A stretch of DNA of 64,000 nt from Minisyncoccota bacterium (lineage in GTDB: Bacteria > Patescibacteriota > Minisyncoccia > Phycocordibacterales > Phycocordibacteraceae). Shown here one piece after another: positions 1 to 64,000 of this stretch. Made by a program: the position numbers and the translations under genes. The notes under the pieces are model-generated. The model saw nothing but the letters and a program-made list of their open reading frames with translations, was not told where the DNA came from and searched no databases. Numbering within the stretch: the first letter of the stretch is position 1; the number at the start of each line of letters is the position of its first letter. Where the stretch lies: the NCBI GenBank assembly GCA_035531495.1, contig DATKSU010000005.1, positions 41,984 through 105,983 on the forward strand, written 5' to 3'.

Positions 1-926
1 CACTCCGAAGGGCGACCAAAACGTGTCCTCATTGAAGAGCTGCCCCTCGACGAGAGCCCGCGCCTCTCCTGGCGTATAGAGGTCAGCGAACAGGGGCGCG
101 AAGTGCGCCCAGGTCGCGACCGTGAGCGGCTCGTACTCGGTGATGGCGACGTGCGACCAGTAGATGCCGTCCTTGTAGAGGCGCTCGCGCATCGCGGCGC
201 TGACGAGCTCGATGTTGAGCTTGCAGAAATGCTCGCCGTCTTCCTTCCCGAGCAGGGATGCGATGTGCTCCAAAATGCGCAGGTTCTCGACGAGGATGGC
301 GTTGAACGGCACGTCCTTCACCCAGAAATGCCGCTTCATGCACAGTTCCGCGTCGAAGTCGCAGGTGCGGTTCGCGTCGACGAGCTCGAGGCGCCGCGCG
401 AGGTGGTCGTGGAGCGAGATGTCGGCGGGCACGTGGAGGACGGCGTCGAAGCGCGGCGAGTTGTCCTCGCCGGATTCATCCGGATTGATGATGCCGACCA
501 AGTGGTGGTCGTGCGGGTCGCGTTTGTCGATGAGGTACTCGTAGTACTTCGCGAGCGCCGGATAGAGCTCGGCGAGGAAGGCGTCGTCATGCGTCTCCTT
601 GTAGATCTCCCACACGGCGTACGCGAGCATTGGCGGCTGCGTGAGCGCGCTCGTGCCGTTCGTGCCCCAGTCGTAGCGGTGCAGGTTGCCCGGCACCCAG
701 TAGATGATGTGCGGGATCATGCCGTCCGGGAACTGCCGCGAGACGAGCGCGCGCAATTCCGCCATCGCCGCTTCGGGCTCGGACTTCGCGAGCACGATGG
801 CATGGAAACAGGAATCCCAGAGCCACTGGTAGGGATAGGCGTCGGGCGACGGGACCGTGTACATGTGCCCGTCGGTCGTGCGGCGATTCGCGGCGAGGAG
901 CTCAAACGCCTGGTCGCGGATGGACA
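1..926 (-). CDS. (alpha/alpha)6-barrel glycoside hydrolase (GH63/GH37/glucosyl- or mannosylglycerate hydrolase-like), 5' part; runs off window start
   Basis: Minus-strand translation from ATG at 926-924 gives MSIRDQAFELLAANRRTTDGHMYTVPSPDAYPYQWLWDSCFHAIVLAKSEP...PDESGEDNSPRFD..., open to position 1 with no stop. The YxWLWDS motif is typical of six-hairpin glycosidases. It is absent from the ORF track because it has no in-window stop. The + ORF 103..981 is its antisense shadow. Confidence 0.6.
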
Positions 927-1028
927 TATAGGCACTATACCCCGCCCCCGCAGCGCCTCCCGGCGTCGCGGGATGGATTAGGCGCTTAAGCAAGCGCGGC
1001 CGGTCATGTTTCTACAACCAGTGGTAAC

Positions 1029-1250
1029 ATGGCACTACGTCTGCTCTCTATGCTTACCTCCTTCTTTCTCATCATCGGCGGCACGTTCGGCTTCCTCGCC
1101 GCGTGCATCGCGTTCCTCATCACCTTTCAGGAATACCGGAAGCACAAGTTCGAGGGCTGGCGGCTCTGGCGCGAGGCGCTCACTGTCGCCACGTTCACTT
1201 TCGTATTCTTCTTCGGGTTATCGCTGCTCATCGGCTACATGCTGAAATAA
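1029..1250 (+). CDS. small two-TM membrane protein, hypothetical
   Basis: 73-aa ORF with two hydrophobic helices (LLSMLTSFFLIIGGTFGFLAACIAFLI; TVATFTFVFFFGLSLLIGYML). Coding-like composition. Confidence 0.4.
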   Translation: MALRLLSMLTSFFLIIGGTFGFLAACIAFLITFQEYRKHKFEGWRLWREALTVATFTFVFFFGLSLLIGYMLK

Positions 1251-1353
1251 CGGCCTCGTTCAGAACAAATACCTATCAGCTACGAAGGCAAAAGAAAAAG
1301 CCACCAAGAAGACCGCAACTGATTGCGGTTATCCATATGCTATTATCCGCTAT

Positions 1354-1719
1354 ATGCAAAACTCTATGGAAAGAAATGCTATGTTCCTAGAGGGAACCCT
1401 TGAAGATGCCGAAAAGATTTTAGCAACCGAGGCCTCGGCAAATGAACACATTGCGCACCTTAAAACACTCCTTGTCTCTGTAGACACTCCTGAAGGACGA
1501 CTTGCTATTGCCGACTACGGCGTTAGTCAGATAAGTGAGAATGAGAACGAAAAACTCGCTTCGTATTTCTTTGTTGTGTCGAGTTTGAAAACACTCTCTC
1601 GGGAGGCGCGTGATTTCTTTACAGATACGATGCTGTACTGCGAGGACGATATAGGCCCACTCAAAAGTGCAGGTGCTGTCCGAAATATGTACGAAAAAGA
1701 AATACGCCCTGTCTTGTGA
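1354..1719 (+). CDS. hypothetical acidic protein (low-GC island)
   Basis: 121-aa ORF in an AT-richer segment. No recognisable domain. Confidence 0.35.
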   Translation: MQNSMERNAMFLEGTLEDAEKILATEASANEHIAHLKTLLVSVDTPEGRLAIADYGVSQISENENEKLASYFFVVSSLKTLSREARDFFTDTMLYCEDDIGPLKSAGAVRNMYEKEIRPVL

Positions 1720-1755
1720 CACAGGGCGCGTGCCTATGAAGGCATGTGAGGCGTT

Positions 1756-1956
1756 TTACCGCTTCGACTTGTTGGGGACAGCGTTGGCACTCTTGGTGTG
1801 CCCGCTGGAGTCTTTATGCACGGCGATGTGCTGGTGGTCAGCTTTGCCGCTGCCAGTATCGCGAAGGTAGTGGGTGGTCGTACCACCACCAGACCGCGAA
1901 CTCGTTTTCTCGCTTACAGAACCGCCACTGTCTTTGAACCAATCAGACCAACCCAT
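1756..1956 (-). CDS. small Gly/Ser/Thr/His-rich hydrophilic protein, hypothetical
   Basis: 66-aa ORF MGWSDWFKDSGGSVSEKTSSRSGGGTTTHYLRDTGSGKADHQH... It overlaps the equally doubtful + ORF 1798..2118. Only one of the two, if either, is real. Confidence 0.2.
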   Translation of the reverse strand: MGWSDWFKDSGGSVSEKTSSRSGGGTTTHYLRDTGSGKADHQHIAVHKDSSGHTKSANAVPNKSKR

Positions 1957-2293
1957 GATACATCTCCTCTAGCTAGGGGGAACGGAAACAAAGGAACTCC
2001 TCCAACTGTATTTGGAATTGAAACAACTATAGCACGAAGAAATGTGTTCAGCAAGTCAGTCGGTCAGTCTACCCAGCCCCGCTCTTCAGGATATAAACCC
2101 TTTGACAGGGTACTCTGAAAAGATGCTGAGAAACATTTTGAAGTCTTCTGCTGTAAATGACTTACTTTAGCGGATACAATTCCGAGTTCTATTATCCCAT
2201 AGCCCGCGTCATGTGAGCTTGTATTTCCTTATTTATCTTCGATGCGCGCTCTCGTGGACGCTGCTGGAGCCGGGATTCTGAGTTTCGTGCGGT

Positions 2294-2923
2294 TTAACTC
2301 TTCGGCTTCCTAACTAAGATCTCGGCCTTGATATTAAACATGGGGGTCCCGTCGGGGTGAGTGGCTTTGGCCCAGCCATCCCCTTCGTTGTAGGAAAGCA
2401 CTTCCCAGTCAGAATACAGTTCCTTTATTTCTCCCAAGGCGGGGTAAAAATGCACTCGATCCGTTTTCGAGAAATCCCCTTCTACAGTAAACGCGGCGAT
2501 GGCATTCAAACCTCCTTCTCTCGTGTGTTCCTTGATATTCCGAATAAACGCTTCAGCCTCTTGCCTTGTCAGGTGATGGAGCATGAAAGTCGAAACGACG
2601 AAATCGTACTCCTTTGTAAGACCCTCCCTTGCGTCGCCGACTTCCGCTTTGAAGTTCGAGAGTGATTCCTTCTCGGCGAAGCGATTCATCGCCTCTACCC
2701 CTACGCGGGAAATGTCTATCGCGCTGACCTGAAAACCGCGTTGCGCTAGAGCCAGCGCATTCCTTCCCTGCCCCGCGCCAAATTCGATAACCTTGGCGTC
2801 TTTAGGTATGAGTGTCGCGCCTTCAAGGACAAAGGCCTCTGGCCTGCCTCCGCCAAAGACCTTGTCGCTTTCGGAATACCGTTGGTCATACTTTTCGGAC
2901 AGACCGCTTCTTGGCTTTTCCAT
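2294..2923 (-). CDS. class I SAM-dependent methyltransferase, TehB-like
   Basis: VIEFGAGQGRNALALAQRGFQVSAIDIS matches SAM-binding motif I with the TehB-type architecture. 209 aa. About 50% GC, lower than the core. Confidence 0.75.
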   Translation of the reverse strand: MEKPRSGLSEKYDQRYSESDKVFGGGRPEAFVLEGATLIPKDAKVIEFGAGQGRNALALAQRGFQVSAIDISRVGVEAMNRFAEKESLSNFKAEVGDAREGLTKEYDFVVSTFMLHHLTRQEAEAFIRNIKEHTREGGLNAIAAFTVEGDFSKTDRVHFYPALGEIKELYSDWEVLSYNEGDGWAKATHPDGTPMFNIKAEILVRKPKS

Positions 2924-2970
2924 ATTAAGAAAGTATATGAAATTTTATATTCAATCACAGAAGACACTCA

Positions 2971-3597
2971 CTAGAGCCGGGAAGCTAAAATCTTCTCAAT
3001 GAGCAATTGTTTTGATTCCTCGCTCCCGAATTCATGATCGGCGCCCACTTCGCTTGCGTCGATATGGAGCTTCGGCATCGCGAGCGCGGTAAGCACCTCA
3101 GCGCTTTTGTGTTCTCTCATATATGCAGTCGTACTCGGACTAAAGGGGTTCTGGAACTTGTTCTTCTTCTCATCTTCGTTCAATGAATCTATGTACTTAA
3201 GCGCTGCTTCAGAGTTATCGTTGTCTATCGTAATCAACGCATAGCGCGTCGTCGACAAAGTACTTCTGCGGCTGCCGAGATAATACGCGACGATAACTGC
3301 TGAGAAGCTGTGCGCGACGAAGATGATTTGCGCAGGCTTCCGTTTTTGACTCGCTACCTCGATAGCTTCATCGAGGTCGGAAAAGTAATCTTCCATGGAC
3401 ATCGCATTCATGTCAGGAAGTGAGTCGTCATGGTAAAGCGGATCGTTCGCGAACTGTATGGAAATCGTGGAGCCGTGTTTTTTCAGAGCATCAAACAGGT
3501 ATTGAACGAGCGGCTCGTCCTTGCCGCCTGAGATGCCCGATATGATGACATAAAGCGTGTCGGTTGCATCATTGCGAGCCGTATTGAACTGGGCCAT
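2971..3597 (-). CDS. alpha/beta-hydrolase fold protein (putative esterase)
   Basis: Nucleophile-elbow-like IIFVAHSFSAVI (GxSxG-type) in a 208-aa protein. Low-GC context. Confidence 0.55.
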   Translation of the reverse strand: MAQFNTARNDATDTLYVIISGISGGKDEPLVQYLFDALKKHGSTISIQFANDPLYHDDSLPDMNAMSMEDYFSDLDEAIEVASQKRKPAQIIFVAHSFSAVIVAYYLGSRRSTLSTTRYALITIDNDNSEAALKYIDSLNEDEKKNKFQNPFSPSTTAYMREHKSAEVLTALAMPKLHIDASEVGADHEFGSEESKQLLIEKILASRL

Positions 3598-3654
3598 GAT
3601 GGAATGAAATATAAAGGGACGCTCCAGTGTCCCTTTACTTTACCACGGACAGTG

Positions 3655-3924
3655 CTACAGGTCGAACTCGCCGGCTTTCACGCCCCTGATGAAAGCGTCC
3701 CATTCGGCACGGGTGTAGGTTAGGGTGGTCTTCTTGGGGTCTTTGGTGTCGCGCACCATGACGGAATCGCCTTCCATCTTTACGGCAACGCAGAAGCGAT
3801 TCGCTGGATTCCAAACCGACCACGACGATTTTCGGAATCCGTCTCCATCGACGGAACCGGGTACAGCAGGAGTACTGGGAGACCGATGCAGCAAAACCGC
3901 AATGGTATTCATCGCTGATTTCAT
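3655..3924 (-). CDS. DUF397 domain protein
   Basis: GFRKSSWSVWNPANRFCVAVKMEGDSVMVRDTKDPKKTTLTYTRAEWDAFIRGVKAGEFDL matches the DUF397 pattern (WRKSSYS...CVEVA...VRDSKDP...F...W.AF...K.GEFD) known from actinomycetes. Confidence 0.7.
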   Translation of the reverse strand: MKSAMNTIAVLLHRSPSTPAVPGSVDGDGFRKSSWSVWNPANRFCVAVKMEGDSVMVRDTKDPKKTTLTYTRAEWDAFIRGVKAGEFDL

Positions 3925-4106
3925 AGCTCAACTCCTCTTTGGCCAAAGAGTGGAAAGAGCACCATTGCCCAATCCGGAATTATCGTACCAACTTTCTCCC
4001 CGGAGTCAACTTATCGGTAGCGCCGTTCCAGCTGCGTCTCGTTCCGCTTCCGTTTGAACCACAAAGACCGCTTAGCTGGGTGGTCTTTCTGAGATTCTGG
4101 AAACTG

Positions 4107-4180
4107 CGCGAGAGACGGGACTTGAACCCGCAACCTCCGCCGTGACAGGGCGGCGCTCTAACCAATTGAGCTACTCCCGC
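4107..4180 (-). tRNA. tRNA-Asp (GTC)
   Basis: Reverse complement GCGGGAGTAGCTCAATTGGTTAGAGCGCCGCCCTGTCACGGCGGAGGTTGCGGGTTCAAGTCCCGTCTCTCGC folds as a cloverleaf with anticodon loop CTGTCAC. 7-bp acceptor, G73, no encoded CCA. Confidence 0.9.
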
Positions 4181-4365
4181 AAAGTGAGGCAAACGGCGCG
4201 GAGCGCCGGACTGCGAAAGGTTGCGGAACTGCGCTTGTAGGGATTCCGGAACCTCGAGCAGGACGGGTGCCGCAGGCACCGTTTCGCCGAACGCGCGCGG
4301 AGTATCGTAATCGATACTCCGCGGCATTCTGGCGTATCCTACCAAACCCGCCCGAAAATGTCCTG

Positions 4366-4439
4366 TGCCGGGGGACGGAATTGAACCGTCGACCTTGGGT
4401 TTATGAATCCCATGCTCTAACCAACTGAGCTACCCCGGC
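4366..4439 (-). tRNA. tRNA-Met (CAT), elongator type (or Ile2/lysidine)
   Basis: Reverse complement GCCGGGGTAGCTCAGTTGGTTAGAGCATGGGATTCATAAACCCAAGGTCGACGGTTCAATTCCGTCCCCCGGCA. G1-C72 is paired and the anticodon loop is TTCATAA. Confidence 0.85.
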
Positions 4440-4695
4440 AGTGGAAATAATGTAGCAATGATGCGAGAACTTGACAAATATATCGCGAAAGCTACTCTGA
4501 TGACATGCATCGGGATCACAGCTATTGCGCAATGAAGACGAGCGGGGTCATCGGCCTCGGCCATTCGACTTGCGCATAGCCGCGATTTTTCTTCCCGATA
4601 TCATCCCCTCCGTCCCGTAAAGAAAGACCTCGGCTCTGCGGAAGCCGAGGTCTTCTCGCTTTCGGGCAGGGCATGCACTTTGACAGGAGTTCACC

Positions 4696-5298
4696 ATGAC
4701 CAAGGATGACGGACGCGTCGTGTTTCTCGAGGGACGTCGCGCGTATCTGCGACCGCCACAGGAATCGGACATTCCCTTGTTACTGCGCTGGTTCAATGAT
4801 CCGGGCGTGCGGAAGTTCCTCGGGCGGCTCTATCCGATGACCGAGGCGCAGGAGAAGAAGTTCATCATGAGGACGTTCGACGAAGCGCGGAACAATCTCG
4901 TCTTCATCATTGTCCTCAAGGGCGCGTCTCCGGAACGCGATCGACCCATCGGCACGATGGGCCTCCATCAGATCGAGTGGCACAACGGCGTCGCGACGAC
5001 GGGGGCGGCAATCGGCGAGAAGAGTTGCTGGGAGAAAGGTTACGGGACGGAAGCGAAAATGCTCATGCTCGAATACGCCTTCAATGCCCTGAACCTTCGC
5101 AAGATATACTCCCGCGTCCTCGCCACGAACCACCGCAGCAACGCCTACAGCAAGAAGTGCGGCTACACGCACGTCGCGACGCTGCCGGAGCGCCACTTTC
5201 GCGACGGCCGCTATGTCGACGAGCACATCCTCGAGGTGCGCGCCGAGACGTGGCGCGCGCTGTGGGAACGTTCGAGAAAGAAGTTCTTGCCGAAATGA
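4696..5298 (+). CDS. GNAT family N-acetyltransferase (RimJ/RimL-like)
   Basis: 200 aa with a typical GNAT core (LHQIEWHNGVATTGAAIGEKSCWEKGYGTEAKMLMLEYAF) and C-terminal RDGRYVDEHIL. Confidence 0.8.
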   Translation: MTKDDGRVVFLEGRRAYLRPPQESDIPLLLRWFNDPGVRKFLGRLYPMTEAQEKKFIMRTFDEARNNLVFIIVLKGASPERDRPIGTMGLHQIEWHNGVATTGAAIGEKSCWEKGYGTEAKMLMLEYAFNALNLRKIYSRVLATNHRSNAYSKKCGYTHVATLPERHFRDGRYVDEHILEVRAETWRALWERSRKKFLPK

Positions 5299-5303
5299 TT
5301 CGG

Positions 5304-5326
5304 CGCGCCGCCCCTCCGGGGCGGCG
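5304..5326. terminator. GC hairpin between convergent GNAT and histidine-kinase genes (putative bidirectional terminator)
   Basis: gcgccgcccc-tcc-ggggcggcg followed by atttctt. It sits in the 34-nt gap between the ends of two convergent genes. Confidence 0.45.
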
Positions 5327-5331
5327 ATTTC

Positions 5332-6930
5332 TTACGCCGGCAATTCAACGATGAAGGTCGAGCCCCTGCCCTGCCCTGCCGATTCGGCGCGGATGGTGCC
5401 GCCGTGCGCGGCGACGATGTTCTTCGCGATGTAGAGACCGTAGCCGGTGGAGTATACGTTCACCTTCTGCGATTCCTTGCCGTGGCCGCCCTCGGTGAAG
5501 AGCCGGGCTTTGTCTTCGTCCGTGATGCCGACGCCGGTATCCTTCACCGCGAATACGAGCTTGCCGTTCTCCTTCTTGAGCGAGACGGCGATTGAGCCCG
5601 ACGGGGTGTAATTGATAGCGTTCTCGATGAGATTGCGCAGCACGTGGCTGCCGAGCTCGGCGCGGTCACCCGTCATCTGGTACGACTGCGAGTCGTCGGC
5701 CGCAAATGAGAGCGCGAGACCTTTCGCCTCCGCTCCGGGTCGTTCCTTCTCCGCTATCTCCGCAGCAAGCGCCTTCAAGTCGAACGGCTCCTTCTTGTAC
5801 GTCATCGTACCCTTCTTCTGGTTCGACGCCTTGAGGATATCCGCGACCGAGTCCACGCCATCGCGCGACTGCGCGAGCGCGCGCTCGACGAGCGGCCGCA
5901 GCTCCTGCGACAGCGCGCCGAAATCCCCGTCGAGGAGCGCAGCGAACGTCCCCATATCTTTCGTGAGGAACCCTTTCACCTCGTGGCCGATGAAGTGCAG
6001 AAGTCCTTCCTGCCGCTCATTCGTCTGTTCGAGCTCCTCACTCAACTTCTCAAGATTCAGCATGTCCATGACGATCTTGACGCTCCCGATGAGCACGATG
6101 ATGAACGCAGTTATGTTGATGGCGACGGCGCTCAGGCTCACGGAATAAATGATGTTAACGAAACTGAAAACGGTCACCATAAAACCGAGCAGTCCGGCAG
6201 TCGCAACCTTCAGGTTGAAATTGAATAATCGGTGCCGATAGATGGCGTATGAGATGAGTGCGATGAACGGGAGCAAGAAGAGCGCGGCGAGAGGTATGAA
6301 GCTGAGTTGGTTGAGGAATACGGGAAGGAAAACGTTAAAAAGAAGTATGAGAATTGCGGTGAGTGCCATTCCGGCAGCAATCGAATACTCCTGTTTGCGT
6401 TCTTGAACCTCTGTGCTTCCCCAAGCCTTCCGAATAATTGAGGTGACACCGGCGATAAGAAGACCGAAAGCAACTATAGAGAAAATGATAATACCTGGCC
6501 CCCGTTCAGGATTCGTGACGTATCCAGGAGGAGCAAGCGCGGTAATGCCCGAAAATACGAAAGGGGTCAGAACCAGTATCATGGTCATTCCCACGATAGG
6601 AATGAGGCCGAATTTATACCAGCGCGGGAAAGTCACCTTATCCTTCGGAAAGACGTATGCGAGCTGGAAGAAGAGGAGGGCGTGAAGCGTGGAGAGAAAA
6701 AGATGGAATCGGAGCGCCCAGAGGGTCGCGTCGATAGTCGTGAACTTGTACTCGAGGTAATTCGAAACGCCCCAGATGGCGGTAAGAATGGAGAAATAGA
6801 AGAACGTCCGACTGGTTATACTCCTCGGATTCGTGAGATAGATGAGGAACCCGAGCAAGATGATGCCGGCGATAGCGACGCCGACCGAAAGCAGGTCGAA
6901 ATTAATATCGACGAGCGCGGTGATTCCCAT
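5332..6930 (-). CDS. sensor histidine kinase with polytopic N-terminal membrane domain
   Basis: About 8 TM helices, then an H-box (FIGHEVKGFLTKDMG) and HATPase_c motifs (NLIENAINYT; VKDTGVGI; GGHGKESQKVNVYSTGYGLYIAKNIVAAHGGTI). No adjacent response regulator. Confidence 0.9.
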   Translation of the reverse strand: MGITALVDINFDLLSVGVAIAGIILLGFLIYLTNPRSITSRTFFYFSILTAIWGVSNYLEYKFTTIDATLWALRFHLFLSTLHALLFFQLAYVFPKDKVTFPRWYKFGLIPIVGMTMILVLTPFVFSGITALAPPGYVTNPERGPGIIIFSIVAFGLLIAGVTSIIRKAWGSTEVQERKQEYSIAAGMALTAILILLFNVFLPVFLNQLSFIPLAALFLLPFIALISYAIYRHRLFNFNLKVATAGLLGFMVTVFSFVNIIYSVSLSAVAINITAFIIVLIGSVKIVMDMLNLEKLSEELEQTNERQEGLLHFIGHEVKGFLTKDMGTFAALLDGDFGALSQELRPLVERALAQSRDGVDSVADILKASNQKKGTMTYKKEPFDLKALAAEIAEKERPGAEAKGLALSFAADDSQSYQMTGDRAELGSHVLRNLIENAINYTPSGSIAVSLKKENGKLVFAVKDTGVGITDEDKARLFTEGGHGKESQKVNVYSTGYGLYIAKNIVAAHGGTIRAESAGQGRGSTFIVELPA

Positions 6931-6942
6931 GTCGTAAGGATA

Positions 6943-8007
6943 TCAGACGATTGACACTGCTTCTTCGAGCGGGAAGCGTAGCGCGTGTGCAGTAGGAGGA
7001 TCAGCGCGGCCGATGCGGAACATGAAAGCGATGTGCTTCCCGTCCGCGTTGAAAATCTGTGACGCTTTCCCGTATGCAGTCATGACGAGCCGCTGCTCCG
7101 CTGTCGTGAACATATCGCTCTCTCCTGCCGCTATCTTAAGCTTGAAGAACAAGACGCCGGTGAGCGGCTGAAAGCTGAGGCCGAGCGACGTCGCGGCGAG
7201 CCAGGTCCGCTCTACTGCGCGTCCGACTTTCACGAAGTCGATTGGTTCCGTGCCATCGATGATGAACGCCCCCATGGCGGCAGCGGAAGCATTCGTAGCC
7301 CCGTTCTGCTTCGCTACGATGCGATTGAAGCCGAGCTTGGCAAGGATGCGCATGACGGACCAGTTATTGAACATCTTGAACATCTTTTCCGCCGGCGGAG
7401 GCAGTTCGAGCGTCTTGATGTAAAAGCCTATCTTCTTCGCATCGTCTTCCTCCTTGGTCCAGGTCACGTGACTGAAAAAGAAATCATGAAGAGCGCGATT
7501 CGCGAGCATCACTTCCTCATTCGTCGAGCCGACGCGCCCGAGGACCGCGATGGCTTCCTTATCCTTTACGAGCTTGAGTGATCCTGGACGGCTTCCCACG
7601 GCGGCACTATGGAGCGTGTCCTCTTCGGCCTGCGTCAACGGCTCGGTGGCGTAGGGCTTGCGGTTCGAGATGCGTTCATAAATGAAATCCGCGAGCACGT
7701 CTCTCGGCGCGGAAGCGTCTTTGCGCAACGTGACCGTCGCGACATGCCACGCGTCGCCTTTGTCCGGAAAATACGAGACATTGGCCGCATATCCCTCTTT
7801 CGAAGAGGCAATAACGAGGTTCTCGAGCGCCGCGCCGCAGGCGAGATACGACGCGCGCTGGCCCCAGCCGTAGTAGGACTGATCGCGCTCCGGGCGTACG
7901 TGAATCTCGACCGTCAGACCGGAGACGACGAAGCGCCACGGCTGGCAATTCTCTCCGGAAGGCGCTTGGTTCGCTGCAGCAAGGATACGTTCCAGCGCGG
8001 TATCCAT
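6943..8007 (-). CDS. tandem-domain nitroreductase-family protein (Acg-like / SagB-type dehydrogenase-like)
   Basis: SGENCQPWRF nitroreductase signature near the N-terminus. The second half of the 354-aa protein is also nitroreductase-like. Confidence 0.7.
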   Translation of the reverse strand: MDTALERILAAANQAPSGENCQPWRFVVSGLTVEIHVRPERDQSYYGWGQRASYLACGAALENLVIASSKEGYAANVSYFPDKGDAWHVATVTLRKDASAPRDVLADFIYERISNRKPYATEPLTQAEEDTLHSAAVGSRPGSLKLVKDKEAIAVLGRVGSTNEEVMLANRALHDFFFSHVTWTKEEDDAKKIGFYIKTLELPPPAEKMFKMFNNWSVMRILAKLGFNRIVAKQNGATNASAAAMGAFIIDGTEPIDFVKVGRAVERTWLAATSLGLSFQPLTGVLFFKLKIAAGESDMFTTAEQRLVMTAYGKASQIFNADGKHIAFMFRIGRADPPTAHALRFPLEEAVSIV

Positions 8008-8012
8008 AGATC

Positions 8013-9200
8013 TTACAATCCGAAGGATCGCGCGAACGCTTCGGCGGCGGCGCGGCGGCGTGATTGTGATTCTTTTGAGTCGTAGCTGGACTCGAGCTTT
8101 TCGTCGAGAGAAATCAGTGCCCGATCATTGATGAGCGGCTGGCCGGCGAGTATCTTGCGGACGCAGTATGCGACCGCCGCGCCGTTCACCATAGCCGCGA
8201 TGCCGAGTTGCGGCCATGAGACGAGGGTCTTGCCCATCTCTTTTAGGGATTCCTGCATACGGATGGTGACGGTATCGGCGCCCACCCACTTCGTAATCAT
8301 CTTCCCGATGCCGAACTTGTCGAGCCCTTTGAGCGTCTCGTAGGAGACGTCACCCATGCGCCCGTGGAAGAATTCAGGGTGCGGCTTCATGTCATGGCGT
8401 TCGATCTCAATCAGAGCGTTATCGCCGTTATCGGCACCCATGACGATGGGGATGCGTCTCTTCCGCGCCTGTTCGCGGATGAGATACTTGAGCGCGAGAT
8501 TATCGATTTCGTCTACCACTATGTCGAGACCGTCGAAGAATTTCTCGATGTTCCCTTCCGTCAGTCCGTCAGGGAAGAGCTCGAGTTCGGTATAGGGATT
8601 TATCTCGTAGATGGTTCTCGCCGCCATCTCGACCTTCAGCATCCCGAGCCGGTCAGCACCGGCAAGGATGCGGTTCGTATTCGAAAGCGCGAGCCGATCC
8701 ATGTCGGCCAGCTTCATCTTCTTCCCTCCGCCGGACAATGCGATTGCAAACGCGACCGATGAGCCGACAGACAAGCCCGCGATGCCGATGGCGGCGTTAT
8801 AGAACTTCTCCTGCTCCTCTTCCGTGACGAGGTTCCGGTTGCGCGCCGTGCGCACGATGCGGTACTCGTCTTCCGGAAGGATGTGCGCGGCCAGATAGCG
8901 CCAGGGGAGGTATGCCCACCTGCCGTGCTCATGGAGCGGCTTCTCGTCTTGGAGCGATTTATAGTACGCCTGGAACTCTTTCTCAAAATCGGGCGTGTAG
9001 ACCTTCGAGGGATTCTTTATGCCGAAAAGCTCGCGCTGCTCTTCTTCGTAGTCGTCCGATATCTGCTTGATAGCGCCTTCTTTCACGAGCGACTCAAGGC
9101 GGGTGGTATCCTTCTCGCGTGAGAGGTCGAGAATAGTGGGCTTGGATTCGACGGGTTCGCTCGCGAGCTTGTCCAGAACGTTTCCAAGATTTTTCGACAT
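8013..9200 (-). CDS. ThiF/MoeB/E1-like adenylyltransferase-family protein with ~130-aa N-terminal extension
   Basis: Rossmann nucleotide-binding loop IGIAGLSVGSSVAFAIALSGGG, then E1-like core (RIPIVMGADNGDNALIE). 395 aa. Confidence 0.7.
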   Translation of the reverse strand: MSKNLGNVLDKLASEPVESKPTILDLSREKDTTRLESLVKEGAIKQISDDYEEEQRELFGIKNPSKVYTPDFEKEFQAYYKSLQDEKPLHEHGRWAYLPWRYLAAHILPEDEYRIVRTARNRNLVTEEEQEKFYNAAIGIAGLSVGSSVAFAIALSGGGKKMKLADMDRLALSNTNRILAGADRLGMLKVEMAARTIYEINPYTELELFPDGLTEGNIEKFFDGLDIVVDEIDNLALKYLIREQARKRRIPIVMGADNGDNALIEIERHDMKPHPEFFHGRMGDVSYETLKGLDKFGIGKMITKWVGADTVTIRMQESLKEMGKTLVSWPQLGIAAMVNGAAVAYCVRKILAGQPLINDRALISLDEKLESSYDSKESQSRRRAAAEAFARSFGL

Positions 9201-9220
9201 ATGAGATGGTTAAAGGCGTA

Positions 9221-10783
9221 TCAATGGCCGTTTATGACCCACTTCTGCTTGATGCCCGGCGGAAAGTATTTCGGATGCTCGTGCGGCCAAAAGACGAGGC
9301 GAGGGATGACCTTCTGGCGTATCGAACCATAGAGATAACGATACTCGTCACTCGAACTTGAAAGGCTTTTTATGATGCTTTCCGTCAGCGCATCTTTGAT
9401 GGATTCGCTATCCTTTACGCCCGCGGCGAGCTCGACGTTGATTTCGAGGTATTCGTTATGCTTCGCGTCGTGCTCAGTCGTCATCGTGAAGCGTCCGGTG
9501 ATGGATTTCTCGATCGCGGGATTCTGCAAGCCGATCTTCACGTGCTCCGGGAAGATGATGGCGCCGTAGAGCTTCGTCGAGAGGTCGGAGCGTTCGTAGA
9601 GATAGACGAACGGCAGCTGTGTGACGGTATCATCGATTCCGGCACGCTTCGCCTCCGCGGCGAGATTGATGCCGACGTCTGTGCACATCTTCACGACGTC
9701 ATCATACGTGAGCACGCCGCCCTGATCGCCGATGTCGTACCGGATGAACGGGAGCGGCGTACCGCCGGTCGCATGAATCTGGCCCTCCTTCCCCGCGTCG
9801 AAGGCGACGAAGTCCGGAATGAACTGCGCCAGGGTCGGCAAGCGGCGCGCCTCGCTGAAAAGCTTCCGGTAGAGCGCGTCATGCCTCAGGGCGAGCCGGC
9901 GCAAGAGTATCGAGAGCGGCGTCTCGGTGGCCATCGAGCCGAGCTCGGCGCTGCCGTAGATGTTCATGATGCTGCGGTAGGGATCCTTCATCCCGGTCTT
10001 CTTCATGAGGTACTCGCGGAAATGCTCGGAGAACGCCTCCGCGGCGCAGACGATGCGCATGTCCCACTGCGCCCATTCGATGCCGTGCTCGGGACCTTCG
10101 TCGATGAGATCCTTCATGAACGGCGGGTAGCCGCAGAGAATGAGTTGTTCGTACGACGGCGCCACGCGCGTGAGCGCCTCGAATATCTCTTTCTTGTTCA
10201 CGCCGGGCGTGATGATGGTGAGCGGCCAGCCGTTCTCCGAGATGCGGCGGAACGCTTCATATGTCAGTGTGCCCCCGATCCACACGCCCATGCCGAAGCC
10301 GATGACGACGAGCGTCGATTTCTTCGGGTCGAGGCCGCTGCGCTCGACGAACAGCCGGTGGTACACCATCGACGCTTCATGCGTATCATCCATGCGCGGG
10401 ATGTAGAACGGCTGTCCGGTCGAGCCGGACGTCGCGGTGAGGACGAGCGGCTTCTCGGCGAGCGCGTGCGCGACGCAGAGCGTATCCCACGGGTGCACGC
10501 GCAGGTAATTCGCCTTCGTTATGGGCGGGATGCGCTCTACGTCCTTGCTGCCGCGGATGGAGCCGGCATCGAAACCGAGCCGTTCGAGGAAGCTGCGGTA
10601 TGCCGGGACGTTCTTAAGCGCATACTTGAAACGGTTCAGGATGGCCGCGCTCGTCGCGCGCGACCAGTCCGCGCTTTCGTTCGTGCGAAGCTTCGTGATG
10701 AAGGCCGGGGAAACCGAAAAAATACGAGGCCGTGCTGGGGTCTTTTTGGTACGCACATAAGCCGATTGCCGGCTCTGTCGCAT
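9221..10783 (-). CDS. PaaK-like (phenylacetate-CoA ligase / F390-synthetase family) adenylate-forming enzyme
   Basis: P-loop-like TSGSTGQPFYIP, IGFGMGVW, YGSAELG. Start moved to ATG 10783-10781 (MRQSRQSAYV...). The 222 Arg-rich residues upstream in the track ORF look like wrong-frame extension. Confidence 0.75.
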   Translation of the reverse strand: MRQSRQSAYVRTKKTPARPRIFSVSPAFITKLRTNESADWSRATSAAILNRFKYALKNVPAYRSFLERLGFDAGSIRGSKDVERIPPITKANYLRVHPWDTLCVAHALAEKPLVLTATSGSTGQPFYIPRMDDTHEASMVYHRLFVERSGLDPKKSTLVVIGFGMGVWIGGTLTYEAFRRISENGWPLTIITPGVNKKEIFEALTRVAPSYEQLILCGYPPFMKDLIDEGPEHGIEWAQWDMRIVCAAEAFSEHFREYLMKKTGMKDPYRSIMNIYGSAELGSMATETPLSILLRRLALRHDALYRKLFSEARRLPTLAQFIPDFVAFDAGKEGQIHATGGTPLPFIRYDIGDQGGVLTYDDVVKMCTDVGINLAAEAKRAGIDDTVTQLPFVYLYERSDLSTKLYGAIIFPEHVKIGLQNPAIEKSITGRFTMTTEHDAKHNEYLEINVELAAGVKDSESIKDALTESIIKSLSSSSDEYRYLYGSIRQKVIPRLVFWPHEHPKYFPPGIKQKWVINGH

Positions 10784-10845
10784 GGATGCGCGCACGTTAC
10801 CACATAAATTGGCGTGTGTAAACGCCTGTGGGGATAGCGCTCTGA

Positions 10846-12354
10846 CTACGCCAGTCCCGGGAAGTAGTCGGTCTTGATGGAAAGGCGCGGGACGCCGAGC
10901 GTGTGGAGCGCGCGTTTCATGGCGTCCACCATGCCCGGCGGGCCGGAGAGGTAGAAGAGGCGGTTGCGATAATCGGGAATCTCGCGCTTGATGAACGCCG
11001 CGTCGATTGCGCCTGCGTGCGCGCCCGGCATGAGGGTCGTGCTGTCTGTTATGGCGTAGACGGTCCGCAAGCCGCGGGTCGCCGCGCTCGCGAAGACGTC
11101 CTGGTAGGCGACCTCTTCGGCCGTGCGGCTCGAGTAGAGGAGGACGGCATCGCGCGACTCCCCCGCCGCGACCAGGTGCCGCGCCATACTCGCGAAGGGC
11201 GTGACGCCCACCCCGCCCGCGATAAAGGCGAGCTTGTGATTCTTGTCGACCGGCATGGTGAAATCGCCCGAGAGCGATGCGGCCGTGACGACGCCGTCTT
11301 GCGGGATGGCCGCAAGCGCGCGCTTGAAGGCGCTCGGTTTCTCGTAGAAGCGGACGCCGAGCCGGATCTGGCCGTCCTCCGGCGCCGAGGCGATAGTGAA
11401 GTAGCGGCGGTTGCCGCGGCTGTCGAACGGCACATCGCGCAGCGTCCACTCGAGGTATTGCCCCGGACGGAAGGTGAACGGGCGATCGGGCCGGAAGACG
11501 AACTCGTAGATGCCGCGCGCGAGCTTATGGCGCTCCGTGAGCGTGAGCATGTAGCGGCCTTTCGGGCTCACGACGTACGAGAAGAGATTCCCGGCAAGGA
11601 GTGCCGTCTCCGGCGTGAAGTAGAAGGAGCCGACGTGCGCGGCCGGCACGAAGAGCACGCCGACGAGCGCGCCATAGATGATGCGCAGCGTGCGCGACGG
11701 CGGCATCGTGAGGGGTTCGGTGAGCATGACAAAGCCGAGGAAGAAGAACGCCGAGTGGAGGATGGTCTCGTTCAGGCCGGTCACGGGGCTGAGCGACGTG
11801 AACGCGGTGGCGAGGAGCGCGGCGACGCCGAACGCGATGACGAGGTCGTAGCGCCGGAGCTTGTGGACGATGGCGAGCCCGCCGATGACGACGAACGGCA
11901 GCAAAGGCAGGTTCCCCGACACCCACCACGTCGCGTTCACCGCGAAGACGAAGGCCGAGAACGCGACCGCGAACGCCGCCGGGTTGAAGACGTGCTTGTT
12001 CCCGAGCGAGAAGATGTACTTCGACGCGGTGCCGGCGGCGGCGATGAGCGCGTAGAGGATGGTTGCGCCGATGCTGCCGGCCGAGATGGGCGGCAGGATG
12101 AGGACGAGGATGAGCCCCGTGATGAGCGAGGATTCCGCGTTCGTCACCGCGTCGAAGATGTTCGCGAAAATGAGGTTCGTCGCCCACGAGCCCGCGACGA
12201 GCACGATGAGCGTATAGAGGAGCGGGACGGGCGCGTACGGCAGGATGCCGAATACGCCGAAGGCGAGCGCGACGACATAGAGAACGACGAGGTAGTAGAG
12301 CACGAGCCGATACATCGTCGTGCGGTCGATGAGGCGCTTCAGAGCGGTGATCAT
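10846..12354 (-). CDS. membrane-anchored FAD/NAD(P)-binding oxidoreductase (FNR-like C-terminal module on a ~250-aa polytopic N-terminal domain)
   Basis: C-terminal RYFTIASAP (RxYS FAD motif) and GGVGVTPF (NAD(P) motif). N-terminal half has 6-8 hydrophobic helices. Confidence 0.7.
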   Translation of the reverse strand: MITALKRLIDRTTMYRLVLYYLVVLYVVALAFGVFGILPYAPVPLLYTLIVLVAGSWATNLIFANIFDAVTNAESSLITGLILVLILPPISAGSIGATILYALIAAAGTASKYIFSLGNKHVFNPAAFAVAFSAFVFAVNATWWVSGNLPLLPFVVIGGLAIVHKLRRYDLVIAFGVAALLATAFTSLSPVTGLNETILHSAFFFLGFVMLTEPLTMPPSRTLRIIYGALVGVLFVPAAHVGSFYFTPETALLAGNLFSYVVSPKGRYMLTLTERHKLARGIYEFVFRPDRPFTFRPGQYLEWTLRDVPFDSRGNRRYFTIASAPEDGQIRLGVRFYEKPSAFKRALAAIPQDGVVTAASLSGDFTMPVDKNHKLAFIAGGVGVTPFASMARHLVAAGESRDAVLLYSSRTAEEVAYQDVFASAATRGLRTVYAITDSTTLMPGAHAGAIDAAFIKREIPDYRNRLFYLSGPPGMVDAMKRALHTLGVPRLSIKTDYFPGLA

Positions 12355-13094
12355 GGCGTGGTGTAGGTTACGAAACCGCTCGTGAATATCGCCGTACCGG
12401 TATCCGTGATGGCGTACCCCTCGAGCCCCGGCGTGCGCTCGATGAAAGCGATGCCGTCCTTCCCCATCGCGAATGCCGCGGTGGCGTAACGGTCGGCTTC
12501 GAGCACGTCGGGGCCGATGACGGTCAGGCTCACGATATCACGCAGCTCGCGCGACGGATCGTGCGGGTCGTAGATATGCGCTCCGCGCAGATAGGAGCCG
12601 GAGGTCGCAATGCCGGCGCCCTTCGGATAGACGACCTTCACGATCTCGTCAGTCGCGAACGGATTGCGGATGCCGACCTTCCAGGGCTCGCCGTTCGCAT
12701 TCTGTCCGCTCATGGCGATGTCACCGCCGGCGTTCACAAAGAAATGCTGTTGGCCGTTCTCCCGGATGCGCGCGGCCGCGTTCTTGACCGCCCAGCCCTT
12801 CACGATGCCGGACGGGTCGAGTGACCCGTCCGGCCGGCGGATGTCGAAGTAGCCGCCCGTCTCCGCCTTCGTCCGCTCGGCGATGGCGAAGACCTCGCGC
12901 ATCTCGCGGCTCGCGGTCTCGGGCGCGAACTCGCCGCGATTGATGCGTGATATCTCGCTCGTGTCCTTGTACGTACTGAAACGCTCGTCCACCGCTTGGA
13001 GGTACGCGAAGGCGTCCTCAACGGCCGGCTTCGTCCCCTCGCCCACGATCTCAATCTCGACGGGCATGCCCATCACGGGGCGAATCTCGCGCAT
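12351..13094 (-). CDS. apbE: FAD:protein FMN transferase (ApbE family)
   Basis: ApbE-like motifs (TSEISRINR; SGIVKGWAV; GGDIAMSG; IATSGSY). 4-nt overlap with the upstream gene. Confidence 0.85.
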   Translation of the reverse strand: MREIRPVMGMPVEIEIVGEGTKPAVEDAFAYLQAVDERFSTYKDTSEISRINRGEFAPETASREMREVFAIAERTKAETGGYFDIRRPDGSLDPSGIVKGWAVKNAAARIRENGQQHFFVNAGGDIAMSGQNANGEPWKVGIRNPFATDEIVKVVYPKGAGIATSGSYLRGAHIYDPHDPSRELRDIVSLTVIGPDVLEADRYATAAFAMGKDGIAFIERTPGLEGYAITDTGTAIFTSGFVTYTTP

Positions 13095-13097
13095 GGA

Positions 13098-13628
13098 CTA
13101 GCTCTGCGCTTGCTGCAGCGCGGCGGCGAGCGACTGTCGGAACGCGATGCTCGTGTCGGTCGCGCCGGAGATGAGGTCGACGTTCGCGCTCTGCACGGAG
13201 AGCGCCTCCTGCGAGAGCATCGGCATCGCCTGCTGGTTGATATAGACGGAGGTCGAGTGGGTGTTCGGGTACTGGAGGAAGGAGACGTTCGCGAGGGCGC
13301 CGTTCTTGATGGTCGCCTGCACCTCGACCGGGCCGTAGTAGGCGTCCGCGACGGCGCCGGTGTAGGTGCCGTCCTTGTAGCCGCTCTTCGCCGGCGGCGG
13401 CGTCGCAGGCGTAGCGGCCGGATTTGCGGCCGGCGGCGGGTTGCCGGAGTTCGCCGACGACGGCTGCACGGGTGCCGGTGGCGTCGCAGCAGGCGCACCG
13501 CCCCCGGCTGGCGCCGTCACGTTATTTGAAATCTGGATGCCGGACGGCGCCGATGCCCCCGCCGAGCGGGAAAAAACATACAGGGCCGAAGCCCCGACAA
13601 GTACGAGCGCTAGCAACGTCTTTTTCAT
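13098..13628 (-). CDS. secreted FMN-binding domain protein (NqrC/RnfG-like flavinylation target)
   Basis: Signal/anchor MKKTLLALVLVGASALYVF, Pro/Ala-rich linker, and the canonical flavinylation motif ISGATDTS near the C-terminus. Confidence 0.8.
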   Translation of the reverse strand: MKKTLLALVLVGASALYVFSRSAGASAPSGIQISNNVTAPAGGGAPAATPPAPVQPSSANSGNPPPAANPAATPATPPPAKSGYKDGTYTGAVADAYYGPVEVQATIKNGALANVSFLQYPNTHSTSVYINQQAMPMLSQEALSVQSANVDLISGATDTSIAFRQSLAAALQQAQS

Positions 13629-13718
13629 ATACCCATATTACTCTTCATCCGGCCGTTTCGTTTCATCCGATGCCCTACAATAGACGGAGGTACTTCTTAC
13701 CCGCTTACCGAACCCGCA

Positions 13719-14273
13719 ATGGCCTACTACGTCGTCGAAGAATCCCCGTTCTCGCATTTCTTCGTTGCCAGCACGAAAAGCGCCCCGTTCTGGTTCCTCG
13801 TGCGCCTCTACGTCGGCTGGGAGTGGCTCTCTGCCGGCTGGGAGAAGTTCCAGAATCCGGCGTGGTTCGGCTCAAGCGCCGGCGCGGCATTGAACGGCTT
13901 CGTCCAAGGCGCGCTCGGCAAGACGGGCGGCGCGCACCCGGACGTGCAGAGCTGGTACGCGGCCTTCCTCCAGAGCACAGTCCTCCCCCACCTCGTCGTC
14001 TGGTCGAACGCAGTCGCCATCGGCGAGTTCCTCGTCGGCCTTGGGCTCATTTTCGGTGTCTTGACCGGCATCGCCGCGTTCTTCGGCCTTTTCATGAACT
14101 TGAATTATCTCCTCGCCGGAACCGTGAGTCTGAACCCTATCCTCTTCACGCTCTCGGTCGGCCTCGTCCTCGCGTGGCGCGTCGCGGGCTACTATGGCGG
14201 CGACCGCTACGTGCTGCCGCTCCTGCATCGCTCGCTCCGCCCGCGCGGCTTGCCGCGGCTGAAAAAGCTCTAG
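13719..14273 (+). CDS. DoxX family membrane protein
   Basis: 184-aa polytopic protein with a DoxX-like helix pattern (FWFLVRLYVGWEWLSAGWEKF...). Confidence 0.65.
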   Translation: MAYYVVEESPFSHFFVASTKSAPFWFLVRLYVGWEWLSAGWEKFQNPAWFGSSAGAALNGFVQGALGKTGGAHPDVQSWYAAFLQSTVLPHLVVWSNAVAIGEFLVGLGLIFGVLTGIAAFFGLFMNLNYLLAGTVSLNPILFTLSVGLVLAWRVAGYYGGDRYVLPLLHRSLRPRGLPRLKKL

Positions 14274-14318
14274 CCGCGCCCCGGGCGCGGCTAGGCCGGC
14301 TCGCATGCTTGAAGCGCG

Positions 14319-14579
14319 CTAGCCGAGGTCTTTCTTCTTCTCTTCGAACTCCGCTTTGCCAATCTCGCCCTTCGCGTAGCGCTCCTTTAGGATGTCGAGC
14401 GCCGCCTCGCCGTGCCCGTGCCGGCAGCGCCACATGGACTTCCCGCGCGCGAAGCGCACGAGCGCCACGATGGCGGCGATGAAGACGATGACCCAGAAGA
14501 TGGAGAACAGGATGCCCATGATGCCGAATCCTTCGTATCCGCCCATCATCGGATGCCCGTAATAGCCGTATCCCCACAT
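14319..14579 (-). CDS. SHOCT domain membrane protein
   Basis: N-terminal TM helix plus C-terminal ALDILKERYAKGEIGKAEFEEKKKDL, a typical SHOCT motif. Confidence 0.8.
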   Translation of the reverse strand: MWGYGYYGHPMMGGYEGFGIMGILFSIFWVIVFIAAIVALVRFARGKSMWRCRHGHGEAALDILKERYAKGEIGKAEFEEKKKDLG

Positions 14580-14634
14580 AGTCGTGATTCGTTAGGCTGA
14601 TAACCGTACCTGATACTACTACTCCCGAACACCC

Positions 14635-15078
14635 ATGGGAAATGCGCTCGGGATTGGCGCGCACGGCCGCGCCGCGTATGATAGCCGCATGCAATCGTCC
14701 CTCGGCATCACGAAGAAGGTCCCCTACCCGTTCGCGGAAGCGATAGAGAAGGCGAAAACCGCGCTCGCAGAGGAAGGGTTCGGCGTCCTTACGGAAATCG
14801 ACGTCGCGGCGACGCTTAAGTCGAAGCTCGGCGTCGCGCGCGAGCCGTATGTCATCCTCGGTGCCTGCAACCCCGCGCTCGCGAACGAGGCCCTCCAGGC
14901 GGAAAATGAGGTCGGTCTCCTTCTCCCATGCAACGTCGTCGTGTACGAGAACGGCGGGGTCGTGTATGTCTCGGCCGTGAAGCCGAGCGCAATGCTCGGC
15001 GTCATCGAGAACGCGGCGCTCGCCTCGGTCGCACGCCGCGCCGAAGAGAAGCTCGCGTGCGCCGTCGAGAAGCTCTGA
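14635..15078 (+). CDS. DUF302 domain protein
   Basis: GFGVLTEIDVAATLKSKLGVAREPYVILGACNP matches the DUF302 core. True start may be the internal ATG at 14689 (MQSSLGI...). Confidence 0.8.
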   Translation: MGNALGIGAHGRAAYDSRMQSSLGITKKVPYPFAEAIEKAKTALAEEGFGVLTEIDVAATLKSKLGVAREPYVILGACNPALANEALQAENEVGLLLPCNVVVYENGGVVYVSAVKPSAMLGVIENAALASVARRAEEKLACAVEKL

Positions 15079-15084
15079 GCGGCG

Positions 15085-15714
15085 CTAGTCCGGCGTGACC
15101 GGCTCGAGACCTTCCTCTTCGAGCGCCTTCTTCACGCCAGCGCGCGCCTCCATCCGCTTCATAAGGGCGGCGATGTTCGGATAGTCTGCGAGCGCGATGC
15201 CGGCGCGCGGCGACCAGCGCATGATGGTATAGCAGTACGCGTCCGCGATGCTGAAGTCGCGGCCGAGAAGGTAGTCCTTCCCCGCGAGCGACGCGTCCAC
15301 GTACGCGTAGCGCTTCTTCAGCCGGTCGATCGCGGCCGTCTTCTGGCCTTCCAGCAGATTCGGATTGAAGAGCGGTCCGAACCCCTTGTGCAGTTCCGTG
15401 CTGACGAACGTGATCCAGGAGAGCATCTCGTAATACGCTTTTGCGCCGCGCTCGGGCATGAGCTTCTTCCCGGGAGCCTGGTCCGCGAGGTATTGGATAA
15501 TCGCCGGACCCTCGATGAGCACGTCGCCGTCGTCGAGCCGGCAGGCGGGCACATAGCCGCCGCGCGGGTTCACCTCATAAAAATCCTCACCGTCCTCGGT
15601 CGTCCGGCCCTCGGCCGAGAAAGTGACTTTCGATAATTCGACGGGGAGTCCGCCTTCGCAGGCGACGATGTGCGGCGAGAGCGAGCACGCGCCAGGAGAG
15701 TAATAAAGTTTCAT
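15085..15714 (-). CDS. glutathione S-transferase
   Basis: MKLYYSPGACSLSPHIV N-terminal thioredoxin-like GST fold and an alpha-helical C-terminal domain. 209 aa. Confidence 0.85.
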   Translation of the reverse strand: MKLYYSPGACSLSPHIVACEGGLPVELSKVTFSAEGRTTEDGEDFYEVNPRGGYVPACRLDDGDVLIEGPAIIQYLADQAPGKKLMPERGAKAYYEMLSWITFVSTELHKGFGPLFNPNLLEGQKTAAIDRLKKRYAYVDASLAGKDYLLGRDFSIADAYCYTIMRWSPRAGIALADYPNIAALMKRMEARAGVKKALEEEGLEPVTPD

Positions 15715-15753
15715 AGCGTCAGGTTATGTGAACTGGTAACGTAGTACATAGTA

Positions 15754-16500
15754 GTGACCCGCACGAGCGGCCCGCCTGTGGATAACAGCCCTAACGATTC
15801 ACCCCCTATGAAAATCAAGGATTCCGTCATCATCATCACCGGCGCCTCAGGCGGCATCGGCCTTGCTGCGGCGCGCGAGCTCGCGAAACGCGGCGCGCGA
15901 GTCGTGCTCGCGGCGCGCTCGAGAGACAAGATCGCGGCGCTCGAGAAGGAACTCCCGGGTTCCCTCGCAATCCCGACGGACATGCGCACGCCCGAGGAGG
16001 TCCGCCGCCTCATCGACGAGACGAAGCGGAAATTCTGCCGCATCGACGTCCTCATCAACAACGCCGGCCAGGGGCTGCGCGCCAGCGTCGGCGATATCGA
16101 CATGAACGAGTACCGCAGCATCATGGAGTTGAACGTCTTCGCCGCGCTCGAGGCGATGCAAGCCGTCATCCCGGTCATGCGGGAACAGGGCGGCGGCATG
16201 ATACTTAATATCAGCTCGCTCGTCTCGAAGTACTACTTCCCCTCCCTCGCCGCCTATGCCTCGACCAAGTACGCGCTGAACGCGCTCACGCTCACCGCGC
16301 GCGAGGAGCTCGCGCGCGAGCACATCGTCGTCAGCGCCTTCCACCCGAAGATGACGGCGACCGAGTTCGGCGCGAACGCGCTCGGCACGCCGTACTCCTC
16401 CGCCGCCGGCCGTCCCGGGATGAACGCCGACGCGGCCGAAGAGGTCGCGGCGAAGATCGCCGGCCAGATCGAATCCGAGGAAGCCGAGGTGCAGATGTAA
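15754..16500 (+). CDS. SDR family oxidoreductase
   Basis: TGASGGIG glycine motif, NNAG, and catalytic YxxxK (YASTKYALN). Start may be the internal ATG (MKIKDSV) near 15808. Confidence 0.85.
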   Translation: MTRTSGPPVDNSPNDSPPMKIKDSVIIITGASGGIGLAAARELAKRGARVVLAARSRDKIAALEKELPGSLAIPTDMRTPEEVRRLIDETKRKFCRIDVLINNAGQGLRASVGDIDMNEYRSIMELNVFAALEAMQAVIPVMREQGGGMILNISSLVSKYYFPSLAAYASTKYALNALTLTAREELAREHIVVSAFHPKMTATEFGANALGTPYSSAAGRPGMNADAAEEVAAKIAGQIESEEAEVQM

Positions 16501-16572
16501 TCCCGCCGGCGCGCGTAGTACGGAATGTGCTATAGTCCGCCCGGAATCGATATCACCCTTGGAGAAAACCGC

Positions 16573-17355
16573 ATGCAACCCTATCCGAAGTACGAGTCGA
16601 AAACGAAGATAACCGTGCCCGCTCTCGTCCTCGGCGGGACGGGCGGCCTCGGTCGCGAGATCGTGAGGGCCCTCGTCGCGAGCGGCGTGCGCAAGCTCGC
16701 CTTCACGTACGGACGTAACGAGGCCATGGCGAAGAAACTCGCGGCGGAACTCCGCCGGAAGAGGATCCGCGTGTACTGCGCCCATGCTGACCCGCTCGAT
16801 GAGAAAGGATTCAAACGGTTCCTCGAAGAGGCGGCGGCCGCGATCGGCGGAGAATTCGGCGTCGCGGTAAATACTGTCGGCACGTCGCCGGTCGGCCCGC
16901 TCCGTACCCAAACCATCGCGAAGTGGCGGGAGGTCTATGACGTGAATGTCATCGGTTGCTTCGCTATGGCTCGTGCCATCGCGGAAAGGATGCGGAAGAA
17001 GTCCACCAAGGGCTCCATCGTCCTCATCACCTCGAATGCGGGCACGATCGCTCACTCTGGAACGGGAAATTCCGCTCACTATGATTCTTCCAAAGCCGCG
17101 CAGGCGCAGGTGATGAGAATTTTGGCAGAATATTACGCGCCGGATATCCGCATCAATAGCATCGCGCCAGGATGGATCGAGACGGAGATGAACGCGAATC
17201 TCCCTAAAGCGGACCGGCAGCGGGAAATACGGAAGACCTGGACGAAGCGGTTCGGCGAGCCGGAAGAGATTGCGAGCTGGGTCGCCTTCCTCTTGAGCCC
17301 GGCTGCATCATTCGCGTACGGGCAGAATTTCCACGTCGACGGCGGATACCGCTAG
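16573..17355 (+). CDS. SDR family oxidoreductase (FabG-like)
   Basis: GGTGGLG, NTVG and YDSSKAA (YxxxK). Start set at MQPYPKY; the track ORF begins 48 nt earlier. Confidence 0.85.
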
Positions 17356-17408
17356 CTGCTCTCCGGGTTCTTCCACAGGCCGCGCTTCGCGCGGCTTATT
17401 TTTTCGGC

Positions 17409-18407
17409 CTAGCAGGCAATGTTCTGGTCGACGGCGGTCGAGTTCGCTTCATACTGGACGATCCAGACGGGGCTGCCATTTGTGAAGCCCGCCGCGGTCA
17501 GGCACGAATTGATGGCGCTGACTTGGGTCATGATGCCGACCGGGAACCAGTTCGGGATGGGGACGGCAGAGCCGCCGATTGCTTGCGTCGGCGTGAAGCT
17601 CGCGCCCGCGATATTCCGCCACATGGACGGGACCGAGTAGAGGCCGACACGAATGCCCTGCGCGTTCAGGTAGTCGATTGCGCCCTGGATGGTCGCGTCG
17701 TTCACGGCGACGTTGTCCGACCAGCTGTTCGCTTCCTCGATGTCGAGCCACCAGAAGGGCGATGAGACGCTGTTCTTCGTCGCGTAAGCGAACGCATCCG
17801 CCGCCGCGTTGAAGCCGTAGTTATACGCGGCGCAGACCGTCGGCTCGGGATACGCGCCCGCCGACGACGTCGCAGCGAAAAAGAGCACGCCGCACGTCTT
17901 CGGCGAGGAGAGGTGCGCGTCCGTCGCCGTGCTTCCGTACGGCGCGTTCAGGTTCATGTAAAGAGTCGGCCGCACGCTCGCGGCGAGGCGAGCCCATGAG
18001 AATTCCGACGCGAGGCGCGCGCTCTCGACGTAGGCCTTGCCACCTGTCACGCCGACCACCGCGAAGCCGAAGGGCATAACCGGGTAATCGCGCGTGTTGA
18101 ACGAGAGGTCGTAACCCACACTCGACGACGGATAGAGGCTGCCGATGACCGGCACATGCGGGACGGGCGGCGTGGATGTCGCGGCGACCGGGTCGGGGGC
18201 GCCCGCCGCCGCGACGGCGGCGGGCGCGGCGGCAGAGGTGAGGATGCGCTCCACCTGGTCCACGATGGCCTGCGCGACGTTGAACGCCTCGAGGAGGCCG
18301 ACGATGGCGCTCGTCTGCGCAGTCGTCAAGGTCGACGCCGCGGCTGCGGCCGGCAGGAAGCCGACGAAAGAGAGCACGAAGATGAATGCAAGGATTTTGC
18401 GGGTCAT
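17409..18407 (-). CDS. secreted protein, glycoside-hydrolase-like (GH25/DUF1906-like) domain suspected
   Basis: Signal peptide MTRKILAFIFVLSFVGFLPAAAAA, Ala/Pro linker, then GYDLSFNTRDYP...WWLDIEEANSW...GIRVGLYS. The family call is tentative. Confidence 0.45.
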   Translation of the reverse strand: MTRKILAFIFVLSFVGFLPAAAAASTLTTAQTSAIVGLLEAFNVAQAIVDQVERILTSAAAPAAVAAAGAPDPVAATSTPPVPHVPVIGSLYPSSSVGYDLSFNTRDYPVMPFGFAVVGVTGGKAYVESARLASEFSWARLAASVRPTLYMNLNAPYGSTATDAHLSSPKTCGVLFFAATSSAGAYPEPTVCAAYNYGFNAAADAFAYATKNSVSSPFWWLDIEEANSWSDNVAVNDATIQGAIDYLNAQGIRVGLYSVPSMWRNIAGASFTPTQAIGGSAVPIPNWFPVGIMTQVSAINSCLTAAGFTNGSPVWIVQYEANSTAVDQNIAC

Positions 18408-18431
18408 ACCCAGGCGCCTAGTATAGCGCTC

Positions 18432-19007
18432 CTACCGGAGACGTACGAGAGACGCGGACCTTGCACGCCCTCGCGCGCCCGGATACGTGAGCACGCCGCA
18501 GCGGACCTTGAGGAACGGCGTGAGTCGGTGCTTAGGGGCACTGGCCGGGGTCATGATGTCGAGTACGCTCCACTTCCGTTTCGCGAGCGCATCGGCGATG
18601 AGCGAGCGATGACAGCGCCACGGCACGGCTTCGGCGCACATGACAGCCGTCGGCCGTTTCCGCGCGATGCGCTCGAGCTCTTCGAGCCCTCCGGAAAATC
18701 CGGGTGTCGCCATGTAATCAGCGTAGCCGCGGAACGAGAGATTCCGCCAGCCGAGATTCTTCGAGTCCTTCTTCGCGTGGCGGAAACCGCCGAGCGCTTC
18801 GATGCGCGCGTACCCTACCCCGCGCTTCTCGAGGGCGCGCCGGAGGTTCTCAGCGTTGAATTGGGGATTGTGCCGCGACTTCGGCACCGTGCGCACGTCG
18901 GCGACCTGCCGGATGCCGTGCGCATCGAGCAGCGCGAGGAAATCGGCGAGCGGCCGGTTGGAGTGCCCGATGGTGTACACGCGGAGTGCATTCGCGCTTT
19001 TCGGCAT
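18432..19007 (-). CDS. DUF488 domain protein
   Basis: VYTIGHSNRPLADFLALLDAHGIRQVADVRTVPKSRHNPQFN matches the DUF488 N-terminal signature. Confidence 0.8.
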   Translation of the reverse strand: MPKSANALRVYTIGHSNRPLADFLALLDAHGIRQVADVRTVPKSRHNPQFNAENLRRALEKRGVGYARIEALGGFRHAKKDSKNLGWRNLSFRGYADYMATPGFSGGLEELERIARKRPTAVMCAEAVPWRCHRSLIADALAKRKWSVLDIMTPASAPKHRLTPFLKVRCGVLTYPGARGRARSASLVRLR

Positions 19008-19063
19008 CAGGAGTCAGTATATACTTATATCTATCGCTATCACGCGCGACCGCAACGGGCAGT

Positions 19064-19372
19064 ATGTACAACCCGCATAGCCTGCATGAATGCGAACTCG
19101 AGAAGGCGCGCCGCCCGCGTACGCTCATCGACGCGCTCATGACAGGTATCGGCGGAATCGCTTCCGTCTCAAGCGTGCCGCAGGTCATCAAGATCTGGCA
19201 GACGCATACCGTGGTGGGCATCTCGCTCACGACGGAACTTATCGCGCTCATTGCCGTCGTCTGCTGGTTCTTCTATGGCCTCTACATCCGCAACAAGCCG
19301 CTATGGATCACGAGCGGACTCTCAACTATCGTGCTCGGCATCGTCGTATTGCAAATATTGTCTTACCGATAG
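19064..19372 (+). CDS. SemiSWEET / PQ-loop family sugar transporter
   Basis: 102 aa with three TM helices and a PQ motif (SSVPQVIKIWQT). Start moved to the internal ATG at 19064. Confidence 0.75.
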   Translation: MYNPHSLHECELEKARRPRTLIDALMTGIGGIASVSSVPQVIKIWQTHTVVGISLTTELIALIAVVCWFFYGLYIRNKPLWITSGLSTIVLGIVVLQILSYR

Positions 19373-19567
19373 ATTACAGCTCTCGCATACGAAATATTCC
19401 ACGAATGTTTCGCGATCTTCGTTGAATCCTTCGAAGGAAGGACTGCGCTGGATATGGATGTACACACATTAAGCGTGCGGGGCCTGGCTCAAGACCGGGC
19501 TTCGTTTGCTTGTTGCGGGAACGGGATTTGCGCTCTCACTCGTCCGTCGCGTAATTCCTCATTCTGA

Positions 19568-21571
19568 TTACGTACTACCCAAATCAAGCCGTCGCAGGCT
19601 CATAGCGTTAACGACCACAATAACCGTTGAAGCGCTCATGAGAAGCGCGCCGATCTCGGGGCGGAGAAAGAAACCCCACGCTGCGAAGATGCCGGCGGCC
19701 GCAGGTATCGCGATAATGTTGTAGCCGAGCGCCCACCAGAGATTCTGGAGCATTTTGCGATACACCGCACGGGCGAGGATGATGAGCCGCACGATGTCGC
19801 CCGGGTTGCTGCGTGTGAGCACGACGTCACCCGCCTCGACTGCCACATCGGTGCCAGAACCAATGGCGATTCCGGCGTCCGCCTGGGTGAGTGCAGGCGC
19901 GTCATTGACCCCGTCGCCGACCATAAGAACGACATCTCCCTTCTTTTGAAGTTCCTTGATACGGGTGTACTTATCCTTCGGCAACACCTGGGCGAAGTAC
20001 GTATCAATATTGAGTTCACGCGCGACCGCAGCGGCAACCTGCTCGTAATCTCCCGTGAGCATCGCTACCTTGAGCCCGAGATCATGGAGCTTACGCACAG
20101 TCTCCTTTGATTCCGGCCTCACTTCGTCCGCAAGCGCGATAAGCCCGAGAACCCGCTTTGTATCCGCCACGAATATTGTGGTCTTGCCGTCTCGCGAGAA
20201 CCGCTCGAACATCGGCACACTCTCGTCAAGCATGACATGCTCCTCCTCCATGAGCGTTTTGTTACCGACTGCGTAGCGCATGCCGTCGATAACTGCACGA
20301 ATACCCTTGCCCGCAATGTTCTTGAAATCACCGACCGGCGCGAGCGATATCCCATTCTTTCCGGCGTAGGCGACGACGGATCCTCCGATAACGTGCGAGG
20401 AATGTCGTTCGAGTGATGCGGCGATCCGCAGCACTTCATCCTTCGAAACATCGCCGAATGATTCGACGCCGACGACACCGAAAGTCCCTTTAGTGAGCGT
20501 TCCCGTCTTGTCGAAAACAACGTAATTTGTCTTCCGTATCGTCTCGATCTTCGAGAAATTCTTGATGAAAACGCCGTTCTTCACTGAGAGCGACGTCGCG
20601 ATGGTCGTCACGGTCGGAATGGCGAGTCCGAGCGCGTGCGGGCACGCGATGACCAAGACCGTGATGGCGAGCGTGATCGCGAAGGCGAACGAGGAACCGA
20701 TGACAAGCGACCAGACGAGAAGCGTGAGTATGGCGACCCCGAGCGCAGTGAACGTGAGCACGGCTGAAGCAGTGTCGGCGATGCGCGCCTGGCGCGGCTT
20801 GGTCATTTGCGCCGAAGCGATGAGCGACTGGATCTGCCCGATGGTCGAGTGTTCGCCCACGCGCGAGAGCTTAACGGTGAGCGACCCGTCGAGCGCGATG
20901 GAACCGGCGATGACGTTCGCTCCTTCCGCTTTCTCAACGGGCTTTGACTCGCCAGAGACGAGCGATTCGTCCACGTTCGAGCGTCCACCGATGACAGCGC
21001 CATCTGCGGGAACTTTCTCCCCGGGCTTCACGAGTACCGTGTCGCCCTCCGCGAGCTCGGCGATGTCGACTTCGGTCTCGGCTCCGTTCACGAGCTTATG
21101 CGCCTGCTTTGGCAAGAGCTTGGCGACCTCCGCGAGCGCGTCGCCAGCCGCGGCGCCCGAACGCGCCTCGAGATAGTGACCGAGGAGGAGCACCCAGACC
21201 AAGGTGGAGATTTCGAGGTAGAACTGGACGCCGAGCGAGGGGACGAAGGTCGCTACGACCGAGAACGCGTATCCCGTGCCGACGGCGAGCGAGACGAGCG
21301 TCATCATGCCGAACGCTCGCGCCTTTATCTCGTGCCACGCGTGCTGGAAGAACACGAGCGCGAAGCCGAAGATAACGGTCGCGAGACCGAGCTGAATCCA
21401 TGGCCCTAATGAAAGCGCCGGGATGTGCAGGAACGCCGCAACGGGCGGGTTCGTGAGCGCGAGCGGGATGATGAGGATGGTGACAATCCAGAACCGGCGT
21501 AGGTAGCTTGCGGCCGAGCCGTGTCCCATGCCGTGACCGTCGTGCATATGCTGATGCTCGTGCTCAGTCAT
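19568..21571 (-). CDS. copB: copper-translocating P1B-type ATPase (CopB-like: His-rich N-terminus, CPH motif)
   Basis: MTEHEHQHMHDGHGMGHGS N-terminus, VIACPHALGLAIP (CPH), DKTGTLT, GDGVNDAP. 667 aa. Confidence 0.9.
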   Translation of the reverse strand: MTEHEHQHMHDGHGMGHGSAASYLRRFWIVTILIIPLALTNPPVAAFLHIPALSLGPWIQLGLATVIFGFALVFFQHAWHEIKARAFGMMTLVSLAVGTGYAFSVVATFVPSLGVQFYLEISTLVWVLLLGHYLEARSGAAAGDALAEVAKLLPKQAHKLVNGAETEVDIAELAEGDTVLVKPGEKVPADGAVIGGRSNVDESLVSGESKPVEKAEGANVIAGSIALDGSLTVKLSRVGEHSTIGQIQSLIASAQMTKPRQARIADTASAVLTFTALGVAILTLLVWSLVIGSSFAFAITLAITVLVIACPHALGLAIPTVTTIATSLSVKNGVFIKNFSKIETIRKTNYVVFDKTGTLTKGTFGVVGVESFGDVSKDEVLRIAASLERHSSHVIGGSVVAYAGKNGISLAPVGDFKNIAGKGIRAVIDGMRYAVGNKTLMEEEHVMLDESVPMFERFSRDGKTTIFVADTKRVLGLIALADEVRPESKETVRKLHDLGLKVAMLTGDYEQVAAAVARELNIDTYFAQVLPKDKYTRIKELQKKGDVVLMVGDGVNDAPALTQADAGIAIGSGTDVAVEAGDVVLTRSNPGDIVRLIILARAVYRKMLQNLWWALGYNIIAIPAAAGIFAAWGFFLRPEIGALLMSASTVIVVVNAMSLRRLDLGST

Positions 21572-21971
21572 AGCTCAGTTCGATGGTATCGCCGTCGTGC
21601 ATGACGTAGCTCCCATACGCGGTGCTTGTCGCCCCGTTCACGATCATCTGCATATTCGAGCCGAATGAAGACATATCCTTGCCCCAGACCTTGAAGAATT
21701 GCGCGAGTGTAAGATCACTCGCGTGCACGACGCCCGGGAACTCCATGTGGATGGTGCCGGTGTCGTCGTGCGTATGTATCGGCATTTCTGCCGCGCCAAG
21801 GCCGATGCCAGCCGGTATCGTCACGTTCTGACCTTTCACCGTGATGAAGAGGTGCGAATGCCAGTGGAGGCCGTGGGTAGCGACTATGGTCGGATCGGAT
21901 GCTTGAGAGACAACCGTCCAGCCGAGAAGGCCGACGATTACAACTCCGATGGCGACATATGCGTATTTCAT
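21564..21971 (-). CDS. secreted His-rich putative copper-binding protein
   Basis: Signal-anchored 135-aa protein with HGLHWHSH and HTHDDTGTIHMEF clusters. It overlaps the copB start by 8 nt and follows csoR. Confidence 0.45.
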   Translation of the reverse strand: MKYAYVAIGVVIVGLLGWTVVSQASDPTIVATHGLHWHSHLFITVKGQNVTIPAGIGLGAAEMPIHTHDDTGTIHMEFPGVVHASDLTLAQFFKVWGKDMSSFGSNMQMIVNGATSTAYGSYVMHDGDTIELSYD

Positions 21972-21975
21972 AGCG

Positions 21976-22245
21976 CTATTTCTTCTTTGACACTTTGTAT
22001 GCCGACAGGATCTCGCGGATGGCTTTCGTTTGGGAGCCGCTTTTCATCTGTTCGACCACACATGTCGAAAGGTGGTTCTCAAGCATCGCATCTTCCACCG
22101 CAGAAAGCGCGGAGCGCACAGCCGAGGTTTGCGTGATGACGTCGATGCAGTAGGCATCATTCTCGACCAGTTTTTGGAGTCCGCGCACCTGGCCCTCTAT
22201 GGTCTTCAATCTGCGCACTACCGTGCGCTTTACGGTTTGTTTCAT
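21976..22245 (-). CDS. csoR: CsoR/RcnR family metal-sensing transcriptional repressor
   Basis: 89 aa with the Cys-His-Cys metal ligand pattern (AYCIDV...H...STCVV). Confidence 0.85.
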   Translation of the reverse strand: MKQTVKRTVVRRLKTIEGQVRGLQKLVENDAYCIDVITQTSAVRSALSAVEDAMLENHLSTCVVEQMKSGSQTKAIREILSAYKVSKKK

Positions 22246-22254
22246 GGGCCTAGA

Positions 22255-22271
22255 ATACCCCTAGGGGGTAT
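22255..22271. promoter_or_regulatory. near-perfect GC-rich palindrome ATACCCC-TA-GGGGGTAT, putative CsoR operator
   Basis: Lies 10 nt upstream of the csoR start and resembles known CsoR operators (TACCC-N-GGGTA type). Confidence 0.55.
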
Positions 22272-22469
22272 TCGGGTCAATGGACATTATTAACACAATC
22301 CTTTTCGCATGAAAACAACGCTTCTCGGCCTCGCCATGTCACTGCGCGAACACGCGATACTTCTTGAAATAACGATATTCGTGCCAAGCGGGCCGGGAGC
22401 GGGATGACGGGAAGACCGAGGCAGACCGGCGCCGGCCGAGATTATCCACGCCTCACGAAGCAGTCTCGC

Positions 22470-23048
22470 TTACGACAGCAGCGCGGCGAGCGAGCGGGCA
22501 CTCCGTCCCGGCACGTACAACGCCCGGGCGATGGCGGGCGCGTCGACCGCGGCATAGTGTTTTTGCTCCCCGATCTGTTCGAAACCGAGCAATCGGTAAA
22601 AACGGTCGTGCTTCGGGTTGATGGCGATGCAGAGGTAATCGATTCCGCATTCATGCGCATGCGCGAGGACGGCAGAGAAGAGGGGCGAGGCGACAAAGGG
22701 CGATGCACGCTTGCCAGTCGCGTCGGCATAGCGATCATGATCGACCGCGAATTGCACCACTTCCGCAAGCTGCTTCCCTCCCGCGCGAACGGATGCGAGC
22801 TCGCGCGCGTAGAGCGTGCTCATCGGCAGCCCCTCCTCGCTGTCTCTCACGACCGAAAGCGTGCCATACAGGACGGCACCCGCGAAAAGGCCGAACGTGG
22901 TCGCGTGCGGGCCGTCGAGGTACCGCGTGATTGCATCGGTTCCGACGGCATACCCTTGGGCTGCGTACGCCTTAGCGACCACGGCTCGCACTATCAGGCG
23001 TTCTGATTCGTCACGTATGGCGCGCACTGCGTTCGTACCGCTGGTCAT
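22470..23048 (-). CDS. GNAT-fold N-acyl amino acid synthase-like acyltransferase (OlsB/FeeM-like)
   Basis: 192 aa, C-terminal DYLCIAINPKHDRFYRLLGFEQIGE. Overlaps the ACP gene by 4 nt. The family call is tentative. Confidence 0.45.
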   Translation of the reverse strand: MTSGTNAVRAIRDESERLIVRAVVAKAYAAQGYAVGTDAITRYLDGPHATTFGLFAGAVLYGTLSVVRDSEEGLPMSTLYARELASVRAGGKQLAEVVQFAVDHDRYADATGKRASPFVASPLFSAVLAHAHECGIDYLCIAINPKHDRFYRLLGFEQIGEQKHYAAVDAPAIARALYVPGRSARSLAALLS

Positions 23049-23302
23049 GCGTGCGCGCCCGCATCGGTCGGGCTCGTGCCGGACCGCTCCACGTACGCGA
23101 TGACGTCCCCGACAGTCTCGATATGCGCGATATCATCGTATCGCACGTGACGGTCGAACGCCGACTCGAGGCGGATGAGCAGTTCAAATAATGCGATGGA
23201 ATCCGCGGCCATGTCAGCGAGCTTGCCGTCATCGCGGATGGTTTCCGCCGGCACGCCGAGCGTATCACTCATGATGGCAATGACTCTTTCACGCGGCTGC
23301 AT
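23045..23302 (-). CDS. acyl carrier protein (dedicated)
   Basis: Phosphopantetheine-attachment motif LADMAADSIALFELL in an 85-aa acidic protein. Confidence 0.75.
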   Translation of the reverse strand: MQPRERVIAIMSDTLGVPAETIRDDGKLADMAADSIALFELLIRLESAFDRHVRYDDIAHIETVGDVIAYVERSGTSPTDAGAHA

Positions 23303-23921
23303 AGCGGGTCAGGTCGGTCGGTACCCATGATACGGAATTCTGGCGCAGTACGACGGCCACAGCGACCACGTCCTCGCGGACGCGCCACGTGCGGATAGAC
23401 GCCTCGCAACGAACTCCCTTGATGGCGATCCATCCGTCATCCGATGCCAACGCGTCTGCAGTGTCGATATGCCGCGGATGCGTGCGCAAGCCGACGCCGA
23501 GCGCTTTCAGGACGGCCTCCTTGATCGACCAGCAACGGGTATAGGCCGCCGGACGTCGTTCGCATAGCTCCTGCGCGATGAGCGCGCGTTCGGCAGGCGT
23601 GAGGAATGCATTCAGGACGAGCGGCGTGAACTCGCGCACGCGTTCGATATCGGCACCGAGGCGTACGCCGAGGCGCGTTTCGGCGATACCGAGCGCGAAT
23701 GGGAACGCATGGGAAATAGAGATGGCGATTGGGGCGGCCCTGCCAGGAACGTACGCGGATGGTTTGCCGAGCATGTCTTTCGCGATCACGATATCGCGTG
23801 TCGGGACCATCCCCAGAGACGGCTTCAGCGCTTCGCGTACCGCCGCCCGCGCTGCTGCTTCCCCCGCCTCATGCAAGGCCTGCGGACTGCCACCTGTGCA
23901 GCGTGTGAGCGCGGTCGTCAT
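23289..23921 (-). CDS. 4'-phosphopantetheinyl transferase (Sfp/AcpS superfamily)
   Basis: WSIKEAVLKALGVG matches the conserved PPTase motif (W[SC]xKEAxxKAxG). Confidence 0.85.
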   Translation of the reverse strand: MTTALTRCTGGSPQALHEAGEAAARAAVREALKPSLGMVPTRDIVIAKDMLGKPSAYVPGRAAPIAISISHAFPFALGIAETRLGVRLGADIERVREFTPLVLNAFLTPAERALIAQELCERRPAAYTRCWSIKEAVLKALGVGLRTHPRHIDTADALASDDGWIAIKGVRCEASIRTWRVREDVVAVAVVLRQNSVSWVPTDLTRYAAA

Positions 23922-24562
23922 ACCGTACCTGCCGTGAAGAACTGCCGCATCTTATCGAATTTCGTATCGCTGTCCCCGCGGATGACCTCGCTGCAATGCA
24001 GGCGGGCGTCTGTCACGGTTTCCGGCTTCAGGAACGACTGCGTGTCGAATCCCGACAGGCGGACGAAAATGGTCGGGTAATCACGCGCGAATAGCATCTG
24101 TGCGCCCTTCTTGAACTCGTCTACCGCCATCTCGCCGTTGACGATCCTCCCCTCAGGGAACAGCAAGACCGTGCGGTGACGGTCGAGGAGATCCCGCGTG
24201 TAGAGCAGCTTCTTCGCGCGTTCGATCGCCGTCGTGCCGATATCGTAAGCACCGAGCATCTTCAGCGCGCGCCCGAGCACGGGGCGGCGGGCATAGGCGG
24301 ACGACGTCGGATAGCGCATCGGTACGGTCGCGAACCAGTTCTGCTTACCGAGGTAATACGTGATGAGGAACGGGTCGAACAGGCTGCGGTGGTTGGCGAG
24401 CACCAAGGAGCCGCGCGGCACATGGAAACCTCTCGGGATATGCGCTTCCAAGCGGATGCGTCCGCTGAGCCACCAGTCGAACGGGCATGTCGCGATCTGG
24501 CTGACGAACAGCGCATTATCGAGAGCTGCGACGCCGAGCTGTCCTGCGAATCGGAATATCAT
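23918..24562 (-). CDS. PlsC-family lysophospholipid/lyso-aminolipid acyltransferase (OlsA-like)
   Basis: NHRSLFDP (HxxxxD) and FPEGR motifs. Confidence 0.8.
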   Translation of the reverse strand: MIFRFAGQLGVAALDNALFVSQIATCPFDWWLSGRIRLEAHIPRGFHVPRGSLVLANHRSLFDPFLITYYLGKQNWFATVPMRYPTSSAYARRPVLGRALKMLGAYDIGTTAIERAKKLLYTRDLLDRHRTVLLFPEGRIVNGEMAVDEFKKGAQMLFARDYPTIFVRLSGFDTQSFLKPETVTDARLHCSEVIRGDSDTKFDKMRQFFTAGTV

Positions 24563-25428
24563 ATGTGATGATCAAGGATGCGGGAAAAATACCAGCGCTT
24601 CGCCCGCTGGAAGAGGTGGCCGTTGTGCCGTTCGGTACGGCGCAGCTTCTGCACGTATGGGTCGAATTGCCGGCACACGGGAGCGCGCTCGTACGGAAGC
24701 CCGGTGAGTATCTTGTACACCTCCGTCGCGACGAGATTCGCGCACGCGAGCGTCGCGACTACGGATGACGGCGCTGTTTCCTTTTCGAAATCAATCGCGT
24801 CCGACTTGTAGTACGAGCGGTGAACGAGCGAGGGGGAGATGCCGATGGCGAAGCGCAGCAGCTGTTCGCGCCGCGTCAGGGAGTCATCGAGCGCGAAGTA
24901 GGAGTCGAAACTCATGCTGTTCGGAGCGAACGTGAGGAGAGAGGCGCCGAAACCGATGGGGGCGCAGGTCAGCACCGGGATGCCGCGTTCGCGCGCGGCA
25001 CGGAAGAGCAGTCGCCGCACCTCGATATTGAAGAAATCGATGCCGTCGAGCGCCACGTCCGCGCCTTCGAGGAAAGCGGCGACGGTCTCGCTCGAGATGG
25101 CAGGAAACACGCGAATCCGGACGTGCGGGTTGATATCGCGCACCATACGTTCGATGGTGCGCGATTTCTCTTCTCCGAGCGTCGCCATCGAGGCGCCGGC
25201 CTGGCGATTGAAATTCGCCATCTCGAACGCATCGGAATCGGCGATTGTGAAGGCGCCGACACCGAGTCGCGCGAGAGTCGTCGCATAAATGCCGCCTACC
25301 CCGCCGAGCCCGGCGATGGCGACGTGCGTCGTGCGCAAGACGTCCTGATGCGCGTCGGGAATGAGCCCCCGGTTACGCGCAAAAGCGTCGCGGTAAGAGA
25401 AATTCAGAGCGTCAGTCGCTTTCTCCAT
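24559..25428 (-). CDS. ThiF/MoeB/TcdA-family E1-like enzyme
   Basis: VAIAGLGGVGG dinucleotide loop, ...NFNRQ. 289 aa. Confidence 0.8.
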   Translation of the reverse strand: MEKATDALNFSYRDAFARNRGLIPDAHQDVLRTTHVAIAGLGGVGGIYATTLARLGVGAFTIADSDAFEMANFNRQAGASMATLGEEKSRTIERMVRDINPHVRIRVFPAISSETVAAFLEGADVALDGIDFFNIEVRRLLFRAARERGIPVLTCAPIGFGASLLTFAPNSMSFDSYFALDDSLTRREQLLRFAIGISPSLVHRSYYKSDAIDFEKETAPSSVVATLACANLVATEVYKILTGLPYERAPVCRQFDPYVQKLRRTERHNGHLFQRAKRWYFSRILDHHI

Positions 25429-25595
25429 GCGATAGCATAAGTATACCGTACGGCCACTCCGGGGCGGTCAAACGCTTGAGAGATCCTTGACGACGCCTGT
25501 CAATAGCGGTGATATACTTCCCCCATCATGCGGCTCGCCGATGTGCGGAATGTGCAGGACTTCATGCGGATGGCCGACGACTGCTACGTGCCTGA

Positions 25596-26354
25596 ATGAA
25601 CGCTATTTCCATCGCATTCGCTGTCTGTGTCGGTATCGTACTCGGCGCGGTCTTGTTCGAGACCTTGCGCATCACGTGGTACCTCTGCATCTCCCGGCTG
25701 ATGACCCTCTCTACGATGCGGTTCGAGCGTCTGGATGCGCCCGGAACTGAGCGGATATTGTTCGTCGGCGACAGCACCGGCTACGGCACGGGGACGAGCC
25801 ATGAGCGGTATTCGCTCGTCGGCCGACTAGGCGCGGATTTCCCAAGCGCGTATATCGAGAACTGCAGCAAGACCGGAAGAAAATTGAAAGGTGCGGAACG
25901 CCTGCTGCGCCGGAAAGCAGACGATCCGGCGCAGCGGGCGTTCGATCTGGCGATCATCATGGTCGGAGGGATGAACGTGCTTTATGGCACGCGGCTGTCC
26001 GCGGTGCGCAAGATGGTCGACCGCATGCTCGCGCATGCGAAACGGTGCAGCCGTACTGTCGTCCTCGTGAGTTCAAACGATCCTGGCGCCGCGCCGCTCT
26101 TCCGCCCCCCGCTGTCAGGCATATACCGGCGCCGCGCCGGAGCGTTCGCATCGGTCTATGCCGAGGCGGCGCATGATGCTGGCGTAATCCATGTGTCGCT
26201 CTTCCGAGAACATCCCGACGAGCTCGTCGAGAAGCATCTTTTCTCGGCTGACAAGACGCACCCTAACGATGCAGGGTATGCGGTCTGGTACAATCGGATA
26301 AAAGAAGCGATTCCCGATATTCATGCAGGCCACGATGGAACTGGTATCGAGTAG
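25596..26354 (+). CDS. membrane-anchored SGNH/GDSL hydrolase
   Basis: N-terminal TM helix, ILFVGDSTGYGTG block I, and C-terminal DKTHPNDAGY (DxxH). Confidence 0.75.
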   Translation: MNAISIAFAVCVGIVLGAVLFETLRITWYLCISRLMTLSTMRFERLDAPGTERILFVGDSTGYGTGTSHERYSLVGRLGADFPSAYIENCSKTGRKLKGAERLLRRKADDPAQRAFDLAIIMVGGMNVLYGTRLSAVRKMVDRMLAHAKRCSRTVVLVSSNDPGAAPLFRPPLSGIYRRRAGAFASVYAEAAHDAGVIHVSLFREHPDELVEKHLFSADKTHPNDAGYAVWYNRIKEAIPDIHAGHDGTGIE

Positions 26355-27243
26355 CGCAGTCCAGGCAGGGGAATTCATGACGCGCCTCTGGTCGCTCATC
26401 GCGGCCAACACCGCGACCAATATCGCGACTATCGTGATGGCCTTCCGCGCTGGCGGGACGGCAACGTATGGTGCGCTGGTTCCGCTCGCCATATTGTTCG
26501 GACAGCTCATCCTTATCGCCATCACGCTTAAGGTGCTGCAGATGATATGGTTCCTGTCGCACGAGATCCATTTCCGACGGCCGAAGGCCTATAGCGCGAT
26601 TCGCGCCGGAGGGAAGCGGATTCTCATTGTCGGCGACAGCACGGCGTACGGGACCGGTGCGGATCGCCCCGAAGACACGATTGCTGGGCGCCTCGGGTAC
26701 GATTTCCCGCACACGACCATCATCAACATGGCGGTTAACGGGTCGACCGTGCGCGATGCGGTAAACCAGTTGCGAAAGGCCGGCCCAGGGCCGTTTGACC
26801 TTATCATCATCTGCACAGGCGGCAATGACATCTTGCGCTTCATCCGTGTCGCATCGATAGCACGGGATCTCGTTCGTCTGGCAGACGAAGCCGTCAAACG
26901 AAGCAACCATCACGCCTTTATGCTGTTCTATGCCAACCTCGGCGGCGCGCCGATATTCCCCGGTCCCATCCGCACCCTCATGAGGCGGCGGACCCAGCGG
27001 GTGTATAGCGTATTTGAAAGCGTTTCCAGGCAGTTTGATGTCCCGCTCGTCGAGCTGTACACGCACGAACACGTCAACAAATTCGCAACAAACCCGTTCA
27101 TGGAAGATCCCGGGCGGTATTTCGCGAAAGATCGCATGCATCCGAACAGCGAGGGGTACCGGCTCTGGTACAACCGGATGTGGGCCGAAATGGTTGCGCG
27201 CAATATCGTCTTCCGCGAATCAGACCCAGCGCCTATCCGTTAG
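26323..27243 (+). CDS. membrane-anchored SGNH/GDSL hydrolase (paralog of the preceding gene)
   Basis: ILIVGDSTAYGTG, GGNDI, DRMHPNSEGY. The start may be the internal ATG near 26377. Confidence 0.75.
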   Translation: MQATMELVSSSAVQAGEFMTRLWSLIAANTATNIATIVMAFRAGGTATYGALVPLAILFGQLILIAITLKVLQMIWFLSHEIHFRRPKAYSAIRAGGKRILIVGDSTAYGTGADRPEDTIAGRLGYDFPHTTIINMAVNGSTVRDAVNQLRKAGPGPFDLIIICTGGNDILRFIRVASIARDLVRLADEAVKRSNHHAFMLFYANLGGAPIFPGPIRTLMRRRTQRVYSVFESVSRQFDVPLVELYTHEHVNKFATNPFMEDPGRYFAKDRMHPNSEGYRLWYNRMWAEMVARNIVFRESDPAPIR

Positions 27244-27398
27244 CACACGTCTCCGGAGGCGCCCCAGACACCTGGCTTGTGTTGGCTGGCCGCATGCGAT
27301 CGTCGGCATCACAAAGAAAGTCCCCCCGTTCGCTGAAACCCTCGTCCTCGCCACCCCCGAGACAGAAACGGGCGAGTGATTCTCAAACTGTGCAGTTA

Positions 27399-28070
27399 AT
27401 GCGCTACCATAGGCGTATGGGCGCACGCAACTCACGCCTCACTCTGCTCCTACAGCTCGCGGGCACGCTCGTGATACTACTGTGTGTACCTGGTACGCTT
27501 TTGCAGACGCTGCTCCTCTTTATCCTGTGGGCTGGCACCTTCTACCCGCTCTCCCGTGCAGACGCGGTACTCTTTCTTACCGCATGCCTCTTTTACACGG
27601 TAGCTGACATCGCCGTGGTCCAACGAGGAGTGTTCCGTTTCAGCCATGCGGACTTCTTCGGCTTGCCGTATTACGAACCGTTTATGTGGGGCTTCTATTT
27701 CCTTCACGCGAAGAGGATGCTCGGTGGCGCTCTCCCTCGCCGGCTGTTGCCCGGCATCGTGCTTACCGTGACTGTGGCGGCTACCGCGACTCTCGTCTCA
27801 GACACCTTCGTTTCTGCCGTACTCATCGGCATCGAACTCGGCGTTGCGCTTTTCCTATTCCATACGAAAACCGATTTCCGCTACATTCTGTATCTCGCAG
27901 CCCTCGGCGTCATCGTAGAGGCGCTCGGCACAGCCACCGGGCAATGGTCGTACGGTGTCCCGTATTACGTCCTGTGGTGGGTAGTCACGTGGTCGGCATC
28001 TGGCCTCATCCTCTACCGGACCGGCCTGCCGCTTGCAGCGGCCATCGCCACTCGTTTCCGCACTACTTGA
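27399..28070 (+). CDS. polytopic membrane protein, hypothetical
   Basis: About 6 hydrophobic helices. Start moved to MRYHRRMG; the upstream part of the track ORF is Arg/Ser/Pro-rich and non-coding-like. Confidence 0.5.
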   Translation: MRYHRRMGARNSRLTLLLQLAGTLVILLCVPGTLLQTLLLFILWAGTFYPLSRADAVLFLTACLFYTVADIAVVQRGVFRFSHADFFGLPYYEPFMWGFYFLHAKRMLGGALPRRLLPGIVLTVTVAATATLVSDTFVSAVLIGIELGVALFLFHTKTDFRYILYLAALGVIVEALGTATGQWSYGVPYYVLWWVVTWSASGLILYRTGLPLAAAIATRFRTT

Positions 28071-29694
28071 CTGCTTTGCCGTAGCGGCCGGGATTGAGGA
28101 TGCGGTTCGGATCGACGGCGTCTTTTATCTTTTCGGTAAGTTCAAAACATGGGCCCTCAGCATGGTCGTAGAGTTCGCGTATGGTATCTATATCAAGCCG
28201 GTCGGGGAATGTTCCGAGTTCCCTGGCGAATTGCAGCATGCGCTTAAACGCGCGGCGAGCTCGCTCGCATTCTTCGGCATCATCGCGATTGAATACGATA
28301 GGGATGTTCGATGCGAATGCCCGCTGCGAAATGGCGGTCAGCGTTATGAGTGGCTCAAGCTGCTCGGAGAGGAAGATGTCCGTGACGCCGCGCACGAACT
28401 CGCGCACGAGCGTTGCATCCACGGGGAGCACGGGGGTGTACCAGATGAGGCCGCTGCCGTCGCGGTCAGGATGTAGATGATGGGCGGGCATGGGATGCGG
28501 ATTCTTCAGGTAGGCGAGCGGCAGCGCCACCTCGCTCGGTATCCCTTCGAGCACGTCGAGCGCGTCCTGCATGCCTTCGAACGACTTCTTGAATCCGAAG
28601 TTCGGCATGAAGCGTAACACCTTCCCTACGAGCGCGGCGCGCGGCCTATTCATGAAGACCGAATGCAGCGCATACTTGAATTCACGATGAATCGAGCGTT
28701 TGACGCCGCGCTCGAGATCGCGCGGGCAGTAGATGCCAATCAGCACGACCCAGTCGGAGACGTGTCGGCGTTTCGAGAGTTCGAGCAAGTGCTTTTCTGG
28801 TATGACACCCTTGATGAGCCATTCATTCTTCGATTCAACCATCGAGAGCACTCGCCGCATATTCATGAGGTTCAGCCCGCCGATGAGTGAGCCGAGTCGC
28901 TCTTTCGTTTTTGCGATAGAACGCACCGCGTCTTCCATGTGCTGTTCATCGATGAATGCTACGAATTGGCTTATCCGTTCGGATTTCCGCACGAGCGCAA
29001 TCGTCGCCCGCGTGACAACGCCGATATTCCCCTGGGCGAACAGCCCGTCGAGATACGGGCCGACTTTCCATTTATAGACGGGGTCTGCTTTCACTCCCCC
29101 GAACGCGTGGAAAGCGGAACGGTACAATTCTCCGTTCGGGAGTACCGCCTCGAGACTCATCACTGCGCCGAAATGGTCGATGTCTGGCGTCACGCCGTAT
29201 CCTCGCTCAAGTGCATTCCCGATGATGCTGCAGGAGGGGCCGCCACCGGTCGTCGGCACCATGAATGGAAGGCTGTGCTCTTCGAAATAATCGAACAGAT
29301 CTTGCTGAGTGACGCCGGGCTCGAGAGTCACATACGCCAGCGCTTCATTGCACTCGATAACCCTTTTCATCCCCGACAGGTCGAGAATGACGCAGTTATC
29401 CGCCACAGGGAGCGAACTGCCGAACCCCCAATCATGTCCGGTCGAGAACGCGTGGAGTGGGATGCGATGCGTATTGGCGATGGCGACAATCTTCTGGACG
29501 TCCTCGGCGTTCTTCGGCCGTAGCGCTCCGGCGATGGAGCGTTTCGTACCGAGCGTATTAGCGTGGTACGCGGCAGTCGCTTCCTCCGCACTGAGTACTT
29601 CAAGCCCTGAGATCCCGCGCCATCCGACAAAGGCCTCTTCAAGCGGCATGGAGTAATTGTACCAAGCGCAAGCTGGCCCGAGCAGCTTGTACAC
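28063..29694 (-). CDS. FAD-linked oxidase (PCMH-type FAD-binding domain; VAO/D-lactate DH/alkyl-DHAP synthase superfamily)
   Basis: FAD_binding_4-like N-terminal domain (IPLHAFSTGHDWGFGSS...VILDLSGM..GVTQQDL), 543 aa. Confidence 0.8.
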   Translation of the reverse strand: MYKLLGPACAWYNYSMPLEEAFVGWRGISGLEVLSAEEATAAYHANTLGTKRSIAGALRPKNAEDVQKIVAIANTHRIPLHAFSTGHDWGFGSSLPVADNCVILDLSGMKRVIECNEALAYVTLEPGVTQQDLFDYFEEHSLPFMVPTTGGGPSCSIIGNALERGYGVTPDIDHFGAVMSLEAVLPNGELYRSAFHAFGGVKADPVYKWKVGPYLDGLFAQGNIGVVTRATIALVRKSERISQFVAFIDEQHMEDAVRSIAKTKERLGSLIGGLNLMNMRRVLSMVESKNEWLIKGVIPEKHLLELSKRRHVSDWVVLIGIYCPRDLERGVKRSIHREFKYALHSVFMNRPRAALVGKVLRFMPNFGFKKSFEGMQDALDVLEGIPSEVALPLAYLKNPHPMPAHHLHPDRDGSGLIWYTPVLPVDATLVREFVRGVTDIFLSEQLEPLITLTAISQRAFASNIPIVFNRDDAEECERARRAFKRMLQFARELGTFPDRLDIDTIRELYDHAEGPCFELTEKIKDAVDPNRILNPGRYGKAVK

Positions 29695-29745
29695 ACGGTT
29701 TTCAGGGAACTGTCAATCTATTACCATTCACAATTGACCATCGCT

Positions 29746-30387
29746 TCAGGGTTCCCGCCGGACGCCGTAACGGAGGATGACGAGGGTAGCGAGAGCGACT
29801 GCAAACGCTACGGCAGCGACGCGATACCAGAGAGGAAGGGCCCCCGTGTACGCGAAATAGAATCCGAACGGCGCGACGCCGATGGCGGTCGCGACGACGT
29901 AGGAACGCCACGGCATCGCGCTGAACAGCCCGAGCGCGTAGCTTAAGATGTCAACCGAGACGAGTATGCGCATGAGGACGACCATCCAGAAAAGATTCCG
30001 TTTCGGGATGCGGCTCTCGATTGCGCGAATGCGCTCAAGACCGATGAGCCGCGCGACGACCGGCTCGCCGAAACGGCGCGCTATAAGGAATGCGATTGCC
30101 GCGCCGAGCGTCCATCCGGCGATGCTCATGAGCGCCGTCGGCAGTGGTCCCCACGCGACCGCGCCGATGGGAATCAAGAGGGCGATGTCGAGCGGTATGA
30201 TGAATATGACAAAGACAGCCGTGAGGAGGATGTATGCAGCAACGCCGAGTATCCCGCCCTGCGTGACAAGGGTCGCGAGCGCCGCGTGATACCGCTCGGC
30301 CAGCACGGAAACCGCGATGAACGTGATCGCGAGCAAGAGAAGCGCGGCGATCTCCCCATGGAGCGTTCCTTTGGGAGGAATCTTCAT
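29746..30387 (-). CDS. DedA/TVP38 family membrane protein
   Basis: 213-aa polytopic protein with a DedA-like core (GPLPTALMSIAGWTLGAAIAFLIARRFG). Confidence 0.75.
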   Translation of the reverse strand: MKIPPKGTLHGEIAALLLLAITFIAVSVLAERYHAALATLVTQGGILGVAAYILLTAVFVIFIIPLDIALLIPIGAVAWGPLPTALMSIAGWTLGAAIAFLIARRFGEPVVARLIGLERIRAIESRIPKRNLFWMVVLMRILVSVDILSYALGLFSAMPWRSYVVATAIGVAPFGFYFAYTGALPLWYRVAAVAFAVALATLVILRYGVRREP

Positions 30388-30458
30388 GCGAATGAGTATA
30401 GCTTGAGCCTGATACCGCGAAAGGCGCCCTTTCGGGCGCCTTTCGCTACCGTGATGCC

Positions 30459-30520
30459 GAGCGGTACTGTACCGACTTTGACGAGGAACGGTACTGGTTC
30501 CCCCGAGCGGTACTGTACTG
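30459..30520. promoter_or_regulatory. three spaced copies of palindromic GGTAC-N-GTACC motif (gaRcGGTACTGTACc) upstream of dedA
   Basis: Copies at 30459-30473, 30487-30502 (degenerate) and 30505-30520, following a perfect hairpin aaaggcgccc-tttc-gggcgccttt at 30412-30440. Confidence 0.4.
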
Positions 30521-30696
30521 ATCCCAATGGGGGCCGGAAGCAGTTCCTGGCTTCACAACCGTGTTGCCCATGTCGGTCGTGCACCCCACCATATAAGGTA
30601 TCTAAGGGTCTTCCCAGCTCCCTTCTCTCTCCTTGGAATAGGCGCACCGGACTCATACGATCTTGAGATAGATTGGGCGTACTTTGGTGCTTTCGA

Positions 30697-30726
30697 GGTG
30701 CTTTAGGAGCGTGTCGGTCTTGAACC
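30697..30726. repeat. direct repeat copy A (gCTTTAGGAGCGTGTCGGTCTTGAAC), left boundary of AT-rich islet
   Basis: 26/27 identical to copy B at 32154-32183. Confidence 0.6.
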
Positions 30727-30753
30727 AAAATGAGACAAATGAGACACACCCCC

Positions 30754-31341
30754 TTAGAAAAAGCTCTCGGCCAAAACGTTGGAATCGAACTGAAGTGAAA
30801 GATCGCCTCGCGTCTTGCGGCCAGTCCAGTACTCACCCTCTAGGCGGCGATTCGGTCGCTTGATAATTTTTAGGATCGCCGCACCATCATGAATAGCACT
30901 CCTATCCCAAAGGGACGCCTTCGGACGATTCGTGTAGTTATAGGTCAGATACAGATCCTCGCCGTTAGCCGTTGCGTTTATGCTGGTGGTGGTACTGTAG
31001 CTAGTCGACTCTTTCGTCATGAGAGTGATATTTATGTCCGAGAAACTCTGACGAATCACCAGAATGACAGGGACCGGTGCGATCGATTGGCCAGTTTTCG
31101 GGTCGATCCAATCGCTCTTCAATTCGCCACGCCACGTTCCACGCAAGTCTGGAACCTTAATCGGCACACTGTTCCCTACTTGAGTATCGGAGGATGTGGT
31201 CGCGGTCACTGAGGTTGGCGACGATGTTGCAACAGCACTCGACGAATTCGACGATCCTGCGGACGCTACGAGTATGACCACCAGAAAGAATCCGCCAGCG
31301 ATCCAAAATATCTTACGTGAACTCCCGATCTTCGTTGTCAT
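30754..31341 (-). CDS. hypothetical N-terminally anchored protein with Ser/Thr-rich linker and beta-rich C-terminal domain
   Basis: MTTKIGSSRKIFWIAGGFFLVVILVASAG then S/T linker and a ~130-aa domain (RGTWRGEL...YWTGRKTRGDLSLQF). AT-rich codon usage unlike the core. Confidence 0.5.
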   Translation of the reverse strand: MTTKIGSSRKIFWIAGGFFLVVILVASAGSSNSSSAVATSSPTSVTATTSSDTQVGNSVPIKVPDLRGTWRGELKSDWIDPKTGQSIAPVPVILVIRQSFSDINITLMTKESTSYSTTTSINATANGEDLYLTYNYTNRPKASLWDRSAIHDGAAILKIIKRPNRRLEGEYWTGRKTRGDLSLQFDSNVLAESFF

Positions 31342-31632
31342 ACCGCGTCAGGGTTAGGGGTAAATCCTGATGGGCGGGTAGCACAAAACCCGCTACCAGG
31401 AAGGCCTTGCGGCCTCTATAGGAGTTTCCCCCTATAACGTAAGCCACGCCCTGATAACGGGTTTTCTGTGGCTTACGATTGTCGACCATGCCCGGGGACG
31501 AATCCCGCAGGTTTAGGCCATTTCTATTCGTGTGTCGAACTTGTACATAATAGCTCGTTTTCAGCTATCCTTGTAGACCCTAGCTTAGATCTAAGGTTTT
31601 GCGAAATAGGTTACCAACAGCAAGACTTTGCC

Positions 31633-31782
31633 CTATTCAGGCATCTCTTTCGGTTCGTCCTCAACATCTCTTTGTATTTCTTCAAATTCATTCTCGATCT
31701 CTGAGAGCCGCTTCTTACATGCCCATTCTGAAGTTAGAGTTTCAAATTTCTCGAGATATTCTATTTTCTGCTTTTTATCCAT
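31633..31782 (-). CDS. 49-aa charged coiled-coil-like small protein, hypothetical
   Basis: MDKKQKIEYLEKFETLTSEWACKKRLSEIENEFEEIQRDVEDEPKEMPE. Not in the ORF track (short). Confidence 0.3.
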   Translation of the reverse strand: MDKKQKIEYLEKFETLTSEWACKKRLSEIENEFEEIQRDVEDEPKEMPE

Positions 31783-31791
31783 AGTTATAGT

Positions 31792-31989
31792 CTAGCGAAA
31801 ATTATCACGCGGCCCGGATGGTCGGTGAAATATGTGAGCGTTATAATCCCGATCTAGTTTTAAATTTCCACATTCAGGACATGGGGTCTCTGAGATAAGA
31901 GTTCCTTTAGGAACTTCAATTTCATTCCGGAAGGAGCAATTCTCGCAGAGCACATATATCTTGTAGCTGGAGCCATTCTCATTATCCAT
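31792..31989 (-). CDS. zinc-ribbon small protein
   Basis: Two CxxC pairs (CENC...CPEC) in 65 aa. Confidence 0.45.
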   Translation of the reverse strand: MDNENGSSYKIYVLCENCSFRNEIEVPKGTLISETPCPECGNLKLDRDYNAHIFHRPSGPRDNFR

Positions 31990-32153
31990 ACAACCATTAT
32001 CTCACTTATGACGTATAAGTGAAGCTGCTCTCTAAGTAATTCAATGTTAACCAATTTTACTGTAATTGCGACACGAACCATCCTCAAACGTGGGAATTGA
32101 ACTGAAAATATGGTGCATATGCTAGAAACGCAAAAACCACTTTCGTGGTTTTA

Positions 32154-32183
32154 TGCGCTTTAGGACCGTGTCGGTCTTGAACT
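32154..32183. repeat. direct repeat copy B (gCTTTAGGACCGTGTCGGTCTTGAAC), right boundary of islet, 55 nt from tRNA 3' end
   Basis: See copy A. Confidence 0.6.
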
Positions 32184-32237
32184 GAATTTCGGCATTTTTG
32201 ATGCCGGGCGGTCTGATTAACAGGCCGCACTACCGTG

Positions 32238-32308
32238 TTGCGGGGGCGGGAATCGAACCCGCGTCTGGAGGTTATGAGCCTCCCGAGGTACCTCTCCTCT
32301 ACCCCGCT
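32238..32308 (-). tRNA. tRNA-Met (CAT), initiator-like
   Basis: Reverse complement AGCGGGGTAGAGGAGAGGTACCTCGGGAGGCTCATAACCTCCAGACGCGGGTTCGATTCCCGCCCCCGCAA. Anticodon loop is CTCATAA. It has a 1:72 mismatch (A.A) and an A11:U24 pair, which point to an initiator, but the G29 of the initiator GGG triplet is an A here. 4-nt variable loop. Confidence 0.75.
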
Positions 32309-32408
32309 ATATAATTTTCTAGCCCATCCGGAGCGCTTTCGCATTCGCTCTCCCGCGCGGTCGCCCGCTCGTATAGGACACTATACCGTTCCCGCGCGCG
32401 CGCGCAAG

Positions 32409-32963
32409 CTAGAGATAACTGAACTCGCGGAAGACGCTCTCGTAGCGCGCGATGGTGCGGCGCGCGAGCGTCTCCGATAAATCGAACGCTGAACCCTCGT
32501 GCGCGATTTGGTTGCGCACCTTATGCGCTTCCCACGCGTCCTGGAGCGTATCGAAATCGGACGGCTCCACCTGCCGCAGTTTCTCGCCGATGCCTTCGCC
32601 ACGGTACCCTTGCTCGCTCAGCATGTCGTCGAGCATGATGTCGGCCTCCGTGATGGCCTCGCGCCACGAACTCGGGCTGCCGGCCTCCATCAGGGATTCG
32701 ATATGCTCCCAGCGGCGGTTGGCGACGGCGGATTCGGGCGCCGCGACGAGCGTGCCGTAGAACTCGTCTTCGCGCTTCCTCAAGTCGAAGAGACGGAAGA
32801 GCGTATAGATGATGACGAAGAGCGCGATGACGGAGAGCGCATAGCCGACGCCGATGATCCAGAGCCACACCTTCGCGAGAAGCGCGCCGAACGTCGCGCC
32901 GCTCGCCGCGCTGTTGCCATGCACGAGGTTATTGAAGAAAGCGGAGAACGAGCCGCCGGTCAT
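32409..32963 (-). CDS. membrane-anchored hypothetical protein with HEPN-like Rx4H motif
   Basis: N-terminal TM helix, then a soluble alpha-rich domain ending ...AWEAHKVRNQIAHEG. Confidence 0.4.
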   Translation of the reverse strand: MTGGSFSAFFNNLVHGNSAASGATFGALLAKVWLWIIGVGYALSVIALFVIIYTLFRLFDLRKREDEFYGTLVAAPESAVANRRWEHIESLMEAGSPSSWREAITEADIMLDDMLSEQGYRGEGIGEKLRQVEPSDFDTLQDAWEAHKVRNQIAHEGSAFDLSETLARRTIARYESVFREFSYL

Positions 32964-32987
32964 TCCTTCCAGTATAAACGAAATGCG

Positions 32988-34424
32988 CTACGTGCCGGCG
33001 AGCTTCTCCACTTCCGTACCCGCAGCGAAGAGGACGGGCTCCGCGCCGTGCGGAGCCGTGAAATGCATGCCGACCGGCAGGTCCTTCCCGCCTTTGGCGA
33101 CCGTGCCCATCGGCACGGAGAGCGCTGGCATGCCGGTGAGGTTCGCCGTCACCGTGAAGATGTCTTCGAGATACATCGAGAGCGGGTCGCTCTTCTCGCC
33201 GAACTTGAAGGCCGGTGACGTCGTCGTCGGGAAGGCGATGACGTCGCAGCGCTCGAAGGCGCGGTCGTACTCCGCGCGCAGCACGGCACGCGATGCATCG
33301 GCCTTGCGATAGTACGCGTCGATGTAGCCGGAGGAGAGGACGAAGGTGCCGAGCAGGATGCGCCGGCGCGTCTCCGGGCCGAACCCCTCCGTGCGCGACT
33401 GCACATAATCGTCGAGGAGCGTCTTCCCGCGCGTGGCGTGCCCGTAGCGCATACCGTCGAGGCGCGCGAGATTCGTCGAAACCTCGGCGGGCATGATGAC
33501 GTAGTACGCGGCGAGCGCGTGCGAGCTCGCCGGCAGATCGATGCCGATGACTGTGTGCCCTGCCTTCTTAAGCGCGTCGAGCGTCGCGTCGAAAACGGCT
33601 TTGAGATCCGGGTCGACGCCGCTTGCGAGGAGCTTCATCGGGACGCCGATGCGCAGCTTCTTCGGCACCGGGCGCGCCGGGTAGAGGCCGTCCGGAATCG
33701 TCGTCGAGTCGAGCGGATCGACTCCGCGGATGGCGTCGAAGAGGATGCGTGCGTCCTCGACTGATTTCGCCAAGGGGCCTATCTGATCGAGCGAGGAGCC
33801 CATAGCGATGAGGCCCGAGCGCGAGACGGCGCCGTAGGTAGGCTTCAAACCGACGAGACCCGTGAGCGCCGCCGGCTGGCGGATGGAGCCGCCCGTGTCG
33901 CTTCCGAGCGCGGCGATAGCCATGTCAGCGGCGACTGCGGCGGCCGAGCCGCCTGAAGAGCCGCCCGGCACGCGCGACGGGTCGCGCGGATTCCTCGTCA
34001 CGCCGAAGGCCGAGTGCTCGGTCGAGGAACCCATCGCGAACTCGTCCATGTTCGTGCGACCGAGGAAGAGCGCGCCGGCATCTTTGAGCTTCTTTATGAC
34101 AGTCGAATCGTACGTCGCGCGGTAGTTCTCGAGCATCTTCGACGCGGCGCTCGCGAGCTTCTCGTCTATCAATATATTGTCTTTCACGGCGAGCGGGATG
34201 CCGCAGAGGAGCGGCGCCCGCTCCCCTTCCGTATCGATACGCTTTTGCGCCGCGCCGATCGCCGCGGCGTCGGCGTCGAAGAGCTCGAGGTAGGCGTTCA
34301 GCTCCTCGTTCTTCGCGCGCGCCGCGGCGGCGCAGGCGTCCCACAGCTCGCGCACAGTGCACTCCCTGGCGCGGAGCGCCTGCGCCGCTTCAGCGATGCT
34401 GAGTTCGTTCAGCGCCTTATTCAT
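32988..34424 (-). CDS. gatA: Asp-tRNA(Asn)/Glu-tRNA(Gln) amidotransferase subunit A
   Basis: Amidase signature GGSSGGSAAAVAADMAIAALGSDTGGSIRQPAA. 478 aa. Confidence 0.95.
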   Translation of the reverse strand: MNKALNELSIAEAAQALRARECTVRELWDACAAAARAKNEELNAYLELFDADAAAIGAAQKRIDTEGERAPLLCGIPLAVKDNILIDEKLASAASKMLENYRATYDSTVIKKLKDAGALFLGRTNMDEFAMGSSTEHSAFGVTRNPRDPSRVPGGSSGGSAAAVAADMAIAALGSDTGGSIRQPAALTGLVGLKPTYGAVSRSGLIAMGSSLDQIGPLAKSVEDARILFDAIRGVDPLDSTTIPDGLYPARPVPKKLRIGVPMKLLASGVDPDLKAVFDATLDALKKAGHTVIGIDLPASSHALAAYYVIMPAEVSTNLARLDGMRYGHATRGKTLLDDYVQSRTEGFGPETRRRILLGTFVLSSGYIDAYYRKADASRAVLRAEYDRAFERCDVIAFPTTTSPAFKFGEKSDPLSMYLEDIFTVTANLTGMPALSVPMGTVAKGGKDLPVGMHFTAPHGAEPVLFAAGTEVEKLAGT

Positions 34425-34707
34425 GCGTGATGATCTGCTTTACGGAAAGCGCATCGCCCTCGCGCGCCGGGAACTGCGCGGCGAGCTTCTCCGTATAGAG
34501 ACCCGGCGCATGCGGTTCGCCGTCCGCGCGCATCACGTTGCGCATCGCGGGCTTTACCGCGCCCGCCTCCGGCAGCTCGAGCTTCTCGAGCTGCCCCACG
34601 TACGCGAGGATGGCGTCGAATTCCTTCGTAAACGCCGCGAGATCCTCGTCGGCGATAGCGATGCGCGCGAGCGCCGCGAGCTTCTTCACCTCTTCGGTCG
34701 TAGCCAT
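34417..34707 (-). CDS. gatC: Asp-tRNA(Asn)/Glu-tRNA(Gln) amidotransferase subunit C
   Basis: 96-aa GatC-like protein overlapping the gatA start. Confidence 0.85.
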   Translation of the reverse strand: MATTEEVKKLAALARIAIADEDLAAFTKEFDAILAYVGQLEKLELPEAGAVKPAMRNVMRADGEPHAPGLYTEKLAAQFPAREGDALSVKQIITHE

Positions 34708-34719
34708 GGCCGCACTGTA

Positions 34720-36726
<2,007 letters not shown>

Positions 36727-36740
36727 CTATAGCAGGCCCT

Positions 36741-37253
36741 CTAATAATGGGCGTAGATACCGCGCGAGGAGAAACGCGCGCCGTTCGGGTTCGCGACCGT
36801 CGCGCAGGAGACGTTATACCCTTGAGAGAAGAGGTAGGTCGGGCCGGTCCCATTCTGCTTGTAGACCGTGACGTCCGCGCAGTGCTGGCCGGAATCGAGC
36901 GAGAGCCGCTCCGCGACGACCCATTGGGACGATGTGTACGAAACGATGCCTGTGGGAACGTCCGGCGGGTAGGAGGCGCTTCGACCGTCGCACGCCATGA
37001 GGGGTGCAGACGCCGGCTGAGGCCATGGGTACGCGAACGAATTCAGCTGCTGGTCGGCGTAGAGCACGCACTCGAGTCCTGCGTCGGCAGCGTAGAACGC
37101 GTCCTGCGACGCGAGGGCGGTCGACGAGAGGACGATCTGCTTGTAGCCGAGCGCGCCGAGTTCGAGGCCGAAGGCGAGCATCACGGACATGAAGATGACC
37201 GCGACGAGAAGCGCTATGCCGCGCTTATGCGGACGGCGGGGAGTCATTGCCAT
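36741..37253 (-). CDS. type IV pilus minor pilin/PilX-like protein
   Basis: N-terminal RGIALLVAVIFMSVMLAFGLEL hydrophobic segment. First gene after ligA in the pilin run. Confidence 0.5.
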   Translation of the reverse strand: MAMTPRRPHKRGIALLVAVIFMSVMLAFGLELGALGYKQIVLSSTALASQDAFYAADAGLECVLYADQQLNSFAYPWPQPASAPLMACDGRSASYPPDVPTGIVSYTSSQWVVAERLSLDSGQHCADVTVYKQNGTGPTYLFSQGYNVSCATVANPNGARFSSRGIYAHY

Positions 37254-37867
37254 GGCGTCAATTGGTCAGTGACAATCGCGCGCTCCGTCGTCCCGTGGAA
37301 ATCCCAGGTCACGGTCGCGACGACCCGCTCATCGTTCGGCGAGACGGCGTAGAACTGAACCGTACGCGTGTAGGGCGTCTCGACGCTGGTAACGCGCTGG
37401 GAGTAGATGGCGCCGGAATAGGAAGGCGCCGAGCCGCCGTCGAAGTAGAGCGGCGTACAGGTGCTGCCGACGGTGCATGCCTGCAGCGTGCCGAACCACC
37501 ATGATGGCAACCCAGGAGGGGTGAACCACGGGTCGGCCGTGCATGCCGAATTGACGCACTGCGAGACGGGGCTGGAGAGGAACGCGCTCCAGGCATTGGC
37601 CGAGACCGATGTCCCGCCGGCCTGATAGGCGCTCAAATAGGCATTGTCGCGTAGCGCGCGTACGTACTCGATTCCCTCTTGCGCGAGGTAGGTGGCGGTC
37701 AGCTGCTCGCGCGCGAGCTCGGTGGCGACGAGCGTGCGGTCCGCCGTGTACAAGGGGCCGGCGATGGCGAGCGCGAGTATCGCGATGGCGACGAGCGTCT
37801 CGACGAGCGTAAACGCTCGCCGCGCGTTCGCTTCGCCGGTCGCTCGCTTAGTGGTTGGCTCTCTCAT
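37244..37867 (-). CDS. type IV minor pilin (prepilin-type N-terminal domain)
   Basis: RAFTLVETLVAIAILALAIAG cleavage/methylation motif. Confidence 0.7.
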   Translation of the reverse strand: MREPTTKRATGEANARRAFTLVETLVAIAILALAIAGPLYTADRTLVATELAREQLTATYLAQEGIEYVRALRDNAYLSAYQAGGTSVSANAWSAFLSSPVSQCVNSACTADPWFTPPGLPSWWFGTLQACTVGSTCTPLYFDGGSAPSYSGAIYSQRVTSVETPYTRTVQFYAVSPNDERVVATVTWDFHGTTERAIVTDQLTPWQ

Positions 37868-37873
37868 AAAAAA

Positions 37874-38449
37874 TCAGATATCGGAACCGCGCATCGTCGC
37901 GCTGCTCTCGACCGTGAAATATTGGGTCTTCCCATGCCCGTACGAGATCTGGCCCGAAATGACGATGGTCACGCGCGCCTGCCCGTAATCGCCCTGCCGC
38001 ACTGTCTGCGCGTTATAGGAAGTGAACAGGAGCGACGTGATGTCCACGGACGAATCGGTAAGCGGCGTCGTGGCACCGGTTCTGGAATCGTACTGATCAA
38101 TCCCATTGGTCGTCGAATTCAAGAAATACTTGATGTAGTCCCCTGGCGGATCGGTCGCATCGGAAAACGAGAAATCGGTGCCCGAACAGGTGTTCGTCGT
38201 GCCGAGGCAGTAATCGAAACCCGTGCGAATCGTGCGCGTCATGTCTTCGAGCGCGAAGGAGAGGTTGTTGATGCCGGTCGTGACGGCGTGCGCTTCCCGG
38301 TCCGCGCCAATCATGATGAGGTAGGCGCCGGTCGCAATTGTCATGACGACCGCGAAAAGGCCGACGGCGACCATAAGCTCAATGAGCGTGAAGCCGGAAC
38401 GTACCGGGATGCGGTCATTGGCGAATGTCATGGCGCGGTTCATGGGCAT
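37874..38449 (-). CDS. type IV minor pilin
   Basis: SGFTLIELMVAVGLFAVVM prepilin motif. Confidence 0.75.
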   Translation of the reverse strand: MPMNRAMTFANDRIPVRSGFTLIELMVAVGLFAVVMTIATGAYLIMIGADREAHAVTTGINNLSFALEDMTRTIRTGFDYCLGTTNTCSGTDFSFSDATDPPGDYIKYFLNSTTNGIDQYDSRTGATTPLTDSSVDITSLLFTSYNAQTVRQGDYGQARVTIVISGQISYGHGKTQYFTVESSATMRGSDI

Positions 38450-39177
38450 GAGGCGGCATCGCCGTTAATCTCGCCGGTCGTCGAGACCGACACGTAGCGC
38501 GTCCCGCCCTGTGGCGAGAGGAGCGCGAGACACGCCGAGGTGTAGTACGCCGACCATGCGGGCTGCGAGAAAGTCGTACCGATGCTGATGTAGGGCGTAT
38601 CGTTCGGGCGCGAGAACACGACATCCATGCTTGTCAGGGTCGCCTGAAAGAGCGGGGTGTACCAGCCGTGTTCGCACACCCACGGGATGAGCTGCGACAC
38701 GTGTACGCAGAAATTGCTTATCGTGATGCCGTTGTTGATCATGTAGGGGGACACCTCCTGGTCCGAACCGGCCGTATAGACGCAATCGCCCGGCTTTGCA
38801 TTCGGCGCGTTCGCGCCCAAGGCGAACGGGCCGTAGCAGCTGTTCGTGTCTGGCGCCGGGGACGTATCGGCGAAGAAGATAAACGAGGAGTTCGACGAGG
38901 TATCGAAATGGAGGCCATAGCCGATGTTCGCGTTCGCGCCGAGGCCGCGCGTACCGAGGCCGTAGGTCTCGGCGGAGCGCATCGTGAGGCCGATGTCGTA
39001 CGCGGTATTCGCGAGCGTGAACGAATTGTTGAATGAGCGCTGGTTCGTGAGGACGATGGCTACCATGATGGCGATGATGGCGAGCACGACGAGCATCTCG
39101 ACGAGCGTGAATCCGCGCGCGCGGCCGCGACGTTTCGCTAGCGAGGCCACACCGCGGCGAAAGCGAAGAGGTTCCAT
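38440..39177 (-). CDS. type IV minor pilin
   Basis: RGFTLVEMLVVLAIIAIMVAI prepilin motif. 245 aa. Confidence 0.75.
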   Translation of the reverse strand: MEPLRFRRGVASLAKRRGRARGFTLVEMLVVLAIIAIMVAIVLTNQRSFNNSFTLANTAYDIGLTMRSAETYGLGTRGLGANANIGYGLHFDTSSNSSFIFFADTSPAPDTNSCYGPFALGANAPNAKPGDCVYTAGSDQEVSPYMINNGITISNFCVHVSQLIPWVCEHGWYTPLFQATLTSMDVVFSRPNDTPYISIGTTFSQPAWSAYYTSACLALLSPQGGTRYVSVSTTGEINGDAASCP

Positions 39178-39905
39178 TGTGTGAAGTACGCGAGGAGGAA
39201 GCCGGCGGCGAGGAAAGGCGCGAACGGTACCTCGCTGTTCATTCTAGAGCCCCGAGGCCTGCGCGCCAATAGCAGTATCCCGATGGCGGCGCCGATCCAG
39301 AACGAGAAAACGAAGCCGGTAAGCGCGACAGGTCCCGCGAGAAGCCCGAGGCCGAGCGTAAGCGGCGCATCGGCGAGACCCATCGCCCGCCCGCGGGAGA
39401 TGGCGTGGATGAGCGCGAGGGAGAGCGCAAGGAGCGATGCCGTGAGGAGGACGCTGAGGAACGCGTATCCTGACGGTGCGGCGAGGTATCCCGCGAGGGC
39501 GGCCGCGAGGACGAAGGCGGCGAGGACGGGCGGCGGCAGTATCTGGTGCGCGAAATCGTAGCGGACGAGCGCGAGGAGGAGTGCGAGCGAGACGAGCATG
39601 AGGGCAAGCGCGGGCGAAAGGCCGAGCTTCGCGTACGCGAGCGCGAAGAGCGCGCCGAGGACGAGCTCCGCGACCGGATCGGCGGCGGAGAGCCGGACGC
39701 CGCAGCAGCGGGAGCGGCCGCGAAGCGCGAGGTACGAGACGACGGGGATGAGCGCCGCAGGCGGGAGCGGCGCGCCGCACGCGTCGCAGCGGGAGCGGCC
39801 CGCGAGGAATCCCTCCCCCGTGTAGAGCCGCGCCGCGACGACGCCGATGAAGCTCGCGACGACGACGCCGAGGGCGAAGAGCGCGGCCGCGATGAGGAGC
39901 GTCAT
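39138..39905 (-). CDS. pilD: prepilin peptidase (A24 family)
   Basis: N-terminal Cys pairs (RCDACG; RCCG), polytopic, and a GLADAPLTLGLG active-site region. Confidence 0.9.
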   Translation of the reverse strand: MTLLIAAALFALGVVVASFIGVVAARLYTGEGFLAGRSRCDACGAPLPPAALIPVVSYLALRGRSRCCGVRLSAADPVAELVLGALFALAYAKLGLSPALALMLVSLALLLALVRYDFAHQILPPPVLAAFVLAAALAGYLAAPSGYAFLSVLLTASLLALSLALIHAISRGRAMGLADAPLTLGLGLLAGPVALTGFVFSFWIGAAIGILLLARRPRGSRMNSEVPFAPFLAAGFLLAYFTQWNLFAFAAVWPR

Positions 39906-39963
39906 GGGTGCATGATAGCAAGCTCCCGCCTGGGGCAGGAGCTGCTGCGCCCCGGGACGGGGG

Positions 39964-40407
39964 CTACGGGCACGCGGTTTCGGCGCTCGTCAGCGGGGAC
40001 GGCTCATACTTGCCGACGCTCTCACTGTCGATGCACCACGAGTTCGACGTCGCAGTGAGCTCGGCGGAGACGGCGTACGCCGTCCCGTTCGCGCTCACGT
40101 TGCAGACGATGGAGCCCGGGCCGTTCGCGGCGTCGGCGCTCGCAATCGCCGAATGGATGGTCGGGTCGCTGAACATGTTGTCGGCCGCCGCGCAGTTGCT
40201 TTCCGTCGAGGCGTTCGTCCCATAATGGTAGCCGTTGCCGTCGAAGTAGATTTCAGCTTGGCTGCGGATGGTCGAGAGGTTCGACTGGACCGCCGCATCG
40301 TTGCCCTTCTCTCGGGCCGTATTGAGGGACGCGAGCACGACCGCCGAGAGGATGCCGATGATGGCGATAACGACGAGGAGCTCGATGAGGGTAAAGCCTC
40401 TGCGCAT
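39964..40407 (-). CDS. pilA: type IVa major pilin paralog 1
   Basis: MRRG|FTLIELLVVIAIIGILSAVVLASLNTAREKGNDAAVQSNL with a C-terminal Cys pair. Start moved to the short leader (track ORF begins 162 nt upstream). Confidence 0.85.
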   Translation of the reverse strand: MRRGFTLIELLVVIAIIGILSAVVLASLNTAREKGNDAAVQSNLSTIRSQAEIYFDGNGYHYGTNASTESNCAAADNMFSDPTIHSAIASADAANGPGSIVCNVSANGTAYAVSAELTATSNSWCIDSESVGKYEPSPLTSAETACP

Positions 40408-40481
40408 GGTGCCGCCTATCATAGCAGATGAAACGAACACGCCCCGAGGACGGGGCGTGTTCGAGAACGATACAGAGCGTC

Positions 40482-40955
40482 TTAAGGGCACGTGGTGATA
40501 GCGGATGCCGGGAAGGTTCCATTGGTTCCGGACTCGAGTTTCGACGCGCCGGTCGAATCCGTGCACCACCAGGTATTAGCGGCTGCCGTCAGCGCGGCAG
40601 CGACGATGAACGACTGGCCGGCAGAGCCAGTGGCGCAGGCGATGTTGCCCTGGCCGTTATCAGCATAGGCTGACTTCATCGCTTGCAGGATGACCGGATC
40701 TGAGAACATGCTCGCCGCAGCCGTAGTGCAGGCCGCGCCGGTCGACCATGTCAAGGTGCCGAAGCTGTTGCTGTTGTCGCCGTAGTAGATTTCCGCCTGC
40801 GTGCGGACGGTGTTGAGGTCCGATTCGACCGCCGCATCGTTGCCCTTCTGGCGGGCCGTATTGAGGGACGCGAGCACGACCGCCGAGAGGATGCCGATGA
40901 TGGCGATAACGACGAGGAGCTCGATGAGGGTGAAGCCTCGGAAACGATTTTTCAT
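40482..40955 (-). CDS. pilA: type IVa major pilin paralog 2
   Basis: MKNRFRG|FTLIELLVVIAIIGILSAVVLASLNTARQKGNDAAVESDL. The first ~40 mature residues are identical to paralog 1, the C-terminal two thirds diverge. Confidence 0.85.
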   Translation of the reverse strand: MKNRFRGFTLIELLVVIAIIGILSAVVLASLNTARQKGNDAAVESDLNTVRTQAEIYYGDNSNSFGTLTWSTGAACTTAAASMFSDPVILQAMKSAYADNGQGNIACATGSAGQSFIVAAALTAAANTWWCTDSTGASKLESGTNGTFPASAITTCP

Positions 40956-41045
40956 GGTAAATATTGAAGCTCTGTGCATACGGTTAATATCAGAAGTATA
41001 CGGCACTGGCGGGGGTCGCGGGACGGGGTTGTGGATAACCCCGCC

Positions 41046-42251
41046 CTAGATGGCGCTCGCGAGGTTGTAGATAGGCATGAGGACGGCGGCAAGGAGGACA
41101 CCGACGCCGACGCCGAGCATGACGATCATGATGGGTTCGATGAGGCCGACGAGGGTGTCGACCGAGTTCGTCACCTCGCGGCTGTAGAACTTCGCGAGCG
41201 TGGTGAGGATCTTTCCGAGCTCGCCCGTCTCCTCGCCGACGCGCGTCATCGCGACCATGATGCCCGGCATCTCCGGATGCTTGCTCATCGCGCTCGCGAT
41301 GGACGAGCCGCCCTTCACGTCGAGCTCGATGTCTATGAGCGCGGCTGCGTAAGCGGCATTCCCCACCACCGACGCCGATATCTCGAGCGCTTCGATGACC
41401 GAGACGCCGGACATGAGCATCGTGGAGAAGTTGTCGGCGATGCGCGCGAGATAGAGCTTCTTGTAGAGATCGCCGACGTACGGCGTCGAGATCTTCAGCG
41501 TGTCGAGGATGAGCTTGCCGCGCTCGGTCTTGCGCATCTGCCAGAGGTAGAAGCCGAGCGCGATGAGGCCGATGAGGATGAAGATGCCATACTCGACGAG
41601 GAAGTTCGAGAACCCGATGATGATGCGCGTATAGAGCGGCACCTGGGTGCCGGAGTCGATGAGCACGGCGCTGATCTTCGGGATGACGAGGGTGAGCATG
41701 AGCCCCATGACGCCGAAGAAGACGGCGACGACGAAGATCGGATAGATGAGCGCGTTCTCGGCCTTGCTCATGACCTCATAGCTGCGGTCGAGGTAGTCGG
41801 CGAGGTAGACGAACGTCTCCGACAACTTGCCGGATTCCTCGCCCGCGCGGACCATGTTGACATAGAAGACGGAGAAGACTTCCGGGTGGCGCGCGAGCGC
41901 CTTGCTGATGGAGCTGCCGCCCTGGAGGTCGTCTCCCACCACCGAGAGCACGTCGGCGAGGCGCTTGTTCGTCACCTCGGCGGCGAGGAGGCGGAAGACG
42001 CGCAGCGCCGACACCTGCGCTTCGAAGAGGGTCGAGATCTGTCGCGAGAGGATGACGACGTCCTTGTTCGAGACGCGGTTGAGGAACGGGATATCCATTT
42101 GGAGGACGGATCGCTTCTCGCCCGACTCTATCTTCGAGATGATGAGGTTGCGCCGCTGGAGCGCGGAGACGGCGACTTCCTGCGACGGCGCCTCGATGGA
42201 GCCGTCCCGCTCGTGCCCGTCCTGGTCGATGGCGTGGTAGGTGAAGAGCAT
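41046..42251 (-). CDS. pilC: type IV pilus platform protein (GspF family)
   Basis: 401 aa with two GspF repeats and three TM segments. Confidence 0.95.
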   Translation of the reverse strand: MLFTYHAIDQDGHERDGSIEAPSQEVAVSALQRRNLIISKIESGEKRSVLQMDIPFLNRVSNKDVVILSRQISTLFEAQVSALRVFRLLAAEVTNKRLADVLSVVGDDLQGGSSISKALARHPEVFSVFYVNMVRAGEESGKLSETFVYLADYLDRSYEVMSKAENALIYPIFVVAVFFGVMGLMLTLVIPKISAVLIDSGTQVPLYTRIIIGFSNFLVEYGIFILIGLIALGFYLWQMRKTERGKLILDTLKISTPYVGDLYKKLYLARIADNFSTMLMSGVSVIEALEISASVVGNAAYAAALIDIELDVKGGSSIASAMSKHPEMPGIMVAMTRVGEETGELGKILTTLAKFYSREVTNSVDTLVGLIEPIMIVMLGVGVGVLLAAVLMPIYNLASAI

Positions 42252-42280
42252 GCTCGGTTATCGCACGGCGGCCGGCCGGG

Positions 42281-43342
42281 TCATAGGTAGCGCTCGAAGG
42301 TCTTCGGGTCCATCGCGTGCTCGTACGCGTGCTCGACCGTTACCTCCCCGCGCCGCACGAAGTCCGCGAGGAGGCGATCCATGCTGATCATGCCATCCTG
42401 GGAACCCGTCTGGATGACGGAGGCGATCTCGTGCGTCTGCTTCTCGCGGATGAGGTTCGCCACGGCGTTGTTATTGATGAGAAGCTCGTATGCGGGGATG
42501 AGCCCGCCCGAGATGCGCGGAATGAGCCGCTGGGAGAAGACGCCGGCGAGAGACCCCGAGAGCTGCACGCGCACCTGGTCCTGCTGCTCGGCCGGGAACA
42601 TGTCGATGATGCGGTCGATCGTCTGCGCCGCGTTATTCGTGTGGAGCGTGGAGAAGACGAGGTGGCCAGTCTCGGCGGCCGTCACGGCGGCCGAGATGGT
42701 CTCGTGGTCGCGCATCTCGCCGACCATGATGACGTCGACATCCTCGCGGAAAGCGCCCTGGAGCGCCGTATGGAAGTCCGGCGTATCGATATGCACTTCG
42801 CGCTGGTGGACGAGCGATTTCTTCGGCATGAACAGGTACTCGACCGGGTCTTCGATCGTGAGGATATGCTGCGCTTCGACCTCGTTGATGTGCTCGAGCA
42901 TCGAAGCGAGCGTCGTCGACTTCCCTTGCCCGACGGGACCGACGACGAGGAAGAATCCCTGCGCGCGCTGCGTGAACGTCTCGAGGATTGGCGGCAGGTT
43001 AAGCTCGGCAAGCGTCGCGATCTTGTTCGGGATAAGCCGGGAGGCCATCGCAATCGTGCCTTGCGTGCGATAGCCGTTGATACGGAACCGCGAGTCCTCA
43101 TGGTGCGCGTACGAGAGGTCGACGGCCTGGTCCTTCTCGAACGTCTCCCAGCGACCTTCCGGCACGATTGAACGCAACATCACTTCGGTGTCTGCGGCCG
43201 TGAACGCTTGGTATCGCGTGAGCGGCACGAGCTCGCCTGAGACGCGGATGACCGGCGACCCGCCCGCGAAGATATGCAAGTCGGAGCCGCCTTGGGCGAT
43301 GACGAGGTCGAAGAGCTCCTTGAGGCGCTTGTCGATCGTCAT
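42281..43342 (-). CDS. pilT: twitching-motility retraction ATPase
   Basis: Walker A GPVGQGKST; Asp/His boxes. Start moved to MTIDKRL; 94 Arg/Ser-rich residues upstream are removed. Confidence 0.9.
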   Translation of the reverse strand: MTIDKRLKELFDLVIAQGGSDLHIFAGGSPVIRVSGELVPLTRYQAFTAADTEVMLRSIVPEGRWETFEKDQAVDLSYAHHEDSRFRINGYRTQGTIAMASRLIPNKIATLAELNLPPILETFTQRAQGFFLVVGPVGQGKSTTLASMLEHINEVEAQHILTIEDPVEYLFMPKKSLVHQREVHIDTPDFHTALQGAFREDVDVIMVGEMRDHETISAAVTAAETGHLVFSTLHTNNAAQTIDRIIDMFPAEQQDQVRVQLSGSLAGVFSQRLIPRISGGLIPAYELLINNNAVANLIREKQTHEIASVIQTGSQDGMISMDRLLADFVRRGEVTVEHAYEHAMDPKTFERYL

Positions 43343-43343
43343 G

Positions 43344-43742
43344 TTAGCTCGACGCGGGCTTCCCGCCCTCGATGATGCGCACGACTTCAGCGAGGACTTC
43401 CGACGGGATGGCCGAGGCCTTGATGATGTATCCGTCGGCCTTGAGCTGCTTCGCCTTCTCGATGTCGGAATCCTGTCCTTGGTTCGAGAGGATGATGATC
43501 TTGCTGTCCGACGCGAGCTTCTCCTTGCGGATCGTCTGCAGCGCTTCGAAGCCGTCGATGCCCGGCATAATGAGGTCGAGCAGGATAGCGTCCGGGGCCG
43601 GCACCCCGCCTTTCCGGAGCGCATCGAGAAGCTTCTCTCCGCCGTCGAACACGTTCACCTCATGTCCCGCGCTCCTGAACTTGACCGCGTACAGGTCGAG
43701 CAGGAATCGGTCATCGTCGACGAGGTACACGCGATAGGCCAT
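43344..43742 (-). CDS. CheY-like single-domain response regulator (PilH-like)
   Basis: LVDDD...D(ILLDLIMP)...K. 132 aa, between pilB and pilT. Confidence 0.85.
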   Translation of the reverse strand: MAYRVYLVDDDRFLLDLYAVKFRSAGHEVNVFDGGEKLLDALRKGGVPAPDAILLDLIMPGIDGFEALQTIRKEKLASDSKIIILSNQGQDSDIEKAKQLKADGYIIKASAIPSEVLAEVVRIIEGGKPASS

Positions 43743-43756
43743 TGCTAGCCAGTATA

Positions 43757-45544
43757 CTATGCCGCGCCGTCAATATCTTCCGGCTCGGGGAAAAGCTCGC
43801 CGCCGAGCGTATTCACCTCTTCGAACGGGATGGCGCCGGCGAGCGCTTTCACTATCGCGTCTTCGCGCATCGTGCGCATGCCGCCCGCGCGGGCCGCGGC
43901 ATAGATGTTCTCCTCCGTCGGCTGCTTGAGTACGGCTTCCTCGAGCGGTTTGTTCATCTGCAGTATCTCGAAGACGCCTGTGCGGCCGCGCGTCCCGTCC
44001 GCGCACTCCGCCGTCGGCTTCGCATGATAAAAATTCTTGAACGGCGGGAGCTTCGCGCGGTATTTCTCCGGCAAATCCTCGAACTCCTGGTCGAGGAGCC
44101 CTTTGAGGCTCTCGGAAACGGGGAACGGCTCACCCGCGCCGTCGCACAGCTTCCGGACGAGACGCTGGCCGATGACGGCGACCAAGGTCGGCGCGATGAG
44201 GAACGGGTCGACGCGCATGTCGATGAGGCGCGGAATGGCGCCCGCGGCCGTGTTCGTGTGGATGGTCGAGAAGACGAGGTGGCCCGTAAGCGCGGCTTGC
44301 ACGGCGAGCGCTGCGGTCTCCTTGTCGCGAATCTCGCCGACCATGATGACGTCCGGATCCTGGCGCAGGATGCTGCGGAGTCCGTTCGCGAACGTGTAGC
44401 CGATTTCCGGCCGCACCTGGCTCTGCGAGACGCCGGGCACTTCGTATTCGACCGGATCCTCGAGCGAAACGACGTTCGACGTCTCGCGGTCGAGCTCGGA
44501 CATCATGGCGAAGAGGGACGTCGACTTGCCGGAACCCGTCGGCCCGGCGATGAGGATGATGCCGTACGGGACCTTCATGACCTCGCGGACGACCTTGAGC
44601 TGCGCCTCGTCGAACCCGACCGACTCGAGGGTTGCGGTGGCGGCCGACTGGTCGAGGATGCGCATCACGACCTTCTCGCCGTACTGCGTCGGGAAGGTGG
44701 AGACGCGGAAGTCGATGCGGCGCTTGTCGACCGTCGCCGAGAAGCGGCCGTCCTGCGGCTTGCGCTTCTCGTCGAGGCGCAGGCGCGCGAGGATCTTGAT
44801 GCGCGCGACGACCGCCTCGTGAACCTTGCTCGGCAGCTCGAGTGACGTGTGGAGGTCGCCATCGACGCGGAAGCGGACGCGTGTCTTCTTCGGCGTCGGC
44901 TCGACGTGGATGTCGGAAGAGTGCCCTTCGATGGCATACCGCAAGATGGTGGAGACGATCTTCGTCACCGGCGCATCCTCCTTGAGCGCTTCGGAATGGC
45001 CCGAAAGGTCGAGTGATTCGGCGCCCGTCGCGGCTTCATCGGCTGGCGCCGGGGTCCCGGAAACGTTCGCCGACGGCTTCGTCGTCGTCTCGTACTCTGA
45101 GAGCGCCTTGCCGACTTCGCCTGAGAGATTCTGGTACGCCTCGATGACGCGATCGAAATCCTGCTTCGTAATGAGGAAGACCTTATACGGGATGGATGAT
45201 TCTCCCGAGATGAATTGCAGCGCATCGAGCGCTTCGATGTTGTCGGGATCGACGATGCCGACCTCGAGAGCTCCGTCGGCCATGTCGAGGGGCACGATGC
45301 CGTAATGGCGTGCCGAATCGACCGGGATATAGCTGAACGTCTCTTCGTCGGCCGGCGAATCGCCGAGGATGCGCGTCGGCAGACCGTACTCCTTCCCCGC
45401 TTCCGCGAGCGCGTCGGGGAGCGAGATACCCTGTTCGGACAGCGCCTCCTCGAGCGGCCGCTTCTTCGCGAGCTCCGCTTCGACCGTCGCGCGGCCTTGC
45501 GCCGAGAGCATGCCCTTGTCGACGAGTAGTGCGAGGAGATTCAT
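43757..45544 (-). CDS. pilB: type IV pilus assembly ATPase (GspE family)
   Basis: Walker A GPTGSGKST plus a tetracysteine-region equivalent. 595 aa. Confidence 0.95.
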   Translation of the reverse strand: MNLLALLVDKGMLSAQGRATVEAELAKKRPLEEALSEQGISLPDALAEAGKEYGLPTRILGDSPADEETFSYIPVDSARHYGIVPLDMADGALEVGIVDPDNIEALDALQFISGESSIPYKVFLITKQDFDRVIEAYQNLSGEVGKALSEYETTTKPSANVSGTPAPADEAATGAESLDLSGHSEALKEDAPVTKIVSTILRYAIEGHSSDIHVEPTPKKTRVRFRVDGDLHTSLELPSKVHEAVVARIKILARLRLDEKRKPQDGRFSATVDKRRIDFRVSTFPTQYGEKVVMRILDQSAATATLESVGFDEAQLKVVREVMKVPYGIILIAGPTGSGKSTSLFAMMSELDRETSNVVSLEDPVEYEVPGVSQSQVRPEIGYTFANGLRSILRQDPDVIMVGEIRDKETAALAVQAALTGHLVFSTIHTNTAAGAIPRLIDMRVDPFLIAPTLVAVIGQRLVRKLCDGAGEPFPVSESLKGLLDQEFEDLPEKYRAKLPPFKNFYHAKPTAECADGTRGRTGVFEILQMNKPLEEAVLKQPTEENIYAAARAGGMRTMREDAIVKALAGAIPFEEVNTLGGELFPEPEDIDGAA

Positions 45545-45666
45545 TCGAACGGGGGCCGACCGCGTTCAAGCGGCCTGCACAGTGCGCGAATAATCGATGC
45601 CGATGCGGTCGTGCATACTGTCATTATCGTACCATGGCGAACGCCACGCCACGGCGGCTGTCGTGA

Positions 45667-45972
45667 TTATTTTCCGCCGACGCCGCTGATGGGCGCGAAC
45701 GGATCGGGTCGGCCGGAGACCTCCGGCGTCACTGGCGTCGCGATATCCACGAGCGCGGCGAACCGCGGATCGGTGAAGATGCTCGTGTTGAACGAAATCG
45801 ATTGGAGCTCGCTCGCGAGGGTCTGGAACTGCTGCTGCGCGACGGTCGAGGTCGCGTTACTCGAGCTCAGCGAGCCCTGGCTGCTATTGCCGCCGAAGAA
45901 ATACCAGTAGGTACCGCCAATGGCGGCGAACGTGACGAGGATCGTGGCGATGGTGTTGAAGTTCATTTTCAT
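45667..45972 (-). CDS. small membrane-anchored protein in PilP-like position, hypothetical
   Basis: 101 aa with an N-terminal TM helix, between pilO and pilB. Confidence 0.35.
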   Translation of the reverse strand: MKMNFNTIATILVTFAAIGGTYWYFFGGNSSQGSLSSSNATSTVAQQQFQTLASELQSISFNTSIFTDPRFAALVDIATPVTPEVSGRPDPFAPISGVGGK

Positions 45973-45990
45973 ACGTGCGTATCGTCGCTA

Positions 45991-46551
45991 TCACCGGAGC
46001 CAGTACAGGCGCAGGCTCATCTGGTAAATGTAAATCCCGGTATCGGAGCCCTTCACGGAAAGCTGTCGGACATCGAGGAGCCGTTCGCTCAACTCGACGC
46101 CGCGGAGGAACTTCTGAAACGCCGCGTACGATCCCGTCGCGGAGACGACCAGGTCGACTGACCCGATGCCGCCGGTACCACCCGTCGAGAGGCCTGCCGG
46201 CGCGCCCGCGGACGCGGAACTCGCCGCCGGCGCCGAGACGTTCACGTTCGAGAGCGTGAGGCCGGAGCGGGCGGCGAGCGCATCAAGGTCGAGGATGATG
46301 CTCACGTTATCGACTGAATCCGGCAGGAGCGTCGTGAGCCGCGCGATGTCCGCGGGGTTCATGGCGTCGCGTTCCGACACGAGCTGGCTCTCTTCGGTCG
46401 CGTAGGCCTGCGCCGCCGCGAGCGCTTGATCGTCGCTCGCGATCGCGTTCTTCGTGCCGGCGATGCTCCCGTTCCACGTCGGACCGACGTACCCCACGAA
46501 GAGGGCGATGGCGGCTATGACTGAGATCAGCGGATAGATGCGGCTCATCAT
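45991..46551 (-). CDS. pilO: PilO-like pilus assembly protein
   Basis: N-terminal anchor plus a periplasmic-type domain. Overlaps pilN by 4 nt. Confidence 0.6.
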   Translation of the reverse strand: MMSRIYPLISVIAAIALFVGYVGPTWNGSIAGTKNAIASDDQALAAAQAYATEESQLVSERDAMNPADIARLTTLLPDSVDNVSIILDLDALAARSGLTLSNVNVSAPAASSASAGAPAGLSTGGTGGIGSVDLVVSATGSYAAFQKFLRGVELSERLLDVRQLSVKGSDTGIYIYQMSLRLYWLR

Positions 46552-47180
46552 GGCAATGTCGTCGTCGCGGCCGGCGTCGCGGCCGGCGTCGCGGAAGACG
46601 GCGAGAAGGCGACAAGCTTCGGATCAAGCGCCGCCGCGAGCGCGAACGAGACGGAACCGTCTTGGGGATTGACCGCGATGTCCGAGAAGATGGCGTCTTT
46701 AATCCGCCCGTCCGCCGCGAGCGCCGACGATACCGCCGCGAGCGAATTGAAATCTTTCGCGATGCCGGCGCCCGTCACGCTGACGGCTCCCTTATCGTCA
46801 GTGGCGACGCTCAGCTCCGAGATGCGGACAGAGACGGGGAGCTGCGCGTCGAGATCGTCGAAGAAGCCGGAAAGCGCGATATGGTTCGCGAGCAGCTGTT
46901 CGCCTGCCTTGAGGCGGTCGCTCAACCGCAGGAAGCTCTCGACTTTCGCCGAGTCTATCGATGCCCGAGCGTTCGCGAGCTGGACATCCTTCCCGGCAAG
47001 CACGGAATCGAGTATGTGCCCATAGATGAATAAGCCGATTGCAATCGCGAGGACGACGCCGATAGCTCCGTACGCGACGAACCCGAGCGCGCTGCCCAAG
47101 TCGCTCGTATTGAACCGGCGCCGAGACGTCGAATCGGGTCTCGGGACGAATGAGGTCGGGATGTTGGGAATGAGTGCCAC
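46548..47180 (-). CDS. pilN: PilN-like pilus assembly protein
   Basis: Single TM (LGFVAYGAIGVVLAIAIGLFIY) with a coiled-coil periplasmic part. Follows pilM. Confidence 0.6.
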   Translation of the reverse strand: MALIPNIPTSFVPRPDSTSRRRFNTSDLGSALGFVAYGAIGVVLAIAIGLFIYGHILDSVLAGKDVQLANARASIDSAKVESFLRLSDRLKAGEQLLANHIALSGFFDDLDAQLPVSVRISELSVATDDKGAVSVTGAGIAKDFNSLAAVSSALAADGRIKDAIFSDIAVNPQDGSVSFALAAALDPKLVAFSPSSATPAATPAATTTLP

Positions 47181-47254
47181 TGGGCGTCAGTATACCGCGC
47201 AGGGAACGGCGCGCGGCGCGGCGTTCAGTCGCGTCTGGGGACAAACGCGCGCAT

Positions 47255-48325
47255 TCACGCTTCGTCGAGCTTGCGGAGCGCGATGCCGACCGCGACCGCG
47301 AACTCCGGGCCTATCTCTTTCAGGACCGGCCGCATGAATGCCGGCGCTTCGGTCTTCGCGAACGGATCCGCGACGCGCACGTCGATGGAGAATACTGTCT
47401 TCGCGTATGACTCGAGGTCCCGTGTCACGCCGCCACCGCCGGTGAGAATGATGGCGCTGATCGCCTTGTGGTGCGTCGTCTCGTACTGGATGAGGACGCG
47501 CCGCACTTCCGCGAGGATGCGCGAGAACGTGAGTTCCGGCGACTCGAGCCCCGAATCGTCGCGGAGCCCCGCCTCTTTCTTCAACTGTTCGGCGCGCGCG
47601 AACGGGATTTCCTGCGCAGCGGCGATCGCCCGCGTGATGTCCTGGCTGCCGACGCTGATAGCGTGCGAGAACGCGACGATACCGCTCTCGACGACGTAGG
47701 TCTTCGTCGACGCAGCGCCAACGTCGACGACCATGACGGGCTTCACGAGCTCGTCGACGACGGCGCGGATGGTGCTGAAGATCTCGATCTCGTAGAAGCT
47801 CGCGGCAAGCTTCGCGCCCGAGACGACCCGCTGCAGGAAACGCAGCTCGTCGTTATGCACAGCAACGAGCAGCACGTCGACCTTGTCGTGCACGGCGCCA
47901 TGCGCCGGATCGCGCGACGGCACGATGAACCAGTCGAGCTGCACCTCGCTCACGGGTACCGGGATGTATTTGCGCGCTTCAAGCTCGATGACCGTCTTCT
48001 GCTCGGCGACGTTCTTGCGATACGGCAGTTCAACGAGCGTGAGCAGGGAGCGCGCGAAAGGGATGGAGACGCCGCAGTTCTCCGTCGTCACCTTCGCCTC
48101 CCGGAGGAGGTCTCTCAAGGTCTCGATGACCTGCTCGGCGGAGAGGTTCGTCGCCTGGCCGACTTCGACGCCGCCGTACGGGCCGAGCGCGAGCTCGCCG
48201 TACGTCTCGAGCACCGCCTGGCTGTGCTCTTTGCGCAGCTGCACGACTTTCAAGGACGAAGAGCCGATATCGACGCCGAGGACGCTCTTCCCTTTGCTTC
48301 CGAAAAGACCGCCGAGGAACGACAT
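47255..48325 (-). CDS. pilM: type IV pilus assembly ATPase-like protein PilM (actin/FtsA fold)
   Basis: GVDIGSSSLKVV phosphate-1 motif. Start moved to MSFLGG; the track ORF adds 43 non-coding-like residues. Confidence 0.85.
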   Translation of the reverse strand: MSFLGGLFGSKGKSVLGVDIGSSSLKVVQLRKEHSQAVLETYGELALGPYGGVEVGQATNLSAEQVIETLRDLLREAKVTTENCGVSIPFARSLLTLVELPYRKNVAEQKTVIELEARKYIPVPVSEVQLDWFIVPSRDPAHGAVHDKVDVLLVAVHNDELRFLQRVVSGAKLAASFYEIEIFSTIRAVVDELVKPVMVVDVGAASTKTYVVESGIVAFSHAISVGSQDITRAIAAAQEIPFARAEQLKKEAGLRDDSGLESPELTFSRILAEVRRVLIQYETTHHKAISAIILTGGGGVTRDLESYAKTVFSIDVRVADPFAKTEAPAFMRPVLKEIGPEFAVAVGIALRKLDEA

Positions 48326-48341
48326 GTAGGATAATACTATC

Positions 48342-48947
48342 ATGCTGTACTGGCTCGATGCGCTCTTCCCTCCCCGTGCAGACGAGCGCGCGCTGCGCGG
48401 CGTCTCGGCAGCTGCGTTCGCCGCGCTCTCGGACGCCCGGCGCACGGACTGCACGCGCCCCGCGACGATCGCGCTCCTGCCCTTCTCCGATGCGCGCGTG
48501 CGCGCTGCCGTGCACGAGGCGAAATATCACGGAAGCGAGAAGGCGTTCGCGCTCCTCGCCGCGGCGCTCGCGCGTTTCCTGCGCGACGAAACGATGCCGG
48601 GGCCGCGCATCCTCGTCCCAGTGCCGCTCGGCACGTCGCGGCGGCGGGAGCGCGGCTACAATCAAGTCGAAGAAGTCGCGCGGCGGGTAGGGGCGGAGCT
48701 CGGCATCGCGGTCGATGCCGAGCTCCTCGCGCGCACGCGCGAGACCGCCTCGCAGACCGCGCTTGGCCGCCGCGAGCGCGAAGAGAACATGCGCGGCGCC
48801 TTCGGCGCCGCGCATCCCGCGTCCCCGTCGATGACGTATATCCTTCTCGACGACGTCCTCACGACGGGCGCGACCCTACAGGCGGCCATCGACGCGCTCG
48901 CGAATGCGGGCGTGGCGCGCATCCTCCCGGTCGCGCTCGCACATTAA
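48342..48947 (+). CDS. comF: ComF-family phosphoribosyltransferase-domain protein (no N-terminal zinc finger)
   Basis: ILLDDVLTTGATL PRPP-binding motif. 201 aa. Confidence 0.8.
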   Translation: MLYWLDALFPPRADERALRGVSAAAFAALSDARRTDCTRPATIALLPFSDARVRAAVHEAKYHGSEKAFALLAAALARFLRDETMPGPRILVPVPLGTSRRRERGYNQVEEVARRVGAELGIAVDAELLARTRETASQTALGRREREENMRGAFGAAHPASPSMTYILLDDVLTTGATLQAAIDALANAGVARILPVALAH

Positions 48948-48968
48948 ATTTGATAAGGTGCTCCCAAC

Positions 48969-49059
48969 GGAGAGGTGGCTGAGTGGCTGAAAGCGGCGGA
49001 TTGCTAATCCGCTATACGGGGTAATAGCCGTATCGAGGGTTCGAATCCCTCCCTCTCCG
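48969..49059 (+). tRNA. tRNA-Ser (GCT)
   Basis: GGAGAGGTGGCTGAGTGGCTGAAAGCGGCGGATTGCTAATCCGC...long variable arm...GAGGGTTCGAATCCCTCCCTCTCCG. Anticodon loop is TTGCTAA. Confidence 0.9.
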
Positions 49060-49096
49060 CAAAACAACGAGCGAGACGCGCAGCGTTCCGCGGCTA

Positions 49097-49124
49097 TGTT
49101 TTGCGAGATGAGGGAGGGATTCGA
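49097..49124. repeat. inverted copy of the tRNA-Ser 3' end (gttttgcgagatgagggagggattcgaa)
   Basis: Reverse complement of 49041-49066 with 2-3 mismatches, 37 nt downstream of the tRNA. Confidence 0.5.
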
Positions 49125-49276
49125 AGGCGAGCACTGGGGCCCCGCGAGCACGCGGGTATGCGCGAGCGTGGCTAGGCAGAGCAAGGCGCGACGGCGCCGC
49201 GCGGGCGCTTAGCCGATTCGCGCCTGCCGGTCTTCGGCACGACGCATATCTCCTTCGTGCGGTAGACTACACGCCG

Positions 49277-50038
49277 ATGACTCCGCCTGAGGAATCCTGG
49301 CGCGTAACGCACCGTACGCTCGCATCGATCGCGTTCGAAGGCGACGTCGCGCACATACGCGACATCCGCGACTTCCGTTATCCGTCGGGTATCGAGGACA
49401 AGCCCGAGGAGCGGTATCTCAACCGCGATATTCCGCTTGCGGAGATCGAGAGCGCATGGCTCTCCGTCATTCCCTTCCGCCCGCACTTCGCGCACCTCGT
49501 CACGAGCTTCGGCATGCGTGACGGCGCGCACCTCGCCATCTCCGTCGAGATACGCTACCGCGATGGCGAGCCGTATGCGCTCTGGAAGACGCTCTATCCG
49601 CACTACTGGCTCTCGTACGTCATCGCGACCGAGGACGATGTCTTCCGGCTCCGCACCGACGTGCGTGCAGGCGAATCGATCTACCTGTACCGACTCGCCT
49701 TTTCACCAGCGCAGGCGCAACACCTCTTCGCCGACATGCTCCTGCGCGCTGACCACGTGAACCAGCACTCGTTCGAGCGTTTCAACTCAGCAATGAATAG
49801 CTGCTCCTCGAACGTGCTCCGCCACCTCGCACGAGCGGCGGGACGTCCGCTGCCCGTGCATCAGTCGCATTTTTTCACCGAGCACCTTGACCACCACCTC
49901 GCACGGGAAGGGTTCCTTGCCGCTCCGGCACTGCTTACGGAGAAGGCGCGCGCCCGCCGACTCATAAACCCTCTCGCGCGGATGATTCCACCCGACGCCG
50001 CGGACTTCTCCGCGCGCATCCGTGCGCATATCGCCTAG
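49277..50038 (+). CDS. hypothetical protein, DUF4105-like
   Basis: HLAISVEIRYRDGEPYALWKTLYPHYWLSYVIATEDDVFRLRTDVRAGESIYLYRL resembles the DUF4105 core. Tentative. Confidence 0.4.
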   Translation: MTPPEESWRVTHRTLASIAFEGDVAHIRDIRDFRYPSGIEDKPEERYLNRDIPLAEIESAWLSVIPFRPHFAHLVTSFGMRDGAHLAISVEIRYRDGEPYALWKTLYPHYWLSYVIATEDDVFRLRTDVRAGESIYLYRLAFSPAQAQHLFADMLLRADHVNQHSFERFNSAMNSCSSNVLRHLARAAGRPLPVHQSHFFTEHLDHHLAREGFLAAPALLTEKARARRLINPLARMIPPDAADFSARIRAHIA

Positions 50039-50208
50039 AGCGCGCCCGTAGCCTTCGCGAGCTTGAAGCCGGCCCAGATGCCGCCGATGCCGCCGATGCC
50101 GCTCCAAATCACGTAAGAGAAGATGCCGCCGTTCCAGAAATACGGCAGGAAGCTGCCGATCGTGGAGCCGATAGCGAGCCCGCCCCAGATGAGTGTCTTG
50201 CTGCTCAT
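50035..50208 (-). CDS. 57-aa glycine-zipper small membrane protein, hypothetical
   Basis: MSSKTLIWGGLAIGSTIGSFLPYFWNGGIFSYVIWSGIGGIGGIWAGFKLAKATGAL. Not in the ORF track (short). Confidence 0.35.
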   Translation of the reverse strand: MSSKTLIWGGLAIGSTIGSFLPYFWNGGIFSYVIWSGIGGIGGIWAGFKLAKATGAL

Positions 50209-50281
50209 AGTCGCTCGTCAGTCAGATATCAGTTATCAGTCTACCATCGTCGAGCTTCAGGACGCGTGCGGCGTAGTGCGC

Positions 50282-50306
50282 AAAAACCGCGGCACGCCGC
50301 GGTTTT
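50282..50306. terminator. rho-independent terminator downstream of groEL (bidirectional hairpin)
   Basis: aaaaccgcgg-cacg-ccgcggtttt. The reverse strand reads ccgcgg..ccgcgg followed by TTTTT. Confidence 0.6.
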
Positions 50307-50330
50307 GCGCGCACGCTCAACCCCGGTGCC

Positions 50331-52284
<1,954 letters not shown>

Positions 52285-52417
52285 ATGTTCGCTGCTTACA
52301 GCTTATATATTATATAAAACGGATAAAGCGCCCTGCGGCGTGCAGTATACGGAACCGGCGGGCGTAGGGCAAGTTCTTGCACGGCACCGCGGGTCCGTGG
52401 TATGCTCGCCGACACAG

Positions 52418-52657
52418 ATGGAGGCACTCGTATCGGCACTGCCGTACGCGGAAATCATCCTCTCAATCCTCCTCATCGTCGGTATCGTGCTCCAGCAGCG
52501 CGGCGCGACGTTAGGCGGAGCCTTCGGAGGCGATAATTTCGCGTCGACATTCTACAAGCGCAGAGGCGCCGAGAAATTCCTATTCAACGCGACAATCGTC
52601 ATCGCCATTCTCCTCGTGCTCGCGGCGATAACGAACTTCCTTCTGTCAGGCGCATGA
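52418..52657 (+). CDS. secG: preprotein translocase subunit SecG
   Basis: 79 aa with a TM helix and LQQRGATLGGAFGG...KRRGAEKFL motifs. The track ORF starts upstream in an Arg-rich region. Confidence 0.7.
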   Translation: MEALVSALPYAEIILSILLIVGIVLQQRGATLGGAFGGDNFASTFYKRRGAEKFLFNATIVIAILLVLAAITNFLLSGA

Positions 52658-54387
52658 CGGATGGTGCGCAGGGCGGGTTTGCGCGTGCGTGGCAGCAGCT
52701 CACGCGCTCCCGCGCCGTCGCCTGGCTCGACCGCGTGACCGCGCACGTCCGCTCCCTCTCGGCGAGCGACCGAGTCATCTTCTACGTGCTCGCGCTCATC
52801 GTCGGCGTCGCGTCCGTCGCGAGCGCCTATGCGCTCGAGCAGTCGCTCCTCGTCGAAGTGCCGGCGTACGGCGGCACGCTCGTCGAAGGCGAGGTTGGCA
52901 GCCCCCGCTTCATCAACCCGCTCCTCGCCATCAGCGACGCCGACCGCGACCTCGCGACGCTTACGTACGCCGGGCTCATGGGGCTCGCGGGCAACGGCAC
53001 GCTCGTCCCGGTCCTCGCTGAGAGCTATACCGTTTCGCCGGACGGCAAGACGTATACGTTCACGCTGCGCTCCGACGCGAAGTTCTCGGACGGGACGCCG
53101 GTGACGGCGAACGACGTGGTCTTCACGGTGCAGAAAGCGCAGGATACCGCGCTCAAGAGCCCGGAGTACGCGAATTGGTCAGGCGTCACCGTCCAGGCCC
53201 TCGACACGCGTACCGTGCAGTTCACGCTTGCGAAGCCGTACGCACCCTTCCTCTGGCTCACGACGCTCGGCATCCTGCCCGCGCACCTCTGGCAGAGCAT
53301 CTCGGACGAGCAGTTCCCGTTCTCGAATCTCGAGACGAACCCCGTCGGCGCGGGGCCGTTCAAGATCGCGAGTGTATCGCGCGGCGCGTCCGGCCTCATC
53401 CAGAGCGTGTCGCTCGTCGCGAATCCCTCCTACGCGCTCGGCCGCCCGTACCTCGACGGCATCACGTTCGATTTCTACGCGCGCACGGAGGATCTCGCGC
53501 AAGCGCTCGCGAGCGGCGCCGTGGCGAGCGCGTACGACGTCCCGGCCGCGGGCGCGCGCACGGCGCCGTACTCCCGCATCTTCGGCGTCTTCTGGAATCC
53601 GAACGAGAGCCAGGTTTACGCCCATGAGGAAGTGCGCAAGGCGCTCTCAATCGCCATCGACCGCAGCGCCATCGTGCAGTCGGTGCTCGGCGGCTACGCG
53701 ACGCCCATCATGGGCCCCGTGCCGCCGGGCAGCGGCGTGAAGCAGGCGCCAATCCCCGCCGCGGGCGACCCGACCGCAGCGGCGGCTCAGGTGCTCGAAG
53801 CGGCCGGTTGGACGTACGACGGCTCGGCGCGCGAATGGAAGAATACGGTGGAGAAAGCGACGCTCTCGAGCGTCACCATCCGCACATCGAACGTCCCGGA
53901 GCTGCGCAGCGTCGCGAGCGCCGTGAAGAGGAACTGGGAGGCGCTCGGCATCTCGGTCGACATCGAGCTCTACGAGCCCGGCGACCTCTCGCAGAACGTC
54001 ATCCGCCCCAGGAAGTACGAGGCGCTGCTCTACGGCATGGTCATCGGCCGCGATCAGGACCTCTACGCCTTCTGGGATTCGCAGGAACGCAACGATCCGG
54101 GATTGAATATTGCGCTCTACGCGAACAAGACGGTAGACGGGCTCCTCGAGGACGCGCGCACGAACCCGGATCCGCAGGCGCGGGCGAAGGACCTGCAAGG
54201 GATCGAGGGCACGGTGGCGTCCGAGTATCCCGCGGCCTTCATCTACGCGCCGGACTTCATCTACGCCGTGCCGAGCTCCCTGCGAGGCGTCGCACTGCCG
54301 CAGATTGTGACGCCGTCCGACCGCTTCGCGAGCGTCACGAAGTGGTACATGGTGACCGACAAGGTCTGGCCGTTCTTCGCGCGATGA
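52654..54387 (+). CDS. ABC transporter substrate-binding protein, family 5 (peptide/nickel type), membrane-anchored
   Basis: 577 aa with an N-terminal anchor helix and an SBP_bac_5-like fold. No permease or ATPase genes are adjacent. Confidence 0.8.
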   Translation: MTDGAQGGFARAWQQLTRSRAVAWLDRVTAHVRSLSASDRVIFYVLALIVGVASVASAYALEQSLLVEVPAYGGTLVEGEVGSPRFINPLLAISDADRDLATLTYAGLMGLAGNGTLVPVLAESYTVSPDGKTYTFTLRSDAKFSDGTPVTANDVVFTVQKAQDTALKSPEYANWSGVTVQALDTRTVQFTLAKPYAPFLWLTTLGILPAHLWQSISDEQFPFSNLETNPVGAGPFKIASVSRGASGLIQSVSLVANPSYALGRPYLDGITFDFYARTEDLAQALASGAVASAYDVPAAGARTAPYSRIFGVFWNPNESQVYAHEEVRKALSIAIDRSAIVQSVLGGYATPIMGPVPPGSGVKQAPIPAAGDPTAAAAQVLEAAGWTYDGSAREWKNTVEKATLSSVTIRTSNVPELRSVASAVKRNWEALGISVDIELYEPGDLSQNVIRPRKYEALLYGMVIGRDQDLYAFWDSQERNDPGLNIALYANKTVDGLLEDARTNPDPQARAKDLQGIEGTVASEYPAAFIYAPDFIYAVPSSLRGVALPQIVTPSDRFASVTKWYMVTDKVWPFFAR

Positions 54388-54464
54388 CGGGAGCATTTTC
54401 GTACGGGTTTCATCAGTATCTTTCGTAAGCCCGAATACACAAAAATTAATTAACTGACATCAGT

Positions 54465-56381
54465 ATGAATCAAGCACCAGCACCAGCCCCCGCACCCGGA
54501 CGCTCGCATCCGCCTGAGCGGTCCCGGCCGTTCCCGCCGCGCGACGGGGAGAAGCGCTTCGCCCGCGGTCCGCGCGCGCAGCGCGGCGGACGCACCGGAC
54601 GCCCGGGCGGCGTCTCACGCCGCATCCAGCGCATGCTCCGCCGTCCGACGGCCATGCCGCGCTCGGCGCCGAAGGGCGCGGACTATTACCCGGAGCGCCC
54701 GGCGGCGAACGTCGTGCGCGTCATACCGCTCGGCGGCGCCGAAGAGGTCGGCCGCAACATGCTCGCGCTCGACGTGGGCGCGACCGGCGACATCCTCGTC
54801 TTCGACGCGGGCTTCCAGTTCGTCTCCGAAGACAGCGGCCCGGGCGTCGACTACCTCCTGCCGAACACGAAATACCTCGAGAAGAACCAGGCCCGCGTCG
54901 CAGGCGTCATCATCACGCACGGCCACCTCGACCACATCGGCGGCATCCCGTTCGTCCTTCCCCGCTTCGGCACGCCGACGATCTACACCCAGGAACTCAC
55001 GGGCATCATGATCAAGAAGCGTCAAGAGGAATACCCGGACGTCCCGAAGCCGGAGATTGTCACCGTCAAGGCCGGCGAGTCGATGACGATCGGCAAGACA
55101 CGAGTGCGGTTCTTCCCCGTCACGCATTCCATACCTGACTCGATGGGCGTGTCGATCGAGACGTCGCACGGCAACGTCGTCATTTCGGGCGACCTGAAGC
55201 TCGACCACGACGACGGCATCCCGTCCGAGCGCGAGGTCAAGACGTGGGGCGAGCTCGGCAAGGACAAGAACATCCTCTTCATCGCCGACTCGACGAACGC
55301 CGAGAAGGACGGCTTCTCCATCTCGGAGAAGCGCGTGAATCAGACCTTGGAGGACATCGTGAAGACGGTGTCGGGCCGCCTCATCATCGGCACGTTCGCG
55401 TCGCAATTCGAGCGCATGATCCGCATCATCCAGAGCGCGGAGAAGCTCGGAAAGAAGGTGGTAACCGAGGGCCGCTCAATCCGCAACAATCTTGAGATCG
55501 CCGAGAAGACTGGCCTCCTCAAGGTGGAGAAAGGCACGATCATCCCCGCGCAGGACATCGGCAGCTATCCGCCGGACAAGATTGTCATCCTTTCTACCGG
55601 CGCGCAGGGCGAGGAGTTCGCCGCACTGATGCGCATCGCGACCGGCCAGCACAAGAACATCACGCTCAACGAGCGCGACACCATCGTGCTATCGTCGTCG
55701 GTCATCCCGGGCAATGAGATCAACGTGCAACGGTTGAAAGACAACCTCTACCGCCATGGCGTGACGCTCATCCACTACCGCTCCTCCGACGTCCACTCGA
55801 CGGGCCACGGCAACACGGGCGAGCTCGTCTGGATGAACAAGCAAGTGAACGCGAAGTTCTTCATGCCGTACTACGGCTACCGCTCGATGACGACCTGCCA
55901 CGCCAAAGCGGTCGAGCAGGCAGGACGCCCGAAGGACACCGTCATCATTCCGGACAACGGCCTCGTCATCGATATCGAGGACGGCGAGCGCCTCTCCATC
56001 CACAAGCAGAAGGTCCCCTCCGCGCCGCTCGTCGTCGACGGCTTCACCATCGGCGACATGCAGGAGGTCGTCATCCGCGATCGCCAGTCGCTCGCCAAAG
56101 ACGGCATGTTCGTCATCATCGCGAGCATCAACATGAAGACCGGGAAGCTCCGGAAGTCGCCCGACATCATCAGTCGCGGCTTCATCTACCTGCGCGAGTC
56201 GCAGGACCTCCTGAACCAGGCGCGGCTCCTCATCAAAAAGACCATCGAGGATTCGACGCATGGCATGAACCCCATCGACCTTGATTACGTGAAGAACAAC
56301 CTGACCGACACCATGGCGGGCTTCCTCTTCACGCGCACGAACAAGGCGCCAATGGTCATCCCCGTCCTCATCAGCATGTAA
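54465..56381 (+). CDS. rnj: ribonuclease J (metallo-beta-lactamase/beta-CASP)
   Basis: ITHGHLDHIGG motif II and beta-CASP motifs. ~90-aa basic N-terminal extension. Confidence 0.9.
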   Translation: MNQAPAPAPAPGRSHPPERSRPFPPRDGEKRFARGPRAQRGGRTGRPGGVSRRIQRMLRRPTAMPRSAPKGADYYPERPAANVVRVIPLGGAEEVGRNMLALDVGATGDILVFDAGFQFVSEDSGPGVDYLLPNTKYLEKNQARVAGVIITHGHLDHIGGIPFVLPRFGTPTIYTQELTGIMIKKRQEEYPDVPKPEIVTVKAGESMTIGKTRVRFFPVTHSIPDSMGVSIETSHGNVVISGDLKLDHDDGIPSEREVKTWGELGKDKNILFIADSTNAEKDGFSISEKRVNQTLEDIVKTVSGRLIIGTFASQFERMIRIIQSAEKLGKKVVTEGRSIRNNLEIAEKTGLLKVEKGTIIPAQDIGSYPPDKIVILSTGAQGEEFAALMRIATGQHKNITLNERDTIVLSSSVIPGNEINVQRLKDNLYRHGVTLIHYRSSDVHSTGHGNTGELVWMNKQVNAKFFMPYYGYRSMTTCHAKAVEQAGRPKDTVIIPDNGLVIDIEDGERLSIHKQKVPSAPLVVDGFTIGDMQEVVIRDRQSLAKDGMFVIIASINMKTGKLRKSPDIISRGFIYLRESQDLLNQARLLIKKTIEDSTHGMNPIDLDYVKNNLTDTMAGFLFTRTNKAPMVIPVLISM

Positions 56382-56495
56382 ATCATCACGCCTAGTGCGG
56401 TTCGGAAGCATGCGTCGGCCTCCCCTAAGGGAGGCCGCGCTCGCTCTCGGACCGCCTCTGACGAGCCACGGTTTTCATATGCTACGCTCTCCGTA

Positions 56496-57650
56496 ATGCA
56501 TCCGCGCATCGTGCTCGCCGTCGGGAATTTCTTCTTCTCGCTCTTCGCAACGCTCACGATCTACATCCTCCTCCCTTACCTCTCGACCTTCATGCCGAGC
56601 GCGGCGACCGGCCTCGTCGTCGCGGGCGGCGCGCTCGTCGCGTGCATCGCGTTCCCGTTCCTCCCGCGCCTCGTCGCGCGCTACGGCGCGCAGCAGCTCG
56701 CCCTCGTCATCGCGCTCGCCGAGATGATCACGCTCTTCGCCCTCGCGGCCTCGCCCGGCGCCGTCGCGGCCGCCGTCCTCGTCGCGCTCACGGTCGCGCT
56801 CCAGCCCTTCCTCGCCTACGAGCTCGACCTCCTTCTCGAGGCGACCGTCGCCGAGGAAGGCACGACTGGGCGCGTGCGTACGCTCTTCCTCACCGCGTGG
56901 AACGTCGCGGCGCTCGCCGCGCCGCTCCTCATAGGCGCTCTGCTCGCTAATTCGGATGCGTACGGCCGCATCTTCCTCGCCGCTGCCGCCGCGCTCGTGC
57001 CGTTCACCGTGCTCTTCGCCGCGCGCCGGCTGCCGAAGGGCGAAGTGCCTAGGCTCTCGGCTATGGGCGATACACTCTTATGCATCGTCCAGGATCGCGA
57101 CCTCGCCGCGGTCAGCTTCGGGCATTTGCTCCTCTACCTCTTCTACGTATGGGCGCCCTTGTACGCGCCCGTCTTCCTGCACGACGTCATCGGCGTCTCT
57201 TGGGTCAACCTCGGCTGGATGTTCTCCATCATGCTCGTGCCCTTCGTGCTCATCGAGTATCCGGCCGGCTATATCGCCGACCGGTGGCTCGGCGACAAGG
57301 AGCTCATGTTCGCGGGGTACCTCCTCGCTGGCGTCGCGCTCGCATCCCTCGGCTTCCTCACACGCGGCACGCCGCTCGTCGCCATCCTCATCATCCTCGT
57401 CGTCTCGCGCGCCGGCGCGGCCTTCGTCGAAAGCATGACCGAGGGGCATTTCTTCCGGCGTGTCTCGGAGAAGGACATCAACACCGTGAGCGTCTTCCGT
57501 GGCATCTGGCCCCTCGCCGACCTCATCGCGCCCCTCGTCGGCAGCGTCATCCTCTTCGTCGGTAATTTTCATCTCCTCTTCTTCTTCACGGGCAGCTTCA
57601 TCGCGCTCGCGGGCATCGCCTCGACGCTCTTCATCAAGGACTTCCGTTAG
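56496..57650 (+). CDS. MFS transporter
   Basis: 12 predicted TM helices. 384 aa. Confidence 0.85.
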   Translation: MHPRIVLAVGNFFFSLFATLTIYILLPYLSTFMPSAATGLVVAGGALVACIAFPFLPRLVARYGAQQLALVIALAEMITLFALAASPGAVAAAVLVALTVALQPFLAYELDLLLEATVAEEGTTGRVRTLFLTAWNVAALAAPLLIGALLANSDAYGRIFLAAAAALVPFTVLFAARRLPKGEVPRLSAMGDTLLCIVQDRDLAAVSFGHLLLYLFYVWAPLYAPVFLHDVIGVSWVNLGWMFSIMLVPFVLIEYPAGYIADRWLGDKELMFAGYLLAGVALASLGFLTRGTPLVAILIILVVSRAGAAFVESMTEGHFFRRVSEKDINTVSVFRGIWPLADLIAPLVGSVILFVGNFHLLFFFTGSFIALAGIASTLFIKDFR

Positions 57651-58465
57651 CCGGCGAGCGCGGCGCGCCCGCGTGAGCGCGCGACGAGTCCCTCGGCGGC
57701 GAGCGCGGCGAGCGCGATGCGCAACTGCGGGCGACGCGCGGGACCGAGGAGACCCGTGAGATGCCGAGCAGAGGCACTTCCCTGCGCGAGTGCGCGCAGG
57801 ATAGCGCCGCGCGCCTCGCGCAGGGAACCTTTGAATGCTGGCTGCTTCGCATAGTGACGGCTCTTCGCGTTATGCGAGACGCCGAAACGCTTCAGGCGCG
57901 CGCCGTAATCCATGAGCGCGCTGTACCACGCGCGCGCCCTCCTCTTCGACAGGCATATCGCGAGCACCGCTTCTATCTCTGCATCAGAGACTGTGCGGCG
58001 CCTCGGAAAGAAATGATGGATGACGGCCGTGCGGATATTCGTCTCGAGGACGATGCCGTCTTCGTTGTAGGCGAAGGCGGCAACGGCCCGCGCCGTGTAG
58101 GGACCGACGCCCGGCAGCCGCTCGAGCGCCGCCGCATCCCGCGGCATGCCGTGCGTCGCGATCTCCTTCGCGGCAGCGTGGAGCTGCTTCGCCCGGCGGT
58201 TATAGCCGAGCCCTTGCCACGCGCGGAGCGCGTCAGCGAGCTGGACGCGCGCGAGCGCGCCCGCCGTCGGAAACCGCTTCACGAAACGCGTGTAAAACGG
58301 GATGACGCGCTCCACCTGCGTCTGCTGGAGCATCACTTCCGAGACGAGGATGCGCCACGGGTCGCGCGTCCTTCGCCACAGCAAGTCGTGCCGGCCGTGC
58401 GTGCGATATGCGGTCCAAACCGCGCGCCGGAACGCGGAGACGGCCTTAGAGTTCGTAGATGACAT
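57647..58465 (-). CDS. HhH-GPD base-excision DNA glycosylase (MutY/EndoIII-like, no Fe-S Cys cluster seen)
   Basis: VSEVMLQQTQVERV and LPGVGPYTARAV (HhH-GPD). Start moved to MSSTNSK. Confidence 0.7.
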   Translation of the reverse strand: MSSTNSKAVSAFRRAVWTAYRTHGRHDLLWRRTRDPWRILVSEVMLQQTQVERVIPFYTRFVKRFPTAGALARVQLADALRAWQGLGYNRRAKQLHAAAKEIATHGMPRDAAALERLPGVGPYTARAVAAFAYNEDGIVLETNIRTAVIHHFFPRRRTVSDAEIEAVLAICLSKRRARAWYSALMDYGARLKRFGVSHNAKSRHYAKQPAFKGSLREARGAILRALAQGSASARHLTGLLGPARRPQLRIALAALAAEGLVARSRGRAALAG

Positions 58466-59168
58466 CCTTGCGCTCGATGACGACCTTCCAGCCGCGTCGC
58501 TTCGCGTGCTGGTAGAGTTTCGCGTTCGGATTGAAGGCGATTGACGTCGTCGCCATCTCGAGCATCGGGATGTCGCTCTCCGTGTCCCCGACGATGACGG
58601 AATCATCGAGCGTGAGGTTCTCTTTGCGCACGGCACGCTGGAGGATGGCCGCCTTGTTGAAGATGATGTCCTCGTCCTCGATCTCGCCCGTGAAATTGCC
58701 GGACGGCCCGCTCGCGTAGAAGACGCCGTAAACCTTATCGAAGCCGTGCTCGTAGCCGAAGCCGTCGACGATGAACTTCGGCGAATGCGAGATGGCGAGC
58801 AAATAGTACCCCTTCGCCTTGAGGTCCTGCGCGAGGTCGCGTGTGTAGCGGTAAACGCGGTCGCAGCGCTCCTCGATGACTTCGCCCGCGGCGTTCGCGA
58901 CCGCCTCGAAGGAGACGCCCTTCAATTGGCCCTCGAAGGCCGTGACGACGCTCTTGATGTAAGCGGCGTAATCGCCTTTGCGATCGAGCCACTTCAAGCG
59001 GTCCGCCTCGTACACGTCCCGCGCGGGTGGTGGGAAGACGTCCTTCTCGATGAGGCGCTCGACGAGCTCGATGAGGAGCGATGAGCGGAAGATGGTGCCG
59101 TCGATGTCGAAGACGGCGACGCGGCGTTTCTCCATAGCCCTATCGTACCTTACTTCGCTTTGGGCCAC
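58446..59168 (-). CDS. HAD-superfamily hydrolase
   Basis: VAVFDIDGTIF motif I. 240 aa. Confidence 0.8.
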   Translation of the reverse strand: MAQSEVRYDRAMEKRRVAVFDIDGTIFRSSLLIELVERLIEKDVFPPPARDVYEADRLKWLDRKGDYAAYIKSVVTAFEGQLKGVSFEAVANAAGEVIEERCDRVYRYTRDLAQDLKAKGYYLLAISHSPKFIVDGFGYEHGFDKVYGVFYASGPSGNFTGEIEDEDIIFNKAAILQRAVRKENLTLDDSVIVGDTESDIPMLEMATTSIAFNPNAKLYQHAKRRGWKVVIERKDVIYEL

Positions 59169-59818
59169 CGCGTTGCGGCTTTCGGCCAGAGCTTCGTCAG
59201 GGGATGCGCTGCGCAGTCGTGCGGCCGGGCCGGGCAGACGTACCGGCCGTAGAGGACGAGGCCGTTATTCACGTATTTCCAGTCCCGCTTCGGGATGAGC
59301 GCCTCGAGGTCCTTCGATATCTTCGTCAGGTCGTCGTTATCCGTGAGGTCGAAGCGCTTGGCGAACCGCTTCACGTGCGTATCGGTCGCGATGCCCTCCC
59401 ATATGTCGAAGAGCTCGCCGAGGATGACGTGCGCCGTCTTGTAGCCCACGCCCGGCAGAGCGACGAGCGCGGCTTCCGTGCGCGGCACGCGCCCGCCGCG
59501 CTGCGCGACGATGGCCGCGGCCGCGCCGATGACGGCTTTCGCTTTGTTGCGGAAGAACGGGATGGAGGAAATCTCCTTCACGAACGCCGCCGGTCTGGCG
59601 CGCGCGAAATCCGCGGGCGTCCTGTACTTCTTGAACAAGATCGCGGTCAGCTTGTTGATCGCCTTGTCGGTGCACTGCGCCGAGAGGATGACGGCAACGA
59701 CGAACTGGAACGGCGTACGGTACGCGAGCTCGCTCTTCGGGCGCGGATACGTCTTCTTCAGGTACGCGACGATGCGCGTTGCGCGCCGCTTCCGTTCCTG
59801 GAATCTCGCGCTCGTCAT
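59150..59818 (-). CDS. nth: endonuclease III family DNA glycosylase/lyase
   Basis: VILSAQCTDKAINK, LPGVGYKTAHVIL. Start moved to MTSARFQ. ATGA overlap with bcp. Confidence 0.85.
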   Translation of the reverse strand: MTSARFQERKRRATRIVAYLKKTYPRPKSELAYRTPFQFVVAVILSAQCTDKAINKLTAILFKKYRTPADFARARPAAFVKEISSIPFFRNKAKAVIGAAAAIVAQRGGRVPRTEAALVALPGVGYKTAHVILGELFDIWEGIATDTHVKRFAKRFDLTDNDDLTKISKDLEALIPKRDWKYVNNGLVLYGRYVCPARPHDCAAHPLTKLWPKAATRWPKAK

Positions 59819-60297
59819 CGCGCGAGCGCCCGGAGATCGGCGACGACCTCCGCGGCGTGCTTCTCGGGCTTCACGCGCTCGTAGACCTTCAGGATCGTCC
59901 CGTCGGCGCCGATGAGGAACGACGTGCGGCTCGTGCCCATGTAGGCGCGGCCCATGAACTTCCGCTCGCCGAAGACGCCGTAGCGGCCGACGACCTCCTT
60001 GTGCTCGTCGGCCAAGAGCGTGAACGGAAGCGCGTACGTCGCCGCGAACTTCTTGTGGCTCGCGACCGAATCGGTCGAGACGCCGAGCACGACGGCGCCA
60101 ATCGTCGAGAAGCTCGCGAACTGGTCGCGCAGCGCGCACGCCTCGACGGTGCAGCCGGGCGTGTCATCTTTCGGATAGAAATAGAGGAGGACGGGCTTCC
60201 CGCGGTACTCCGACAGCGCGTGCGCCGTCCCATCCTGGTCGGGAAGCGTGAAATCAGGCGCCGCGGAACCGAGCTTCGGCATCTCCATCGGCCCCAC
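59815..60297 (-). CDS. bcp: peroxiredoxin Bcp (thiol peroxidase)
   Basis: FYPKDDTPGCT peroxidatic Cys motif. 160 aa. Confidence 0.9.
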   Translation of the reverse strand: MGPMEMPKLGSAAPDFTLPDQDGTAHALSEYRGKPVLLYFYPKDDTPGCTVEACALRDQFASFSTIGAVVLGVSTDSVASHKKFAATYALPFTLLADEHKEVVGRYGVFGERKFMGRAYMGTSRTSFLIGADGTILKVYERVKPEKHAAEVVADLRALAR

Positions 60298-61448
60298 TAT
60301 AGCACCGAGGGATGGTCGTCGCGCGGGAAGACGGCATGGAAGAAGAGCAGGAGGAGCGTGCCGGCGGCGAACGACGTGAAGAGGGAGACGATGAGCGAGC
60401 CGAGAAGCGGGAGGAGCGCGATAAGCGAGAGCGCGAACATGCCGAGCACGCCGTCGCGCCAGAGGACGTTCTCGCGCTTCTCGAAGCGGCGGACGAAAAT
60501 GCTGCCGACGAGGATGCCCGCATAGACGACGGCGAGGAGCGCGAGGAGCGCGTAAAGGATGATGAGGAGGAACGCGAGGCCGATGCCGACGAAGGTCAGG
60601 AGGAGCATGATGAAGAGCACCGGCGTGACGACGAGCGCCGAGAAGCCGAGCAGCGTCGTGAGCAGGAGGCCGCGCAGCCGCTGTGCGTACGCGCGTTCGG
60701 CGACCGCCTCCGCGAGCTTCGGGAAGAGGCCGGCGAGCAGGCCGGCGAGGATGAGCGCGCCGAGGATGCGCACAAGGAGGAAGATGGCGATGCTGAGAAA
60801 CGCGAGCACGCGCGAGGTATTCGCGCTCGGCAAGTAGGATGCGTTCGCGTAGTGCACGCCGCCCGTGACGACGACGGAGGTCGGAATGTCGGCCGGTTCC
60901 GGCGCCTCATAAGACAGCCGCCCCTGGATGGTCGTGCTCGCGGCGAGCCTGACGCTGCCGCTCGAGACGATTGTCACGTTGCCGGCGAAATCACCGGCGA
61001 GCGAGATATCGTTGCCGTAGATGGTGACGGGGCCCGCGGCGCCGTCGGCCATGACGACATTCGCCGCGACGATGAGGACGTTACCGCCCGCGCGGCCGGC
61101 ATCCTGCACCGAAAAACCGAAGGCGATGAGGTCGCCGCCGATGGGCTTCTCGACGCTGATCGAGCCGCCGGCTGCGCGGAAGTCGCCCGCGACGGGCGCG
61201 CGCGAACTCACCGTCCCGCCGAAGAGGAGCTCGTCGCCTGCGACCGATCCCGCGGCGATGATGGAACCGCCGGCGGCCGAGAGGTCGCCCGCGACGGGCG
61301 AGGTCAGCACGACCGACGGGCCGGCGACATAGGCGTTCCCGCGCGACGAGCTCGCCGTGAGGAGCGATGGCGCAGCCGGCGCGGCAGCGGCGAATGCGCT
61401 CGCCGGGAGGAAGAGGACGAACGTCGCGGCGAAGAGCGTGCGGTACAT
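60297..61448 (-). CDS. secreted beta-helix repeat (bactofilin/polymer-forming-like AGD/AGG repeats) protein with C-terminal polytopic membrane domain
   Basis: Signal peptide, at least 8 repeats of ~AGDxxAAGGSI, then 4-5 TM helices. Start moved to MYRTLFAATF. Confidence 0.55.
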   Translation of the reverse strand: MYRTLFAATFVLFLPASAFAAAAPAAPSLLTASSSRGNAYVAGPSVVLTSPVAGDLSAAGGSIIAAGSVAGDELLFGGTVSSRAPVAGDFRAAGGSISVEKPIGGDLIAFGFSVQDAGRAGGNVLIVAANVVMADGAAGPVTIYGNDISLAGDFAGNVTIVSSGSVRLAASTTIQGRLSYEAPEPADIPTSVVVTGGVHYANASYLPSANTSRVLAFLSIAIFLLVRILGALILAGLLAGLFPKLAEAVAERAYAQRLRGLLLTTLLGFSALVVTPVLFIMLLLTFVGIGLAFLLIILYALLALLAVVYAGILVGSIFVRRFEKRENVLWRDGVLGMFALSLIALLPLLGSLIVSLFTSFAAGTLLLLFFHAVFPRDDHPSVL

Positions 61449-61459
61449 GCGTCTGTCGG

Positions 61460-61930
61460 CTATGCCGCGGGCGGCATCGAGAGCGATGGCGGCAGCGCCT
61501 CGGGCGCAGGCCGGCGCAGCGGCTCTATGAATCCCGCGAGGACGAAGATGATGAGCGCGATGAGGGCCGAGGCGAGGCAATAGATGCAGTACGCCTGTAT
61601 CGCGAATACCTCTATGAGCGTGAAGTACAGCGAAACGACGAGACCGAGGATGGCTACCCCTTGGAGCGTGCGCCGCAGCCGCCGGTCGTAGACGAAGAGC
61701 TCGAGGGCGGCGAGCGCGAAGATGATGCTGTAGAAGAGGACGCCGTAGTCGGCGAGCGGGATGCCGAAGAGGCGCGAGTAGGGACTCGCCGCGACCGTAT
61801 TGCAGCCCGAGAGGTATTGGATATTGCACAGAAGGGGCGTGCCGGCCGTCTCATTCTGGGCGAGATAGGCCGAATCGGCGAGGCCGCAGAACGCGAGCAC
61901 GAGGATGAGGACGACGCTCGCCCGTTTCAT
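61460..61930 (-). CDS. vitamin K epoxide reductase (VKOR) family protein
   Basis: Loop Cys pair (CNIQYLSGC) and CxxC active site (CIYC) in a 4-TM scaffold. Start at MKRASVV. Confidence 0.75.
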   Translation of the reverse strand: MKRASVVLILVLAFCGLADSAYLAQNETAGTPLLCNIQYLSGCNTVAASPYSRLFGIPLADYGVLFYSIIFALAALELFVYDRRLRRTLQGVAILGLVVSLYFTLIEVFAIQAYCIYCLASALIALIIFVLAGFIEPLRRPAPEALPPSLSMPPAA

Positions 61931-62345
61931 ATATAGCCCCACAATACGCGGGCGGCGGCCAACGCGCAAATGCCCGCGATGGGCGCTACCGGTGCGGCCG
62001 ATGGCGGGTTTTCTTTCGGTAGGAGCTCATTACGGGGACCGCGGAGACGCCGCCTCGCGTCTTGCCGTTCGTTCGCGCGAACCGGCTTATCGATCATCGT
62101 CGTCCCATGCGGATCACCCAGGCGCTCGGTTCCGGCCTCTTTCTCGTCATCGTCGCGCATCTCATGCCTTCCGTGTTCGCGCAGCTTGCCCGCACCGCCG
62201 TCGTTTTCCTGCAGAGTTCGCAGGCAGCGCTCGCGGCAGCCGGAATGCTCGCCGCGCATGCCGGGACCCTTACACCCCCGCTAAACTAAATACGAAAGCC
62301 GCCTGCGGGCGGCTTTGTCGTATCGAGATGCGGGAACGACGAGCG

Positions 62346-62786
62346 CTACATCGCGCGCGGCTGTTCCGGGGGCATCTGCGCGGACCCTGACGGAGGAGAC
62401 ATTCCGCCGCCTGCGGGGGCCGCGCCATCCTTGCCGTACATGCCAGCGATGAAGATGACGACGCCCGCGACGAGGTTGAGCCAGTTGGACGCGCCGTTCG
62501 CGTACGCGATGCCAAGCAGCATCCCGCCGGCCGAGGGGACGCTGAAGAGGCCGATGAGACCGATGAGGAAGGTTATGACGCCGACGATCTTGAGCCAGAC
62601 GCGGGAGCTCTCGCTCGCCCAGAATGCGACGATGAGCAGTATCGCGCCGAGGATGATGTAGATGCTGTCGAGCATCGCATCGGCCGCGAAAAGTGCGTTC
62701 GCGCCGATGAGCGGGTTTGAGGTGAATCCGAGGAGGCCGAGGAGCACCAGGATGATGCCGAAGATGATAGCTAGTGTTTTTGTCAT
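62346..62786 (-). CDS. DUF4383-like membrane protein
   Basis: 146 aa, 4 TM, ILVLLGLLGF-type helices. Confidence 0.6.
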   Translation of the reverse strand: MTKTLAIIFGIILVLLGLLGFTSNPLIGANALFAADAMLDSIYIILGAILLIVAFWASESSRVWLKIVGVITFLIGLIGLFSVPSAGGMLLGIAYANGASNWLNLVAGVVIFIAGMYGKDGAAPAGGGMSPPSGSAQMPPEQPRAM

Positions 62787-62922
62787 TAATGGCCGTTAGG
62801 GCTGCTAAGGCGGCCCGCTTTGGCGGAGAGGCGCCATCCTTATGATACTTCGGCCGCGCGGGGGCGCGGAAAAACGCGGGGGAACCTCTGTGCATAACGC
62901 GGGCGGCAGGCTCCGAGACGCG

Positions 62923-62956
62923 AAACGGCCCCGTCAGGAGACGGGGCCGTTCTTTC
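62923..62956. terminator. perfect hairpin downstream of sigma/anti-sigma operon
   Basis: aacggccccgtc-agga-gacggggccgtt followed by CTTT. The T-tract is weak on both strands. Confidence 0.45.
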
Positions 62957-63017
62957 AGGAACCCTGCAGCCCGCCGGCGAGCTACGGCGGCCAGCTCGCA
63001 ATGGCTGCCGTAAGGCA

Positions 63018-63890
63018 TCATATGCCGTTCTCGTCGAGAGTGCGGAGCTCTTGGTAAGGGCGGATGCCCCTACATAGTTCACTACGCGTCGTCGTCGCGA
63101 TTCTTTCACTCGTCGTCGAGAAGAACGCGAGCGGCACCGGTAAGGGGCCGTTCTCGACGAGGCCATAGGTCTGCCAGGGAAAGACGAAACAGGCATGGAA
63201 GACAGCAGCGGTCGTCGTCGCCGGCACGCCGACGACGCGCACTTCGCCGCCGCGCGCGACGATGGTGAGGTCCGGGCCGCGCAGGTCGCTGCCGTCGACC
63301 TCCCACGTGCGTCCGTCGAAGTCCTGCAGCATGAAGGACGCGACGCCGGGGGTCACCGAGAGGACACGGCCGCCGAGGAGCCCCTTCTCCGGCGCGACCC
63401 ACCAGGAGCGCTCTTCGACGAGGATGGGGCGGTAGAACGGCAGATGGCCGCCGAGCGCCTCTTCGATCTCGCCGCCGAAGCCGGTCGCATAGAACGCGGT
63501 GCCGAGCGTGACCGACGTGAGCACCGCGCCGAGAGCGATGAGGAGGAGCGGATAGCGGTAGCCGTGATTCGTACGGCGCACGTTCACGTAGCCGATGAGG
63601 ATGAAGAGGATGAGTGCGCAAGCCCACAGGAAGGGCGCCGTATCGAGGACGAAGGAGAGGAAGCTCTCGTGCGTCACGACTGAGAGCCGCCAGCCGGCAT
63701 TCTCGACCTGGAAGAGCGCCGCTGAGAACGCGATGGCGCCGAGGATGACCGCGATGGCGCCGAGCGTCCAGAAGAAATAGTTCTTGAAGACGAATTCCCA
63801 GCGCGGGCGGGGCACCAGGCGTTCGCCCTTGATGCGTTCAAGGATGCGTTTCGCGAACGGGTCGGGGGTATGCGGGTGGTCGGGAGTCAT
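63018..63890 (-). CDS. membrane protein, putative anti-sigma factor (translationally coupled to ECF sigma)
   Basis: ATGA overlap with the upstream sigma gene. Has a cytoplasmic N-terminus, 4-5 TM helices and a C-terminal extracytoplasmic domain. Confidence 0.5.
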   Translation of the reverse strand: MTPDHPHTPDPFAKRILERIKGERLVPRPRWEFVFKNYFFWTLGAIAVILGAIAFSAALFQVENAGWRLSVVTHESFLSFVLDTAPFLWACALILFILIGYVNVRRTNHGYRYPLLLIALGAVLTSVTLGTAFYATGFGGEIEEALGGHLPFYRPILVEERSWWVAPEKGLLGGRVLSVTPGVASFMLQDFDGRTWEVDGSDLRGPDLTIVARGGEVRVVGVPATTTAAVFHACFVFPWQTYGLVENGPLPVPLAFFSTTSERIATTTRSELCRGIRPYQELRTLDENGI

Positions 63891-64000
63891 GATGAAAAGG
63901 GTTTCGGGAACGCGTCGCGCAGCGCACGCTTGGCCCGGTGCAGGAGGGTCGAGACCGTCCCGACCGGCACTTCGAGGATATCAGACATCTCGGCATAGGA
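63887..64000 (-). CDS. ECF sigma-70 factor, C-terminal region 4 (partial; continues beyond window end)
   Basis: ...SYAEMSDILEVPVGTVSTLLHRAKRALRDAFPKPFSS* is a region-4 HTH. Confidence 0.75.
   Translation of the reverse strand, partial: SYAEMSDILEVPVGTVSTLLHRAKRALRDAFPKPFSS

Follow-up and report, generated by a model that had tools for sequence, protein, structure and literature searches.

Which lipid would be made by a Patescibacterial operon that combines a GNAT-fold enzyme with an ACP, and is such an operon new? The locus in question lies in a 64,000-nucleotide stretch of DNA, hereafter the window. All seven open reading frames of the original prediction, which had described a lipoamino-acid biosynthesis island at 22470-27243, are present with the motifs quoted for them, and this gene set stands. 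The boundary drawn at 27243 does not, as the unit goes on to approximately 30387, thereby adding a membrane protein, a VAO/PCMH flavoprotein and a VTT/DedA protein. Judging from sequence, we consider it likely that the region 22470-30387 is a Patescibacterial (Candidatus Paceibacterota) ortholog of the fee-type cluster, the products of which would be lipids built on a fatty-acylated aromatic amino acid, most probably tyrosine, along with oxidised or cyclised derivatives. The region contains the following features:

[quoted passage not shown]
23045-23302, minus strand: dedicated ACP, 85 aa, FeeL-like by position (PP-binding, 41 bits)
23289-23921, minus strand: Sfp-type 4'-phosphopantetheinyl transferase (PPTase), 210 aa (Pfam ACPS, 58.8 bits)
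23918-24562, minus strand: PlsC-family acyltransferase, 214 aa (Pfam Acyltransferase, 48 bits; NHRSLFD (HX4D), FPEGR)
24559-25428, minus strand: ThiF-like adenylating enzyme, 289 aa, FeeI by position (Pfam ThiF, 136 bits)
25429-25595: divergent intergenic region, 167 nt, site of an NTR-MacB-ABC-MFP block in relatives
25596-26354, plus strand: membrane-anchored SGNH/GDSL hydrolase a, 252 aa (Lipase_GDSL_2, 65.6 bits; GDS, DKTH)
26323-27243, plus strand: membrane-anchored SGNH/GDSL hydrolase b, 306 aa (Lipase_GDSL_2, 75.7 bits; GDS, GGND, DRMH)
27399-28070, plus strand: polytopic membrane protein, ~223 aa, five hydrophobic segments
28063-29694, minus strand: VAO/PCMH (4-phenol-oxidising) flavoprotein, candidate FeeG/CndG-type oxidase (FAD_binding_4, 81.7 bits)
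29746-30387, minus strand: VTT/DedA-family membrane protein, 213 aa, six hydrophobic segments (VTT_dom, 59.5 bits)

[quoted passage not shown] A phmmer search aligned its residues 9-189 with FeeM of PDB 2G0B (E = 5e-61), the chain of which is identical in sequence to AAM97306.1 from 'uncultured bacterium CSLC2', and the two proteins share 56% identity. This identity and the PF21926 match, the latter answering the proposed NAS-profile check well above threshold (114 versus 27 bits), bear out the assignment: by its sequence, the protein is a genuine N-acyl amino acid synthase of the FeeM type. Alignment with FeeM also led us to prefer the 192-aa start to the 170-aa NCBI call. Tyrosine is the likely amino acid substrate, as suggested by the similarity to FeeM and by the phenol-oxidase family of the flavoprotein. 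A profile search of the synthase detected no match to Acetyltransf_5/OlsB at E≤0.01, which weakens the analogy drawn earlier with OlsB/OlsA.

The fee cluster, whose products are fatty-acylated tyrosine lipids, reportedly stems from the soil eDNA clone CSLC2, said to have been described by Brady, Chao and Clardy (JACS, 2002) and by Van Wagoner and Clardy (Structure, 2006). FeeI and FeeM are the Fee proteins that we compared directly: the ThiF of the clone (AAM97302.2) is 65% identical to the cluster ThiF, which is its nearest relative among the retrieved sequences. Given these 56% and 65% identities, the operon ThiF-PlsC-PPTase-ACP-NAS appears to be orthologous to a portion of the fee cluster, probably the stretch from feeI to feeM. 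The accessions AAM97302.2 and AAM97306.1 lie four apart, which would fit a five-gene order ThiF-x-x-ACP-NAS. Further likenesses are the dedicated ACP and a flavoprotein from the VAO/PCMH family, to which FeeG is assigned as well; the copy described here differs in residing in a Paceibacterota MAG.

The five minus-strand genes overlap successively by 4, 14, 4 and 4 nt and thus form a single operon, and their order recurs in at least eight further independent loci, thereby excluding chance. Contigs from Kaiserbacteria, the Patescibacteria group and metagenomes keep the order ThiF-PlsC-PPTase-ACP-NAS, and a Saccharibacteria locus clusters the same five genes in a rearranged order. One might argue that the ACP, PPTase and PlsC are the housekeeping acpP, acpS and plsC, which happen to lie beside unrelated GNAT and ThiF genes, as housekeeping genes come from these three families as well and the view is that of a 64-kb window. 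We find this highly improbable, because these genes overlap the NAS and ThiF genes at their start and stop codons and the gene set is retained across several Patescibacterial lineages. The proteins themselves point the same way. The ACP, with its phosphopantetheine-attachment serine in DSIALFEL, scored below all NCBIfam AcpP cutoffs (at best 58.8 versus 66), and in relatives it constantly lies between the PPTase and NAS genes or adjoins the PPTase gene. The PPTase is of Sfp size (210 aa), bears the WSIKEAVLKALG motif together with GADIE and WSIKEAVLKA, and has HetI, AcpT and AusB, not AcpS, as top NCBIfam models, HetI and AcpT being nearest. The ACP and PPTase thus appear dedicated to the conserved operon, as had been predicted. 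The PlsC homolog is only marginally linked to true PlsC (T. maritima PlsC 5KYM, profile E = 0.013).

Membership of the PlsC-family acyltransferase and the twin SGNH hydrolases in the set was likewise upheld, both being part of the conserved cluster. The catalytic motifs HX4D and FPEG of the acyltransferase are intact, with H58, D63 and F135-P136-E137 invariant among eight homologs, and a search for transmembrane segments was negative. PlsC accompanies the ACP and PPTase in every locus that has it, and among the loci scanned this trio is confined to Patescibacteria-type loci, one of which is taxonomically unclassified. Such a constant association, with an N-acyltransferase, an O-acyltransferase and an ACP sharing one operon, recalls the acyl-ACP-using OlsB/OlsA ornithine-lipid and GlsB/GlsA glycine-lipid pathways. 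NAS could then produce a lyso-aminolipid that PlsC O-acylates with a second acyl-ACP, yielding a phosphorus-free diacyl membrane lipid, with the ThiF and oxidase either unrelated or tailoring. However, the N-acyltransferase belongs to the FeeM family and not to the OlsB/Acetyltransf_5 family, and PlsC was found in none of the 77 NAS-ThiF loci outside Patescibacteria. OlsA-type O-acylation requires a 3-hydroxyacyl chain, for which fatty acid synthesis is the normal source, whereas bioRxiv 10.1101/465690 describes Patescibacteria as unable to synthesise membrane lipids. The Ols and Gls pathways also lack ThiF, oxidase and exporter genes, whereas conservation of the operon extends to ThiF, a phenol oxidase and exporters, arguing for a small secreted or tailored lipid. 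We therefore hold the diacyl-lipid route to be quite unlikely.

The E1-like ThiF enzyme had been placed outside the known pathways. This was mistaken on two counts: the eDNA clone that encodes FeeM also encodes a 65% identical ThiF, and NAS plus ThiF form the core of the characterised oxazolone pathways OxzAB, TyzABC and TrzAS (PMC10404671, PMC12856293, bioRxiv 10.1101/2020.06.11.147165). The cluster ThiF matched NCBIfam NF006077 with 330 bits (cutoff 266), the ThiF+NTR fusion model PRK14851 with 251 bits, and also PRK14852, the model of a NAS+ThiF+NTR fusion. Its nearest PDB entry is TcdA, which was reported to form an oxazolone (PMC12596934). Adenylation residues are invariant in the alignment (GLGGVGG, N72, N74, R75, Q76, K88, D128 and D131), and no position holds an invariant Cys. 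Among the best 80 loci kept from a genome scan with ThiF (42-49% identity), an NTR-type desaturase is fused or adjacent in 53 and a FeeM-like gene is present in at least 23; this pairing of ThiF with NTR is also how the acyl-oxazolone synthetases OxzAB, TyzABC and TrzAS are arranged. Family membership and gene context suggest that ThiF is an N-acyl-amino-acid cyclase of the OxzB/TyzB type, although its role in related clusters has been called 'enigmatic' (PMC12479983). The window holds a second such system at 6943-9200, a TrzS-like split ThiF and desaturase pair:

8013-9200: second ThiF, split TrzS/Rv1355c-type, paired with a nitroreductase-type desaturase

The two ThiF enzymes of the window had been taken to be unrelated; both are in fact of the oxazolone-synthetase type.

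Could ThiF instead supply the ACP? Patescibacteria are depicted in bioRxiv 10.1101/465690 as lacking membrane-lipid synthesis, so a dedicated ACP would need a loader. ThiF might adenylate scavenged free fatty acids for attack by the holo-ACP thiol, as an E1-style acyl-ACP synthetase that feeds NAS. ThiF enzymes activate carboxylates for many nucleophiles, thiols included (PMC12596934), and profile searches of the cluster for an AMP-ligase/AasS homolog found none. Nevertheless, we regard this as unlikely. The ThiF relatives at 42-49% identity in 77 non-Patescibacterial loci have no ACP or PPTase nearby; their partners, whether fused or neighbouring, are NTR desaturases and NAS genes, and single-chain NAS+ThiF+NTR fusions are known (PRK14852). 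Moreover, the cluster enzyme lacks a conserved Cys, and characterised members of the family cyclise N-acyl amino acids (PMC10404671, PMC12856293).

The distal genes also recur in relatives. Both hydrolases have an N-terminal hydrophobic anchor. Hydrolase a, with its hydrophobic segment at residues 3-21, shares 42-50% identity with the orthologs that occupy its position in the related loci L001, L003 and L005, versus ~30% with hydrolase b. The latter, with a hydrophobic segment at residues 51-69 and a weak TesA/lysophospholipase L1 match, is 48-58% identical to its orthologs in the same loci. The polytopic membrane protein matched nothing in Pfam and NCBIfam searches; its homologs (35-45% identity) adjoin the flavoprotein in L089 to L091, L093 and L094. 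The clusters of L087, L010 and L094 include VTT-domain genes as well. The flavoprotein has a maximal open reading frame of 543 aa, with a likely start at 29649 (528 aa), and is joined to the cluster in seven further loci (L087, L088, L013, L090, L091, L093 and L094). Its nearest structures are p-cresol methylhydroxylase, eugenol oxidase and vanillyl-alcohol oxidase (E from 1e-37 to 1e-53), compared to 1e-11 for D-lactate dehydrogenase, and its homologs are annotated as 4-cresol dehydrogenase. FeeG and CndG have been placed in the same 4-phenol-oxidising VAO/PCMH group (PMC11350588, PMC11959600). Since the top 120 matches to the flavoprotein, each with ≥40% identity, include no CSLC2-named protein, its orthology to FeeG is unproven and it stands as a candidate.

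The fullest relatives carry an NTR desaturase, a MacB exporter and a 529-aa protein, all three of which are lacking here. In L001, L003 and L005, the ThiF gene is separated from the GDSL pair by four genes, which encode an NTR-type desaturase, a MacB permease, an ABC ATPase and an adaptor; tblastn at the corresponding 25429-25595 interval found none of the four. Orthologous Patescibacterial clusters thus share the NTR-type flavin desaturase with OxzAB (Pseudoalteromonas rubra), TyzABC and TrzAS (Mycobacterium tuberculosis), with which tyrosine as the likely amino acid is also shared, whereas the cluster here has a VAO/PCMH oxidase instead and adds ACP, PPTase, PlsC and SGNH genes. FeeM-type synthases are reported to depend on ACP, unlike OxzA, TyzA and TrzA, which use acyl-CoA (PMC10404671, PMC12856293, PMC12596934). 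The stieleriacine, kyonggic acid and thalassotalic acid clusters resemble ours in their Planctomycete and Massilia-type ThiF (42-49% identical), which adjoins NAS and NTR genes, but have, within 10 kb, neither ACP, PPTase and PlsC genes nor an SGNH pair or a VAO oxidase; they yield N-acyl dehydrotyrosines, and an oxazolone was never observed (PMC12479983).

For the fee-type cluster, we propose the following pathway. The Sfp-type PPTase would convert the cluster ACP into its holo form, and an acyl chain would then be loaded on it, the PlsC-family enzyme being the best candidate ACP partner in view of their strict co-occurrence. With acyl-ACP as donor, the synthase would acylate L-tyrosine, or an amino acid like it, on the amino group, an activity that is reported for FeeM. 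From its family and gene context, ThiF is predicted to adenylate the carboxylate of the N-acyl amino acid, upon which the amide oxygen would close a 5(4H)-oxazolone ring, as reported for OxzB, TyzB and TrzS (PMC10404671, PMC12856293, PMC12596934). The flavoprotein may oxidise the 4-hydroxybenzyl group via a quinone methide to give a benzylidene oxazolone or dehydrotyrosine or, from the free acid, a decarboxylated enamide as for FeeG. Against an oxazolone stands that the fee clone is said to yield N-acyltyrosines, enamides and enol esters instead. Finally, the SGNH pair, the polytopic membrane protein and the VTT/DedA protein might, as a guess, act on the lipid at the membrane, by handling, hydrolysing or relocating it. 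This copy is without the nitroreductase-type desaturase that is the hallmark of Oxz/Tyz/Trz, an observation that counts against the pathway.

The cluster is therefore of a known kind, a relative of fee. Its interest lies in the roles of PlsC and the GDSL hydrolases and in the origin of the fee eDNA cluster itself, which the presence of a copy in an ultra-small Patescibacteria (CPR) bacterium suggests is likely to be Patescibacterial.

The locus lies between a CsoR and copper-ATPase unit on its left and a gene coding for a Cap15-domain protein on its right. All ORFs named in the original prediction exist, and the motifs that it quoted were found in their translations (DSIALFEL, WSIKEAVLKALG, NHRSLFD together with FPEGR, and GDS together with DxxH). 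Along the run of five minus-strand genes, the successive overlaps are 4, 14, 4 and 4 nt.

Genes of the locus, with the best profile match in bits where there is one
22470-23048, minus strand: NAS, N-acyl amino acid synthase, 192 aa (FeeM PF21926, 114 bits, cutoff 27)
23045-23302, minus strand: ACP, 85 aa (PP-binding, 41 bits)
23289-23921, minus strand: PPTase, 210 aa (ACPS, 59 bits)
23918-24562, minus strand: PlsC-family enzyme, 214 aa (Acyltransferase, 48 bits)
24559-25428, minus strand: ThiF, 289 aa (ThiF, 136 bits)
25596-26354, plus strand: SGNH hydrolase a, 252 aa (Lipase_GDSL_2, 66 bits)
26323-27243, plus strand: SGNH hydrolase b, 306 aa (Lipase_GDSL_2, 76 bits)
27399-28070: membrane protein
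28063-29649/29694: VAO/PCMH flavoprotein
29746-30387: VTT protein

Two database proteins assigned to a 'MAG TPA: Candidatus Paceibacterota bacterium', HUY62382 and HUY62386, match their counterparts in the window at 99 or 100% identity. Elsewhere the window codes for type IV pilins, GatA and LigA. Scanning 21500-31500 for promoters and terminators was uninformative, as counts did not exceed those of shuffled sequence. The metal unit on the left (19568-22245, minus strand) is composed of genes for a CsoR-type repressor (21976-22245) and a P-type ATPase (19568-21571) and of a 135-aa ORF without family match. On the right, a LOOT RNA (31401-31519, minus strand; Rfam RF03000, 77.5 bits, gathering score 46.4) lies directly upstream of the gene for the protein with the Cap15 cyclic-dinucleotide receptor domain (30754-31341, minus strand; PF18153, 79 bits). 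The GC content falls to 0.52 across this 2-kb stretch, and a tRNA-Met gene comes next (32237-32308).

The fee cluster, whose reported products are N-acyltyrosines, enamides and enol esters, and its synthase FeeM have been textbook functional metagenomics since 2002. NAS covers positions 4-154 of the 158 of the FeeM profile, and a phmmer search of the PDB returned a single match, FeeM itself (2G0B, E = 5e-61, residues 9-189). FeeM (AAM97306.1) and NAS share 56% identity, including the segment LAEVVQFA, which contains the proposed catalytic Glu of FeeM. Profile and full-length similarity thus identify NAS as a FeeM-type synthase, predicted to carry out acyl-ACP-dependent N-acylation. No match of NAS to the OlsB profile Acetyltransf_5 (PF13444) was found at E ≤ 0.01, the best profile being FeeM, followed by a sub-threshold Acetyltransf_10. 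The NCBI record of the MAG carries the synthase as a 170-aa 'hypothetical protein' while other sources call the 192-aa form; the longer start is the more likely one because the FeeM alignment begins at residue 9 of the 192-aa ORF. In two related contigs (L003, 17326-17913; L005, 18919-19509), a second, divergent FeeM-family gene adjoins a pseudouridine synthase gene some 7-9 kb away from the cluster; the window contains no second copy.

The original prediction had placed the E1-like enzyme outside the FeeM/FeeL pathway. This does not hold, as such an enzyme is encoded in the very cluster from which FeeM came: AAM97302.2 of clone CSLC2, a 'ThiF/MoeB/HesA family E1-like protein', is 65% identical to the ThiF of the window, and the E1-like enzyme is therefore not foreign to that pathway. 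Among all sequences retrieved, the closest relative of AAM97302.2 is the ThiF of the window and that of FeeM is a Kaiserbacteria protein (65%). The orthologs of FeeI (ThiF) and FeeM thus lie in one operon here, in the same relative order. AAM97302.2 and AAM97306.1 are four accessions apart, a spacing that would fit a five-gene run ThiF-x-x-ACP-NAS in CSLC2 like the five genes found here. The fee ORF assignments rest on names in databases, on the spacing of accessions and on secondary papers.

What might ThiF do? Against NCBIfam, it scored 330 bits with NF006077 (cutoff 266), 251 bits with PRK14851 and 209 bits with PRK14852. Since the nitroreductase-type (NTR) protein of the window aligns to the C-terminal parts of the latter two models and NAS to positions 87-195 of PRK14852, we read PRK14851 as a ThiF+NTR fusion and PRK14852 as a NAS+ThiF+NTR fusion. 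A scan by ThiF alignment, with one genome per species, confirmed 421 relatives, and the best 80 loci (42-49% identity), mostly from Proteobacteria and Planctomycetes, were kept. An NTR-type desaturase accompanies ThiF in 53 of these best 80 (fused in 9, adjacent in 44), and at least 23 have a FeeM-like gene nearby. The OxzAB, TyzABC and TrzAS systems have this architecture; in them, the ThiF part uses ATP to cyclise an N-acyl aromatic amino acid into an oxazolone, which an NTR-type flavoenzyme then desaturates (PMC10404671; PMC12856293; PMC12596934), and the stieleriacine, kyonggic acid and thalassotalic acid clusters contain the same NAS/ThiF/NTR trio (PMC12479983).

Alignment of 21 ThiF sequences revealed invariant GLGGVGG, N72, N74, R75, Q76, K88, D128 and D131 and no invariant Cys. 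Such a pattern, with adenylation residues fixed and no fixed Cys, would fit direct intramolecular ring closure and not an E1-type thioester, and D131 would be the counterpart of the cyclase Asp (D217 of TrzS). Of the solved structures, TcdA is the closest; this enzyme was reported to form an oxazolone ring on tRNA (PMC12596934). Like the oxazolone synthetases, the locus codes for a ThiF with intact ATP-binding and catalytic Asp residues and for a NAS in the same operon; unlike them, it has no NTR desaturase, their defining partner beside or fused to ThiF, within 22470-30387. A role of ThiF as the loader of the ACP is disfavoured, because its relatives occur without ACPs and ThiF is found fused with NAS and NTR. 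Judged from family and gene context, oxazolone cyclisation is the most likely role of ThiF.

The window's only NTR copy (6943-8007, minus strand; 196 bits, model positions 375-719) pairs with another ThiF (8013-9200, minus strand; NF005901, 326 bits, model positions 9-357), the two being the halves of an Rv1355c/TrzS-type protein encoded by separate genes. On one side of the pair (9221-10840) is the gene for a PaaK-like adenylate-forming enzyme of about 540 aa and on the other (5332-6930) that for a 7TM histidine kinase, the whole region (5332-10840) being on the minus strand, and no FeeM- or TrzA-like acyltransferase gene lies beside 6943-9200. The stretch 10846-13094, also on the minus strand, contains the gene for a 502-aa protein in which an RnfD/NqrB-like membrane part is joined to a FAD/NAD-binding reductase part; a gene for an ApbE flavin transferase lies immediately upstream on that strand.

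Contigs with orthologous clusters, designated by L numbers, combine a constant core with variable modules.

Arrangement of orthologous clusters in other contigs (adaptor, ABC and MacB, exporter genes; GDSL, SGNH hydrolase genes)
L001 (Kaiserbacteria), L003 (Patescibacteria group), L005: ThiF-PlsC-PPTase-ACP-NAS; divergent NTR-MacB-ABC-adaptor-GDSL-GDSL
L087: flavoprotein-ThiF-PlsC-PPTase-ACP-NAS, then VTT gene
L094, L093, L091: adaptor-ABC-MacB-NTR-flavoprotein-529-aa protein-membrane protein-VTT, divergent from the core; thirteen genes
L010 (Saccharibacteria): a VTT gene plus the two GDSL genes, with PlsC-PPTase-ACP-NAS-ThiF-adaptor-MacB-ABC running divergently; without oxidase
L013 (Moraniibacteriota): PlsC-PPTase-ACP-ThiF; flavoprotein gene convergent

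The window copy consists of the core, the GDSL pair, the membrane protein, the flavoprotein and the VTT protein. It contains no NTR enzyme, exporter or 529-aa protein, whereas NTR is present in L001, L003, L005 and L094; where relatives have four genes between ThiF and the first GDSL gene, the window has 167 nt. A metagenome scan with close PlsC sequences returned five loci. We ruled out that NTR and VAO oxidases are mutually exclusive, as both occur in L088, L091, L093 and L094. Neither Pfam nor NCBIfam returned anything for the membrane protein or for the relatives' 529-aa protein. The latter is conserved in fuller versions of the cluster, where its gene separates those of the VAO-type flavoprotein and the membrane protein (L094, 5621-7210; L089, 5152-6741; copies 46% identical). 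Metagenome contig L094 also carries a homing-endonuclease gene of the LAGLIDADG type (14735-15547), a few kb downstream of its fee-like cluster.

Among solved structures, the flavoprotein is nearest to p-cresol methylhydroxylase, eugenol oxidase, 4-allyl-syringol oxidase and vanillyl-alcohol oxidase, with E values of 1e-37 to 1e-53, compared to about 1e-11 or weaker for D-lactate dehydrogenase and glycolate oxidase, and its homologs are annotated as 4-cresol dehydrogenase. FeeG and CndG, which catalyze the oxidative decarboxylation of N-acylated tyrosine, have been placed in the 4-phenol-oxidising subgroup (PMC11350588; PMC11959600; PMC8762209), the one to which the flavoprotein belongs as well. 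By family membership, the flavoprotein is a candidate FeeG-type oxidase, FeeG being a VAO/PCMH oxidase that decarboxylates N-acyltyrosine; the likeness is at the level of the family, and no CSLC2 protein is among the best 120 matches of the flavoprotein. The strongest reason to expect tyrosine as the amino acid is that the cluster contains a phenol-specific oxidase. Acting on the free acid, the quinone-methide route would yield an enamide. If ThiF first tied up the carboxylate in an oxazolone, loss of CO2 from the quinone methide would be blocked and a benzylidene oxazolone would form.

It might be argued that ACP, AcpS and PlsC are simply housekeeping genes. Operon structure, scores and conservation speak against this reading, which we disfavour. 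The ACP falls below every AcpP cutoff (best score 58.8, cutoff 66), and the PPTase is not of the AcpS type: it is 210 aa long, compared to about 125 aa for single-domain AcpS, it best matches HetI and AcpT, and its AcpS score is 16.7 for a cutoff of 59.8. PlsC contains NHRSLFD and FPEGR, with H58, D63 and F135-P136-E137 invariant; it had no single-sequence match in the PDB and by profile reached E = 0.013 with 5KYM. A membrane aminolipid pathway of the OlsB/OlsA type would share such an O-acyltransferase with the HX4D motif, which is generic to the superfamily. It is disfavoured because the N-acyltransferase is not OlsB-type and PlsC is missing from all 77 ThiF loci outside Patescibacteria.

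ORFs resembling PlsC, ACP and PPTase occurred only in Patescibacteria-type loci (HMMs built from eight divergent copies, E < 0.01), and the same HMMs detected none in 77 other ThiF loci. The trio is always ordered PlsC-PPTase-ACP, even in L011, where NAS is displaced, and in L013, where no NAS was seen, and whichever oxidase is present, suggesting that PlsC is a partner of the ACP and not of a particular tailoring step. We ruled out PlsC as an enol-ester-forming enzyme tied to a FeeG-type oxidase, since it occurs in L001, L003, L005, L010 and L011 without that oxidase. PlsC could load the ACP by transacylation from scavenged lipid or perform a second acylation using acyl-ACP. A preprint (bioRxiv 10.1101/465690) describes Patescibacteria as lacking membrane-lipid synthesis and, on that description, a cluster with its own carrier protein makes sense. 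An SDR encoded at 16525-17355 was rejected as evidence of fatty acid synthesis, as it scores below all FabG cutoffs.

A bolder and rather improbable proposal is that PlsC-PPTase-ACP forms a self-contained acyl-ACP supply, in which PlsC would act as a reverse transacylase moving acyl groups from host-derived phospholipids or lysophospholipids to holo-ACP, with possible assistance from the membrane SGNH pair. Its phyletic fit is that the trio moves as a unit, follows the ACP and not the oxidase type, and is missing from all 77 NAS-ThiF loci of bacteria that make fatty acids themselves. Such a supply, if real, would amount to a novel mode of ACP charging and would tie in with the lysolipid-rich membranes reported for Patescibacteria.

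Both SGNH proteins are above the Lipase_GDSL_2 cutoff, have an N-terminal hydrophobic segment and retain intact catalytic blocks (VGDSTGYG and DKTH in the first; VGDSTAYG, GGND and DRMH in the second), with weak likeness to TesA/lysophospholipase L1. Each is closer to its positional orthologs (42-58% identity in L001, L003 and L005; 39-42% in L088) than to its neighbour (only about 30%), indicating that the duplication is old and that both copies have been kept.

By sequence, then, the locus is an ortholog of the fee cluster, predicted to work like it, with a core shared with the oxazolone synthetases. The central novelty claim of the original prediction falls with this result; the organismal context and the modules that the known parts leave unexplained, namely the trio confined to Patescibacteria-type loci and the two membrane SGNH hydrolases side by side, merit follow-up. 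Our literature search found no report of a Patescibacterial home of fee-type clusters, of a PlsC-PPTase-ACP trio restricted to Patescibacterial lineages or of modular oxidase/exporter swapping.

The database record of CSLC2 gives 'uncultured bacterium' alone, and Patescibacteria or unassigned metagenome contigs supply every one of the closest relatives of FeeM and of the ThiF next to it. The old fee cluster is now tied to recently solved oxazolone pathways, and its ThiF gene thereby gains a function that can be tested. Since the cluster recurs in MAGs of Kaiserbacteria, Saccharibacteria, Moranbacteria-type bacteria and Minisyncoccota, ultra-small, host-dependent bacteria with a minimal metabolism appear to spend 10 to 13 genes on an acyl-tyrosine lipid, a candidate mediator of host or competitor interaction.

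Follow-up and report, generated by a model that had tools for sequence, protein, structure and literature searches.

Islands and prophage remnants linked to tRNA genes typically show att repeats and foreign base composition, and a single tRNA locus can be occupied serially. Among the defence genes relevant here is the type I CBASS effector Cap15, which uses its two transmembrane (TM) helices for membrane disruption. The LOOT motif is reportedly part of the collection of Weinberg et al. from 2017, as a “metagenomic-based RNA”. It has been described as a structured RNA of metagenomic origin, with about 43 base pairs and six helices (PMC7779021, PMC7657543), and a literature search for LOOT returned no described function. 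A related barrel architecture occurs in Panoptes-type systems, in which mCpol is paired with a 2-TM beta-barrel effector that cyclic nucleotides keep inactive (PMC12657218, PMC12657230).

Several of these features meet in a small islet within a 64,000-nucleotide stretch of contig DATKSU010000005.1 from a Minisyncoccota bacterium (this whole stretch is “the window”). The islet is probably what is left, after decay, of a mosaic of DNA gained by horizontal transfer, with a core that came from a family of phage-like integrative elements of Patescibacteria. The foreign block spans about 30448 to 32124 and is lodged in the 3′ trailer of an initiator-like tRNA-Met. Its features and immediate surroundings, from left to right, are:

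30418..30447, no strand: perfect 13-bp hairpin, GCGAAAGGCGCCC GAAA GGGCGCCUUUCGC (sequence, fold)
30448..30699, minus: the “tail”, non-coding sequence that accompanies cap15 (alignment to L004)
30700..30725, plus: left direct repeat, DR-L; minus-strand reading GTTCAAGACCGACACGCTCCTAAAGC (repeat search, alignment to SKS1.bin88)
30726..30753, minus: 28-nt spacer after the ORF195 stop codon, with GTCTCATTT twice (alignment)
30754..31164, minus: 3′ portion of ORF195, encoding an entire Cap15 cyclic-dinucleotide-receptor beta-barrel (Pfam, PADLOC, PDB, homologs)
31165..31341, minus: 5′ portion of ORF195, with a single TM segment (residues 7-32) and a linker rich in Ser/Thr (hydropathy, position)
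31401..31519, minus: LOOT RNA (Rfam RF03000), full length (covariance-model match)
31520..31632, minus: conserved box 5′ of LOOT, TTCGCAAAA..CTAAG.TAGGGTC plus TTATTAT (alignments of the window and three other loci)
31633..31782, minus: ORF49, a gene stump (tblastn, DNA alignment)
31792..31989, minus: ORF65, two CxxC pairs, zinc ribbon (weak Zn_ribbon Pfam matches)
31990..32124, minus: AT-rich non-coding leader (GC 0.36) 5′ of ORF65 (composition)
32125..32156, minus: hairpin and U-run, terminator of the tRNA trailer (sequence, fold, comparison with L021 and L004)
32157..32182, plus: right direct repeat, DR-R; minus-strand reading GTTCAAGACCGACACGGTCCTAAAGC (repeat search)
32183..32236, minus: native tRNA 3′ trailer, a 54-nt spacer with two small hairpins (comparison and fold)
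32237..32308, minus: host tRNA-Met(CAT) gene (ARAGORN; Rfam tRNA, 60.2 bits)

A preliminary description of this DNA had proposed that it was foreign and tRNA-proximal, and composition together with the tRNA-Met at 32237-32308 bears this out. GC content over 30500-32150 is 0.39-0.54; the flanks have 0.58-0.69, and the window as a whole has 0.62. GC3 values are 0.58 for ORF195, 0.38 for ORF49 and 0.41 for ORF65 (overall range in the islet 0.38-0.59), against 0.70-0.86 in seven host genes. The islet contains two compositional classes, both remote from the host, and the donor-like contigs have GC contents of 0.52 (L003/L004, from SKS1.bin88) and 0.36 (L070). The label “markedly AT-rich” that had been given to the entire segment fits 31550-32150 but not the remainder. 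The three small open reading frames are present as first listed (195 aa, 30754-31341; 49 aa, 31633-31782; 65 aa, 31792-31989; all on the minus strand), and the reported absence of an integrase holds for the Pfam-annotated gene calls between 28.5 and 41.3 kb of the window. A tblastn search of all 64 kb with the serine recombinase of the element family also gave no significant match.

The repeat pair is real: a repeat search of the window returned two direct copies of 26 nt (family D10; 30700-30725 and 32157-32182) that are identical at 25 of 26 positions (96%). The limits first assigned to them (30697-30726 and 32154-32183) overshot by 3-4 nt on either side, while similarity runs on weakly for another ~19 nt, into the hairpin region behind the repeat, in a Smith-Waterman alignment. 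A degenerate 25-mer of the repeat occurs exactly twice in the 64 kb and had 0 matches in 100 dinucleotide shuffles. In wider searches, the repeat was found in just two contigs when 185,579 species genomes were covered; of eight matches in JGI metagenomes, seven were chance hits in unrelated coding DNA and one contig was relevant, and IMG/VR gave 0 matches. The repeat was first suspected to be a tRNA T-arm fragment, an idea that was rejected. A separate GGAATCGAAC-like triplet (repeat family D5) looks like chance.

The right-hand copy belongs to the tRNA locus. The tRNA-Met has a non-canonical 1:72 pair (A1xA72, flagged in the Rfam alignment) and the anticodon loop CUCAUAA, features that mark it as initiator-like; a second CAT tRNA, at 4365-4439, has a paired G1-C72. 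DR-R lies 54 nt from the tRNA 3′ end and forms the third hairpin of the trailer (GACCG-ACA-CGGTC), which folds with z = -5.2. The spacer between tRNA and DR-R is 92% identical to that of L064/L021 and 88% identical to the SKS1.bin88 copy, compared with just 70% amino acid identity for the neighbouring protein. Relatives (L021, L004) have an equivalent hairpin at the matching place behind the trailer, so DR-R and the hairpin that follows it correspond to native tRNA trailer and not to an island border. The leader that adjoins this terminator (31990-32124) showed no similarity to any of the loci compared. An empty site was found in a relative, L021 (DATKTB010000020.1, Ca. Paceibacterota), where tRNA-Met and trailer are followed by a single repeat copy without an insert. 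The order there is an ortholog of the 184-aa protein (70% identity), tRNA-Met, spacer, one core copy, terminator and, directly after it, a convergent host gene. Because this organism is rather distant (70% amino acid identity, GC 0.48) and the downstream synteny differs, L021 does not give the exact pre-insertion state. L064, from the same species, has an occupied junction, and the right side of the SKS1.bin88 island carries a tRNA-Met 3′ fragment and trailer. DR-R would be the attB/attL-like site.

The left-hand copy lies inside homologous foreign DNA. The window is 87-88% identical in DNA to L004 from 31162, within ORF195, through the stop codon and DR-L to 30508, which contradicts the earlier statement that the repeats bracket the foreign segment; the homology to the SKS1.bin88 element extends ~190 nt past DR-L. 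DR-L is collinear with the SKS1.bin88 copy, which lies 27 nt past the cap15 stop codon, and the 28-nt spacer in front of it is almost invariant between the two and has a 5′ G-rich run able to pair with the 3′ part of DR-L. The DR-L core GACCGACACGNTCCTA matches a conserved right-end motif, containing GACCGACCACGGTTCTA and defined by four different flanks, of the elements in L071, L073, L074 and L006. Collinearity and motif together suggest that DR-L is an element-end, att-type site.

Beyond DR-L, the tail aligns to L004 with ~82% identity over 246 nt (p-distance 0.176), including two near-invariant blocks. One junction-like block, ACCGACATGG/GCAACACGGTTGTGAAGCC (the slash marks the junction), resembles a tRNA 3′ end followed by the start of a trailer, and L064 has a comparable junction; CCGAGCGGTACTGTAC occurs twice, 46 nt apart (repeat family D17). 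The GCAACACGGT block and the L064 junction hint that the tail may be a trailer copy, which is suggestive and not proof. As a candidate decayed trailer copy the tail gave a local alignment of just 18 nt, which 1 of 500 shuffles reached. GGTACNGTAC motifs were considered as arm-type sites and set aside as weakly above chance (7 compared with 1.95 expected, a number reached by 2 of 100 shuffles). The tail ends at the perfect 13-bp hairpin, which forms the left boundary of the foreign DNA; beyond it lies a host gene of the VTT/DedA family (Pfam VTT_dom, 29746-30387).

The largest protein of the islet is a chimera. It had been left open whether the 195-aa protein was a toxin or defence effector or a surface protein, and searches of domain, defence-system and structure databases identified a Cap15-type barrel, which settles its origin in favour of a defence effector. 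ORF195 matches Pfam PF18153 (3.6e-22, 79.4 bits with a cut-off of 31.2, profile positions 2-120 of 122), the PADLOC CBASS “2TM effector” model PDLC00702 (1.3e-51) and PDB 7n34 (E = 0.0015); 7N34 and 7N35 are Cap15 structures. The barrel-homologous region is 93% identical in amino acids and 88% in DNA to P0002, the protein encoded in L004. Family homology begins exactly at the IKVPDL junction: the homologs checked among those listed all have a 2-TM N-terminus that ends in ...QGWL/IKVPDL, and the N-terminus of ORF195 was found in none of the homologs listed or checked of 264, except for P0001, a contig-truncated copy of the same sequence. By hydropathy, ORF195 has one TM segment and P0002 has two. 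The combination of TM segment and linker is shared by ORF195, a 157-aa protein of SKS1.bin88 and a 140-aa protein of L071, and the N-terminus has weak similarity to the gene next to LOOT (27% identity, E = 0.04). Position and architecture, along with this weak sequence signal, suggest that the 5′ part of ORF195 derives from the 5′ end of the small gene behind LOOT in intact elements.

ORF195 is uninterrupted and in frame, and its barrel has a dN/dS of 0.086 relative to SKS1.bin88, a value that could indicate retained function rather than divergence predating the deletion. Three K/R residues precede the TM segment and none follow it; a single N-in helix of this kind would place the barrel outside the cytoplasm. 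Given that predicted extracytoplasmic location, ORF195 is most likely an inert relic. In nine homolog loci cap15 lies directly behind a CD-NTase gene of 296-298 aa, and the corresponding place upstream of ORF195 is taken by LOOT RNA. A tblastn search of the 64-kb window with two CD-NTases from the closest elements found nothing. In L003 the CD-NTase seemed to be missing, a gene-calling artefact in the gene table, as the open reading frame is intact.

The non-coding stretch at 31342-31632, suspected from the start to be structured, contains LOOT, an already known Rfam family. The match scores 77.5 bits, where the gathering threshold is 46.4 (E = 3.9e-14), and covers model positions 1-121 of 121 without truncation. 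Copies scoring 68.7-77 bits occur in SKS1.bin88 (L003/L004), L071/L072, L073/L075 and the IMG/VR contig L078, at one constant position of the module in all four. LOOT lies beside a large serine recombinase gene in L071/L072, and in L078 a KAP NTPase gene stands between the two; the stretch of SKS1.bin88 examined (L003/L004, with the left end of the element outside it) contains no recombinase. The distance from LOOT to the downstream small gene is 59 nt in the window (ORF195) and in SKS1.bin88 (157-aa protein) and 64 nt in L071 (140-aa protein). About 110 nt of conserved sequence lie upstream, in addition to the Rfam model. The box in this region is also visible in L078 and includes an invariant TTATTAT about 25-30 nt ahead of the LOOT 5′ end. 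The box looks promoter-like; when the islet was scanned for sigma-70 promoters and terminators, it did no better than shuffled sequence. LOOT retains both the full structure and the upstream box, and is the part of the islet most likely to be still expressed. Searches of IMG/VR yielded low-complexity and TM noise only for the LOOT-adjacent 157-aa protein, serine recombinase relatives at 55% identity without LOOT, and, for Cap15, one locus, also without LOOT.

ORF49 and ORF65 represent a fragment of a second foreign module. Codons 1-20 of ORF49 (31723-31782) correspond to the N-terminus of a 275-aa DpnII/MboI-type protein of L070, with 19 of 20 residues identical by tblastn, and the remaining 29 codons are non-homologous read-through. 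What had been described as a charged helical peptide is instead the read-through stump of that gene. The full-length L070 protein matches Pfam PF18742 (2.6e-35) at residues 127-271; this restriction endonuclease domain is absent from ORF49, which has only the first 20 residues in common with it. ORF65 had a single homolog (P0121, 72% identity) in a search of 5.8 billion proteins, encoded in L070 between an ImmA-like HExxH gene and the DpnII-MboI-domain gene. DNA homology to L070 is confined to 31723-31965, and no homologs of ORF49 or ORF65 were found in CBASS elements. ORF65 is apparently the only intact protein gene of the islet.

Related contigs show what the parent elements look like when intact: a large serine recombinase (a 439-aa Resolvase+Recombinase protein), LOOT, a small gene whose product is often membrane-anchored, a TerS-like HTH protein, a ParB/N6-N4 methylase, an S24 repressor, CD-NTase and Cap15. 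The block of cap15, repeat and tail was found in one close comparator only, SKS1.bin88. In L071, a second, decayed copy of the right-end motif lies 1 kb farther along and records repeated occupancy. From such an element the islet could have arisen by an internal deletion or recombination of ~4.6 kb that removed the sequence from the 5′ end of the LOOT-adjacent gene through about codon 70 of cap15, with in-frame fusion of the leftovers giving ORF195. The recombinase side would have been lost and replaced by an unrelated AT-rich fragment of defence type (ORF65 and the 20-codon DpnII/MboI-type stump). The 26-nt repeat would be the att-type recognition sequence of the element, its right copy being the third hairpin of the native trailer (the attB/attL side) and its left copy the site behind cap15 at the right end of the element; the ~250 nt beyond the left copy may be older element or att debris. 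The LOOT region is just 67% identical to SKS1.bin88, compared with 88% for cap15 and tail, so one deletion in a single SKS1-like ancestor is too simple an account, and mosaic ancestry is assumed. The islet cannot signal because it has no cyclase and cannot move by itself because it has no recombinase. Between the two options first offered, a decayed island or a minimal cargo module, the former was the right choice: ORF195 is a fusion that lacks the two TM helices of its family, there is no cyclase, and ORF49 is a stump.

Other explanations differ mainly in how much function or mobility they leave to the islet. One holds that LOOT and the chimeric ORF195 (and ORF65) are kept as a domesticated minimal module; ORF195 could, for example, be an orphan Cap15-type sensor or effector, under LOOT control, for cyclic nucleotides made elsewhere or taken up. 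An intact, in-frame reading frame with a complete barrel, the low dN/dS, a full-length LOOT that has kept the conserved upstream box and lies at the native distance from the ORF, and an islet that is identical in all contigs of the population across several samples speak for such a module. However, there is no CD-NTase in the 64 kb, both Cap15 TM helices are replaced and the barrel is predicted to be extracytoplasmic, the N-terminus recurs in no homolog listed or checked beyond the truncated same-sequence copy, ORF49 next door is plainly a stump, and low dN/dS can predate the deletion. We consider this explanation unlikely. Also unlikely is a variant in which LOOT is a functional, self-sufficient module of Patescibacterial phage-like elements that was kept, and possibly domesticated, after the element decayed, and now drives an outwardly displayed neo-protein. 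LOOT may then regulate the next downstream gene or the lysogeny/recombination switch beside the serine recombinase, and the neo-protein would present a Cap15 barrel that binds cyclic dinucleotides on the outer side of the ultra-small CPR cell.

Alternatively, the 1,457-bp inter-repeat segment could be a non-autonomous mini-element that is still mobilisable, with a recombinase supplied in trans by a full-length element in the community. The 26-nt att-like sequence shared by both ends in direct orientation, the correspondence of its core to the end motif of the element family, and the clustering of contig breaks and one sequence variant around the island in population assemblies fit this idea, which is nonetheless improbable: foreign DNA continues past DR-L and a native terminator lies behind DR-R, so that the foreign block does not start and stop at the repeats, the window is without a recombinase, and no contig of the population has the exact empty junction, in which the tRNA would be followed by one repeat and the tail. 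A search of that population for exact matches to ORF195 and to the protein on either side returned no empty or excised variant; all contigs belong to the same strain with the islet, and some merely break within it. Finally, the AT-rich stretch might be native and the repeat either a product of chance or a dispersed intergenic element of REP type; a widespread REP-like repeat was a finding that the preliminary description had named as overturning its island reading. Short two-copy repeats often are chance, and this one contains a 5-bp hairpin, but it has only two copies in 64 kb, no matches among the shuffles and no spread beyond two genome contigs and one JGI contig, 88% DNA identity to the element of another organism spans it, an empty site exists, and GC3 is far under the host level. 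This last explanation is effectively refuted. The decayed mosaic remnant is the reading retained here, and the islet is an ordinary genomic scar.

For annotation, the islet is neither a CBASS system nor an active island. Its main value is that it shows where the orphan LOOT RNA resides: a motif hitherto known from metagenomes only is tied to a concrete genetic context, with a fixed position in four independent lineages of phage-like Patescibacteria elements that have a large serine recombinase and often a CD-NTase/Cap15 CBASS. This context makes its function testable; it could regulate the downstream gene, control lysogeny or serve in packaging. The locus further illustrates how, in very small genomes, defence genes are broken up and their pieces recombined into chimeric open reading frames, and it identifies the structured 3′ trailer of an initiator-like tRNA-Met as a landing pad that is used repeatedly in these bacteria.

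Set beside tRNA-linked islands, the window has a tRNA-proximal site, foreign GC and GC3, a direct repeat that also occurs in the native tRNA flank, a relative with an empty site, and remains of more than one acquisition. It differs in that its repeat is a trailer hairpin 54 nt downstream instead of the tRNA 3′ end, and in that the repeats do not mark where the foreign DNA begins and ends. Large serine recombinases, the integrases of the intact relatives, would not alone account for a 26-nt duplication: serine recombinases normally leave few identical bases per junction, not 25 of 26. ORF195 shares with the Cap15 effectors of type I CBASS a complete Cap15-type barrel, which makes up its C-terminal 135 residues and the closest relatives of which sit in canonical CD-NTase-Cap15 operons; unlike CBASS, the window has no CD-NTase, and ORF195 has one unrelated TM segment and a Ser/Thr linker in place of two TM helices, which makes the locus a CBASS relic and not a system. 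Panoptes also employs a Cap15-like TM beta-barrel effector, but no mCpol or other synthase gene adjoins ORF195, and the barrel is 93% identical to a protein from a canonical CD-NTase operon. Compared with LOOT RF03000, the copy in the window is a full-length match well over the gathering score, and a motif that the literature knows as a metagenome motif only is here placed in an element family, near a serine recombinase gene and 5′ of a small gene.

We consider it likely that the islet beside tRNA-Met is a mosaic remnant. Its composition is foreign, as had been proposed, and falls into two classes, each unlike the host: third-position GC (GC3) is 0.38-0.58 in its reading frames versus 0.70-0.86 (GC 0.58-0.67) in seven host genes of the window.

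Features in the window
30448-30699, non-coding tail
30700-30725, left repeat copy
30754-31341, minus, ORF195 (GC 0.51, GC3 0.58)
31401-31519, minus, LOOT RNA (RF03000)
31633-31782, minus, ORF49 (GC 0.37, GC3 0.38)
31792-31989, minus, ORF65 (GC 0.43, GC3 0.41)
32125-32236, minus, tRNA trailer
32157-32182, right repeat copy
32237-32308, minus, tRNA-Met(CAT), 54 nt from the right copy
4365-4439, second CAT tRNA (normal G1-C72 pair, loop UUCAUAA)

The beta-rich domain noted earlier in ORF195 is a complete Cap15 cyclic-dinucleotide-receptor barrel (Pfam PF18153, 3.6e-22), which also matches the PADLOC CBASS "2TM effector" models (1.3e-51) and PDB Cap15 structure 7n34. The 264 homologs at E <= 0.001 are about 70% identical, with similarity confined to the C-terminal 69%. 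Every full-length homolog inspected has a two-TM N-terminus (MEKVN...WRW..FQGWL) followed by IKVPDL, and it is exactly at IKVPDL that ORF195 meets unrelated sequence; by hydropathy, ORF195 has one hydrophobic segment versus two in P0002, the Cap15 protein of its closest relative. ORF195 is thus a chimera. Its 5′ part corresponds to the gene next to LOOT in other elements in position and design (it starts 59 nt after LOOT and begins with a TM segment and Ser/Thr linker), with weak sequence similarity (27% identity, E = 0.04). Three K/R residues precede the single TM segment and none follow, so hydropathy and the positive-inside rule, the sole basis for the topology, predict a barrel facing outside, and on that prediction we rate ORF195 an inert relic. 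The barrel's dN/dS against SKS1 is 0.086, a low value that probably predates the fusion.

The internal structured stretch pointed out in the preliminary description proved to hold LOOT RNA: the window copy belongs to the family, scoring 77.5 bits (gathering threshold 46.4) over the full-length model. The closest relative is the MAG SKS1.bin88 (L003, L004, L005 and L020, 99.99% identical), and two further lineages, about 65% identical to SKS1 in DNA, were found; a LOOT-specific pattern scan of IMG/VR added one more locus (L078, 76 bits).

Gene order in LOOT-bearing elements
SKS1.bin88, one strand: LOOT (68.7 bits); 59 nt; 157-aa TM + Ser/Thr-linker protein; TerS-like; ParB-methylase; two small genes; S24 repressor; CD-NTase; Cap15
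L071/L072 and L073/L075: 439-aa large serine recombinase (divergent); LOOT (77 bits); 140-aa TM protein; 179-aa gene; methylase; S24; DUF2188; CD-NTase; Cap15
L078: serine recombinase; KAP NTPase; LOOT; ~150-aa gene; TerL-like; TerS-like; ParB-methylase

For L003 5100-6000, the stored gene calls show two reverse-strand ORFs in place of the CD-NTase. Natural cyclase loss was rejected, since the CD-NTase reading frame is unbroken in L003 and matches L004 without a difference; the omission is a gene-calling artefact.

LOOT was not found at other Patescibacterial CBASS loci (L006-L010, L022) or at recombinase loci of 55% identity, so it marks a sub-family of elements rather than CBASS itself. About 110 nt 5′ of the Rfam model are conserved across lineages (TTCGCAAAA..CTAAG.TAGGGTC, then an invariant TTATTAT; window 31520-31632, L004 150-273, L071 5400-5549, L078 4980-5090), as are about 40 nt on the 3′ side (CTGG..G.GTT..TGC); the functional RNA or its promoter extends beyond RF03000. 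Intact and with this upstream box, LOOT is the islet component most likely still to be expressed. In the literature consulted it is described solely as a metagenome-derived structured RNA (PMC7779021; PMC7657543); its placement in a defined element family, resting on four lineages, is new as far as we have checked.

ORF65 is indeed a zinc ribbon with two CxxC motifs. A search of 5.8 billion proteins gave one homolog (72% identity), which makes a family of two and lies on only one contig, L070 (JACCDN011010930.1, GC 0.36). Positions 1-1603 of L070 form a compact cluster of three genes, for an ImmA/IrrE-like HExxH protein, the 65-aa homolog and, after it, a 275-aa protein whose C-terminal part is a DpnII-MboI REase domain; the cluster may act in defence or abortive infection as a small, as yet uncharacterised module. 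ORF49, previously taken for a charged helical peptide, matches the start of the 275-aa protein over its own first 20 residues (19/20 identical), and the DNA homology ends at window 31723; ORF49 is therefore a gene stump with read-through.

The direct repeats are real: a repeat search of the window gave a 26-nt pair, 25/26 identical. The adjacent tRNA has a non-canonical A x A 1:72 pair and anticodon loop CUCAUAA, whereas the second CAT tRNA, by its sequence an elongator Met or lysidine-modified Ile tRNA, has G1-C72, so "initiator-like" is fair. The adjacent tRNA has, however, only two of the three canonical G-C pairs next to its anticodon loop. Together with the tRNA, the 54-nt spacer, repeat core and terminator make up a native trailer that is conserved. 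The empty site sought in related genomes exists in L021 (Ca. Paceibacterota), with the same arrangement, a single core copy and no insert, next to a 184-aa protein 70% identical. In its fold (z = -5.2) the trailer has three hairpins and a terminator, the right copy being the third hairpin; the first has compensatory changes at its top. The trailer is roughly 110 nt long (L021 1350-1466; L004 7416-7540) and shows 88-92% conservation across genomes (GC 0.48-0.62) in which the neighbouring proteins share only ~70% identity. It may have a function, as a trailer or as a small RNA, or it may be conserved via repeated re-seeding by mobile elements. In L064 (the species of L021) foreign DNA joins the last four tRNA bases and the trailer, and SKS1.bin88 carries a 15-nt tRNA-Met 3′ fragment, trailer and core 1.87 kb right of cap15; the tRNA end and trailer are thus a repeatedly used insertion site.

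Contrary to the earlier view, the repeats do not bracket the foreign segment. Homology to L004 (window 31162-30508, 87-88% DNA identity) starts at the barrel, crosses the stop codon and left copy and continues ~190 nt, stopping before a terminator hairpin in both, so the left copy is not the edge of foreign DNA; for this block SKS1.bin88 is the one close comparator. In L004, GTTCAAGACCGATACGCTCCTAAAAC lies 27 nt after the cap15 stop codon. Change in the tail, which holds two near-invariant blocks, is slower than at synonymous sites (JC distance of 0.20 vs dS of 0.42). The right end of L071-type elements, set by four different flanks (L071, L073, L074, L006), is ...CTTGACCGACCACGGTTCTAGCTCAAGGACGCCAGC| and includes GACCGACCACGGTTCTA vs GACCGACACGGTCCTA in the repeat core; given this match, we infer that the repeat is the family's att-type recognition sequence, with one copy in the native trailer and the other at the right end of the element. 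A 26-nt duplication is not what serine recombinases normally produce. In L071 a second, decayed right-end copy lies 1,008 nt further on (a 43-nt direct repeat, 11990-12032 and 12998-13040, 84% identical, bracketing a 267-aa gene); it resembles a scar left by a previous occupant of that site.

The island edge, at the distal end of the tail, is still variable within the population, with a strain-level polymorphism: L016 (ERZ27256799; 8458-8497, window 30466-30507) departs from the window at 30507, has one 46-nt unit fewer of the CCGAGCGGTACTGTAC repeat and runs into another terminator hairpin, aaaagccgccctttcgggcggctt, and L012 (1-40), from the same sample, is like the window. Between cap15 tail and tRNA fragment, L004 has two ORFs with no Pfam match, probably further island debris: 5671-6381 (236 aa as called) starts inside non-coding tail DNA, reads through a terminator hairpin and, further along, carries a CxxxxGxCGGGC motif that resembles a SPASM/radical-SAM fragment; 6677-7303 (208 aa) has an HEIVH motif.

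At nine homolog loci a CD-NTase of 296-298 aa lies directly upstream of the cap15 homolog; none was found in the 64-kb window, nor were three other genes of the parent elements, for recombinase, repressor and methylase, in line with the reported lack of an integrase. With no cyclase the locus cannot act as CBASS, and with no recombinase it cannot move on its own. Mobilisation in trans as a mini-element, with the att-like repeat in place, seems improbable to us. A domesticated functional module, for which the barrel's low dN/dS and the full-length LOOT might speak, is a little easier to credit and still unlikely. Of the earlier choice between decayed island and minimal cargo module, the former stands. 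That the repeat is a chance match or a REP-like element we hardly credit, as its pattern occurs twice in the window and in none of 100 dinucleotide-preserving shuffles. For the favoured mosaic remnant, the simplest reading is that an internal loss of ~4.6 kb would have fused the 5′ end of the LOOT-adjacent gene to the 3′ two-thirds of cap15. Set against CBASS, the islet departs in two of the three defining features; it adds one more case to a kind already known, the decayed island at a tRNA locus.

Follow-up and report, generated by a model that had tools for sequence, protein, structure and literature searches.

Tandem or linked paralogs of the major pilin include pilAI/pilAII of Pseudomonas stutzeri and pilA1/pilA2 of Synechocystis. 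Pilin genes are also known to vary by recombination. In the pilE/pilS system of Neisseria, the silent donors are promoterless and truncated at the 5' end, the variable region is the part that is converted, and a G4 element is needed. The Piv-type segment of Moraxella is defined by inverted repeats, a site-specific invertase, one promoter, and one 5' end. Among paralogous genes in general, tufA/tufB is the textbook case of concerted evolution.

In Legionella pneumophila, the linked major-pilin paralogs PilA1 and PilA2 share one type IV pilus (T4P) machinery and are 72% identical, with the differences spread along the proteins (PMC13170364), and in Thermus thermophilus, PilA4 and PilA5 use one machinery to give wide and narrow pili (PMC7203116). 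The pili of cultivated Saccharibacteria serve in host binding and motility (PMC11623550), and the role of the N-terminal domain has been described for the Neisseria pilin (PMC4877100). A survey of bacterial paralogs has covered their concerted evolution through segmental gene conversion (PMC6053082); the word 'pilin' occurs nowhere in the text of that survey.

Here, we describe two adjoining pilin genes, W_1 and W_2, in a window of 64,000 nucleotides (the whole stretch of DNA that was analysed). In our judgement, the pair quite probably represents old, functional pilin paralogs in a T4P operon of the Paceibacteria type, the 5' block of which was recently homogenised by gene conversion. As in pilE/pilS of Neisseria, the recombination would be non-reciprocal and take place between the pilins of one genome, which have a conserved N-terminus and a variable head. 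However, W_1 and W_2 are both complete, with a start codon and a leader, the converted part is the constant alpha1-N region, and no G4 motif (G3+N1-7 x4) was found on either strand between 39801 and 41300. The pair also resembles the Piv system of Moraxella in having two alternative C-terminal regions of a pilin and one constant N-terminal coding part, but here the repeats are direct, the genes are two and complete, and the ORFs scanned from 32.4 to 54.4 kb included neither an invertase nor a recombinase domain.

In comparison with PilA1/PilA2 of Legionella, the W pair is sharply segmental, with a nucleotide identity of 97% in the shared block and 55% in the head, and its host belongs to the Patescibacteria. 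Like the paralogs covered by the survey of concerted evolution, the pair shows a similarity within the genome that exceeds that of orthologs between genomes, a low dS that is limited to the tract, and recurrence across lineages; unlike them, it has a very short tract (about 70-130 nt) that is confined to a single functional module of a surface protein, with divergence elsewhere in the gene. PilA1 and PilA2 of the Saccharibacteria TM7x are likewise major pilins from the Patescibacteria and have in common with the W pair a PilD-type signal, a small 'lollipop' fold, a composition rich in Gly/Ala/Ser/Thr, and a similar T4P operon content. However, they are encoded at separate loci and belong to two machineries that give thick and thin pili (PMC11623550), whereas the W genes adjoin in one cluster.

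This cluster is a full set of T4P genes on the minus strand, in the order pilMNO, pilB, response regulator, pilT, pilC, W_1, W_2, pilD, and minor pilins (Table 1). The two pilin genes are thus linked to pilB, pilC, pilD, pilT, and pilM in a single minus-strand cluster at 39.1-48.5 kb, and the scanned part of the window yielded no further set of genes for T4P assembly. For pilD, the match to Peptidase_A24 (20.4 bits) is below the cut-off of that family. Genes for LigA and a GatA-like amidase come after the pilus cluster.

Using PilC as an anchor, we fetched 160 related loci, some of which are referred to below by their L numbers. The relatives of PilC place the source organism among the uncultured Patescibacteria (CPR) of the Paceibacteria type, and the best matches are metagenome-assembled genomes at 75-83% identity; scans of genomes and metagenomes gave no genome nearer than 82-83% PilC identity. 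L161 and L162 carry a response regulator (Response_reg, 134 aa) at the place equivalent to that of the regulator in the window. By comparison with L161, the true start of pilT is probably an internal ATG opening MTIDKRL, which would give the same length of 353 aa.

Table 1. Positions in the window of the pilus genes, the homogenised block, and candidate expression signals
Feature	Coordinates	Strand	Description
pilM	47255..48454	minus	Pfam PilM_2 E = 1e-40
pilN-like	46548..47180	minus	PilN match weak, below curated cut-off
pilO-like	45991..46551	minus	PilO/T2SSM_b match weak, below curated cut-off
pilB-like assembly ATPase	43757..45544	minus	MshEN + T2SSE domains, Pfam E = 1e-118
Single-domain response regulator	43344..43742	minus	ORF between pilB and pilT
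pilT-like retraction ATPase	42281..43342	minus	Pfam T2SSE
pilC, platform protein	41046..42251	minus	Pfam T2SSF E = 2e-53
TATCCACA, conserved motif	41030..41037	minus	just 3' of the pilC stop, about 75-80 nt upstream of W_1
CGTATACT, -10-like element	40995..41002	minus	about 40 nt upstream of the W_1 start codon
W_1	40482..40955	minus	first major-type prepilin gene, 157 aa, database protein P0001
Homogenised 5' block, W_1 copy	40827..40939	minus	perfect 80-nt core 40852-40931
Intrinsic-terminator-like hairpin between W_1 and W_2	40434..40463	minus	13-bp stem, 10 G-C pairs, 4-nt loop, tail TTTCATC
TGCTATGAT, extended -10-like motif	40418..40426	minus	10 nt upstream of the W_2 start codon, read from sequence
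W_2	39964..40407	minus	second major-type prepilin gene, 147 aa, database protein P0101
Homogenised 5' block, W_2 copy	40288..40400	minus	perfect 80-nt core 40313-40392
Prepilin peptidase pilD	39138..39905	minus	Pfam A24_N_bact E = 1e-21
Three minor-pilin-like genes	38440..39177, 37874..38431, 37244..37867	minus	Pfam N_methyl E = 1e-8 to 2e-6 + motif scan

W_1 and W_2 are full-length prepilin genes arranged head to tail. The leader is MKNRFRG in W_1 and MRRG in W_2, and each is followed by FTLIELLVVIAIIGIL, in which FTLIE comes directly after the leader and provides Phe+1 and Glu+5. Both proteins therefore carry the features of a class III signal peptide, namely, a short basic leader, Gly-1, Phe+1, Glu+5, and a hydrophobic stretch of about 20 residues. 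Both also match the Pfam family N_methyl (PF07963), with E = 1e-9 and 37.9 bits for W_1 and E = 1e-8 and 34.5 bits for W_2, where the cut-off is 21.2 bits. The NCBI entries for the two proteins read 'type II secretion system protein [Candidatus Paceibacterota bacterium]'. The original prediction had described two adjacent pilin genes with these leaders, and they are indeed present; of the lengths that it gave, 147 aa is right for W_2, whereas W_1 is one residue shorter than the predicted 158 aa.

After either leader, the mature protein begins with FTLIELLVVIAIIGILSAVVLASLNTAR[Q/E]KGNDAAV, so that residues +1 to +36 are the same in both proteins save for Q/E at +29. The predicted identity of the first 40 or so mature residues holds to that extent. 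The heads were also said to diverge completely, which is not the case: beyond +36, the two proteins align end to end with 50 of 107 residues identical (47%), and the overall protein identity is 57%. Each protein contains four Cys residues, at mature positions 69, 100, 124, and 149 in W_1 and 68, 98, 121, and 142 in W_2. In the protein alignment, all four are at equivalent positions, and in 69-sequence alignments of the pilin family, they are invariant or nearly so. The last pair brackets the C-terminal 21-25 residues, as the original prediction had it, and may close the disulfide-bonded loop (D-region) typical of such pilins; a second pair, which it had overlooked, is located upstream.

An AF2 model of W_2 (pLDDT 91.5) predicts a type IVa-like pilin fold, in which a long N-terminal alpha1 helix packs on a 4-stranded antiparallel beta-sheet with an alpha-beta loop; the architecture is the same for both. 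The head domains of the two proteins are different, acidic (pI about 4.1-4.2), and rich in Gly/Ala/Ser/Thr. We considered whether one paralog might bind DNA, and net charge gave no hint of this, both heads being acidic. The sequences and the model thus support the view that W_1 and W_2 are tandem paralogs of the major-pilin type that share a conserved assembly helix but differ in their heads.

At the nucleotide level, the shared 5' block begins 2 nt ahead of the Gly-1 codon and continues through the Val+36 codon. The two copies are 113 nt long and differ by 3 mismatches (97.3% identity), so that the block that had been predicted as about 130 identical base pairs is real, but shorter and perfect only in its 80-nt core. 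At lower stringency, the repeat extends to 173 nt at 89% identity, in direct orientation and with a spacing of 539 nt. The 5' ends of the minor-pilin genes are just 72-75% identical to the block and are outside the homogenised segment.

The question is whether this identity exceeds what conservation of the protein would give by itself. Of the 37 codons from Gly-1 to Val+36, 36 specify the same residue in both genes, and 34 of these 36 are identical codons, where 15.7 would be expected from the codon usage of the window itself (exact P = 4e-11). Outside the block, 26 of the 48 same-residue codons are identical compared with 21.7 expected, which corresponds to saturation. Likewise, dS calculated by the Nei-Gojobori method (NG86) is 0.068 in the block, 0.49 for codons +37 to +53, and 1.19 in the globular part, while dN in the block is 0.013. 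Silent-site divergence is therefore far lower within the tract than outside, as in other cases of concerted evolution. The original prediction had proposed a comparison of this kind as a check on gene conversion, and the outcome is favourable: the nucleotide identity of the block is far above the level that follows from amino-acid conservation, which argues that the block underwent gene conversion.

A comparison with the related loci leads in the same direction. The block copies of W_1 and W_2 differ at 3 of 111 nt, whereas either of them differs by at least 13 nt from every foreign pilin, those from genomes with a similar GC content among them; between genomes, the median difference is 25 nt. 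We compared 21 independent tandem pairs from loci with at least 75% PilC identity, the W pair among them. In 10 of these pairs, there is a perfect 5' run of 50-102 nt, which in every case starts no more than a few nt from the Gly-1 codon: L142 (102 nt), W (80), L164 (69), L007 (68), L093 (68), L099 (66), L090 (65), L092 (52), L008 (51), and L102 (50). When the first gene of one genome is compared with the second gene of another (n = 544), the longest run has a median of 14 nt and a maximum of 42 nt. In 20 of the 24 pairs listed, the best-matching segment opens no more than 9 nt from the Gly-1 codon, which is where homology opens, and in tandem pairs such segments end between about +70 and +130. 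Since other tandem pairs are as different as pilins from unrelated genomes, conversion appears to be episodic.

Several comparisons show the duplication itself to be older than the conversion. W_2 ranks 101st among the database matches to W_1, and W_1 is not among the best 120 matches to W_2; more than 120 database clusters are nearer to W_2 than W_1 is. Each protein has orthologs at 63-71% identity, compared with 57% between the two, and the closest ortholog of W_1 (63%) is encoded at L161, a locus with one pilin gene. In a neighbour-joining tree of the C domain (51 pilins from relatives, 200 bootstraps), W_1 and W_2 were sisters in only 6 of 200 replicates (3%). W_2 falls in a clade that consists exclusively of second-position genes (support 42%) and, within it, in a subclade with L003_2, L008_2, and L143_2 (135 of 200, 68%), and W_1 clusters mostly with first-position genes. 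Leader types are also kept by position, with M[YH]KNR[SF]RG in the first gene and a short MKKxRG or MRRG in the second.

We also counted quartet sites for the W pair against ten partner genomes with two pilin genes each. In the N block, 7-20 sites group by genome compared with 0-1 by ortholog, although part of the by-genome signal in low-GC relatives could come from a common codon bias; for the W pair, this account is countered by the codon-usage test on the window and by the comparisons with genomes of similar GC. In the C domain, sites grouping by ortholog outnumber those grouping by genome for 5 of the 10 partners, the reverse holds for 3, and 1 is tied. Outside the tract, paralogs thus group with their orthologs, as expected if the duplication preceded speciation, and the support for this grouping is moderate rather than strong. 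Taken together with the saturated silent sites of the heads, these comparisons indicate that the duplication is old and took place before at least a dozen species-level relatives separated. An old duplication combined with a near-identical block points to recent homogenisation of the 5' block by gene conversion.

Several alternative explanations have to be weighed against this reading. The first assumes an event of the same class, namely, cassette exchange, in which one of the heads came from another position or another genome through a crossover inside the block, with an exogenous donor. Saccharibacteria in culture are amenable to mutagenesis through transformation and allelic exchange (PMC11623550). 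Among the relatives, L083_2 and L090_2 are mosaics that combine the second-position leader MKKQRG with a head of the W_1 type (47% identity, compared with 35-37% to the W_2 type), and they imply that, in the course of evolution, leaders and heads have also been recombined with one another through exchange across the block. In the tree, a given head type is not tied to one position, and the placement of the closest W_1 ortholog in a single-pilin locus would fit as well. However, W_2 is found in the second-position clade, as vertical descent predicts. The present data fit both exchange and intrachromosomal conversion, and we regard cassette exchange as an unlikely source of the W pair itself.

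Pilin copy number ranges from 1 to 3 among the relatives, and near-identical recent duplicates do occur, as in the L013 pair and the L036 triplet. One might therefore suppose that W_1 and W_2 arose by a recent tandem duplication followed by very fast adaptive divergence of the heads, the block being the part that is still unchanged. A recent duplication predicts silent sites that are equally young throughout, whereas dS differs between head and block as given above. It would also predict a uniformly low dS or a well-supported sisterhood of W_1 and W_2 in the C-domain tree, neither of which was observed; instead, each paralog is nearer to pilins of other genomes than to its neighbour, and leader and C-domain types are kept by position. 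We consider a recent duplication very unlikely.

The candidate expression signals bear on another possibility, that is, programmed variation. The hairpin between the two genes has a minimum free energy of -35.7 kcal/mol (z = -4.2), and none of 200 shuffled sequences folds as well. Equivalent hairpins are present in L008 and L011, in long spacers of the same type as that between W_1 and W_2. In most relatives, the pilin genes are separated by 22-44 nt without a hairpin, a short spacer that implies co-transcription there. The motif TGCTATGAT may be a promoter belonging to W_2, which would then have a near-leaderless mRNA, and L011 has TGCTACAAT at the equivalent place. An alignment by eye of 34 upstream regions shows that nearly all relatives have kept the motif CGTACAAT / CGTATACT about 35-40 nt before the ATG of the first pilin gene, as well as TATCCACA just after pilC; the CGTATACT element before W_1 is accordingly a candidate promoter. 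A consensus promoter scan found no sigma-70-type site near W_1 or W_2, and it missed TGCTATGAT because no -35 element is present. With a conserved putative promoter and a terminator-like hairpin for W_1 and an extended -10 motif for W_2, the genes look like separate transcription units, which suggests that they are probably regulated differently.

Direct repeats of 80-113 nt can recombine, and copy number differs among relatives, so that the pair might be imagined as a device for reversible switching, for an on-off choice via the repeats, or for antigenic variation of the Neisseria kind. Recombination between direct repeats, however, would lead to an irreversible deletion of 539 bp rather than to toggling. 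Moreover, W_1 and W_2 are both complete, W_2 has its own promoter-like motif, and homogenisation has affected the constant region and not the variable one, which is the opposite of what antigenic-variation systems do. A 5'-truncated silent cassette was sought, and none was found. The original prediction had suggested recombinational switching between the two genes, and for this we find no support: both are of full length with their own start and leader, a strong terminator-like hairpin lies between them, the repeats are direct, and the search for an invertase (ORFs from 32.4 to 54.4 kb), a G4 motif (39801-41300), or a silent cassette was negative. Its more general proposal of an architecture for pilin diversification survives with regard to tandem paralogs that share a helix and differ in their heads; it fails with regard to antigenic variation, since the constant part is what was converted. 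Programmed variation of any of these kinds is highly improbable.

It could further be argued that no recombination is needed and that the identity of the block merely results from extreme purifying selection on alpha1-N in combination with the codon bias of the genome. The N-terminal 36 or so residues are in fact nearly invariant in the first pilin gene or genes after pilC in dozens of Paceibacteria genomes that range from 36 to 62% GC. Amino-acid identity is thus fully expected and, being lineage-wide, is by itself uninformative on W_1 and W_2. The GC3 of the source genome is high. However, codon usage accounts for fewer than half of the identical codons counted in the block, and orthologs from genomes with a similar GC content, though they encode the same residues, show differences at 13-24 of the 111 nt. 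Synonymous sites therefore vary freely between genomes, and no nucleotide-level constraint on the block is indicated, which leaves selection without recombination hardly credible. That the assembly fused the alleles of two strains at a single pilin locus into a tandem via the repeat is next to impossible to maintain even for what is evidently a metagenome-assembled genome, because the junction between W_1 and W_2 is unique, with a hairpin, a promoter-like motif, and a different leader that a mis-joined repeat cannot create, and because more than 20 independent assemblies, produced in different studies, show the tandem layout together with its position-specific leaders.

We therefore return to gene conversion between old paralogs as the preferred reading. 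The sequence of events would be as follows. An ancestral duplication would have produced the two genes, whose head domains then diverged until silent sites were saturated, and W_1 and W_2 would today be two functional type IVa-like major pilins encoded between pilC and pilD in a single T4P operon. Homology-dependent, non-reciprocal recombination between the direct repeats would have made some 113 coding bases, from Gly-1 to Val+36, near-identical. The converted segment is predicted to encode alpha1-N, the hydrophobic helix at the core of the filament, and this helix would be the sole stretch in which strong purifying selection keeps the paralogs similar enough for recombination. Such a restriction of selection-kept homology to alpha1-N would explain why the tract opens at the junction of leader and mature protein and fades after about +36 to +53.

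With the same assembly helix, either subunit could presumably be processed and polymerised by the same PilB/PilC/PilD machinery, and each would present a different surface. In present-day cells, the two genes may still recombine, and both may be expressed and assembled, be it into alternative filaments, into mixed filaments, or with one of them as a low-abundance subunit. A crossover between the direct repeats might also occur; its product would be a hybrid gene, and 539 bp would be lost for good. Single-pilin relatives were considered as possible products of such a deletion, with the leader of gene 1 and the head of gene 2, and L010_1 leans in this direction, with mean identities of 42% and 38% to the two head types, but so small a difference does not carry the idea.

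In summary, the locus is best read as a clear, if rather unexceptional, example of gene conversion, in which the segmental concerted evolution of tandem pilins is extended to a little-studied lineage. A broader proposal, which we regard as speculative and rather doubtful, is that the alpha1-N block acts as a 'portable homology' site across this clade of Patescibacteria: heads would be exchanged repeatedly between tandem positions and between genomes, in cells that likely take up DNA with these same pili, and the recurrent homogenisation of the 5' block would be the footprint of this cassette shuffling. If true, shuffling through portable homology would diversify the surface for attachment to host cells or for escape from phages.

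What is known of pili and of gene conversion is left unchanged by these results, and both are extended to a poorly studied lineage. As a practical caution, pilin trees and orthology assignments that include the N-terminal 40 or so codons will be misled by conversion. For the organisms themselves, the significance lies in the fact that the Patescibacteria, which are ultrasmall and depend on hosts, have few conserved surface machines, and type IV pili are one of these. Genomes of the Paceibacteria type commonly carry one to three major-pilin genes in tandem, with heads of several old types and a 5' block that keeps recombining, and this offers a concrete picture of how the main surface filament may be varied while the assembly interface is left untouched.

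The motif TATCCACA(C/G)CC, located between pilC and the first of the two tandem major-type pilin genes (see the table below), is kept at the equivalent position in nearly all relatives, according to a comparison of the upstream regions of related loci from other genomes (L001-L011 and L081-L145). The motif was ruled out as a -35 element, because its distance to the -10-like element is too great. It may be a binding site for a regulator, perhaps the response regulator that is encoded in the pilus operon. The gene for this response regulator occupies the equivalent place in L161 and L162. In the automatic ORF listing, a long pilT ORF of 447 aa takes in an out-of-frame read through the response-regulator gene; the true start of pilT is probably at 43342.

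Features in the window and in related loci
Feature	Location	Strand	Remarks
TATCCACA(C/G)CC	window 41030-41037	-	just past pilC stop codon; distance to first pilin gene downstream about 70-80 nt
Response regulator, stand-alone, 132 aa	window 43344-43742	-	between pilB and pilT
Two tRNA genes	window 4107-4180 and 4366-4439	-	Rfam, identical scores (71.8 bits)
Further pilin, 185 aa	L009 1256-1813; L098 781-1338	-	N-terminus as in tandem pilins
LOOT RNA	window 31401-31519	-	Rfam RF03000, 77.5 bits (gathering score 46.4)
ORF with Cap15 cyclic-dinucleotide-receptor domain	window 30754-31341	-	Pfam PF18153, E = 4e-22
TGCTATGAT	window 40418-40426	-	before second pilin gene (W_2); resembles extended -10
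TGCTATCAT	window about 39913-39921	-	before prepilin peptidase gene; resembles extended -10

In some relatives, namely L093 / L133 (1562-3259), L036, and L048 / L121, there are three major-type pilin genes in tandem. The middle gene of L093 begins with GTG and was overlooked by the ATG-only scan. Near-identical, recent pilin duplicates are found in L013 and L036. In addition, two high-GC relatives, L009 and L098, carry the 185-aa pilin, which has a long, Arg-rich leader; its gene is located about 4 kb upstream of pilC and is read from the opposite strand, and no counterpart of it was seen in the window.

Elsewhere in the window, the LOOT RNA lies directly upstream of the ORF with the Cap15 domain, which is known in CBASS-type defence effectors, and GC3 at this site is lower than that of the adjoining genes. 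The two tRNA genes, 259 nt apart, are probably a tandem duplicate.

The elements TGCTATGAT and TGCTATCAT are situated only 6-10 nt upstream of the respective start codons, those of W_2 and the prepilin peptidase gene, and no Shine-Dalgarno sequence is present. Judged from sequence, this arrangement suggests that near-leaderless mRNAs occur in this organism.
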